DNA from: Lingula anatina
Lineage: Eukaryota > Animalia > Brachiopoda
Length of the DNA stretch: 64,000 nt
Reading direction: 5' to 3'
NCBI GenBank assembly: GCA_051362555.1
Contig: CM120647.1
Location: 5,394,001 to 5,458,000, forward strand
Shown: positions 1 to 64,000 of the stretch, piece after piece
Layout: each line of letters starts with the position of its first letter
Numbering within the stretch: the first letter of the stretch is position 1
Notes under the pieces: generated by a model
What the model was told of the DNA's origin: nothing
Seen by the model: the letters and a program-made list of their open reading frames with translations, nothing else
Databases searched by the model: none
Made by a program: the position numbers and the translations under genes

Positions 1-157
1 CAATAAACAAAAAGCCAAATAGGAAAAGAAAAAGGGATCCTGAAAATTTTATTGTCAGCAAAAAATAATTTGAAAAAAAAAAGACGTCAAAGAGCTAATA
101 TCCGTAAAGATGCTAATAATCTTGCTGAAGCACGTAAGGAAGACGTTGAATGCACAT

Positions 158-416
158 TGTAACTGCAACACGTGGAGCAGTGATTAGTGCGAGTAGTCAG
201 TGAGATGTGTTCATGTCACATGACACTCTGGTATATAGTTTAGATCCCGCCCTTACATTTTCAGTTTCAGCAACACGGGTCTCCGGGATCATATAGTTTT
301 ATGTTTTCATTAGTTTTCATAAGTTTTCATCAGTTTTCATCAGTTTATTCAGCGAAATACAATCTATTCAAACCAAGAACGCTTTTTGAGTTTTTAACGG
401 TACGGTCACGGCAACA
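158..416 (+). repeat. 5' LTR (259 bp)
   Basis: Starts TGTAAC, ends GCAACA. Matches 11095-11353 except one substitution seen (cactcTgg vs cactcGgg). Contains a short AGTTTTCAT tandem run. Confidence 0.97.
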
Positions 417-437
417 ATAAAACTATTCCCGGGGAAT

Positions 438-2330
438 ATGGAAGGAGACACGGAAAAATCTGTCATCTCTTCGCTGAAAACACGGTCAAGAGCGTCCACT
501 TCATCCTATGCAAAAGCCAAGGCCAAGGCGAAAGCTTTAGAGGTAAATTTGGAATATGTGAAGAAACAAACTGAAATTAAACGCCAAAGAGCTTTGATGG
601 ACGCTGAATTTGAATTAATTTCGTCTCAGAAGGATGCAGCAGCTGCTGCGGCAGAAGCCGCCGCCCTTGACACAGATTCAGATAGCTCAAACTCTGATCT
701 AGAATCACTTTTTAGACTGCCTATGGATAAAACAAAGACTGAAAAATACGTAGAAACTGTTCAAGGTCAAGTTAACACAGACACCCACGGTGTGACTGAC
801 GTAATGGACCCCCACGGTGTGACTGGCGGAATGGACCCCCACGGCGTGACTGACGGAATGGACCCCCACGGCGTGACTGACGGAATGGACCCCCAAAGTG
901 TGACTGACGGCAAGGTTCCCCATGGTGCAGCTGACAGAATGGACCCCCACGGTGTGACTTACGGCAAGGATCCTCACGGTGTAGCTGTCACGGCGGATTC
1001 CCACGGTGCCAAAGGTGAAATGCTCCATACGGATACCTATGGTGTGTCAGACTTTGTTCCTCGCCAGTCGCGACAAGACGTGACCAGTGACTTTCCAGAT
1101 TATCTTCGCGGTACACCCGGCTACTTTTCTCGCGGACCAGAGGTACCAAATGCATTCCTTCCAAATGATCCTCACGGAACGTCCGTCTTCTATCCTCGCC
1201 AACAAGATGTGCCCTATCTTGTGCAGTGCATCCCGCCTTTACCGCAGCCAGAGATTCCAGTGTTTAAGGGTGATGTATTGACTTATAGTGCATTCATGAT
1301 TTCTTTTGAAACTAGAATAGAATCTAGAGTTGCATCAAACACTGATAGATTGTACTACCTTTATCAATACACAGATGGTGAACCGAAAGAATTGATAAGT
1401 GGTTGTCTCTATATGCCAGATGGGTACAAAAGGGCACGTGAATTGTTGCATAAAGAGTATGGTAACGAATACAAAATTTCAATGGCATACTTGAATAAAT
1501 TGTTAGCATGGTCCGCTGTTAGAGCGGAGGATAGTGTTGGTCTCAAGGGGCTTTCAGTGTATTTAGTTAAGTGTCATTCAGCAATGCTTCATTTGCATAA
1601 TTTACAAGTTCTCAATCATGCCCCACACATGCAAGCTATTGTTAAAAAGCTTCCCATGTACTCCCAGAACCGTTGGAGGGGTATTGTTGCAAAGGTTGTC
1701 AGAGATGAAAAAAGGTCTGTAGTGTTTTCAGATTTGGTCACCTTTATTGAACATGAATCGGAGGCAGTCAACGACCCGGTATTCGGAAGGGAGGCACTTA
1801 AATCCGAAGGTCCCAGTGTGCAGACTACTCGCTTTCCACAGACAAAGACAGCACGCACGTCACCTATGAGGAGAACTCACACGTCACATCCACCAACGCC
1901 AAGGACCAGTGCACATCCACCAGGTTCAAGTTTCGCTGTGATCACTGATCAGGTATGTCCCCATTGTCAACAAACCCACAAGCTGAATGAATGTAGTGCT
2001 TTCTTAGAAATGCCCTTATCCGAGAGAAAACAACTTTTATTCAGCAAACGTCTTTGCATGGCATGTTTGGAGCCTAATCACATTGCTAAAGGGTGCTTTA
2101 ATAAACTTACCTGTTCAAAATGTCACAAAAACACCCTGCATCGTTACATGACCCTGATTTTCAACGCCAGAATGCAGTTACTAAGGTCAATGTGGTCAAT
2201 ACTGCTGTCAATACTTCAAACAGTACTTCTGTCAGTCAGTCAACCATGATAGTGCCAGTTTGGATGTCGCATGAAAGTAACCCAGAAAGAGAGCAGCTCA
2301 TTTACGCTATGCTTGACACTCAGTCAGATA
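438..2330 (+). pseudogene. BEL/Pao gag and start of protease, frameshifted near 2130
   Basis: DUF1759-like core (F.GD..Y..F...F) and knuckles CPHCQQTHKLNEC, CMACLEPNHIAKGC, CSKCHK/KHPASLH. The third knuckle is split by a 1-nt frameshift in an A run. The +1 frame continues to YAMLDTQSD. Confidence 0.92.
781..1010 (+). repeat. 27-bp coding minisatellite in gag (DPHGVTDGM, about 8 units)
   Basis: Repeated gacccccacggtgtgactgacggaatg units, translated as DPHGVTDGM-like repeats. Confidence 0.92.
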
Positions 2331-3484
2331 CCGTATAGCTAAAAAAAACACGACTATTGGTACGCGTATGATCGATAACTGATTTAATTCTCGTAAGATT
2401 ACCATCCGCCCCCTTCCTTATGAATAGGTATTACTTTATTAATACAATGCAACCGTCGTGTAGCCGCATGTTAGAAGACAATGTTTGATTACGCACAGCA
2501 GTAGGAGGCCGCTACCCCTTCCCAGCAAGGAGTCAACACAGCAGCGCGTAACCCGGGGTTAATTAGGGGTTATTAGCTGTCCACTTATGATCGGTATTGT
2601 TCGTCTTGATTGCAGCACACTTCCTACTCACTATTGGTTCGACCGCCTCTTCTTTAAATGCTCTCTCAAACCTTTCCTCAGTCAGCCCAGAATGGAAACA
2701 CGTTTATCTGCCGATAAACTACGTCGTTGATGTATTATTCGGCATCATTCTACAGTGGGTCATAAGGCTCTATCTATCATTTTTTTCGTCTCGCATTTTA
2801 CCAGATTAAGCTGACGCTCGAAAACTAAATTTAATGAATAATTTTCTCACGTGCACCGTATCCAGCTAATTTTACGACAATAACTACCACGGCACCTCCG
2901 CCATTTGCAAACCACGTGTTTCCAACTGATAGGCCAATACAACTATACCAGACCCATTGTACGAGAAAAAACCGTTTATATTTAATGAATTAAAAAACAT
3001 TTGAGGATTGGGATTTTCTATTGATATACTATCGATGGTATCCCTGTATTAAATCATACACTGCTACCCCCTCTTTTGTAGTGTATCATGACTCGTATCA
3101 CAAGATGGCCTTAGAAATGAAGTAAGACAGGCCTACACTCTGATAGTTTTTAGTCTATTATTAACCCTAATGTCGTTGCTTGTCATTCATTCTAGAACTC
3201 TCTGAGCCATCGCAAAATTATTTGACAGGACATTTAAAGGCTACTTCTTAACGGATTTTTTTTTTTATTTGCACTGAGTCCAAAATGTTCGAGGACGTCC
3301 CTGTCGTTATCGCCGTTTCTCGGACGCAGTCCCAGACAAAGGATCGGAAAGTTTCTAAATAAAAGAACTTATAAATGCTGCCACTAGCCATCCTTATTGT
3401 TCCTAAGTAAAGAGAGGCGATAATGATCTTTTCTTTCTTCTAGCTTAGTCTGTCGACTAAAATGAACAAGGTTAGGCCTACAAT

Positions 3485-4520
3485 GCAACCACCTATTATT
3501 ACGACCATTAATGAGGTTCTTTGCTACACTCCCTTTCTTCATGATCGCGAAACCAGTGGGGTGCTGTGTTTTAAATATATAAAAAAGGGTCTCGCGAGGT
3601 GAAGCTATAATAATGAAATAAAAAAATCCAATGAATAGGCCTATCTAATAAACCATGAAGCACGTAGTCTAGGCCTCTTCTTTGACCGACATCACATTTT
3701 TACATTCTTTGTTTTAATAAGAGGACGAACGTGGTCTAATTTGTCTTTTGGTGGTGTGTGATTTTGCTCGAAGTAGCGGAGTCAAGTAAATCGGTGATTT
3801 ACCGTTGGTAAGAGTAGCGATCATCGCTCCTGCGTCCTCATAGATTACTTTCTAATCACCCGTAATTAACGCAGTCAGGAATAAGCGCTCAAATAGGGGT
3901 TTTTGTATCAGGGAAAATTTTAGTATTAATCTTATTTTATTATGTATCTGTATTATGTAATCATGTAACTCATTTTCCCAAGGCAACCACCAATTATGAC
4001 GACCATTAATGAAGTTCTCTGCTACACTCTCTCCTCATGATCACTTGCTCGATCGTGAAACCCTGGAGGTGTTGTATATTTATTTGGGGTAGTTTACTAT
4101 AGCATGCTACACTCTCCTCATGATCAGCTGCTCGATCGTGAAATCTGGAGTGAAACCCATGGTTTATCTAACAATGGTTTAAATAAATAAAAAGGGTGTC
4201 ACGGAGGTGAAGCTGCTTAACTCATAAGAATAACGAACGAAAAAATACGATGAACATTTAATAAACCACGAAGCACGTATGTTTTGACCGTTATCGCCTT
4301 TTTTACATAAGATGTCTCAACAAGAAGGCAGATGTAGTCCAATTTGTCTTTTGTTGGTGATTCTGCTTCAGGTGGCTGAGATTAGTTGATCGGTGATGCA
4401 CCGTTGGTAAGAGTAGCAAGCATCACTCCTGCGTTCTAACGGATTACTTTCCAACCCCCCATAATTAACGCAGCCAGGAATAGGCGCTGAAATAGGGGGT
4501 ATTAAATCAGGAATTAATTT
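3485..4520. repeat. Diverged ~500-600 bp tandem duplication inside the nested insertion
   Basis: Collinear shared blocks: caaccac...gaccattaatga (~3486/~3984), ccgttggtaagagtagc (~3802/~4401), taattaacgcag...aataggggt (~3863/~4462). Confidence 0.8.
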
Positions 4521-5145
4521 TTGTAATTATGTATCCGTAAAATAAGAATCGTAACATTATCACGTATTTTTCCTGATGGAAAATATCATAATTTATGCAC
4601 ACTGATCGAATTATAAAGAAAATCTCCAGATGTAAACAAAGGTCAGTCAAGTATCACTCATCCCAGGCTGCAGGGCAGATATAGAGAATTGAATGAAGCG
4701 CCAGTGATCTGGCAACCCTACAAATTTGTCATAATGATTCATGGGCAAACAATAGAAGCATGAAATTAACACCTTTTACAGTGTGAATGACGACACCTTA
4801 TGAGGCTTTTGTTTCTTCCCCTGGGTTGGTATTACAAAGTAAGTATGTTGACGTAAGTGTGTTGACTTTTGCATGTTCAAAGGAACAATGGAAATGTCAT
4901 TTCAAAACAAAGAGCCACATTTCCCTACTTAGGTGGCCAAAATATTGTCAATGAAACGCAAAAAAGACAAAATCACCAGCTGTTACTGACTGAGTCTAAC
5001 TCAAATGCAAAAAGGTTCGCACAGCGACAAAGCGCTATTGTAAACAATGACCCGACGATGAGATCAATAAGATGTATAAAATGACTATTTGTACTATAAA
5101 ACTGTACCCCTGCCCCTACTTGTATATTATTACACACACAAGGCC

Positions 5146-5512
5146 ACCCTATACCAGAGTTACAGATTGATTTTTCATTTCACAGTCTCTTGCACTGAAG
5201 AAAAATACTCATAATTAATTTGCGGCCCTAGTAGAGGGTCTTCTCTCGCTTTCTCTCAAATCAAAATAAACTAGCAAACATGAAAATTGGCAAAATGTAT
5301 TAGAATGTAAAGTGTTGCGAACCCTTTAAACAAGGTGAATGGTAATATGCACGTTTAGACAAATTTTAATTTTAATTTCAATTAAATTTAATTTTAATTA
5401 AAATTGATATTACCAAAATTAGTAAATGTCGTTTGCGTCATGTATCAATATTTTTGCGCATAATAGTACCTACGTTATAAACATTCAGCAAAGATATTTG
5501 GAAGGCCGCTCT
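5146..5512. mobile_element. Dispersed repeat headed by a ~94-bp hairpin (MITE-like), copy 1
   Basis: accctataccagag...ctagtagagggt inverted ends. The hairpin and downstream sequence to tatttggaaggccgctc match 23188-23572. Confidence 0.65.
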
Positions 5513-6439
5513 TTTGTTGTTTATATCAAAGGAAAACTATTTGATACCCATCGTATCAATCATTATACCATGATAAGAGATTAGCATACTTATTTATGTC
5601 CCCAGTAATAATAACTTTAACAATAACAACAAACCTTCCTACTGTGCTTTCCGTTGCAAAAACAATTTGCCACGACTGCTTTATATATTAATAGATATTT
5701 ATAATAATGACAATTTCAAAATCTTCAAAAGTACCAACAGGGACACGAACTCCCGTCGGGTAGGTTGCAGACGACTCAACGACGTTAACCGTTGTTCCAC
5801 CAATTCTATTGTTCACGCATAGAGATATCGACAGCTCTGTATTGCCGCGCATGCCGAAGCTTTGCGGAAATTGCCGAAGGCTAGGAAAATTCTTCAAAAT
5901 ATACTTTTATTACTCCCACTGCCCTAAAGGGCTAAAGGCTTTCAGTTGTCATCAGACTTTGTAATTTGGGAGAAAAAAGTGAAACAGTAACTTCTGGTGA
6001 TGAATAATAGGTAATAGTGCTGCAAGGTGTTGTTTTTTATCCCTGATGTACGAGTAGCTTTTTCTACAGTTTCTATAATTCTCTTCACGTATGAAAATAT
6101 GCAGGTTTTCTGATATAATAAGACTTTGATAAAATCAAAACCAATAATACTTTTAAAGTCGAGAGTCGGGATAAATATCGGCAAGGTGGAGATATGTCCC
6201 GCCGGCGCTTCCGCAACAGCAAGACTGAAGGACGCAAGTTACAAAGCAAAACATGTTTAGTCAAGTTAAAGCCTTAATTACCGGTTTAACTTCGGCGGCA
6301 GTGCCTACTGCTGTGAGCAACATGCGCTGTCCATCGTAATCCCCCTATCATTAACACTGTCGGGGACGTGCGCATTAGCGCGTCTGATGTAGACAGCGTG
6401 TGCTATTAAAGTGACCGGGGACTTATTAGCTATAGTGTA

Positions 6440-9400
6440 TTTCTTTTGTTCTGAGAAACACTTCCGATTCCCTACAGTTACAAGGCACACCTGTTAAACT
6501 GTCATTGTCAACCATGTCTGCGTGTAATCAGATTTTGGACAGTAGCAAGATCTCCGGTTTATCCGTGCGTGCATAAGACGGTTTCGAGAGAATTACCTTA
6601 CCACCCTGTTACACGAGAGACGTGATACCAGCCAATCGCGATCATATTCCATCCCCCGGCATCGCCCGCCAGTGGCCCCATCTGCAACCGATTGCTGATA
6701 AATTGATTCCTCGAGGCGACTTTGAAGTAGGCTTACTCATCGGGTACAACTGCCCATCCGCTTTATTCCCGCGAGAGGTCATACCCCCTATGAATGACGG
6801 CCCTTACGCTCTTCGTACTAGCCTCGGTTGGAGTATAGTGGGAACGGGACTCGTTAACTACGATGGTGACCCAGGTTTCATAAGTCATCGTGTGATGATC
6901 CATGAAGTGTCCCCAGAAGTCAAGTCGTCATACCAAATGAACGAGAAAGTGATCTTCTGCAAACCGAATCGTATCAAGGAAATATTTGTACCAAAGCACG
7001 TTGCGCAAATGCTAGAACTCGATTTTAACGATCAACGGCTTGATACTGTCGCGCCTTCCCGTGAAGATTGCCGGTTTATAGACATACTCGAGAGAGGCAT
7101 CCACGTCACGAACGACGGACATTACGAAATGCCGTTGCCGTTTAGAAAGGAAAATCCTGTTCTACCCAATGACCGAGAATTAGCTGTGAAACGCTTGTCG
7201 TCTTTGCAATCGCGTTTTACAAAGGACCCAAACTACGCTCGCGAATACGCGAAATTCATGCAGACGCTGATAGACAACGGACACGCTGAAAGAGTCACGA
7301 GTGACGTCAGTAAATGTACATGGTATATTCCCCACCATGGAGTGTACAATAAACAAAAACTGCGTGTTGTATTCGATTGTAGTGCACGATACAAGAACAC
7401 GTCGTTGAACGAACATTTACTGAAAGGACCTGACATGACCAACTCTCTAATTGGTGTTCTGCTGAGATTTCGCCATGAAACGGTCGCGTTCACGTGTGAC
7501 ATTGAGAAAATGTTTTATCAATTTCGTGTCAACGAAGAACACCGAGACTATTTGAGATTTCTGTGGTTTAAAGACAATGACTTTGAATCAGAACCTGTTG
7601 ACTACCGCATGTGTGTTCATTTATTTGGAGCAACCTCTTCTCCCGGCTGCGCATCATTTGCTTTGAAAAAGATGGCCAGTTTACACGAACATGAATGCGG
7701 CTCCGATGTGAAACACTTTATTCACAGAAATTTTTATGTGGACGATGGATTGAAGTCGACTGCTACTGAATCAGATGCCATAGAACTTCTGCGCCGATCC
7801 AGACAGCTTTGTGGGAAGCGAGGCATTCGTCTTCACAAGGTCATCTCGAACTCTAATGCAGTCATCCAATCAGTTCCACTTGGTGATCGAGCACACGACT
7901 GTGATGTCATTGATATGAATGCAGACAAGTACTCACCTGAGAGAGCCCTTGGTGTTCAATGGTGTGTAGAAGTTGACCAGCTTCAGTTCCGAATACTACT
8001 CAAGGATAGGCCATTAACTCGACGTGGTGTATTGTCTACGATCAGCTCGATCTTTGACCCACTTGGATTTGTTGCTCCAGTTGTCATGGTCGGCAAGCGC
8101 ATTCTACAGGAACTGTGTGCTGAGAATTTAGACTGGGACGACCCCATACCCGACAACTTTTGATCACGGTGGGAGCAATGGAGGCTTGGTCTTCGCTCAT
8201 TGGAATCTATCAGTTTGAAACGCTGTTACAAGCCGCCTGAGTTTGGTTCAGTGTCAATTGCTGAAATGCACCATTTCTGTGACGCCAGCGCAGGAGGCTA
8301 TGGAGAGTGTTCGTATGTACGGCTCGTGAACGAAAGAGGACAAATACACTGTTGTTTACTCATGGGTAAAAGCAGGGTAGCACCGCTTAAGGCCGTTTCC
8401 ATTCCGAGACTTGAGCTGACAGCAGCCACCGTATCTGTGAAAGTAGCGTCTCTCCTACGCTCCGAGCTGGAATTTGAGAAACTGACTGAATACTTTTGGA
8501 CAGATAGTCGGATAGTACTCGGGTACATCAATAACGAGGCACGACGATTCCACACTTACGTAGCCAACAGAGTACAAGTGATTAGGGACTTCACCGAGCC
8601 AAACCAGTGGTTGTACGTTTCATCAGAGATCAACCCGGCTGATGTTGCCTCGCGAGGTTTATCTGCCATCGATCTGGCTAATCATGAGCATTGGTTTCAC
8701 GGACCTTCCTTTTTATGGGAAACAACGATCGCTTCTACGGAACAAAATGATTTTTCTCTTCTCCAAGACGACCCAGAAGTGAGGCAAGCAGTATCAGCGT
8801 TGTCTACGTCATCCCACGTGTCAATTCTGGATCGACTTGAACGTTTCTCGGATTGGTACAAGGCGCAACGGGCCATCGCCGTCTGCCTACGCTATCGCCG
8901 AATTTTGCGTCGAGAGGGTCAGAAGGCACACTCGCCAATCACTGTTGACGATATAAAAGGAGCGCGAAATTAAATTTTCAAACACGTGCAGGCCGAGGCA
9001 TTCCCGAATGGAGATAAGGAACAGTCTCTGAGAAAGCTCAACCCTTTCTTTGATAAGGAAGGACTTCTGAGGGTTGGAGGACGAATTCGCATGTCACCTA
9101 TGCTGCTTACGACATTCGTCATCCTATTATATTACCCAAATCTCATCATATTACATCGCCATGTTTACAGCACGCGCACCGATCATGCGGTCATCAAGGC
9201 AGAGGAATGACAGTTAACTACCTTAGGTCAACTGGCATATGGATCATTTCAGCTAGCTCAGCCGCGTCGAAACTGATATCCAACTGCGTTGCATGTAAAA
9301 AGACGAGAGGTTCAGTGGGAGAGCAGAGGATGGCAAATTTACCCGCAGATCGCTTGACAGAAAGCCCCCCGTTCACATACGTCGGCGTTGATTGTTTTGG

Positions 9401-10343
9401 TCCGTTCACCGTGAAGGAAGGAAGAAAGGAGGTCAAACGTTACGGTGTGCTGTTCACATGTCTTGTATCACGGGCTATTCACATTGAGGTGGCAACCGCG
9501 TTGACAACGGACTCCTTCATAAACGCATTGCGTCGATTTCAAGCAATACGTGGACCGATCCGATTGCTGCGTTCAGATTGTGGTACAAATTTTATTGGAG
9601 CAAACAACGAGCTTAAAAGAGCACTCGGTGAAATGGATCAGCATACTTTGTCAGAATTTTTGAGGGAACGACAATGCGATTACATTCAATTTGAGTTTAA
9701 TGCACCGTCGTCCAGCCATGCAGGAGGAGTCTGGGAACGTCAAATCCGAACTGTGAGAAATGTTTTGTCTTCTCTGCTTGAGCAGTCACAGTCTCAATTG
9801 AACGACGAGTCGTTACGGACATTGATGCATGAAGTGACCGCAATTGTTAATTGCAGACCTCTTACCTCTGACAACCTAAATGACCCATGTTCCCTTGAGC
9901 CATTAACCCCCAACCACTTGTTAACCACCAAAACAAATGTTATTCTCCCGCCTCCTGGTGAATTCCAGAAAGCAGACATGTATTGTAGAAAACACTGGAG
10001 AAGAGTTCAGTATTTATGCAATCAGTTTTGGTTAAGATGGCGCAAAGAATATTTGCAAACCTTACAAGTGAGACAAAAATGGTTAAGGCCTAGACGCAAT
10101 TTCTGTGTTGGAGATATTGTTTTGATTAAAGATGAGAATTTACCAAGAAATCTTTGGTCATTAGCAAGAGTTGAAAATGTTTATCCCAGTGATGATGAGC
10201 ATGTCAGAAATGTCAGAAAAGTCAAAGTAGCAATGAGTACTCATGCATTAGATTCTGCTGGTCGAAGGTTAGATCCAAGTGTGTTTTTAGACAGACCAAT
10301 TCAGAAGTTGGTACTTTTAGTTCCAAGCACTGATAATAATTAA
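6440..10343 (+). pseudogene. BEL/Pao pol (protease C-part, RT, RNase H, integrase) with stops and a frameshift
   Basis: WYIPHHGV, LRVVFDCSA, DIEKMF, HLFGATSSP, FYVDDGL, HHFCDAS, PRLELTAA, FWTDS, NPADVASRG, HHCC, GVDCFGP, SDCGTNF, GGVWER. Stops at 6574-6576, 8161-8163 and 8971-8973; frameshift near 9090. Confidence 0.95.
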
Positions 10344-11080
10344 TGATTTATTGCAGGGTTTAATCCCCGTCAAAGAGCCAATTGTTAACCTAAATGCATA
10401 CGTTGCAAATTAAGTATAGCATTTTGCTGGATTAATAAATTAGTTTGATGGTATAGTAGTAAGGAATTCAGTTGTTACAAAGCATCATCATCATTTTATA
10501 TGGATGTCATGCATGAACAAATTTAAATTGTAATTGCTATGTCTTAAGGACACACTGTACATACTTAATTGGTTATCTATATTTGACGTTTGTTTTTTGT
10601 TAAAGTATGTATCTATATTCATATCATCATTAGAACTTTTCAGATAATAGAACAGTTAACAGTTGTGGCGTCTTCTTTAGAAGATAAGGTAATGTTGGTG
10701 CACACAGTTAAAGGGTCAATGCTTAAATAATGTAGAAGTTGTAAAGCATTATTAATGTCTATTTCTATGGTATCCTAACGGTCAAAGGTCAATAAATGTT
10801 ATTGTATATCAATGATATCATACGGTATATGATTATTAATTATATATACGGTTTATCATACTTTATAAACAGTTTATTAATTATATTTACGGTTTATTAT
10901 AATTTATATACGGTTACAAATACGGTTAAGGGTAAAGATATTTCTGGTATATAAAATCATTAGTGATTTAGTAAATGGATTCCATGGTGTAAGGTTATTA
11001 GTGCTTATCAATTCAATTTGATTTAAAACGCCACTAATATAATGTATGTTTAAGTAATATTAATGTAAAAAAATAGTTAT

Positions 11081-11094
11081 TTTTTGGGGAGCCA
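11081..11094 (+). other. Polypurine-tract region before 3' LTR
   Basis: tttttGGGGAGcca immediately upstream of the 3' LTR TG. Confidence 0.7.
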
Positions 11095-11353
11095 TGTAAC
11101 TGCAACACGTGGAGCAGTGATTAGTGCGAGTAGTCAGTGAGATGTGTTCATGTCACATGACACTCGGGTATATAGTTTAGATCCCGCCCTTACATTTTCA
11201 GTTTCAGCAACACGGGTCTCCGGGATCATATAGTTTTATGTTTTCATTAGTTTTCATAAGTTTTCATCAGTTTTCATCAGTTTATTCAGCGAAATACAAT
11301 CTATTCAAACCAAGAACGCTTTTTGAGTTTTTAACGGTACGGTCACGGCAACA
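11095..11353 (+). repeat. 3' LTR (259 bp)
   Basis: Near-identical to 158-416 and followed by TSD CACAT. Confidence 0.97.
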
Positions 11354-12829
11354 CACATAACATAGCAGATAAGCAAAAAAAAAAAAAAAATGAAGAATCA
11401 CTATAGGCTGGCCCAGCAAGAAAGACTAAAGTAAAGAGAAGAAATTAGGGTATACTGACAGAGAGTCAAGTAAAAGCAGAAACCCAACAATCCTGAAAAC
11501 AGTAGAACAAGAGGTGCAAATTAACGAGAAATAAAAAAGAAGAAAAGACTCAAAAAACAGGAATCAATACTGAAACAAAAAAACCAAACAAACAAACAAA
11601 CAAAAATGAATAAATAAAAAAGGTCAAGCAACAGAAAGAAAAGTTTATATTAAAGTCTGGTGAATGAAAGTCAAACTGAATGGCACACAACCAAGCTCCA
11701 GCATCCACTGAAAAACGTGCTGAGTGTTTCTCCAAAAAACTTTTTGATTAATACATGTACTTGTATTATTTTGGTTAAAGTACTGCTGTTATATCTTTAT
11801 TTTGATATTTTTTTAGAATGTTGGCAAAAATAACTGGTAAACAACATGATATTTCAGTTACAAAAGTATCAGTTACTTGAATGTGTAGTGTCCGTACCCC
11901 CAGATCATATATTTAGCCTAAGGGGCGTTCTTTTAATTTGAGCGTAGCACAAAAAGTAATCAATATTGTGTTCTAAAAATGTGGATGTCATAGTTAAGAT
12001 GTAATTCTTTTTATCTGTTACAAAATTAAACAGATGCATCAGAGTTCATTTTTTCTCTCAATGTGACTGCTGTTTTGTATCCCTGATTGTGATACAGCCC
12101 ATTGTATTTTCTTCCCCCTCTGAAAAAAGCACTTGCTGCTGACGGGGAAGGTTTATATAAGGTGTGATAACACATTAAAAGCTAGTATATTGAGAATGCT
12201 ATCACACATATTTGGACACTAGAGAAAAAGGTCTTACTTAAATCACTTTAAGAATGATTCCGTTTTTGATACCGGAAAAGTGTACGGCTCTTGATCTACT
12301 ATCTAGCCTAAGAGTAAGGAACATAACAGCAGCAGCGCACACAACACTTCCAGCCATATGCATGGCTTTAAGCTAAGGAAGCCAATTAAAAACTCATTCA
12401 ATGCCCCACATACTTAGGTTCAACTAAATTGTTGTGTCTTTATACACACACACACACACACAAAAATATATTGTCCTAAAATAGTAAATAACATGTTTGT
12501 TTTATGTTAAAGAACAACATGGCTTCGGCCCTTGGATTCCAGAGAGTATAGAGTCTTGAATGGGTTTTTAATTAACTTGACCTATATTCAAGCATACGGC
12601 TGAGGGTCTGCTTTTAAGTGCTGTCTGCTGCTTCATCTGCATTTGGTGTTCTTATTAAACTCGAAGTCTGCCTTCAGATTCACACATCGTACTAGCTGGG
12701 TCGGTCCAACTCTGCGGCGGCTCTCAATTAGGTATAACCAAGGGTATCAGTTTCATTACACCCCAAGTCACATTAAAATATCCCCTGTATCCATGCATCA
12801 GAAAAATAGGCAGATTTTTTTAATGGACG

Positions 12830-13850
12830 AAAAATACTGCCATGTTTGACTATGAATACTACAATTTATAACATAAAATGCAACAGGGTCAATCGGATAG
12901 TAGACACATGGTGTCAATATACACTTATAAAGAAATATTACAATAATATATAAACATTCTGTATTCCACCATTTTCAATAATTTTCATGAAGACTTGTAG
13001 ACATTCCGCCGGTCTTCTTTAACCAGGCCTGCTTCCATTACTACTAGAAATTTATTGCTGTAAATCTTGTGTGCAAATCTACATGAAAAGATGAATATTT
13101 CATGTAAAACGTGAACAGGAAATAATATACACCATCATGATACACATTTACTTTTGTATGTAATACCACTCTGATTTTATATTACAGACCTCCATTATTT
13201 TACCGTTTGCTTCTATCATGCAATCATTATACTGGTAGATGGTTTAAAATAAATCTCTACAGAACATGCAAAAATTGTTCAGAAGGTAGTTTGAAAGTAA
13301 CAAAATGCTGCCTTTACAGATACGAAGAGAAAGAAGTGACAGGTTTACTTAAAATATAAAAGTATGAAGACTTTTAAAAATGGACGCAGAAAATTGCGAT
13401 GTTTGACATTGATTGGCGCAATTTATACTATAAAGATTAACAAATTCAATCACATGGTAAGCACATGGGATCAATAAACGATTATTAGAATAAATATTAA
13501 AACAAATCATAAACATTCTGTAATCTACCACCTTTCATAATTTTCATCATAATATGTAGACATTCCACCTGTCTTTCTAACCCAGGCATGCTTTTGTTAC
13601 TACTACACTTTTATTAAAGTAAATCTTTTGTTCAAATCTATTTAAATAAGTGAATAATCCATGTGAAACGTGAACTGGGAATAATATACACCATCGTCAT
13701 TAATATTAACTTTCGTAGGTAATACCAAGCTGATTTTATATAACAGGCCTCCATTATTTTGCCGTTTTGTTCTATCACGCAAGCATTACAGACGGTTTAA
13801 ACAAAATCTCCACAGAAAATGCAAAAATTGTTTAGCAGGTAACGGCAGAG
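12830..13850 (-). repeat. Tandem ~560-bp duplication of the last codons and 3' UTR of the GT32-pyruvyltransferase gene
   Basis: cctccattatttt...ctatca at ~13188 and ~13747. The CDS end (cagaa.atgcaaaaattgtt) recurs at ~13260. The same duplication is in the pseudogene copy (~40060-41100). Confidence 0.8.
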
Positions 13851-16800
13851 CGTCCCAGGTTTGGTAGCGTTCCCATACGCTTTTGACAATTTGTTATATA
13901 GATGCACAGAAAAGGAATCTTCGCTGACTTTGCCTTTATCAAGGAAACATTCTCGTATAACATTAGGCCACTCAATAGGATAAAACGATTGCCGATACAA
14001 ACGTCTGACAATGCATGACTCATTTTTCAATACGTCTTCAAAATTGTTCACGTCACACATCCACGTGCTATGGTTTCTCGCCACGCGGGTGAGGAGATGC
14101 GGTCCATTTGCCGCCCAACCTATCTCCGTATAGTTAAGGAGGTATTCTTTAATACACTCACGGATAAATGGATTGTGTTTATCAAATTTTAGAACAGCGT
14201 TATTTAACTTGGAATTTTCTCTATTTTCCCAGGCAGTTACATTATTCAAAAAATGTAAACTCTTCACCAAAATAACGTCAGTGTCCATGTAAACGCCACC
14301 GTACAGATATAACAATATCAACCTGATCAAATCACTTTCATGGGCATACCAATTTGGTCCTTTTGAAATAACGGGTATTCTTTTCAAAAACGCTGTCGAG
14401 CGACCTGCGAAAGTGTCTGGTTCCAGATTTTCAATTCGACTTAGTAAATTTTCGAGAGTATAGTTCTCGACCTCTACTTGGAAACCTGCCTCACTGAACT
14501 CAGAAAACGCTTTCTGTGTCAAAACATTGCTTAAAATGCATACTTTCGTATTTGGATAGTGGTAAAATATACTCTCGAGTGAACGGCGGTTCCACTTTGT
14601 CTGATCATTCGTTGTGTACACTTGATAGAATACCGATTCAGTTTTTTCATTTTCGTTGAACTGCCTGAAAGTTTTGAAGGGTGCGATTCCAAATGTTATC
14701 GCCGTTTCCCGTAATGCGCGGAATTTTCGTATCTCGTACCACAAGGTGGCTCGAAAGCGCATGTAGATTTCTCGATTTGGGTTCATTTCCGGTTTGTCCC
14801 AATTAAAGCTCTCCAGGCCTCGGTAGGTTTTCATCATACGGTCTACAGTAACTGTGTGAAAAAGTTCTGTTAAGCCCTCAGTTCGACGCTTTTCACCTCC
14901 AGGTAGGACATCAGTTTCTACAAAAACTACTGGAATTCCCATGGCAACGCAAGGAAGCGCGCAATGGATACTCGAGGTTATAACTAATTTTGCGCGTGAA
15001 TATCTTTCCATCAAACTTTTTGTCGCTTCGTAACGTGTTAATCTATCAAATTCCTTCGAACTGGGCAAGTTATGGGTGACGTATATCGCTGATTTTCGTA
15101 TTTGATATGGAGCAATTAATTCTAGAGCGCTTTTGTTCACATCAACGACAAATATATCCTCTGTTTTAATGGTTGGATTGGGATTGCGCATTAAAAGTGT
15201 CAAACAGCCCGATTTATATACTGAAATATTTTGGAATTTTAAGAAATTAAAAGTGACGTCATCTCGAGCCCCCACAGGGCCGTGATTCCGAAGGTAATTT
15301 CTGCCAGGCTCAGCTAGTAATTTCTCCCAGAAATTTGATCCAAAATGTATCGATAAAATCAAAGGGTTTAAATTAACTTTTGGTGGCCACATCATGTTGC
15401 CGGCGTTATACCATCCATTAAGAAATATTGTGATTGCTTCTTTGAGATTATCTCTTTCGTTGGAAACAATGGACCCACTTCTATGCTGATCTTTTGTATC
15501 TCTTGTTTTAGATATTGAATTACCTGCATCATTTTGGGTCATGTACAAGGACGGATTTGTTGCCTTTCCATGACTTTGTGTTTTAGTGTTTTCTTCCCAA
15601 AAAGTGTCAGGATTCTCCGACTGAGCAAATGTCTTTACTACACTGGTGACGTTCCAAGTATCCCCGTCCACAAACAGGTCAACAAAGGGAAGAAATTGTA
15701 GCCCTGCTAACGTTTGAATTTCATCGTTGATGTCCCTCGCCACCTTCACTCGATGGTCAAATGTTAGGATCCCAAAGAGTTCATCTTGCAAAAAGGGTGT
15801 AACAGAATCTGCACCGTCCTTTTCAACTTGTCTCTTATCTACCTGACTTAGAACTTTTGATTTTAGTAAGACTGAAGCAGTGTCCCAATTTTGGATTTGA
15901 CTTCTACTGAGACTGCTGTAGGCCGACTGAATCTCGACCATAGCATTTTTGACGAACAACGAATGTCGTTCAAACCTGGATACGAAAAAGATGCCTTCAG
16001 TGGACATCCATTCCCCTGTGAAATATTCAACTGGTAAATTTGACGGCACTGTTCTTTTTACATCCATGTAAAGTCCACCAAATCTCCATATTGCAAGTAA
16101 AACACTTATTTCATGTACGACTGCCATAAATTTACGACCCATGAGCAATTTTAGAATGGCAGATTTAGACACAAAATCGTCTAGTGGTGTGCCCTGAGTC
16201 AACTCAGATATTAGTAAACGAAGTACTGTTACGTGTTTCCATGACTTGGCGTCTGTTTGATCTATACATCCACTGCTTCCGCATAAAATTACAACGCGTT
16301 TTCCTGGATGCAACTGGAGAAGGGTCTCAATTTTATCCATAAACGTTTGTGGAATTGCGGTATAATGCGACCAGACCAAGACAAAGTCTGATGTCGTATT
16401 CTGATGTTGACCCAAGTGATGTTGTGCTGCAGTTAACGATTCCTCTTTGTAGGATGCTGACGTAGGAGATTTGAAACTACCAGTATTGTCTGGTCTGACA
16501 GCCGGCATTACTTTTGTTAACTGGGAAAGATGGCCCTTCTTATTCTCCCGGTAGATGGTTTCTCCGGAGGTAACAGTCCTGTTCATAGCCACTAATTTCC
16601 CACTCGTGTTAACTCCCGCCACTGCTGACGACAGGACTGAATTACCAATAAATATATATAATAATATGATAGTGACATTAAAATATATGAAGATTAGTCC
16701 CTCAATACATGAATAATATTGAAACTTGAAAATGTATTCTTTAATATATAAATAAAAGTATTTTCAAATATGCCCGATTGCACACAATGCTTGAATGTTG

Positions 16801-17062
16801 ATAAATCTACAAGAAACATAATTAGAATTATAAATTAAATTTTGATTAAGGACTCCAAAAACAGGATTTATATATACATGCTATGAATGAGCTGTACTCT
16901 CTTTAATGGCGAATAATGCTTACTTTTAAAACCGTTCATGAATTCGAAGATGTAAACCAATGCCCATATTATTAACAACAGTACAGGTAGACGGGCTGTC
17001 CGCCTCCGACCAAGACATCTGCGAAGTCTCATCACCGTAGATCTCATCTGACAATATACCAT
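13797..17062 (-). CDS. Type II membrane multidomain glycan enzyme: degenerate GT32-like + polysaccharide pyruvyl transferase-like + alpha-1,4-glycosyltransferase (GT32, A4GALT/A4GNT-like), ~992 aa
   Basis: Exon 1 17062-16924 (basic tail, TM LPVLLLIIWALVYIF, donor GTAAGC). Intron 16923-16637. Exon 2 16636-13797 joins in phase 1. Motifs: IWRFGGLYMD; NDEIQTLAGLQFLP, NGWY, PVGARD, SGCLTL, YSRAKLVITSSIHCALPCVAMGIPVVFV; SDLIRLILLYLYGGVYMDTDVIL, WAANGPHLLTRV, SVHLYN. Confidence 0.88.
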
Positions 17063-17730
17063 GCAGGCTGCCGGAGTGATAACTCCTAGAGACAAGATCC
17101 TCAGATTAAATGACGTGTCTCGCGCACGTCGTAGCTGCTAGTATGATGTGTACAATTAATAATAAACGTTGAAAAGCAATTCATGTTCTAATAATAAGAA
17201 AAACTGTGAAACGGAGACGTAACAGTAGACGGCGCTCTACTTGTGGTATAATTCATGAATTAATTATTTTTGAACCACAAGAAAAAAGAACGAAACACAT
17301 TAAAAATGTACATTTTATAGAGCATAAAATAAAACTGAAACACATGTATAGCTGGAATAAGTAAAAAAAAAAACTAGATGTTAACCTAGCAGGCTCCAAC
17401 ACTATTACCATAGCTTCCCATGACCTGTGGAGAAAAATACTAAATTTTAAAACATGTTCAAGCGCTGATGCATGGGCGGTAACCATAGTAAGCCTCCAGT
17501 TGTCTTAGCTTTTGGTCACATGTATGCAAAGCAGGTGCTCGGATCAAATATTAAAGAAGATAAGAAAAAAATAAATAAAATAAATAATACACTTCTGAAA
17601 GTAAAGAAAAAATAATACAAAATCTCGATTAAAATAAAACGATACAAATTGGAAAACCGCTGCTGGTGAGACAGCTGGCGCAGAAGGTAGCCGGGTATAC
17701 CGCTGCTGGGTAGACCGCTGTGAGGAGAGC

Positions 17731-18195
17731 CGGTGAGAGAACCACTGCTGGAGATACTGCTGAAGTGTAAGGCTGCCAGGTAGACCGCTGAGACGAGGGT
17801 CGGCGAGAGTCACTGCCGCTGCATGCTGTCAGGACCCACTGATGCTACCGTTGAGAGTGCAGGCCGAACAGTAGAAAATGCCCAGCTACATATTTACAAT
17901 TGGGCTGGAGCCTTAAACTGCTGTAGAACCGGTTGTAAAATGTGTTTGCTTGCAAAATGCGGATCTACTCCTTCTTTCTACGACCAAAGCTATGCCAGTT
18001 TCATGGTCGCACAAAGAACGCGCAAAGGACGCCATCCATTGTTTTGTCAATAGAGAGTTCACTTCCTCTCTGTCAAAATTCCGTTTTATTCTTCTTTACA
18101 TCTTTTTATCAATACAGGAAGACACCGCTTTATGTATGCCATTGTGTCTATTACTCCTCTACCACACTGAAGATAAACATTACATGTGGCAAATG
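17731..18195. repeat. Segment present in inverted orientation at 34424-35045
   Basis: For example ctcctctaccacactgaagataaac here vs gtttatcttcagtgtggtagaggag, and gcaaaatgcggatctactccttctttctacgacc is shared in reverse complement. Confidence 0.85.
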
Positions 18196-18386
18196 AAAGA
18201 TACTCGATGTCCAACGATTTGAAAATATTAAAAAAATCGATTAGAAAATTCCAGTGCAATATGAGAAAGAGACCTAATATAAGTTATTGGATATCTTCAA
18301 TGTTATCAAACCGTTTAATCAAAACGTTATGAGGACTGGTGTCTTTGTATCAGTCGCTTGAGTTTATCTTAGTCCAACTAACTACG

Positions 18387-18662
18387 CAGGTGCGGATCCA
18401 GGATTATTTGAAGGGGGGGGGGGTGTCTGTGGATGCAAAGTCGACCCTCCCTCCCCCTTTCCCTCCTTGGCGTGAGGTTTGGGCCTCCGAAAAAATATAT
18501 TTTTTAGAGGGTGAACGGTGCATTTTGGTACATTGGTATGATTCAGCTAGCCAAAAGTTTAATTTGAAGAGGAGACTATCGGTGTGTTTTGTTTTCAGCA
18601 ATCTAAGGGAGAGTCAGGACCCCCCCCCCCTCCTCCCCGACACCCCTCTAAATCCACCACTG
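18387..18662. mobile_element. hAT-like MITE (CAG..GCGGAT ends); same family at 44966-45198
   Basis: caggtgcggatccagg...ccctctaaatccaccactg with G/C-run subterminals. Interior similar to the second copy. Confidence 0.6.
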
Positions 18663-19154
18663 CTTGGTTTTACTTTTTTATATAAGAACAGGTTACATAA
18701 AGACAACTTATTCTTAAGATCTCAGTCAATTTGGAAATTACTTTTGTTCTTGGGGTACTAAAAGAAAAGATTGAAGGAAAATACATGTAGCTGATAAAAC
18801 AATCCATTTTCCAATGCACTGCATACGTTACATTGTGTTTTTTTTTTTTATAGTTTCAATTTTATTTAATTGTTTAGCTTGTGATTTTTTTCTTATTAGC
18901 ACACACATTCAAACAATTAACTTGGCCACGGTTTGCATTATGTGGATTTTCATGATTGTGATAGAGTGGAACAAATGACTTCAGGCATGCACGTGGTCTT
19001 TAATGAACACAATGCGGTGAGCGTTTTCAGTTTAATGTTCGTACAATGTATTACTGACAATATGGTAGAAAATACATTGCATTTTTACTTATGTTACATT
19101 TTAAAGCGTTAAATAGAAATAGTAAAATGCCAGTAAGCACAATAAACATATATA

Positions 19155-20778
19155 CAGGGTTACTACTTAATATGGAATATTAATTTTTGGCAAGTAAGTT
19201 TTCTACGAAATATTTGTTTTCTCTCTAACTATATTAAATCCAAAACTGAGGTGTCACTCCATGTGTAGCCAGGTGTGTTACCTAATTACCACACAACTCT
19301 CGAAACAATTGATGCATGCAATTACATGTTCTAAAGTCAGATATGTGAGGGGTGGTCTTTTCGGCAATTTTTGCCCTTGTATAAGAACGCATGCGTTTGG
19401 TCAATCTTTAGAGTGTGTTTAGAGAAGCAACAAAGGGATCGCTCTGAACCTTAACAGGTACCTTAGAGAAGATATGGTTCGACAGATAAGCAACGCAGCT
19501 TACCATCGGATTCTTGCTCTCAGAGAAAATGACCAGAAACGGACAGCCATTGTCAGGCAATTCAACATTTATCAGGAAGCGTTACTAAAGTACTCCATAG
19601 AAATGCTACAACAGGGGCGCCTACTTCAGTACCTCGATCGGGTTGTCCGCGTATCACCCCAAGAAGATGGGATCGCCTTCTCCTTAGAGTGTGCCGTGCT
19701 GGTCGTACAAAGACAACCATTGTCCTAAAAAAAGAGTGGCAGAATATCATTCAAACGCCCGTTTCAAGGTCCATCGTGTAAAGAGATTACTGCAAGACCG
19801 TTATTTTGCATGTATACCAGTTGGGAAACCACTGTTAACAGCAAGTCATATATAGGCACGTCCGTAATGGGCTGGAGACCCCTTGCGTTTGCAGCCAAAA
19901 AAACTGGAATCACGTCGTTTTCAGTGATGAGGCCAGATATGGATTTTTGGGAGTTGACGGTCGGATCCGTGTCCGCCGACGTGTACTAGAGGCATAAAAT
20001 GATGATTGCGTACTGTCTAGGGTGTAAGCAGGGGGTGGTTTCGTCTCTGTTTGGGGAGCATTTCATACCGGTGCCCAGAACCAGTTGGTTTTTCTAGGAG
20101 GCAACCTCAACCAGGATTCCTACAGAGACATTCTACAGCAAACAGTGCTTCCCTTTGAAAGTGTCAACTTCAGGAACAACTTGTGTACCATAACGACTAC
20201 GCACACCCACATCGAGCTCGCAGAATCACTGTTTTTCTTCAAAACCGGTGGGTTCAGCAACTGTCCTGGCCTGCAAACTCCCCAGCTATGAACCCAATTG
20301 AAAATCTGCTGGCGGAAGTAACTTACAGAATTACTGTGATAGCTATGGTCATCGGCCGGTAAATAGTGATGGACTGCGACAGGTAAATATCACTACGTCG
20401 AATGATATCCCCATCCAAACTCTTAAAAACTTATCACAGGGTATGCCATGTAGGATGAGAGCGTTGCAAGCGGCTGCTGGAGGTCATACCCGCTATTGAT
20501 GACTTTTCATGACTTACTGTAATGAGTTCTTCGCCTGTGTAACGTATCACTGTCCGGAGGCTATCATTTTTATTAATATCTTAGGTTAAAGTTAAAACTG
20601 ACATCAAACTGTTGATATGGTTTTCTGGGGGTGTTCTTTCTTTTGAATGACATCTTATGTCAGATTTGATATTATTGACCAAAATATCTCACAATAGAAG
20701 ACTGGATATTTTTTATCACTCACTGACATACTTTTTTGATGAATCAAGCCAATTTTTTTTAAATTAGCACTCAAAAAT

Positions 20779-20780
<2 letters not shown>
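19155..20780 (+). mobile_element. Decayed Tc1 (DD34E) DNA transposon; transposase remnant ~19474-20499
   Basis: TA|CAGGGT left end. Fragmented WNHVVFSDE, GGGFVSVWGAF, HPHRAR, WPANSPAMNPIENL and terminal GGHTRY*. Right end unclear, runs into (TA)n. Confidence 0.85.

Positions 20781-20784
<4 letters not shown>

Positions 20785-20869
<85 letters not shown>
20785..20869. repeat. (TA)n microsatellite
   Basis: Direct reading. Others: (TG)n ~20954, (CA)n ~22774, (TG)n ~25050, (TTA)n ~25857, (AT)n ~42503 and ~55493. Confidence 0.95.
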
Positions 20870-20871
<2 letters not shown>

Positions 20872-20951
20872 CTGGAATTAATAAGTATACGTTCGTTTCA
20901 TTCATGGAGGCGTAGGCCTGTAGGTACAATGATTTCGTTATTTCTTATCTT

Positions 20952-20988
<37 letters not shown>

Positions 20989-21053
20989 ATGTGTGTGTAT
21001 TTTGATGGGTGAAGAAAAAGTGAATATATTGGTATATGTTGCTTTGTTCCATA

Positions 21054-22697
21054 CAACATTGGTCAAAAAGGTTGTCCCACCCCCATTTCCATGTACTTAT
21101 ATTTACAAATGATCACCTCACAGATGCAAATTTTTATAAACGATGCTTTTTATTCCAGATATCATGTTAAACATGATTAATGGTTCCAAAAATACAAAAT
21201 AGTGGTGAAAATATACACATTTTATACCATTTAGTAAAATTTATAAGAGGTACCCCCTCAAATCCAATGTTTCACTGTGATTTCTGCAGATGTAAAGAAA
21301 TGTCTATTAAATTAAAAAGGCGCCATCAAATGTCATCAAATTCACACACAATTAGCATTAGGGTGTGCTCGGTAAAGGTCACGTGCCTAATAGCGTGTGC
21401 GTCTACCGCGTACTGCAATTACCCCCTGTAGACGGCGCGACAAGCCTTCAACACTGGTAACAATTCTGTTTTATGTGATATTGTCCGATTCTTCTTAAAC
21501 AGGTTGGGGAGTTGGTCCTCGTTTTTATGGGGTTGGTTCTCCTCTGCATTGCACACTCCAATTCATGTCGCAGTTGATTAGTAAGGTTAATACCAGGGCT
21601 CAAAGATGGTGGTTCCATGCTTAGAGCATTGTGTTTCTACAACAAATCACTTGCCAGGCGAGAGGTGTGAGCAAGTGTGCAGTCATGATGAAGCCTGGAG
21701 TTAATCCAAAAGTCAGTTCTTGTAGATGGAGTGAGATAACAGCTGAGAATGCTACGTTCAGTGATCCCACAGGCACCTGAACCTGGCCATCCATCACTGG
21801 AAGGAAGTCGGTTTTGACGCAATATCAAGTTATTTCTTGTATCCCATCGATGGTCAAATGAGGGTCCGTAGACATGTTGAAAAATGCCTCTTGGAAGGGT
21901 GTGTGCAGAATAATATCGCCTGAGGTGTTAGATCAGTCCGCATTTGGAGAACATTCCCAGCCCATGGTATTAGTACATTGTTCCTTTTTAAAGAAAACGT
22001 AACTGGGGCATTTCACTGTAACATTCTCAGCAGAATCTCACTCCATTTGCAAGAGGTGACTTCAGGGATGCTTCTGGCTTCATTGTGACAACGCACTTGC
22101 TCACAGTTCTCGTTTGTCAAGCGATTTGTTGGATGGGACAACCGTCTGTGAGTCCTGATATTAATCCTACTGAGCACCTGTGGCATTAATTGTAATGTGC
22201 AATGCAGAGAAGAACCAATTCCTAAATAATCTGGACCAATACCGCCACGCTCTTTAGGATGAATGGGACAATATCCCACAAAACACAATTGTTACCCTGG
22301 TTGAAGGCTTGTCGCGCCGCCTACAGGAGATAATTGCAGTACGCGGCAGGCAGACACGCTATTAGGCACGTGACCTTTAACGAACACATCATAATGCTAA
22401 TTGTGTGTAAATTTGGTGACATTTGATGACGTCTTTTAAATTTAATAGACATTTCTTTACATCTGTGGAAATCACAGTGAAACATTGAATTTAAGGGGTA
22501 CCTGTCATAAAGTTGACTAAATGGTATAAAATGTGCATATTTTCGCCACTATTTTGTATTTTCCGAACCATTAATCATGTAAGACACGGTATCTGGAATA
22601 AAAAGTACTATTTCTAACAATTTACAGCTGTGAAGTGATCATTTGTAAATAAAAGTACATGGAAATGGGGGTGGGACAACCTTTTTGACCAATGTTG
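21054..22697. mobile_element. Tc1-derived fold-back element with long inverted arms
   Basis: TA on both sides. Termini caacattggtcaaaaaggttgtcccaccccc and its reverse complement. Inverted homology extends ~650 bp and includes transposase C-terminal motifs. Confidence 0.9.
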
Positions 22698-22771
22698 TAT
22701 GTAATTAAAAATTATTGTAAATTATCCAGGTGAATAGTCTCAAATCAGGGGAGTTGTACTCGCCCCCCCCT

Positions 22772-22822
<51 letters not shown>

Positions 22823-23187
22823 TTGTCTTAGGACAATGTTGTCTTGTCCTGCTAGACATTGAAATATTGGAGTAAAAACTTTTTTTCAATATTAAGCTGT
22901 TGACTGAAGAAAAGAACACATTCTAATACAGGTAACATAACACCGTTGATGAAATATTTTCACATTGATCCACATTGATCTACTCAGTTGGTTGATGTAT
23001 TGCCAATCATCCTGCATTGTCACCGACTCCAGTGAAAAATATATAGAACATTGCACTGCGACAATGCGCTAAAATAAACACTGACTCAGCCATGAAAACA
23101 ATTGGATTTACAAAATGATGACCAGTGAAAATAACTGTGCTATAAAACTGCTCCCACTTCTACAATCATAACATACACATTCAGGAA

Positions 23188-23572
23188 ACCCTCTACCAGA
23201 GCCGCAGGTTGATTTTTCACTTGATAATCTTGGGCGCTGAAGAAAAATAAACATAATTAATCTGCGGCCATTGAAGAGGGTACACAAAGGCTGATTGAGT
23301 CTCTCTCTCGCTCACTCACTCTCTCTCTCTCTCTCTTGAATAAAAATAATTAAATTATCACAATGAATACTGACAGTCCGTTGAAGGATGCATAGTGTTT
23401 AGAACCCGTCTTACACTGTCGAACCATCGTACAGCAATGTGAACAGCCATAACGTTAATTTGGAATGAACTGATATTGTTGATATTTGGTAAAAGATATG
23501 TGGGGACTTGTATCAATACGTGGTTTGGTATGTACTTTAAAAACATCAATATAGGTATTTGGAAGACCGCTC
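23188..23572. mobile_element. Dispersed hairpin-headed repeat, copy 2
   Basis: accctctaccagagccgcag...ctgcggccattgaagagggt, similar to 5146-5512. Confidence 0.65.
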
Positions 23573-23918
23573 TCACCTCGCTCTAGAATCCCCGCTGAGG
23601 TAGATAGATCCTGCTTGATAAGGTTATGGGAACCCAGTCTAAGATGTACAAGACAGACAAGGAAATATTGGTGGTAAGCAATATCAATGTTAGCCGTTAA
23701 CTGAAATAAATTTATTTACTCTTAAAACAAATCATAAGATAACGCCGCCATCTTCAAAAGTCATATAAAATCATTCATATATAATGCACAACATAAAGGT
23801 ACGCCACTACATTATTTATGATATCGCATAGCCTTTCACTAGATGAGTTACCGGTGGGACTGCTTATAAATCGAGGTAGGTTCTTTTATCCCCTTATGGC
23901 CAAAGCAATAGTTGTTCG

Positions 23919-24389
23919 TGTAGAACAGTTTCATTAGCTATGTTATTATAATAGACTTGTGAAGATTCTTTTGTCTATAGCTATTTATATTAGTTTGATC
24001 TAACCATCCAATATTTCATCTGCTTGCAGTCAGATTTCATCAGGGAATGAGGTTGTGACAGGTATGACAACCTGTCACCCCCTCTGGTGTGCTATTTGGT
24101 CAGATCCCCCCCCCCCTTGCCTACCCCTCCCTTAGGAGTGGTAGGTAGAGGTTGGGTAGCTCAGTCCCATCATTCCGATTCAACTTGGCCCCATGTAAGC
24201 GGATGTTAACTGCTTCAAGAACTTTCCGGTGTAGATCTCGTGGCTCTCTTTCCAAGATCATTATGTCTCCTATGGTTGTTGATGTTATACAATGCCCTGT
24301 CTGTTCCTGGTGTTGCAAGCAGATGAAATATTGGATGGTAAGATCAAACTAATATAAATAGCTATAGACAAAAGAATCTTCACAAGTCT
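23919..24389 (-). mobile_element. 5'-truncated and inverted Penelope-like retroelement fragment
   Basis: GIY-YIG C-terminal peptide [31 protein letters not shown] (24121-24318). ~77-bp inverted repeat 23952-24028 / 24314-24390. 12-bp direct repeat AATAGTTGTTCG (23907-23918, 24390-24401). Absent from the paralogous site near 45405. Confidence 0.88.
24002..24054 (-). ncRNA. Minimal type I hammerhead ribozyme (Penelope-associated, possibly degenerate)
   Basis: Minus strand aacctcattcc-CTGATGA-a-atctg-actgcaag-cagat-GAAA-tatt-ggatggtt. Shows both core boxes, a 5-bp stem II, a palindromic ATAT stem III and a bulged stem I. Confidence 0.72.
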
Positions 24390-25048
24390 AATAGTTGTTC
24401 GGTGTTGATGTTTTAATAATTGTTTTGTCTAAGAACAGTGGGGAATGACTAGGACCATAACATTTGGCTGCATAACCGGCTAACTAATTTCAGCAGCCTA
24501 GGCTTCGACCAAGAGCACAAAATACCCTTTTGTGAAACAGGTCTCAAGTGGATGTCCCCATATTCAGTCTATGGCAATACAACCACTTTAATTAATGTCA
24601 ACTGGCAGTTTCCTTATTATGTACCAAGTACCTGTAGCAACTGAAATTAATCGTCGTGTCATTTTGGTTTAATGTTGAATCAACACTCAATTCATGCATG
24701 CGGTTTTTCTTAAAACCATGTTCAATAGTGTATAGAGCACTCCAGCAGCACAGAGACATCGCCACTGATTGAACGCGCAGGTAGTAAATTCCTGTGCTCC
24801 AAAATCTAAGGCTCGTGTAAGAAGAGGGCAATTATAGTTTATGGGGCCTGTGGAACTACATGTACCCTGTATTCCCCTAATTCGTAATGCAATGCAAGGC
24901 AAGAAAACACAAACACCTTAAAATCTACGACATACACAAATGCATAATCCTATCCGCTACCTATCATAATGGGTTCTACTTGTGACAATGATAACTTGAA
25001 TACATTTAAACATTTCTTCTATAGTATTTCAGCTTAGTTGAAAAAGAA

Positions 25049-25086
<38 letters not shown>

Positions 25087-25855
25087 TTGCACTGAGTTGA
25101 CTCAGAAAGAGGTTAAGTTTAGAGAACCTTCCTTGTTGTATCCATGAAAATTTGCTTTTCAGTTCAGAGCACATTTTTTTTTTTTTTTTTTTTTTTTTGT
25201 GGTTGCACAAATTTACCACGGCAAGATTTCTCTACAGATGACTATATGGCATCTCTCAGCATGAGTTACTGCTTTAGCCACCTAGAAGTGTGCAGAAGTT
25301 TAAAATATTAAAGACCAGAGAGATTTATGTTTGTTGATTTATTGTTGATTGCAGATGAGTTTTTTCTTGCAAATGAAACGATGAAATCTGAGAAATAGAA
25401 GATTTTTATGTGAACCATAGTATCCATAAATTTAAAAAACAGACTGTCATGAATTTGAGATAAAAGTATGCAATACTTGGATACTTGGAGAGACATTCGG
25501 GCTTGCTTTCAAAATTTTTTTTATTTCTTCCGAGGTCTTATGGACTTGCATTTGTGAATAACAACTATCACAATTTGCAGTGCATTTTTTTCTCCCAAGA
25601 ATGAAATGTTTTATAAACTTTTTGTTCAGCACAATTCTGTGTAGTTTAATAACAACCCAGAAAAAATCTTCAGTGAGTTGTGTAATGCTTTAGAACTGAA
25701 AATATTGAAAACTCCTGTGCTGATTTATTTATTTTTATTTATTTATTATTATTTTTTTTCTTTTTTGTGATTTAAGTAGATATATTATCATTATTGTTGT
25801 TGTTGCTGTTGTTGGTGTTGGTGTTGTTGTTGTTATTATCATTGTTATTAACATG

Positions 25856-25897
<42 letters not shown>

Positions 25898-26130
25898 GTC
25901 AGTTCCTCCAGCTTTGCAGTATACAGTTAAATTGGGCTAATCGATCTTGGAAAACTACTAGACCAAATCAAAATACACAAGTCCAAAAATGAAATCACTG
26001 GATAATACAAATATCTAAAATTACAGCTACAATTTCTAATAATATATATATTGAACAAACGTCATATTTTTTCAGTTCAACTATAAAGTAAAAGAAGAAG
26101 ACGGTTTGGAGTGATCCAACACTTTGAAGG

Positions 26131-29100
26131 ATGTTATCTACGCAAAATAAGTCCATTTTTTATGTCTTTGTGGTTTTGACTTTCATGGCACTGGTGTTCC
26201 ACTTATTATTCAAAGGAAGGAGAAATGAAATCATAAATCCCCCCTATCATACGTATTCGTTAGGGGAACAACTGACACTACAATATACACCCCCACTTTC
26301 TTTAATTTTACCCCATGGCAGACGGCACTCTGTATTTCCGGTAAACACGACTGCGCAACTTCCCGTTGCCCCTAAAATGCTCTCCTCTGGCCTTCCCGAC
26401 AAGGAGGAATTAACGTGGAAAGAACAACCAGGTGGAAAACAGTACTTTTTCTCAGCATTTTACGATGACCGCGAGGGAGGACACGTTCGAATTGTATCAC
26501 TTGTAGACAGAGAGACTAAACCACCGAAATTCTGCAGAGTTTGGTACCAAGAAGCAGGTAAAACTGGACTCAGTGGTGACCTGTCTACTAATGGAAGTGT
26601 AGTGCGACCGGCAAAGCTTGAGCGAAATCCAAAGAGGGGAAAGTAAGCTGACATGACACGTATTTAGAAGGGATGGTCTGGGAGTTTGCTTTTGCACGGG
26701 AAAGGCCCTGTTTGAATCAAAATTTGATCCAAGGTCTGTGCTTATAGGGCCTACTGTAAAAGGTTCATAATTTTCAGAAAAAAAAAAGAACCTCAGCTTT
26801 GAAATTGCCAGTGCTGGCCTTCTTCTTCTTCTTCTTCTTTTTCAAGGGGGAGGGGTTGAAGTTTTGTTTATTTATCTTTATTGCGGTATGGGGAGAATAA
26901 AGAGACGGAGGTAACTCCGGGATTCTAGGTGGCTGTGTGTGTACGTCTGCGAGGGGGATCCAGGACTAGTGAATTCTACCAAGATCCACCAAATATCTGC
27001 TTGACCTCATGTTCTGACATTCTTAATAAAGATGTGTACATTTACCAATGTATTCCTCGATTAAGTTGTTCGTTCATCTTTTTTATTGTTTTCGAAAACC
27101 AAGGTGTGAAAAAAGGATCAATGTGAGGTCTGTTCAGTTTATTCTATTTATTCATTTTAGATATTCTGCATCTCTTTACCATTGCGATGTGAAAGGATTA
27201 CCAAAGCCGCTGGCCGTTTCTCTGGTGGAAGACCGGCACTCTGCTCACACAGACAACGTCCCCATTCTCAAAGTGATCGACAAGAGTAGGCCAAGCAATT
27301 GGGATGCGAACAAGCTGAGACGGAAGATTGGAGTTTGTGTAGAGACCGCCCTTTTTGAATATAGTAACTTCATGCGGTTGATAGAGTTTGTTGAGGTTTA
27401 TCGGACACTTGGAGCGGAGCATTTCATCTTGTATAATTACACTGGTGATCCTGTGATGAATCCGGTTATCCGGGCGTATGTTCAACAAGGTGAGGGGATA
27501 ATTTTGGCCATCCTTTGAATAATTATCCATTTCTTTTTCGTTTCTTTTACTTTTTTCGTCTTCTTCAGAAATCTGACAGGTATTCCAATTCTCTTTTACC
27601 TTTCCTAAAGTTATATGAGAAAAAGACTCCTAAAGCCTCATTATTATAAAGCACATATCATGGAAATACAATGGGGCAACAAATGTATTGCACGAACCAT
27701 TTTGCTTGGAGTTGAACAACAGTGGGATATCTTAAGGGCTTTAATGAGTGTTTCATTGAAAAGCGAATGTCAAGTTAGTATCTTAACATTAAGTTTACAG
27801 ACAATTGCTTTGCGTGTTAATTATCTTGATAGTATCAAACTTTTGTAGGATAGCAACGTGATTTCAATATGGCCTCCGTCCTTTAGACAAAGGCTTTTTA
27901 ATATTCAACTATCAGTTGATGGCTATGTTGACCCAGGCTCTAAAAATAACTTGGATAAGAGAATTTGTAGAAAAGGGGCGATCCAAACTAGTTCCACAGG
28001 TTTTCATCGGGGTATAAATTTAGTCTGGTAATTAGGCAGAACAATCCACCCTGCAGATTTCGGGTCGGTAAGGCCACTTTTGTACAGCCATGCGGAGCGA
28101 AGCGATATTATCCTGAAGTGGAAACTTTTTGCCCCCAAAGATGTCCCCAAAGATGTTTTTCTACTGATATAAAAGATGCTGATCCAGAAATTCAGTGTAA
28201 CGCTCGTGGTTCAGTTTTCAATTTGTCGCCACCAGTCCAACAGTTTCGGAGAGACTGATGCACCCCCACAGCATTATTGAAGTTGACTGTCTAGTGAGGA
28301 AATGTGTACATGCTCGGGCATATCAGAAGTGGATGATGTTCTCCTTACACTCATGTGCGAGCCCAAGTTTTTAACGGGAAAGCCTCATCAAAACAGTTCT
28401 GACCTACAGTCCATGCAATTCTTCTTGCAGCCCGTGTTGCTCTTCTTCGACAGTTTACCAAGTTGATTAGAATTTTTATTTTCTTGGCAACCCTGGTGTG
28501 AATTTCTGTAGCATGGAGCTTTCTCAGAACAGTTATTTTGCTAATCTCAACATGCAAATTACGCCATCACTGCAAAGCTAATTCGCTGCACGATTCAAAT
28601 TCCCAAAGCCTTGACATTACTAAAAGCCCCCTGTCGTCTCTGGCACTAGTTTTCTTCTGGTGGGCACTTATGAGCATAACCGATATCCCCCATTTCTGCA
28701 AACCCTGTATACAGTCTGTCCGGGGGACATCTCCCTCAGATATTTTTTTCTTTCATCACTGACCCTCACGCCTTCGCCATGGTAGCAACTTGAGAGCCAG
28801 CAGAGCATCACAGCTTCGATGACACCCTTTATAGTGCACATGAATGACAATTTACCACTGGTTAAGCAAGCAATAAACCATGAATCGCACTTTTACGAAC
28901 GGCGCCTCAAGTCACATTTAGCGCACTATTCACACAGACGGTGCAATGCAATTGGCATCCTTCACCTGTTAAACTGTTGAACACTGCTTCCGGAAAATTT
29001 TATACCTTGAGGCGCACATAACACAGAGTTAAACTAATATAAGAAAAAACACTATAATGGAGTTTAAAAGGAATCTCAAGGTACTGATGTTATAAGGTAC

Positions 29101-29240
29101 AACTAATGGCCATACTTACGACCGTACATGTATTTATATTTTCCTCTCTTAATTCTGCTCTTACGATGTGATCTGTTGTATTTTGTTTCATTTTAAAAAG
29201 CTTGATTTATTTATTTATTTATTTATTGTTATTATTAAAA

Positions 29241-29276
<36 letters not shown>

Positions 29277-29963
29277 AGCTGATAGGCCTCAATGACCTTA
29301 AGTTTAATTAACTGTACTGTACTATTCCTTTTAGGTATAATGACAATAATTCCCTGGAACTTACCACCAAAACTTCGTGTAAATTCGGTCGGCAATGAAG
29401 CCACAGAAGGAGTGCACTACTACGCCGAACTATCCTCAATCCAGGACTGCCTGTACCGTAACATGTATGACTTTAAATACGTCGTATTCGTCGATACGGA
29501 CGAGTTCATCGTGCCAAGCATACAAAACGACTTATATTCTTTGTTAGAAGGTTTTCCGCAGGACCGTGCTGGGTATGCATTCGCCAAGAAAGAGTTCATA
29601 ATAAGTCGAGCTTCTTTTGAAACATATCCCGCGGTGAAAGGAGAAATGGATACGAGGCTGTTAAGTTATCGCCCTGCCTGTCTTTTAACTTCACGACGCT
29701 CGCGTCTGGTCCATTCGTTCAGAAAAAGGTGTTGTTACAAAACTATCGTTAAACCAGAGAAAATATGGATGATGGATATCCACTGGATCGAACGCGCCTC
29801 GGAAAGCACATTTAACGTAGATAGAAGCTTAGGGTCGTTGCATCACTTTAGACAACACTTAAAAGGGAGTAGAATCGTAATAGATACCTCGATGTTTAGA
29901 TTCGGCGAAAATATCCTAGAAAACATTGACAGGGCAGTTCAGTATGTGAGGCGTACGACTTGA
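26131..29963 (+). CDS. Glycosyltransferase family 92 / DUF23 protein (beta-1,4-galactosyltransferase GALT-1-like), copy A, 489 aa
   Basis: Exons 26131-26642, 27161-27489, 29335-29963, GT-AG with consistent phases, 1470 nt. N-terminal TM; FFSAFYDDR, IGVCV, LIEFVEVYRTLGAEHFILYN, QDCLYR, VFVDTDEFIVP, KTIVKP, LHHFR. An acceptor near 26075 implies an upstream non-coding exon. Confidence 0.92.
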
Positions 29964-30119
29964 GTCTTTTCTGACAGTAAATGATGCTGTGGTTAGTTTC
30001 TAATTTTGTCACCCTCAGAACGCATAGGACGGTAAACAAAACCCCTTCGAGTTCATTGTAAGATGGACAACAAAGCGTTACGCAGCGATGACATGATGAA
30101 TGTCCTGGAAAATATTTAA

Positions 30120-31153
30120 CCCTCAAGAGACCAAGCTATTTTACTGACTGAAATGACCAAGTGGGGTCATCTATGACCCCATTGTGCTCTGTACAGGGAT
30201 CTTTATTATAAAAGGCTGTTGAGGGTTTATCACACCTATACTACTCCCAGGATCTAAGACAAGTATTTTATAAGGATCTAATGTAATAAGTATTTGGTAA
30301 TAATACTTTTATTGCATGAAATAACCAAGCACAGATTTTAAGAACAACATTACACCGGTATTTAGACAGTCGTTGCCAGTTTCCACTTGAAGAAATATTT
30401 CTCTTTTTATTTGCCACACTAAATGAAAAAAGTGCATTACAAAATTACTTTGAGTAAAAATATTTTGACTTATGTTGATATAGCATCCTGCTAACTTCAA
30501 TAAGAATAATTAGCTGAGACTTGCCGAGTAGGAATACCTAATACTGGTAAGGAAGTCATACTACTCAGAACACATTCAATCAACCTACATGTATGTTACT
30601 ACCACATCTGTGTATAAAACAAAATCCACACAAACAATTTGTTAATATATGTATAATATGATATCGGCAAAATTCTTTAGATTTCCGAAATACCCGAAAA
30701 TTGTAACCGTCAAAATGAGAGACCCAGTTATGAGAACAATTTCCAACAAAGCTACTGAAATTAGATTCAGCAATGCACTATTAGTAACACTTCAAGCACA
30801 ATCTCCACAAACCACTTATTTGTGCCTATGTTTTGGGCACACTGGCTGGTTGCATGAAGCACATGCATGTGACATGTTCCTGTCAGTGTTGCGTGGGCAA
30901 AACATTTGAATAAAATTTAAAAATTAATATGTAAAAACCAATGCTTCTCTTTGGGGTCATAAATGACCCCACAAGAGTTTTTGATGTATACGCCAAACTA
31001 ACTGGTTGATCCCTACAAAAAACTATGAAAGTGTGTAGGATGAGTAGACTGACAAACTCATCCAAGGAAAGAAAATTCGAATAAAAAATAAAGAGATGGC
31101 ACATTAAATCATATGGCTGGGGTCGTAAATGACCCCACTCGGTCACTTGAGGG
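30120..31153. mobile_element. Non-autonomous piggyBac-type element
   Basis: TTAA|CCCTCAAGAGACC ... GGTCACTTGAGGG|TTAA. Internal GGGGTC..TGACCCC palindromes. Empty site in the paralog near 53338. Partial second copy at ~44575-44718. Confidence 0.88.
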
Positions 31154-33575
31154 TTAATATGTTTGCTTTCTTATACTAAATGACAGTCATCAGCTTGTTT
31201 ATGTTAATTGACAGTGTACAACACTTCCAGTTATAATGCCGATCAACATGGTCGAATGGTGGTTCAATTTTATTTACAAATATTGGATTTTATATAGTTT
31301 GTGTCTGAATAAATGTGTTGGGGAATTAAAAAAAAAACGATTTAATAAGCTGCTGGTGAGAATGGATGAAGAGATGTCAACTTAATTCCATTAATCTGTC
31401 AAAACGCACAATGTCAAAGAATGTCACCCTCCATTCCCAAACTGAAGTTAATTCCTAGATACACGAGTTATAACTAAAGGCAAATTAATTTCATACATTT
31501 GTTTAATACGTGGGCAAGAGTGGGACAAATCTGTAAAGTCAATTTTAAATGGTGGGTGTTCGTTTCACAAAAGAGGTCTAATCCGATTATTTTTCCTAAT
31601 GAATAGAAATCCTTTAAATTTTTGATTAACACCATACTGTACAGTCATGTTGAAATCATCTACACAGGAAACGATAACGATGTCTACCAACTCCAATGAA
31701 TACAATTTTTTTCCAACTGCCTAGTTTTGCAAGGAGAGGTTCTGTGACCTTGACACTGTGGCCTTGACAAGGTACCCCCAAGGCGGATTGCATGGTAATC
31801 CCTCCTCTGAAACGCGGTAACGGCTTTAATGTTCGTATTTCGAACCACGATACCCATATTCTTATAATGGCTGTAGAGGCTTGAAAACATAGATATGCAT
31901 TTGTTTGTGAATCAATTCAGTGCGTATGCTTAAAGCCAAACCAGATAAATCAGTTCAAAATTTTATAACCAGCATCACCGTGCAGCTGTCATATTGGAGT
32001 ATGTGTAGAAAACATCACCTTGACAGCCGGTAATACATTAAACAGGGACGAAGACGGAGAGGTTTCACTGTAAGTATGATGATGCTTCTTTCCCTACAGG
32101 TTTTTAGGTACAGGATACATCCCAGGAAATTTAATTTTAAAAAATCAAAAAGTAAATAAGATCTCTTTCTAAAATGTTCTAACATTGTTTAAAACATGTT
32201 TAGAATACTCAAGAGAAAATGTCAACAAATTATTTGATAAAATAAAAAAGGGGCACGCTGAAAATGTATGTTTTTTTTTTCTTAGAGAAAAACATGACTC
32301 GTCTTTAAATACCTGCTTTTTCAGATAAATGAAAACAAAAATAAAGTCGTCTCGAAAAAATAGTCATATATTTCAACATTTCGAATTACCAGTTGTGTCG
32401 CACTTCATAACTATAATATGAAAAAAATCATTTTATAACTCTATTTTTAATACTCCACCTTCTTCCCTTTCACATGTTTCATGTATTTCTGTGCCACGGT
32501 CATGATAAGGTATTATGTATTTATTTATTATATTAATCTTTTTTTTTAATTTTTAATTTATCTTATTATTATTATTTTTATTATTATTTTTTTTTTTTTG
32601 CTCCACCAAATCTGTCGGGAGGTGAATAAATACTTGCTTGTGTCGCCCCCTTTAAGTGACGCCTGCATAACCATGCCCTACTAGTAAATTGTATAATTTT
32701 GGTACCTGGGCTCATTTCGCTCTTTAGCTAAGCTTACAAAGTCTCTAAAAATCAGACAGCCGATTCCGTTAAGCCGAATTTGCGATATTAGGTTGAGAGC
32801 CTTTTTTAAAAATGACTGCTCCACAGGGGGACTACCATTACTAGGGAAAATAGTCCTACAGGGACTTAGGTTCCTGGCTCATAATTTAAGTAGGTAGGAC
32901 TTGTATTACTGGTGGACTTTTATTCCTGTAACACCTATGACAGTAATGTAAGTCCGGCCATTTGAAAGTCCTATCCTTACCCAATAATAGGCGTACGGTT
33001 AAATGATACAATTATAAATGTATATGAAATCCTCCCGGTGAGCCATGCATATCACACAAAAAATGGGCGGTTTGCAACTTCGACTCGTCTGGTAGTTTTT
33101 AGCGTGCAAATCCGTAAGGCTAGTAGGCCTATTCATCGGTCTGTTATACCCCCGTCACACTAGAGGAGGAATGAGCAAGAAAGCCGCCGGAAAGACAATT
33201 CTTTGTGCGTTGCTGGATATTTGAAGAGCATTCTAAAAATTCCGAATGCATTTCAATTTCAATATCAGACGCGACACCGCTCTTGCCTAGTACGCGATGT
33301 GATAGTGACGATTCTCAGCGGGGTTGAAAAGCATTGCGTCACCACTTGTTCAGGTTATGATACTGTGTAATGCGTACTGACTCACACCTTGAAAACGGGT
33401 AGTGTGGTCTGTTCTACCGGTGAATTCAGGATCATTCGGTGCCGAGTCTGGTAGTTGGGTAGGCCTGTAGTTGGATCGATCTAATCTCTGGGAATCGGGT
33501 CTAATTCTTGGGCACATGTGAATATAACCGTGGTTGGGTACACCAGACACCGTGGAATACATGTACCCCTTAAAA

Positions 33576-33866
33576 GGGGGCATTCACATCGAAAAGAGCG
33601 GAGGTCTAGTAAGACCACTACCTAAATATGGCGGACCTACATGAAAGGAAGACCGCTAATATTTGTATGGTCTCTCCGCTTCTCACACGCTTCCCCATGC
33701 GCTGTCCATCGACCGGTTGAATTCAGCTGAGATTTAATTACTGTGCTTCTGCAGGGACGACGCCTGGTGAGGATAAACAAGATTAGCGGTCTTCCTTTTA
33801 TGTAGGTCCGCCATATTTAGGTCGCGGCCTTACTAGACCTCGGCTGTTCTCAATGTGAATGCTCCC
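33576..33866. mobile_element. Palindromic MITE with ~85-bp TIRs (Harbinger-like)
   Basis: gggggcattcacat...aaggaagaccgctaat / attagcggtcttcctt...atgtgaatgctccc, flanked by AAA on each side. Confidence 0.8.
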
Positions 33867-34423
33867 AAAGGCTTTTATTATTTAATGGATCAGACATTAT
33901 AGGAGAGTTGACACGTGATTTTGTTTGGCAATAATGGTAGTCTTTATAATGCCCATTATGAACCCAAAATAACTGAGATCTGGCGACTAATTGCAATTTT
34001 TTACTAAAAACTCCAAAAGCTAGGTTTAAAACATAACAAAAAACAAGTGGATTTTTAATGGCCGTTCTCTCAAAATGTCTACCACTAAAACATTTGACTA
34101 TAAACCTTAATAACTTAATTTAAAAGGTACAGGAAAATATTTACATCATTTTACAGAGGACATCTTGTAGTTTTTAAAGATGTATAAATATCAATATCTC
34201 AAAAAATCAACTGATCCCTGAATTTGTCGTATGACGTGTGACGTGTCAAAACGAATCAAACTTAGAAAATAACACATAACAATATGTGTTGCTTTGTCAA
34301 TCTGAACTTAATATATTAATTTCCAACAGCATCGTAATTCAATATTTTCAGAGTACGGCACGTTTTTTCCTCACTGGTCTTTAGGGAAAATTATTACGAA
34401 ATCGTTGTTTTACGTGGGCCTTA

Positions 34424-35045
34424 ATTTGTCACATGTAACGTTTATCTTCAGTGTGGTAGAGGAGATCTAGACACAATGGCATGCATAAAGCGGTGTCTTC
34501 CTATATTAATAAAAAAGATACATAGAGAAATAAAACGGAATTTTGATTGATAGGATGTGAACTCTCTACTGACAAAACCCCTTTTACACTTGACGGCGTC
34601 CAGTCTGCGTCCTTTCTGCAACCAGGAAACTGGCATAGCTGTGGTCGTAGAAAGAAGGAGTAGATCCGCATTTTGCAACCAAAGGCATTTTGCAACCGGT
34701 TCTGCAGCAGTCTTAGGCTCCAGCTCAATATGTAAGTATAGCTGGGCCCCGTATCTCGAAAGCATCGCGTATTGCGAATCGCTATATCAAATAGAGGCTA
34801 CAATGTATTATATGGGACGAGTATGGGCGAGTTATGGAATCGAGACTCTTACGCACGTGCGCGACATAGCGAACCTTTCGAGATACGGAGCCCTGGGCAT
34901 TTTCTACTGTTCGGCCTGCACTCTCAACGGCAGCATCAGCGGCTCCTGGTAGCAGCGGCAGTGACTCTCACCGTCCCTCGTCTCAGCGGTCTTCCCCCGC
35001 AGCCATAGACATCAGCAGTCTCAGCACCAGTGCTTCTCTCACCGG
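34424..35045. repeat. Inverted copy of 17731-18195
   Basis: Reverse-complement match throughout, interrupted by a MITE at 34745-34892. Confidence 0.85.
34745..34892. mobile_element. PIF/Harbinger-type MITE
   Basis: TIRs ggccccgtatctcgaaag / ctttcgagatacggagcc with TSD CTG. The empty site is visible in the homologous segment near 17883. Confidence 0.85.
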
Positions 35046-36244
35046 TGTAACGAAAAGGAGAGTCCTACCCTTTTACGGTCCGGCGGACACTACGTTTTAA
35101 AACTGACAGGCTGCAAGTTCCGAATCCTAGTGTCCGGGGGGCACTGCATTTTGAAACGTAGGGACCCCGGACCGCCAGTTTTCAAATGGAGGGACCGCTT
35201 TGAAATGCCGAGTCCTTTCAAAATGATCGTTGTTATTGTCCACAATCGATCACGTGAGACTTAATCATTGGTTTTGAATGCCTTTTTGAATAAATATAAG
35301 GAAATAAACGTTCGTTATTTTACATGTTAAGAAAACAACTTTTAAGTATTATTACTGATGCATCGAAAGCTTGGATTATATTTGACAACTGTAAAGTAGA
35401 TCTTCAGAGATGCATCAGTAATAATACTTATATTTTCCTTAAGATATATACGGTGAATTAACATGAATCATCAAAGAAAACTACTGAATACGGATAGAAA
35501 AGTAAACAGTAAGTAAACAAAAACAAAGAAAGAACGACAATTAATTTTATTCAATCTGACTTGGGTTAATTTTCATTTATTCCACTCGTAGATAGTTGTG
35601 GTTCATCTTCGTCGTCTTCTGGTAGTGTTCTGTAATATAGAAATTTTGTATTAAAGCATATGTTTAATAGAAAAAAAATGATCATATTATAAGTATTATA
35701 GGTATAAACCATAATGGAGTAAACCAAAGGTAAGAAAACTGCATTTTTGCACTTATGTCGTTCTTATTTGATTTCTTAGTCAGGTGTTCTTTAGATATAC
35801 GTGATGCACTGACAGCATGAACAATCCTATAGGGTTAGTTATATCGTACCTGATCCCATGGTTAACAACTGCTAACAGGAATAGGGTGGAGGGTAGGAGC
35901 ACTGTTTTTAACTTTTCTAATATTGACTTGACACTTGTGGCACGCACAGGTAGCTATGCAGTTTCTTATGCTGGTCGTCATGCATGGCCAGTAGTAGCGT
36001 GCCTCTACCTTCAATATAGTTTACGTGACTCCAAAGTGTCCACATGAAAGCAACAGTACCCCCTGTTATAGAAAGAAATTATTCCAAACATTATTTTAGG
36101 AAATATGCATTTTGAAGTTACGGCAATTCAGGGTTTGACACGATCTTCTGTCAGACATAAGTAAAAAACTAACATTTATGTATTGTAAATCGATTTTAAC
36201 ATACTTTCATTGTGCAGCTGCTGTATTATGGTGGTCATTTCCTC

Positions 36245-39200
36245 CTTATTTTCTCCTTCCCAGTTAACAAAAGCAATGTCGGTTGTCAGGCCAGCCAATA
36301 CTGGTAGCTCCAAATCCCCTACATCAACATCCTATAAAGAGGAATCGCTAACTGCAGCACAGCATGACATCCGATTTTGTCATGGTCTGGTCGCATTATG
36401 CCGCAATTCCACAAACGTTTATGGATAAACTAGAGACCTTTCTTCAATTCGTGTCCAGGTTTGAAAGACATTCGTTGTTCGTCAAAAATGCCATGGTCCA
36501 GATTCAGTTGGCCTACAGCAGTCTCAGCAGAAGTCAAATCCAAAATTGGGACACTGCTTCAGTCTTACTGAAGTCAAAGGTTCTAAGCCAGGTAGATGAC
36601 AGACAGATTGAAAAAAATAGTACAGATCCTGTATTGCCCTTTTTGCAAGATGAACGCTTTGGGATCCTAACTTTTGACAATCGAGTGAAGGAGGCGAGAG
36701 ACATCAACGATGAAATTCAAACACTAGCAGTTGACCTGTTTGTGGATAGGGATACTTGGAACGTCACCAGAGTAGTAAAGACATTTACTTAGTCGGAGAA
36801 TACTGACAATTTTGAGGAAGAAAATACTAAAAGAGAAAGTTACGGAAAGGCAACAAATTGGTATTTGTACATGACCCAAAATGCAGCAGCTCATGGCAAA
36901 TCTTACACAAGAGTTACAAAAGATCAGCATAGAAGAGGATTCATTGTTTCCAAAGAAACCGATAATCTCAAAGAAGCAATCACAATATTTCTTAATGGAT
37001 GGTATAACGCCGGCAATATGATGTGGCCAGCAAAAGTTAATTTAAACCCTTTGATTTTATGAATGCATTTTGGATCAAATTTCTGGGAGAAATTACTAAC
37101 TGAGCCTGGCAGCAATTACCTTCGGAACCATGGCCCTGTGGGTGCTCGTGAGGACGTCACTTTTAATTTCTTAAAATCTAAAAATTTCTCAGTATATAAA
37201 TCGGGCTGTTTGACACTTTTAATGCGCAATCCCAATCCCACCATTAAAAGAGAGGGCATATTTGTCGTTGATGTGAACAAACGCGCTTTAGAATTGATTG
37301 TTCCATATCGAATACGGAAAATCAGCGATAAACGTCAGCCATAACTTGCCCATTTCGAAGAAATTTGATAGATTTACACGCTGCGAGGCCATAAAAAGTT
37401 TGATGGAAAGATATTCACGCGCAAAATTAGTTATAACCTCGAGTATCGATTGCGCTCTTCCTTGGGGATTCCAGTAGTTTTTGTGGAAACTGATGGCCTA
37501 CCTGGAGGTGGAGTGCGTCGAACTGAGGGCTTAACAGAACTTTTTCACACAGTTACTGTACGTAGACCTCAAGATGAAAACCTACCTAGGCCTGGACAAC
37601 TTTAATTGGGACAAACCGGAAATGAACCCAAATCGTGATATCTACATGCGCTTTCGAGCCACCTTGTGCTGCGAGATACGAAAATCCCGCGCATTGCGAG
37701 AAACGGCGATGACATTAGGGATCGCACCCTTCAAAACATTCAGGCAGTTAAACAAAAATGAAACAGCTGAATCGATGTTCTATCAAGTGTACACAACGAA
37801 TGATCAGACAAAGCGGAACCGCCGTTCACTCGAAAGTATATTTTACCATCATTCAAACGCGAAAGTACGCATTTTAAGCAATGTTTTGACACAGAAGGCG
37901 TTTTCTGAGTTCAATGAAGCAGGTTTTCAAGTAGAGGTCGAGAACTATACTCTTGAAAATTTACTAAGGTGCATTGAAAATCTGGAACCAGATACCTTTG
38001 CAGGTCGGTCGAAAGCGTTTTTGAAAAGAATACCCGTTAATTCAAAAGGACCAAATTGGTGTGCTCACGAAAGTGACTTGATCAGGTTGCTATTGTTATA
38101 TCTGTACAGTGGCGTTTACATGGACACTGATGTCATTTTGGTAAAGAGTTAAAAAGTTCTGAATAATGTAACTGCATGGGAAAACAGAGGAAACTCAGTG
38201 TTAAATAACGCTGTTGTCAAATTTGATAAAAATAATCCATTTATTCGTGAGTGTATTAACCCCATAGCGCCGGGAACCGCACATATGCGGTTCATTTTAA
38301 AAAGTCCTCAGTGCCGGGAACCGCATATACGCGGTTTCTGTGTTTACATGCTTGTACTGTCCCCTGTCTTTTGTAACAATTCATGCTTCTATCACAAGAC
38401 TAACTTAATGTTAGTTTTTTGTTTACTACCGGCTTTTGAAAGACGTGTAGCGAGAATTAGATAATTTCAACCATTGTCGAGGCGCTATGAAGTCATAGTG
38501 GCGACGAGAAGTCAGCAGAAGTTATGGGTTGATATATGTTTTAGATTTGTTAGAAAATTAAGACTTCGGGGAAGAGTCCTTGATAGATTTTGATACTCCG
38601 ATAACTTCAAAGATGATGTACCTTTGCCTAGTATGAGTTGTCAGAGAGCAGATTCGGACGTGGGGCTTGATTTATGAAAAACGCTGATGATACTAACGGC
38701 AGTCACCAAGCAGACGACAATAGTAATTGGAATGGCTATATTGCTGATAAAATGACTGTAACTGTGGCAAGTCAGGCTAAATGTTGCCTTGTGTGCTGCA
38801 TCAACATGTCTTTTCCTGCTTGTGCATAAATACAAATGTCATATGTTACGTTGTACTGCATCAGCATGTCCTTTCCTGCTTATGCCTAAGTACAAATGAC
38901 ATATGTTTACTTGTGTGCTACATCAACAAATGTCTTTTCCTGCTTGTGTATAAATACAGATGTAATATGTATACTAGTGAGCTGTATCAACATATCTTTT
39001 CCTGCTTGTGTATTAGTACAAATGCCATGTTTACTTGTATTTTTATGATGTAATTTTTATTCACGAAAGTGTGATATTTGCTCATGATAATGTTTGTATT
39101 CTTGTATATGGTTTGAGTGCTAAACAAAATTTTATGAGTATCCTGGTTCAGTTGATTAAAAAACTATGAAAAGCTATCGTAAAAAGCACTGAATTTACAA

Positions 39201-40097
39201 TCTATTTGTAATTATAAAAGTAATTAGGTGGAAGTCTTCTAGTCAGCTAGCCTGCCTGTATATATATATATTGTGCAACTCTCTGACATGATGCAGGTTT
39301 TTAGGTACAGCACGCATCCCAGAAAATTTATTATATCTCAAAAACTAAATAAGGTATCTTTCTGAAATTTTCTGACATTGTTAAAAACATATTTTGGATG
39401 TTTATGAGAAAATTTCAACAAATTATTTGGTAAAGTGAAAAAGAATGTGCATGCTGAAATTAAAGTTTTGTTTTTTACTTCTCTTCGAGAAAAGCAAGTC
39501 TCATATTTAAACTCCTGCTATTTCTACCTAAGTTAACAAATGTGAATAAAACTGATATGAATTTAAAGCTTACATTCTTGGCTTTCTAAAAATGTACAGT
39601 TTTTAGGTGTTTTCTAAAGAAGTGAATACATTATCATTCATTAAATGAGGCCGCCTGTAAAACTGAGTGCATCCGGGTAGAGGGCTCAGGACCAAGGGCA
39701 CTTTCTAGGTCAGATGCTGCCAGGCTCTATGGGGTTAAGGAATACCTCCTTACATGTAACTATAAGCAGAGAGGTTGGGGGGCAAATGGGCCGCGAATTC
39801 TCACCAGTGTGGCGAGAAACCATAGCAAGTGGATGTGTGACGTCAACAGTTTTGAAGATGTATCGAAAGATAAGTCATGCATCGTCAGACGTTTGTATCG
39901 GCAATCATTTTATCGTTTTGAGTGGCCTAATGTTACACGAGATTGTTTCCTTGATAAAGGCAAAGTAAACGAATAGTCCTTTGCTGTGCATCTTTATAAC
40001 AAAATGTCAAAAGCGTATGGGGATGCTCCCAAGCCTGGGACGCTCTGCCGTTACCTGCTGAACAATTTTTTGCATATTCTGTGGAGATTTTGTTTAA
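36245..40097 (+). pseudogene. Inverted pseudogene of exon 2 of the GT32-pyruvyltransferase-GT32 gene
   Basis: Collinear peptide matches to 13797-16622 (TSDFV.VWSHY, NGWYNAGNMMWP, NWDKPEMNPNR, GVYMDTDVILVKS, final CGDFV*). Has several stops and frameshifts, a 327-nt deletion and a piggyBac-type insertion. Confidence 0.95.
38260..39734. mobile_element. Non-autonomous piggyBac-type element inserted in the pseudogene
   Basis: TTAA|CCCCATAGCGCC ... GGCTCTATGGGG|TTAA. Removal restores gagtgtattaa(g/a)gaatacctc. Contains a ~60-bp tandem repeat (~38780-39040). An internal part is related to ~32096-32330 and ~54334-54550. Confidence 0.9.
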
Positions 40098-41558
40098 AGC
40101 GTTGATAATTAATGCTTGCATGATAGAAGCAAACGGCAACATAATGGAGGCCTGTAATATAAAATCACCGTGGGATTACCTACGAAAAATAGATGTTAAT
40201 CATGGTGGTGTATATTATTTCCAGTTCACGATTCACACGGAATATTCACTTATTCATATATATGTGTACAAAATAGTATTACAATAATAAAACTGTAGTA
40301 GTAACAGAGGCACGCCTGGGTTAGGGAGACGGAATGTCCACATATTATCATGAAAATTATGAAAGGTGGTGGATTACAGAATTTTTATGTTTTGTTGTTG
40401 TAATATTTCTTTTTATAATTGTTTATTGATCCCATGTGCCTACCATGTGATTGAGCTTGTTCCTCTTTATGTTACAAATTGTGGCATTCATAGTCAAACG
40501 TAGTTTTCTACGTCCATTTTTAAAAGTCTGCACACGTTTATCTTTGAAGTAACACTGTCACATTTTTTTCTCTTGGTATCTGTAAATTGCAGCATTTTGT
40601 CACTTTAAAACTACCTTCTGAACATTTTTTGCATGTTCTGTGGGGATTTTGTTTAAACCATCTACATTTACCAGTATAATGCTTGCATGATAGAAGCAAA
40701 CGGCAAAATAATGGAGGTATGTAATCAGCGTGGTGTTACCTACGAAAATAAATATTAATGATTGTGGTGTATATTATTTCCTGTTCACGTTCCACATGAA
40801 ATGTTCACTTCTTCATCTAGATTTGCACAGAATATATACAATAATATAATTCTAGTAGTAATGGAAGCACGCCTGGTTTAAGAAGACTGGCGGAATGTTT
40901 ACATGCTATCATGAAAATTATTAAAGGTGGTGGAATACAGAATGTTTATATATGTTTTATTATTGTAATATTTGTTTAATAAGTGTTTATTGACCCCATG
41001 TGTCTACTATGTTATTGACCTCATTGCACTTTATGTTATAAATTGCAGCATTCAAACAAGTCAAACATGGCTGAATTTTACGTCCATTTTTAAAAATTTG
41101 CATTTTTTTTTTTTTTTTTTTTTTTTTTTTGTAAATCTGTCACAACTGTTTTTTTTTCTTCGCTATTTTGTCACTTTTAAAATAAACTTTGAACTATTCT
41201 TCTTTCCGACTTTAAAATGCAAGCATTTTTCGAGAACAACTAAAACAATGATTTTAGTGTACAAATAAAAAAGCATATTTCGCTTTTATTATATAAATTG
41301 CAGTATTTTTCCCTTTTAAGTTAACCATTGCAGCAATTCTTTTTCTCTTTTTAAGTTACAAACTGTGGTGTTTTTCTTTTCGACTTTGAAAATAATTTAC
41401 GGCTTACCTGGTCTCTGCTTTGTTCACATGGTTTCTTATATCACGTCCCAGAGGTGTCGATCTGGACAGTATAACCTGGCGGATTGAAGGATCGACTTGA
41501 TGCTGGAAAGATGAAAAGATACATTTAATAATACGGGGGTTGCATAATAATAATAATA

Positions 41559-41605
<47 letters not shown>

Positions 41606-42500
41606 GTCTGGTTCCCTGAATGGAGCGAGGTAAATAATTCTAAAGCAAAAAATGGTAATTCAATTAGGTAACTGACAAACCTGCCACTAGAATCGTATTG
41701 GTGTTAGAGATATACTTTCAGATATGTTCTTGTGGCAAAAAGATTGCCTCTCCAGCAAAACACGGATGAGACAGAACCATAATCCTGGAGGACAGAGGAA
41801 AAATTAATTAATTAACACAAGCGATATGGATCACGTACATTTAAAAAAATACCATTTGGGTTTTAGAGTAAAAAACTGGTTAAAATGGCGTTTTATTTCT
41901 TTTACATCATTAGACGTGGCTGCAGATAGCAACCATGTAATACCTGTCTGGCAATGTGGAATGAATATGCATTAAGAGTGCGGTCATGAGAAAACCAGGG
42001 AAATCAATCAGAAATCGGCAAGGTGGGGATGAACATATTTTCATAATTTTTGGTGTGGTAAACCATAAATAAGAAAGATATTAGCAGCCATTGGCTTTCT
42101 TATTTAGGATCATTTGTTTTAAAAATATGGGGCAAAGTCTTTTTTGGCAAAATGTAGCTTTTTTTAGCTCTTGAAAAACTACAATTTTAAATATTCTTTT
42201 AAAAAAACATATATATCATAACAAATTGTTTAGTAAGCCATCTGATGGGTTAAGGAAAGGGCTTTAATACCCAGTACAGATTTATCATAATGGCACTGTC
42301 ATGACCACAAAATTTTGATTCTATCAAGGCATGTTTTTTGTAAGCTTGACCCCATCCCATTCTTGAAATGCACACAGGTTGCATCCATATGATTTGGTAT
42401 GTGTTGATAGAAAAGGGTTGGAAAATGTATTTTGTGAAATAAAATCTGTGTTAAATCCTGTAAAATAGAACTGTAACAATTTTAAAAAGGGCCTAAAAAC

Positions 42501-42582
<82 letters not shown>

Positions 42583-43963
42583 AGCACCTATTATATTAGC
42601 AGATATGACGTAAAGAATATATATATTTACTACTGAAATCCTAAACTGCTTCTTCAACTAAATCAATACGTCAAAACCATGTATAGGTTTGTGAAAAGTA
42701 TTTTAAATGAACATGATGCTCTGCAATAACAGGATATTAATTGAAACTAACGCAATGTCTCGCGTGGATATCAACTAAAATGGTAAAGCATCTCAACAAA
42801 TTATGCACGCGGTACTTAAATTATGCAATGATGCTTGAGGTACTCTAATTTGCATAACTAAGTACAGAATTCGTCGAGAACTGCCGACCTTCCGACGTCT
42901 CTTTTATTTTGTAAATATTTATAAGAGGGCCTTGTCGATATTTCCAATGTTTAGGTACATGTAGTACGTGAAATGATATAGTGCTGTTTATAATCTAATA
43001 TGCGGTCTGCCATAACTACCTCCTCAGTACATGCTTGACCAATACCTATGGTACAGGTTCCTAAGTCAGAACGACCTTGGATACAGTATGGTAAAATATA
43101 CCATTATCAAGCATCCCATTTTAGATTATGCATCGCTGGTTTGCAGTTGTCTGCAGTGAGTCATATCGGAATTCATGGGCTGAAATAAGCACCTATTATA
43201 TTAGCAGATATGACGTAAAGAATTTATCATTCAACAACAAATATCTCACTGTTTCAATATTAAGCTCCAATTCCCATCCAGAAAGGGGCCTCGTTTTGGC
43301 TCCCAGCGAATATTATGTTAGGTCTTGTTAGGTCACTGGATCGGTGCATAAACGAGGTAATTGTACCCTACGGCTATATATCTATCGGTGTGTGCGAGTG
43401 TGTGTGTGTGTGTGTGAGTTATTTTGTTACATAATGAATGCATAAATTGCTTTACTCTAAAACAGACTCATCAGCAAATGCAGACATTGTAGAAAATAAG
43501 GGAGACGTGGGATAGATGGCCCAGTTAGACAACTTGTAGAGCCAACTTGGAATGAGTTAGGGCAGCAAACCCAGTTTTAAAGCAAGCGGGATGGACGTAG
43601 CTATGTATGCAATGCCATTGTTTTGCAAATATAATGTCACAGGGCTGACATTTGACAAAAACAAAAAGCCCGCATCTTTCGGCAGGGGGGGCAACTTCCT
43701 TACGGTTCTCAATGTATTCTAAAGCACTTGGTGTATTTTTTCACAGTTCTAATGTTGTTGTATAATGAATAACGATTCGAGAACTGTCTTTGGGAGGTCC
43801 TTCAGAATGTCTTACAACAGATTAAGAACTAAGAACGAAGAACCCAAAAAACAGGGTTTACAAGTTGTAACTATCTCAATGATCTTGGCTCTGCTGCATG
43901 TATCTAATAGGCTATAAATCAGGTGTACGTTATTCTATGCCTTTAATGGCAAATGATGCTTAC

Positions 43964-44102
43964 TTTCAAAACCGTTCATGAATTGCAAGATGTAAATCAA
44001 TGCCCCTGTCATTAACAACAGTACAGGTAAACGGGCTGTCCGCCTGCAATGAAGACATCTACAAAGTCTCCTCACCGTAGATCTCATCTTACCATACGCC
44101 AT
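43964..44102 (-). pseudogene. Orphan copy of exon 1 (signal anchor) of the GT32-pyruvyltransferase gene
   Basis: MAYGKMRSTVRRLCRCLHCRRTARLPVLLLMTGALIYILQFMNGFE followed by the conserved GTAAGC donor. No same-strand exon 2 nearby. Confidence 0.85.
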
Positions 44103-46129
44103 AGAGGCAGGCGAAGTGATAAATCCAAGAGAAAAGATCCTCAGATTAAATGACGTGTCTCTCGCACGTAGCTACTGGTATGATTTGAACAATTAATAAT
44201 GAACGTAGAAAAGCAATCTGTGTTCCAAGAATTAGAAAAACTGTAAAACGGTGACGTAGCAGTATACGGTGCTTCACATGTGGTATAATTCATGCATTAA
44301 TTATTTTTGAACTACAACAAAAAGAACTAAACAAATTAAGAAATTAAAACATTATTGTTCATAAATTCAGACTGAAATACATGTATAACTGGATTAAGTG
44401 AAAGGCTAGACGTTAACCCATGGGCGAAACCAGGCATACGCACGGATGCACTGTAGTTGGACCAACCATAATATTATTCTCTATAAATTCAGTGTATTTT
44501 TCAAGGAATATAATCGAAAATCCCCTTCGGTTGTTAGTTAACGTCACCTGTTTGTGATATATATGCCACAATAATTGGTTGATCCCTGCAAAAACCTGTG
44601 AAAGTGTGTAGGATTAGTAGACTGAGAAACTCATGCAAGGAAAGAAAATTCGGGTAAAAAATAAAGAGATGGCACATTAAATCATATGGCTGGGGTCGTA
44701 AATGACCCCACATGGTCTGGGACAGATTGAGAACCGTAGGTGGGCGTTAAATGAGACATTTTTTTTTTTATTTATTTGCAGGGGTTGTCCGGTGGCTCCC
44801 CTCCCCCCCCCCCCTCACCCTCGTACTCACAAATCTTGACAGGACTCCGAACATGAGCACAAACAACGTGTAGAATAAGCCTTATTAAATTTAGGATTTA
44901 AATTTATTTTCAATTCCAATTTTATTCAACACACAAACACATACAGAGACACACGACGGACAGACCAGTGACGGATCCAGGATCATTTAATGGGAGGTCC
45001 GCGGGTTCAGGGCCCACTGAAGGCCCCGAAAATATTTGGTATTTTAGAGAGCGAACAGTACCATTTGGTACGGTTTAGTACAATAGATCAGACAGTCAAA
45101 TTTTAATTCCAAGAGGAGAATATTAATATGCTTTTTTTAAGAAAGCGAGGGGGTGTCAGGACCCCCCCCCCCCGAGGCCCCCTCTAAATCCCTGACTGAG
45201 CTTTTAATTGAAATTCATTTCTTTACTCTAAAAACAAATTATAAGATAACGGCGCCATCTTCAAAATTCATATTAAAACCATTGATATTTAATGCAAAGC
45301 GTAAAGGTGTGTCAAAACAGTCATCGCTTGAATTTCTACTAGATGACTTACCAGTGGAACTGATTTTAATAGAGGTACGTTCTTTTATTCTCTTACGACG
45401 AAGACAATAGTCGATGTTGATGGGGAGGGGGGGGTAAAGTTTTGTTGATATTTTATTAGTTGGTTTGTCTTAGAACAATAGAAGTTAACTGCATTTCAGA
45501 AGCCTAAGCTTCGACCAAGAGCTCAAAACACCATTTTCTGAAACAGGTCCCAAGTGGTTGTCTTCATATTCAGTCTATGGCAATAACACTGCTTAAATTA
45601 ATGTCAACTGGCAGTTTCCTTATTATTGTGGTCAGCATGAACCAAGTACATATGTATCACCTGGAATTAATCATCGTGCACTTTTAGTAGCTAGCGTCAT
45701 TTTTGCTCCAGCTAAAATGGTTTCATAAGTGTTGAATCAGCACTCAATTCATATCTGCGGTCTTCATTTTAACCACGTTCAATAGTATGTAGAGTAAACC
45801 AACAGCACGGAAACCTCGTCACTGACTAAAAGCGCAGGTAGTAAATTCATGTCTGGGTCGTTCATTTGTGCGTTTGTGCTACAAAAGCTTGGCCTCGTGT
45901 AGGAAAACGGCAATTATAGTTCATGAGGCATGTGGTAGAACTATACCCCAACTTCTTAATGCAATGCAAGGCAAGGAAACACAAACACCTTAAAATATAC
46001 GACATACACCAATGCATAATCCTATCCGCTACCTACCTCAATATATCAGAACGGGTGCTACCTGTGGCACTGATAACTTAAATACATTTAAACATTGTTT
46101 CTATGGTATTTCAACTGGGTTAATATATA

Positions 46130-46166
<37 letters not shown>

Positions 46167-46523
46167 TTGTAAATGTTTATTTTAGAGTACCTTCATTCTT
46201 GTATCAATGGACATTTGGTTTTCTTTTCAAGGCACAGTTGTGTATTTTTGAAGTTTTTGTGCTTGCACAAAGTTACCATGGCAACGGGATCACCCAAGTT
46301 CAAGATGAATTGACTTTTTCATATTGTTCCGGTCTAAAGCTTTCTCTATAGATGGCTAGGTGGCATATATTAGCATGAGTGACTGCTTTAGCAGGACTTT
46401 AAAATATTAATGACAACCAGTGAGATTTCTGCTTGTCGATTGTAGTTGAGGTTTTACTTGCAAATGAAACGATGGTGTCTGTAAAAAAAGAGCTTTTTGT
46501 GAAAAATAGTATTCATAGATTAA

Positions 46524-49335
46524 ATGTAAACATAGCACCATATCTTTTCATCTGCTTTCTTCCCTCCTTCACATAGAATGGTCCAAAGAAATCTACTGCA
46601 CTGTAGGTGAATGGAGGTGCTTGTTCCAGTCTGTCAGCTGGAAGATCTGACATTTTCTGACTCTGTGAGTTTGCTCGTAGCTTACGACAGGTCACACATT
46701 TCCATATATATGATCCAATCTTGGCACGGCCAGAAATTATCCAATAACCACTAGCTCGGACTTCATTAAGAGTAATGCCACTTCCTGAATGTCCGCATCG
46801 TGTATGATAGTGGTCAATTATGAGATTTGTAACGTGATGATGCTTAGGCAGAATCACTGGGTGCGTAAGCTCTCTGAGTAGATTTGCCCTCTTTATACGA
46901 CCACCTACTCTGAGTTGTCCATCTTCACATAAAAATGGGTCTAGGCGGTATAGTGACCTGGTTTTCTTGATTTGTTCGTTGCGATATCTTGCCTGTTTTC
47001 TCTCTGTGTGTTCACTATTATCTTCTCTGTTAATTGCTTTCAGTATTTCAATTTCCTTCTCAAATGTAGCAGTCTGTGTTGACTTGAGAATGATCTTTTC
47101 TGCCACTTGTATTTCTTGAACATTCAACGGTTTATTGCTGGTCTCAACTGTGTTCTGCTGTGTAGATTTCCTGTTCTTAGCTTGTTTCAGCTTCTGTATG
47201 AATCGTAAACACCACATAACAACTTGTGTTGCTCTGTTCCAGGAAGAAAACCTTTTCAATACATCAGACAAGTGATCGTGGTTGGTTTCTACATTAGGAG
47301 CAAATACATTGACTTCAGATTTGCGTACTTCTGGGTCATCTGGTGCTAGTCTGAATTGGGTATTAGTGGTAGATAGTGGTTCATCAATGAGCAGGAAGTC
47401 TGGCCCATTCCACCACTGTTCATTCTGTAATAGCTATGTCACACCTGTTCCCCTGGAGGCTATATCAGCTGCGTTGTCACTGGACTTAACATGCCTCCAT
47501 TGCGACGGCTGACTGACTTCTCTAATTTGTTTTATTCTATTAGCTACAAAGACATGAAATCTCTAAGCATCATTATTGACATACCCTAGAACAACCTTGC
47601 TGTCAGTCCAATACACATGGGCGATGTCCTCATACTCTAACTCCTTGGCAAGAAAGCTCCCCACCTTTATAGACATCACTGCTGCTGACAACTCTTGGCC
47701 TGGGACTGTCACTGGTTTAGAGGGAGCTACCTTGGACTTGCCCATAACTAACGTGGTTGCTATTCTTCCTGTGTTGCTTTTAAGTCTCAAGTAACTACTC
47801 TGACCTAGGCCTTATACACTGGCATCTGAGAAGTGATGAAGTTCTGCAGTAGTCACTTCACCAAAATCATTTGGCTTATAGCACCGTGGTATATTCAACT
47901 TGGTTAAGTTCAGCAAATCTGAGCGCCATCTTTCCCATCTGCAACTAATACTCTCTGGCACTTGATCATCCCACTCTGCACCGTCTCTGCGTAGCTCTTG
48001 GAGAATTTTCTTACCGCCAAGGATGAATGGTGAGACAAGGCCTAAAGGGTCAAATATGCAACTTACAGTGGAGAGAATGCCCCTTCTTGTTAATGGCTTA
48101 TCATTGATCTGGACCTTAAACTGAAAATTGTCCGCTTCTACACACCACTCTACTCCTAAAGCTGGGTATATTGGCAATGTGTCTCTGTTAAGGTCAATGT
48201 TTCTCATTTCTTTGGCTCGCTCTGACATTGGGATTGTATTCATCACTTCACGGTTGTTTGATACTAGCTTGTGAAGTCTTAGGTTACCTTTGTTCAGCAG
48301 CTCTCTTGTTTCACTAACAAGACGTATAGCTTCTTCACTTGACTCGATGCTCTTGAGTCCATCGTCTACATAAAAGTCATTCTTAAGAAAGGCAATGACG
48401 CTTGATGAATACTCATCTTGGTAGTCCTCTGCTAGTTTCGTCAGTCCATACAATGCGCATGCTGGTGAACTTATCGCTCCAAATATATGAAACGTCATTC
48501 TGTATGTGATGGGATTACTATTGAGGTCACCGTCTTTCCACCGTAGGAACTGTAAAAAACTTTCTATCCTCTTCTTTCACTTTAAACCTGTGAAACATGT
48601 TCTCCATGTCACCCATGATTGCTACTGGCTGCTCTCTAAACCTCAATAAAACACCTATGAGCGAGTTATTCTGATCAGGTCCTTTCAGCAGGCAGTCGTT
48701 TAGCGCAACATTTTCATGTTTTGCACTGGCATCAAACACCATTCGTAATTTCTCACGTTTCTTGGGGTGATATACACCATGATGTGGTAAGTACCAACCT
48801 CCATCTTCATGAGGTGATTCTTCTGCATAGCATTTATCTATGAGGCCCTGCATAAAACTGTTATAGTGCTCATAATACTTCGGGTTGTGGATTAGCATTT
48901 TCCTTAGCTGCTCTATGTCTGGATGTCCATCTTTAAATGGTAGTGGCATCTCGTAAAAACCCTCGTTGAAATGTATGCCCTCCTCCATAATCTTCATGAA
49001 CTTCTGGTCTTGAAGGCTTAACCTTTCATCTTTCTGGTGGTCGAAACCTTGGTCAAAGAGACTGCAAACCTCAGCGGGGCTGATCTCTGTCACTTGTGTT
49101 CTAAAGGGAAAGGCATGTGTTGCAAAGCTCTTGTTCTCATCTATGGGTCTTGATTTGTCCACTGGCCCTACTATACCCCAACCTAGGTTACATCTGTATG
49201 CATATGGTTCCTCTCCTCTACCATGTACGTATTCCAGACCTCTAATGGCTTTCATACAGTTTACTCCCAACAGCAGTCCTACCTCTATGTCTTTGCTTGT
49301 CATATATGTCTCTTGTAAGTCTCTTTAAATGAACA
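46524..49335 (-). mobile_element. LTR-less internal fragment of a second, divergent BEL/Pao pol
   Basis: WYLPHHGVYHP, FYVDDGLKS, HHFSDAS, YWTDS, HPVILPK, AVDFFGPF with stops and frameshifts. Truncated inside integrase and inside protease. Confidence 0.93.
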
Positions 49336-49413
49336 AATTGAAAAAATGTCATATATTTTCAGTTCAACTATAAAGTAAAAGAAGAAGACGGTTCGGAGTA
49401 TTCCAACACAAGG

Positions 49414-51863
49414 ATGTTATCGCCGCAAAATAAGTCCTTTTTTTATGTCTTTGTGTTTTTGAATGTCATGGTTGTGGTGTTCAACTTATTACTCATAGGA
49501 AGTAGAGATGTAATCATCAACCCCCCCTATCATACGTATTCGTTAGGGGAACAACTGACACTACAATATACACCCCCACTTTCTTTAATTTTACCCCATG
49601 CCAGACGACACTTTGTATTTCCGGTAAACATGACTGTACAACTTGCGGTTGCTCCTAAAATACTGTCATCTGGCCTTCCTGACAAGGAGGAATTAATATG
49701 GAAAGAACAACCAGGTGGAAAACAGTATTTTTTCTCAGCATTTTACGATGACCGCGAGGGAGGACACGTTCGAATAGTATCAATTGTAGACAATGAGACT
49801 AAACTGCCGGAATTCTGCAGAGTTTGGTACCGGGAAGAGGACATAACTGGACTCAGTGGTGACCTGTCTACTAATGGCAGTGTAGTGCGGTCGGTAACGT
49901 TTGAGCGAATGCCAATGATGGGAAAGTAAGTAGACATGTCACGTATTTAGAAGGAATGATCTGTGCCTAATGTAAAATGTCCACAATTTTCAGAATTGTC
50001 CTTTTTTTGTTTTTATTTTTATTTTTTTAATTTTTTATTATTATTATTATTTTTTATTTTTTTATTTTTTTTTTTTTTTTGGGGGGGGGTTGTTTATTTA
50101 TCTTTATTGGGGTAGGGGGAGAAAAAAGAGGATTTTTTATTATTTTAGAATTTTAGAAAACCACCGTGAAAAAAGATCAATGTAAAGTTTGTTCTGCCGT
50201 TTGTTTATTGTATTTATTTATTTATTCATTTATTTATGTTAGATATGCTGCATCTCTTTACCATTGCGATGTGATAGGATTACCGAAGCCGCTTGCCGTT
50301 TCCCTGGTGGAAGACCGACACTCTGCTCACGTGGGCAATGTCCCCATTCTCAAGGTGATCGATAAAAGTCGGCCAAGGAATTGGGATGCGAGCAAGCTGA
50401 GACGGAAAATCGGCGTTTGTGTAGAGACCGCCCTTTTTGAATATAGTAACTTCATGCGGTTGATAGAGTTTGTTGAGGTTTACCGGACACTTGGAGCGGA
50501 GCATTTCATCTTGTATAATTACACTGGTGATCCTGTGATGAATCCGGTTATCCGGGCGTACGTTCAACAAGGTACGGAGATAATTTTGGCCCTCCTTTGA
50601 TTAATTATCAGTTTCTTCTTCGTTTTTTTTTTTTTTTTACTTTTGTTTTTTTTTTATCTTCCTGCCTCAGAAATAGATAGGTATGCCCTTTAAATTTTAC
50701 TGTCCCTAAAGTTATATGAGACAAAGACTCCTAAAGCCACATTATTATAAAACACATATCATGGAACTACAATGGGGCAACAAAAGTATTGCACGAACCA
50801 TTTTGCTTGGAGTTGAACAACAGTGGGATTTCTTAGGGGTTTTAATTGGTCTTTTATTGAAAAGTGGTTAGGTGAAGTAAGTATCTTGACTTTAACCATA
50901 TAGACAAGTGCTTTGCCTTTTACGAAAAACATGTTATTTATTTTGATAGTGTCAACATTTTGTAGGATAGCATCGTGGTTTCAATATGGCCTCCGCCCTT
51001 TTGGACATAGACTGCTGAAGATTCAATTATCATTTGAGGGCTATGTTGACTCAGGCTCTAAAGATACTTTGGATTAGAACATTTGTATTAAAAGAGCGAT
51101 TCAAACTAGTTCCACAGGTTTTTTTATTGAGGTTTAAATTTTGTCTGGTAATTAGGCAGGCCAATAGATTTTAGGCCGGTTAGGCCTCTTTTGTACAGCC
51201 CTGGCCTTGCGGAGTGAAGCAATATCACCCTGGAAAGTAAAAACATTATTTTTTGTCCCCAAGGATGCTTTTCTACCGATTTTAAAAGGTGCCGGTCCAG
51301 AAATCCGATGTAACTCTCGTGGTTCAGCTTTCAATTTGTCCTTACCAGTTCAACAATTCCGGAGAAACCGATGCACCCCCATAGCATTATTGAAGCTGAC
51401 TCTCTAGTCAGGAGATTTGTTTATACTCTGGCATATTAGAAGTGGATGTCAGTCTTCTTACTCTCACTTATGGGCCCACGATTTCACGGTGAAGATGGAC
51501 TCATAAAAAAATAAAATTGGCTCCAGTTCTAGCTAATCTACGGTCAATTCAGTTATTCTTGCAGCCCGCGTTTTTCTTCTTGGACAGTTTACCAGGGCTC
51601 AGTATCTCGAAAGCTTCGGTATGTTGCGAGCTGCGCAAGCATGGCGAGCGTGCGCTATCTTATATCTCGAGAGCTTCACAAATCGCGGCCGTGCGCTAAT
51701 GGCGAAATCACCATTAGTTTCGAGGCTATTATTTGCGGCGATACAAACTAGTCGCAAAGGCCTCTGCGTATGTATAATTCGTCATTTCAGTGTGTCTTTC
51801 ATGTAATTAAACATGACGGCAAGTTTGGGTTGCTAGTTTCGAGATACAGGACCCATGTTGATA

Positions 51864-51894
<31 letters not shown>

Positions 51895-52438
51895 GGCAAC
51901 CCTGCAGGGTGTGAACTCCTGCAGCATGGAGCTTTCCCTGATCAGTAACTTCGCTAATCCCAACCGCCAAATTACGCGACCACTGCAAAGCTAATTCGCA
52001 GCACGATTCAAATTCCAAAACCCTTGACGGTACAATAAGACCCCTGTCGTCCCTGGCACTAATTTTCTCCAGGTGGCCACTTCTTGTTGACTTATGGGCA
52101 CCACCGATGTCCCCCATGTTTGCAAACCCTGTATACAGTCTGGCAAGACACACCATATTTGACGGCTATCTGATTGCCACCTGTACTCACCTCCCTCAGA
52201 GAAATACTTCCTTTTCTTTCTTCATTGGCTCCCTTGCCTTCACCATGGTAGCAAGAAGTTGACCACCAGAAAGGCGTCAGAGCTTCGATGACACCCTTTA
52301 TAGTACACATGAACTGATGTTATAAAGTACAACCAATTGCCATACTTCTGACCATACATGTAATTATATTCTCCTCTCTTTTTTCTTCTCTAACGGTGTG
52401 ATCTGTTGTATTGTTTTCATTTTTATTTATTTATTTAT

Positions 52439-52499
<61 letters not shown>

Positions 52500-53185
52500 A
52501 ATGAACTGATAGGCCTCAATGACATGGGGTTTACTTAACTGTACTATTCCTTTTAGGGATAATGACATTAATTCCCTGGAACTTACCACCAAACTTGCGA
52601 GTAAATTCGGTCGACAGTGAGGACACAGAAGGAGTGCACTACTACGCCGAACAGGCCTCAATCCAGGACTGCCTCTACCGTACCATGTATGAGTTCAAAT
52701 ACGTCGTGTTCGTCGATACAGACGAGTTCATCGTGCCAAGGAAACAAAACGACTTATATAATATGTTAGAAAGCTTACCGCAGGACCGTGCTGGGTATGC
52801 ATTCCTCAAGAAAGAGTTCATAATAAGTGTAGCGAGTTTTGACACATATCCTGCGGTGAAGGGAGAATTGGACGCGAGGCTGCTACGCTATCGTCCAGCT
52901 TGTCTCTTAACTTCACGACGCTCTCGACAGGTCCATTCGTTCGGAAAAAGATGTTGTCTCAAAACTATAGTTAGACCAGAGAAAACATGGATGATGGGTA
53001 TTCACTGGATCGGACGCGCCACGCAAAAAACACTTAAGGTTGATCGACGCATAGGGTCGCTGCATCACTTTAGACAACACTTAAAATGGAGTAGAATTGT
53101 AACGGATACCTCGATGTTTAGATTCGGTGAAAAGATACTAGAAAACATTGACAGGGCAGTTCAGTATGTGAGGCGTACAACTTGA
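49414..53185 (+). CDS. Glycosyltransferase family 92 / DUF23 protein, copy B, 489 aa
   Basis: Exons 49414-49925, 50243-50571, 52557-53185, with the same lengths (512/329/629 nt) and phases as copy A. DTD motif and LHHFR intact. Confidence 0.92.
51596..51853. mobile_element. PIF/Harbinger-type MITE in intron 2 of GT92 copy B
   Basis: TIRs ggctcagtatctcgaaa / tttcgagatacaggacc, flanks CAG/CAT. Absent from the copy A intron (agtttaccaagttga near 28455). Confidence 0.8.
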
Positions 53186-55489
53186 GTCTTTTCTGACAGT
53201 AAATGACGCTGTGGTTAGTTTCTCATTTTGTCACCCTCATAACGCACAGGACGGTAATCAAAGCCCCTTCGAGTCCATTGTATGATGGACATCAAAAAGT
53301 TAAGCAGCGATGACATGATGAACGCCATGGACAATATATAATATGTTTGATTAATTATACCAAATGACAGTCATCAGCTAGTTTATGTTAATTGACAGTG
53401 AGATACAACGCTTCCAGTGATAACGTCAATCAACATGGTCGAATGGTATTTCAATGTTATTTACAAATATTGGATTTGATATAGTTTGTTTATGAATAAA
53501 TGTGTTGGGTAATTAAAAAAACGATTGAATAAGCTGCTGGTGAGGCTGGGTGAAGAGAAGCGAACTTAATTTCATTAATCTGTCAAAACACACAATGTCA
53601 AAGAATACATATGTCACTCTCCATCCCCAAACTGAAGTAAATTCTAAATACAAGAGTTATAACTAAAGGGTAAGCTTGGCAGTCTATGAAAGAAAAACGC
53701 AGGGTACAAAGGTTGGCAATATAATGTCATACATTTGTTTAATACGTGGGCAAGTGTGGAACAAATCTGCAAATTCCGTTTAAAATACTGGTTGTTAGTT
53801 TCACAAAAGGTCTAATCTGATTGTTTTTTCTAATTAATATAAATAATTTCAATGATTGATTAACACCATATTGTACAGTCATGTTTAAGTCATCTACACA
53901 GGAATCGATAATGGTATCTTCCAATTCCAATGAATACAGTTTTTTTCCGACTGCATAGCTTTGCAGGGAGAGGTCCTGTGACCTTGACACTGTGACCTTG
54001 ACACGGTACCCTCAAGGCGGATTGCATGGCAATCCAACTCTACACCGCGATCACGGCATTAATATTTGTATTTCGAAACACATTTAATATTCTTGCAATG
54101 GTTGTACAGACCTGAAAAAATAGAGATGAATGTGTGTGAATCAATTCACTGCGTATATTTAAAGCCAGACCAAACAAAACAGTTCAATACTTTATAACCA
54201 GCATCACCATGCAGCTGTAATATTGAAATATGGATAGAAAACATCATTTCAGTCGCTAATACATTGAATAGAGACGAAGACGGAAAAGTTTCACTGTATG
54301 ATGATTTTTTCTTTGCCCCTTAATTTAATCCCTGCAAGTTTTTAGGTACAGCATACATCCCAGTAAATACAAAACAACCCTTATACTCAATAAGATACAT
54401 GAATCTTTCTGAAATTTTCTGACTTTGTTCAAAACATATTTAAAATACTTGTGAAAAAACTTCAACAAATATGGTAAAATAAATAAACGTGCAAATTTTA
54501 TTTTTTTACTTTTATTCGAGAAAAACAAGTCTCATCTTAAAATTCCTGCTTTTTTCGGATATGACAAAACAAAAAGTCGTTTCGAAAATAGTCATATATT
54601 TGAACATTTCGAATTACCAGTTCTGTCGCACTCTATAAAAACAATTATCATAATCCATTATTATAACTCGAAAACTTTGCCTTCTTCGCTTTCACAGCTT
54701 CATGTATTTCTGTTTGCCATAGTCATGCTCAAGTTTATTTATTTTTTTTTATTATAATTATTTATTTATTTTATTTTATTTTATTTTATTTTATTTTTTT
54801 TTTTTTTTTTGCTCAACAAGATCAGCTGGGAGGTGAATAAAAACCTTTTAGTGTCGCCCCCTTTAATGTGACTCCTGCGTAACTATGCCCTACTGGTAAA
54901 CTATACTTTATAGTACCCGGGCTCATTTCGCTCTTTAGTTAAGCTTGCATAGCCGGCTATAATTATACAGCTGCTTTCGTTAAACCTATTTTGCGATATT
55001 GGGTTAAGAGCCTTTTAAGAATGTACAAGGTATATACCGGCCTTAATACATGTATTACACTTGAAAGGAAAGGGGGTGGTTGTCTCATTGTTTAGAAAAA
55101 CACGTTTAAAGAAAAAAAGCTCACATAAGTTAATAATTCATACTTTTATACATCCACCCTGGTAATGTTACATATAAGCAAGTAAAGAGAGAGGACACAC
55201 AGACAAAGCGATTTATCGGTCACCCAAATCTTGGGTACATGTACACCATAATGCATGAAAATTGAAGTGCGTTAAAGGTACATTTGAACCGAGCGACGTT
55301 GGGACATAGGTTCCCAGTAACATATATAAACCACTCCTTTAAGATTCTTGTACGATTCAAATGAAGTTGACAATCATACCAAGGCATAAACTGAATTAAA
55401 CACTGATCAGCCATAAAAAAATTTTTAAACTACACCTTCCTTAAACTTTTGGTTGTAAAACCTACTCAGCTGACCAACTTATATGTCCC

Positions 55490-55541
<52 letters not shown>

Positions 55542-55814
55542 CATAAGAAGCAAGCAGAAAACCAGTTCAAATAACATTTTTCGGATAATATGAAAGGAAT
55601 TATTTTGGTATTTCTCGAAGTTACAATATTATTTGAAACCGTGTGGTCACGCAACTGATTTTGAAGGTCATTAATAAACGTTCAGCTGAGATAAAATACG
55701 CAGGTACAAAATGTACCAAAGCCATATTTAGTCATTCTCATGGCAAAAAAATAAAATAAAAAGCACTGTCCAAAAACCAATTGGTCTAAATTATTGACAT
55801 ATGTTACATTGTAA

Positions 55815-63625
<7,811 letters not shown>

Positions 63626-64000
63626 CTGAAATAACAGTAACATCATTCTGTAATGGTATACCATATTTACTTAACATGTACTGCCCAACAGTGTTACATT
63701 TGTGTTGTGCATACGCTTTAGTTGTGACAATTTAAAGAATAAACAGCAATAGCAGTAAACTACCAACAAAACACTTGACTTGCAAAACATCTGTACAGGG
63801 TGGCTGAAATAACAGTGACATTATTGTGGCATTACCTATTCCAAAAATATATCATAAAAACTGCCCAACAATGTTACAATTGTGTTGTACACAGATGTAA
63901 CCATGAAAAGAATTTTAAAACAATAATACAAGTAAACTGCCAACAAAATATCTCTTGCAAAATATCTTCGCATGTGAAACCACATACTTCCTCTTTTGAG

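What the first reader, a model, noticed from the sequence alone, without database searches (positions are those of the whole stretch)
13797..17062. Animal Golgi-type enzyme fusing a pyruvyl-transferase-like domain between two GT32 domains
Seen: a spliced signal-anchor exon plus one 2.84-kb exon encoding GT32-like, pyruvyl-transferase-like (DEIQ, GARD, SGCLTL, VITSSIHCALPCVAMG) and complete GT32 (YMDTD, GPHLLT) domains. Known: the polysaccharide pyruvyl transferase family (PF04230; CsaB, WcaK, fission yeast Pvg1) is mainly microbial. Pyruvylated galactose occurs in some animal glycans (sponge aggregation-factor glycan, Aplysia glycosphingolipids), and I know of no assigned animal enzyme. Inference: a bifunctional enzyme that adds an alpha-1,4 sugar and ketal-pyruvylates glycans. 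The intronless catalytic region fits, but does not prove, horizontal or retro origin.
Basis: partly seen in the sequence, partly recalled or inferred. Interest (0 to 1): 0.85.

Follow-up and report, generated by a model that had tools for sequence, protein, structure and literature searches.

The report
Animal glycan pyruvyltransferase family, damaged copy
This gene belongs to an uncharacterised marine-invertebrate family that likely adds pyruvate to Golgi glycans, usually with its own predicted phosphoenolpyruvate transporter fused in front, giving a testable candidate for sponge cell-adhesion glycans; this copy has lost conserved pyruvyltransferase residues and likely works only as a sugar transferase.

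Summary
The gene is real: an in-frame two-exon model (992 aa; junction not seen in RNA) with a signal anchor, a GT-A domain lacking DxD, a PF04230 domain that folds like yeast Pvg1 (Z 13.7-14.3) and a GT32 domain with DxD. Relatives occur in a brachiopod (Lingula), starfish, an octocoral, a hydrozoan, the sponge Halichondria panicea and a diatom. 34 of the first 49 carry an N-terminal triose-phosphate-translocator-type transporter, most keeping the phosphate-binding Lys/Lys/Arg. This mirrors fission yeast, where Pet1/Pet2 import PEP for Pvg1. H. panicea, whose adhesion glyconectin is heavily pyruvylated, has three loci with the fusion. Two residues are gone from the NxGD motif, Ser replaces the Arg aligned to Pvg1 R337 (Arg in 66 of 69 relatives), and another conserved Arg is Gly. 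The frame has stayed open under constraint (dN/dS 0.35 against a decayed duplicate). Best reading: the family are likely animal Golgi ketal-pyruvyltransferases, and this copy is likely a GT32 glycosyltransferase with an inactive pyruvyltransferase domain. No activity is tested, and RNA support is inconclusive.

The parts
16924..17062 (-). Coding exon 1: basic cytosolic tail and type II signal anchor (residues about 22-45)
   Evidence: KD19 2.08; a 70%-identical copy lies at 43941-44102
16637..16923 (-). Predicted phase-1 GT-AG intron (287 nt)
   Evidence: in-frame join; not seen in RNA reads
13797..16636 (-). Coding exon 2 (2840 nt): stem and three luminal domains
15792..16403 (-). N-terminal GT-A domain (P0001 79-282), an internal duplicate of the GT32 domain without DxD (DVK); likely non-catalytic
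   Evidence: GT-A matches, Z about 14; HHalign 97.7% to the C-terminal domain; DxD-like triplet in 3 of 142 rows
14673..15791 (-). PF04230 pyruvyltransferase-fold (GT-B) domain (P0001 283-655) with a low-confidence insert at 337-394
   Evidence: 5AX7 Pvg1 Z 13.7-14.3, rmsd 4.3, 247-251 aligned; 6X1L Z 12.9
15723..15731 (-). Damaged NxGD motif: IN--DEIQ against INAGDEIQ in Lingula; Asp kept, two residues missing
   Evidence: same in the decayed duplicate
15663..15665 (-). Gly325 where 64 of 68 relatives have Arg; arose after the duplication
15264..15266 (-). Arg458 of GARDxxT, matching the RxxxS/T motif (WbbZ R121; likely Pvg1 R217); intact
14964..14972 (-). Ser556-Ile-His558, aligned to Pvg1 R337-L-H339; Arg lost (66 of 69 relatives have Arg), His kept
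   Evidence: Ser also in the decayed duplicate
13797..14651 (-). C-terminal GT32 domain (P0001 663-946) with DTD at 14285-14277; alpha-1,4-glycosyltransferase-like
36254..40097 (+). Decayed duplicate of exon 2 (88% identical; 4 stops, frameshifts, deletions, an insertion of about 1.5 kb)
43941..44403 (-). Duplicate of exon 1 and upstream DNA, inverted relative to the decayed exon 2 copy

Best explanation
The gene encodes a predicted Golgi type II protein of a marine-invertebrate family that likely ketal-pyruvylates glycans, but this copy has lost conserved pyruvyltransferase residues and likely acts only as an alpha-glycosyltransferase through its C-terminal GT32 domain. Inferred mechanism of the intact family members: an N-terminal TPT-type antiporter brings cytosolic phosphoenolpyruvate into the lumen in exchange for phosphate; an extra membrane helix places the enzyme domains in the lumen; the GT-B domain transfers pyruvate as a ketal to a terminal sugar, likely galactose, and releases phosphate; the first GT-A domain is a non-catalytic scaffold or acceptor-binding module; the last GT-A domain, where it keeps DxD, adds an alpha-linked Gal, GalNAc or GlcNAc from a UDP-sugar. 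In the Lingula-like branch the transporter is absent and only the anchor remains. Shown: architecture, folds (predicted), residue conservation and loss, constraint on the frame. Inferred: location, substrates, activity and inactivity. My odds: family pyruvylates glycans about 0.75; this copy pyruvyltransferase-dead but GT32-active about 0.6.
For: PF04230 above its cut-off. A profile of the domain finds Pvg1 as the best of 2 PDB sequence hits (E 0.0026) and aligns TsrlH to TDRLH. In an AlphaFold model (pLDDT 83, pTM 0.84) the best matches for residues 283-617 are the pyruvyltransferases 5AX7 and 6X1L. 108 of 139 scored relatives keep NxGD, R, R and H together. 34 of 49 first-search relatives carry PF03151. 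In those 34, the GsGPT phosphate-binding residues are kept: K204 30, E207 30, R266 32, Y339 29, K362 31, R363 32. 102 of 115 transporter-bearing rows have an extra hydrophobic helix before the enzyme domains. Pvg1 depends on the Golgi PEP transporters Pet1/Pet2 (PMC4872226). H. panicea glyconectin carries about 800 Py(4,6)Gal epitopes (PMC11659418), and three H. panicea loci encode the fusion with the motifs intact. For this copy: 5 of 36 near-invariant columns are broken, whereas 59 of 69 relatives break 2 or fewer. DxD is intact. dN/dS against the decayed duplicate is 0.28 for GT32 and 0.41-0.55 for the PF04230 domain. 25 of 29 relatives with a broken pyruvyltransferase motif keep the GT32 DxD, against 45 of 98 with intact motifs.
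Against: No enzyme or transport assay exists for any member. Pvg1 R337A could not be expressed, so the need for that Arg rests on docking and conservation. This copy keeps D305, R458 and H558, and its PF04230 core is still constrained (dN/dS 0.41). The co-loss patterns are strong as raw counts (Fisher p 8e-8 and 1e-4) but not after correcting for kinship (9 and 14 independent pairs; median sign-test p 0.625 and 1). 15 of 87 relatives with intact pyruvyltransferase motifs have a broken transporter triad. The transporter scores far below the TIGR00817 cut-off (81-94 bits against 317.9), so its substrate is not fixed. PF04230 scores are modest and structural identity to Pvg1 is 13-14%. No Aplysia or other mollusc name appeared among the listed hits (62 of 182 hits were not listed). 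RNA reads on the gene are too few to show expression or splicing.
Confidence: 0.55

Rival explanations
1. This copy is a working bifunctional enzyme: GT32 sugar transfer plus ketal-pyruvylation through a remodelled active site, with PEP supplied by a separate transporter.
For: D305, R458 and H558 are kept. The fold is confident. The two main lesions predate the duplication (dS about 0.2) and the core stayed constrained. CsaB tolerated H308S and H308K, and its R306 was not among the mutants listed (PMC10435577).
Against: NxGD is a family-wide motif (PMC10629545) and lacks two residues here. The PEP-contacting Arg is Ser (66 of 69 relatives have Arg). A further Arg became Gly on this gene's own lineage. 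All three Lingula paralogues keep these sites.
Confidence: 0.2
2. The PF04230-like domain of this family carries out another chemistry (for example a GT-B sugar transfer or another PEP-independent substitution), and the fused transporter carries a different phosphorylated substrate.
For: Identity to Pvg1 is 13-14%. Generic GT-B enzymes also match (Z 8.8-9.3). The ESM Atlas score for the domain is 0.88, a lead only. No member of this subfamily was found characterised.
Against: The two best matches to the domain are both proven pyruvyltransferases and stand 3.6-5 Z units above other GT-B folds. All three published motifs are conserved across the family. The transporter keeps the phosphate-binding residues, not tested against nucleotide-sugar carriers. 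One carrier species has pyruvylated glycans.
Confidence: 0.13
3. The whole gene is a young or decaying pseudogene whose frame has not yet broken.
For: Active-site decay in one domain, few RNA reads and no junction reads, a neighbourhood of retrotransposons and broken duplicates.
Against: 946 codons stay open while the duplicate gained 4 stops and several frameshifts. dN/dS is 0.35 overall. Amino-acid changes polarised with Lingula fall 25 on this gene against 52 on the copy, 52 unresolved. Splice sites, anchor and DxD are intact.
Confidence: 0.12

Closest known systems
Schizosaccharomyces pombe Pvg1p (PDB 5AX7) with Pet1p/Pet2p
   Same: Golgi type II protein; GT-B pyruvyltransferase fold (Z 13.7-14.3); T-x-R-x-H motif aligned; dependence on a PEP transporter mirrored by the fusion in relatives
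   Different: Pvg1 is one domain with separate transporters. Here the domain sits between two GT-A domains and, in most relatives, behind a fused transporter. 13-14% identity. This copy lacks the R337 equivalent and part of NxGD.
Bacterial ketal-pyruvyltransferases WbbZ (6X1L), CsaB, WcfO (PF04230)
   Same: Fold (6X1L Z 12.9); NxGD, RxxxS/T and His motifs in the family
   Different: Cytosolic-PEP enzymes of prokaryotic envelopes. The animal sequences form a separate group from 56 stand-alone or bacterial-type relatives.
GT32 alpha-1,4-glycosyltransferases (A4GALT/A4GNT type; PF04488 + PF04572)
   Same: C-terminal domain passes both Pfam cut-offs, has DxD and a GT-A fold; nearest Atlas cluster is 'alpha-1,4-N-acetylglucosaminyltransferase-like' (0.96)
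   Different: Here it is the last of three luminal domains; donor and acceptor unknown; about half of the relatives have lost the DxD.
Plastid phosphate translocators (GsGPT, PDB 5Y78; PF03151/TIGR00817)
   Same: The relatives' N-terminal domain matches 5Y78 (E 4.5e-17) and keeps K204, E207, R266, Y339, K362, R363
   Different: Fused to enzymes and predicted in the Golgi; far below the TIGR00817 cut-off; absent from the window gene.
Lingula anatina LOC106160055, LOC106160056, LOC106160029 (uncharacterised)
   Same: Closest named relatives, 58-63% identical in the middle domain; signal anchor instead of transporter; LOC106160056 has the same three domains
   Different: All three keep NxGD (one as SAGD) and the R337-equivalent Arg; two lack most of the C-terminal GT32 domain as annotated.

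Membership tests
PF04230 ketal-pyruvyltransferases | Score above the Pfam gathering cut-off | tested here: met
   51.8 bits against 25.3
PF04230 ketal-pyruvyltransferases | Two-Rossmann GT-B fold like Pvg1/WbbZ | tested here: met
   Predicted model; 5AX7 Z 13.7-14.3, rmsd 4.3, 247-251 residues; 6X1L Z 12.9
PF04230 ketal-pyruvyltransferases | NxGD motif (acceptor-binding Asp; Pvg1 D106 by the account in PMC10629545) | tested here: not met
   IN--DEIQ: Asp present, xG missing; 47 of 49 first-search relatives have [N/S]xG
PF04230 ketal-pyruvyltransferases | RxxxS/T motif (WbbZ R121; likely Pvg1 R217) | tested here: met
   R458...T462; matched by motif and order, not by residue-level superposition
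PF04230 ketal-pyruvyltransferases | PEP-contacting Arg (Pvg1 R337) | tested here: not met
   Ser556; Arg in 66 of 69 relatives
PF04230 ketal-pyruvyltransferases | PEP-binding His (Pvg1 H339, CsaB H308) | tested here: met
   His558
PF04230 ketal-pyruvyltransferases | PEP-dependent ketal formation on a sugar | not testable with these tools
   needs an assay
GT32 glycosyltransferases (C-terminal domain) | PF04488 and PF04572 above cut-offs, GT-A fold | tested here: met
GT32 glycosyltransferases (C-terminal domain) | DxD motif | tested here: met
   GGVYMDTD at 780-787
GT32 glycosyltransferases (C-terminal domain) | Type II membrane anchor on the same chain | tested here: inconclusive
   Anchor exon joins in frame; junction not seen in RNA
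GT32 glycosyltransferases (C-terminal domain) | Retaining alpha-glycosyl transfer from a nucleotide sugar | not testable with these tools
   needs an assay
GT32 glycosyltransferases (N-terminal domain) | DxD motif | tested here: not met
   DVK; a DxD-like triplet in 3 of 142 rows
Transporter-fused form (TPT + GT-A + PF04230 + GT32) | N-terminal PF03151 domain | tested here: not met
   tblastn of the Asterias fusion protein matches the window only from residue 381; no whole genome was held to look for a separate transporter gene

The most novel reading that the evidence does not exclude
Sponges, cnidarians, starfish and brachiopods share an unrecognised Golgi machine in one polypeptide, a PEP/phosphate antiporter feeding a ketal-pyruvyltransferase beside a GT32 glycosyltransferase. 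It makes the pyruvylated galactose of sponge self-recognition glyconectins and shows that pyruvylation is an old, widespread anionic glycan cap in animals, with paralogues such as this one repeatedly switching off one of the two catalytic domains.
Probability: 0.55. Interest if true: 0.88.

Novelty: new variant of a known kind. Interest (0 to 1): 0.72.

Why it matters
Pyruvylated galactose has been known in sponge adhesion glycans since 1993 and in Aplysia glycolipids since 1989 (references in PMC7828597 and PMC6801904). The reviews I read in passages name only the yeast enzyme for eukaryotes. This family gives named, assayable candidates, including three loci in Halichondria panicea, whose glyconectin self-binds through pyruvylated galactose. 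It also suggests how PEP reaches the animal Golgi, and predicts pyruvylated glycans in starfish, soft corals and brachiopods. The window's own copy is a poor choice for the assay but a natural loss-of-function control.

Tried and rejected
Single-sequence fold: useless (pLDDT 37); replaced by the 70-row alignment fold. phmmer of the whole protein against PDB found only weak GT-A hits. The listed Foldseek 'pdb' rows were all GT-A proteins; the Pvg1 match came from VIA-align. Structural likeness of the GT-A domains to bacterial toxin glycosyltransferase domains (PF12919 below cut-off) is shared by glycogenin, UGGT and Och1 at the same Z, so it was read as the common fold. No whole genome is held, so intact paralogues or a separate transporter gene in this organism could not be sought. 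No RNA holder was listed. Four same-species-label runs gave 14, 9, 26 and 4 laid reads, mostly on a repeat at 17974-18019; only 7 were 95-99% alike, depth on the coding exons stayed under 1.5, first-mate strands differed between runs, and no joint was listed: inconclusive. JGI metagenome scan with the Lingula protein: 33 candidates, none confirmed. The prokaryote genome scan did not run for lack of a conserved pattern, so the bacterial-type rows in the tree are unnamed except one Sphingomonas. IMG/VR: 20 loci at 26-34% identity, not put in the tree. Co-loss of transporter and pyruvyltransferase residues: not significant on independent pairs. The first count of post-transporter helices failed through a misalignment and was redone. 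Earlier-findings look-ups returned nothing. Recent horizontal transfer was rejected on the trees (quick method, LG+G4, unrooted, no AU test).
Full report
Observation. The minus strand carries an ATG at 17062, a 139-nt exon ending at a GTAAG donor, and a 2840-nt exon from 16636 to the stop at 13797. Joined, they give 992 residues with one stop. Residue numbers below are those of P0001, the exon 2 product; add 46 for the full chain. Pfam finds PF04230 (51.8 bits, cut-off 25.3), PF04488 and PF04572, all above cut-off. A model folded with 70 aligned sequences is confident (pLDDT 83, pTM 0.84; low only at 1-67 and 337-394). It resolves three domains: GT-A at 79-282, GT-B at 283-655 and GT-A at 663-946. 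For the middle domain the best structural matches are Pvg1 (5AX7, Z 13.7-14.3, rmsd 4.3, about 250 residues) and 6X1L (Z 12.9), which PMC10629545 identifies as the pyruvyltransferase WbbZ; other GT-B enzymes follow at Z 9.3 or less. The first GT-A domain is an internal duplicate of the last (HHalign 97.7%) and lacks DxD across the family. The junction was not seen in RNA, and read depth on the gene was too low to judge expression.

The family. A search with the middle domain gave 49 relatives: three Lingula anatina paralogues (58-63% identical), Asterias, Patiria, Acanthaster, Xenia, Phaeodactylum and many unnamed ENA, Logan and JGI proteins. 34 of the 49 carry an N-terminal PF03151 (TPT) domain. 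A search with one fusion protein gave 182 hits, 120 listed, 112 of them with PF03151 (a biased count, given the query). It added Hydractinia and the sponge Halichondria panicea. The usual order is transporter, GT-A, PF04230, GT32. The transporter's only PDB sequence match is GsGPT (5Y78, E 4.5e-17). The residues that bind phosphate there (K204, Y339, K362, R363, plus R266 and E207; bioRxiv 10.1101/206912, passages) are kept in 29-32 of the 34. 102 of 115 transporter-bearing rows have one more hydrophobic helix before the enzyme domains, which would put those domains in the lumen; the window gene keeps only such an anchor. In fission yeast Pvg1 relies on the Golgi transporters Pet1p and Pet2p for PEP (PMC4872226, passages); that these belong to the TPT family is recalled, not tested. 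The fusion is therefore good circumstantial evidence that the domain uses PEP. H. panicea glyconectin self-associates through Py(4,6)Gal epitopes, about 800 per molecule (PMC11659418, passages). Three H. panicea loci encode the fusion with NxGD, both Arg and His and the transporter triad intact, and with DSN in place of DxD.

This copy. PMC10629545 (passages) names the conserved motifs NxGD, RxxxS/T and a His, and restates the Pvg1 model in which R217 and R337 hold PEP and D106 binds galactose. A profile of the domain aligns its T-x-R-x-H to Pvg1 TDRLH; PMC10435577 (passages) numbers these R337 and H339. The window protein reads IN--DEIQ where Lingula reads INAGDEIQ. It has Ser556 where 66 of 69 relatives have Arg, and Gly325 where 64 of 68 have Arg. 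It breaks 5 of 36 near-invariant columns; 59 of 69 relatives break two or fewer and 4 break five or more. D305, R458 and H558 remain. The window holds a decayed, rearranged duplicate (36254-40097, 88% identical) that shares the deletion and Ser556 but has Arg325. So two lesions predate the duplication and a third followed. Against that duplicate, which has 4 stops and several frameshifts, dN/dS is 0.35 over 782 codons, 0.28 in GT32 and 0.41-0.55 in the middle domain. The gene is maintained, and the simplest reading is that the GT32 domain is the working part and the middle domain is kept as a fold. The family offers parallels: 31 of 139 scored relatives have broken pyruvyltransferase motifs; 25 of 29 of those with a scored C-terminal domain keep DxD, against 45 of 98 intact ones; 19 of 25 with a scored transporter have lost its triad too, against 15 of 87. 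These counts are not independent, and the tests on independent pairs were not significant. They are a lead only.

Results against the reading. Pvg1 R337A and R217A could not be expressed, and CsaB R306 is not among the mutants listed, so loss of activity from Ser556 is inferred. The middle domain is still under constraint. The transporter scores far below the TIGR00817 cut-off. The Atlas score for the middle domain is 0.88, though all its best hits are PF04230. No mollusc was named among listed hits, so Aplysia is unexplained.

Origin. In a quick tree of 111 domain sequences, 55 multidomain, eukaryote-like rows (animals and the diatom among them) fall on one side of a branch from 56 stand-alone or bacterial-type rows (SH-aLRT 99; 40 of the latter were drawn at random from the representatives; groups were assigned by architecture, not by known taxonomy). 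The window gene is sister to the three Lingula paralogues (100) (same). This argues against a recent transfer into this lineage. Whether the family entered animals once by descent or by old transfers is not resolved: the trees are unrooted and no AU test was run. More distant relatives are common in the representative library (3722 at E 1e-10 or better), often fused to GT2, GT4-type or GT8 domains, and occur in viral contigs.

Literature. Ten full-text searches (seen as listings) showed no paper on an animal pyruvyltransferase or on this fusion; several returned thousands of papers of which only 10-25 were listed, and the library lacks most subscription journals. PMC6801904 and PMC6994554 (passages) list the sponge and Aplysia structures and, in the passages seen, name only Pvg1 as a eukaryotic enzyme. 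PMC7828597 (passages) covers the sponge trisaccharide. No supplements were read; the sequence-similarity data of PMC6801904 might include animal entries. The domain content is visible in public annotation, where named members are called uncharacterised or sugar-phosphate-transporter-domain proteins.

Verdict. The family is a new architectural variant of ketal-pyruvyltransferases and makes an old question testable. The copy in this window fails two defining active-site tests, so it is filed as a PF04230-fold domain of likely lost activity beside a GT32 domain, not as a working pyruvyltransferase. Interest 0.72.

Noticed in passing
window 26128-29963 (+) and 49342-53185 (+): Two copies of a multi-exon GT92 (PF01697) glycosyltransferase gene, 80-89% identical. 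GT92 enzymes include beta-galactosyltransferases (recalled), so they could supply a pyruvylation acceptor; linkage may be chance.
   Followed up: partly
window 13000-33000 against 34400-55000: A local segmental duplication with inversions carries both glycosylation genes; the pyruvyltransferase-family copy decayed.
   Followed up: partly
window 12802-13288 and 13358-13841; also 40052-41116: Tandem repeats of about 550 bp covering the last codons and 3' region of the gene (76% alike), present two or three times at each copy.
   Followed up: no
window 390-10343 (+) and 46513-49324 (-): Broken Pao/BEL-type LTR retrotransposons (DUF1759, RVT_1, Peptidase_A17, DUF5641, integrase zinc-binding); 158-416 and 11095-11353 are 99.6% identical and may be the long terminal repeats of a young insertion.
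   Followed up: partly
window 17414 and 17086 (-): Two acceptor-like AG sites upstream of the ATG suggest 5' untranslated exons; DNA at 17730-18197 is conserved in the duplicate.
   Followed up: no
P0044, P0047: The diatom relatives keep the first GT-A domain and the PF04230 domain but end in GT8 rather than GT32.
   Followed up: no
P0299, P0305, P0307, P0311, P0317, P0319, P0321, P0322: An unnamed clade of eight proteins has lost the pyruvyltransferase motifs and, in the seven scored, the transporter triad, but keeps the GT32 DxD.
   Followed up: partly
L001-L020: Twenty IMG/VR loci, several from giant-virus bins, encode 26-34% identical relatives of the middle domain.
   Followed up: no
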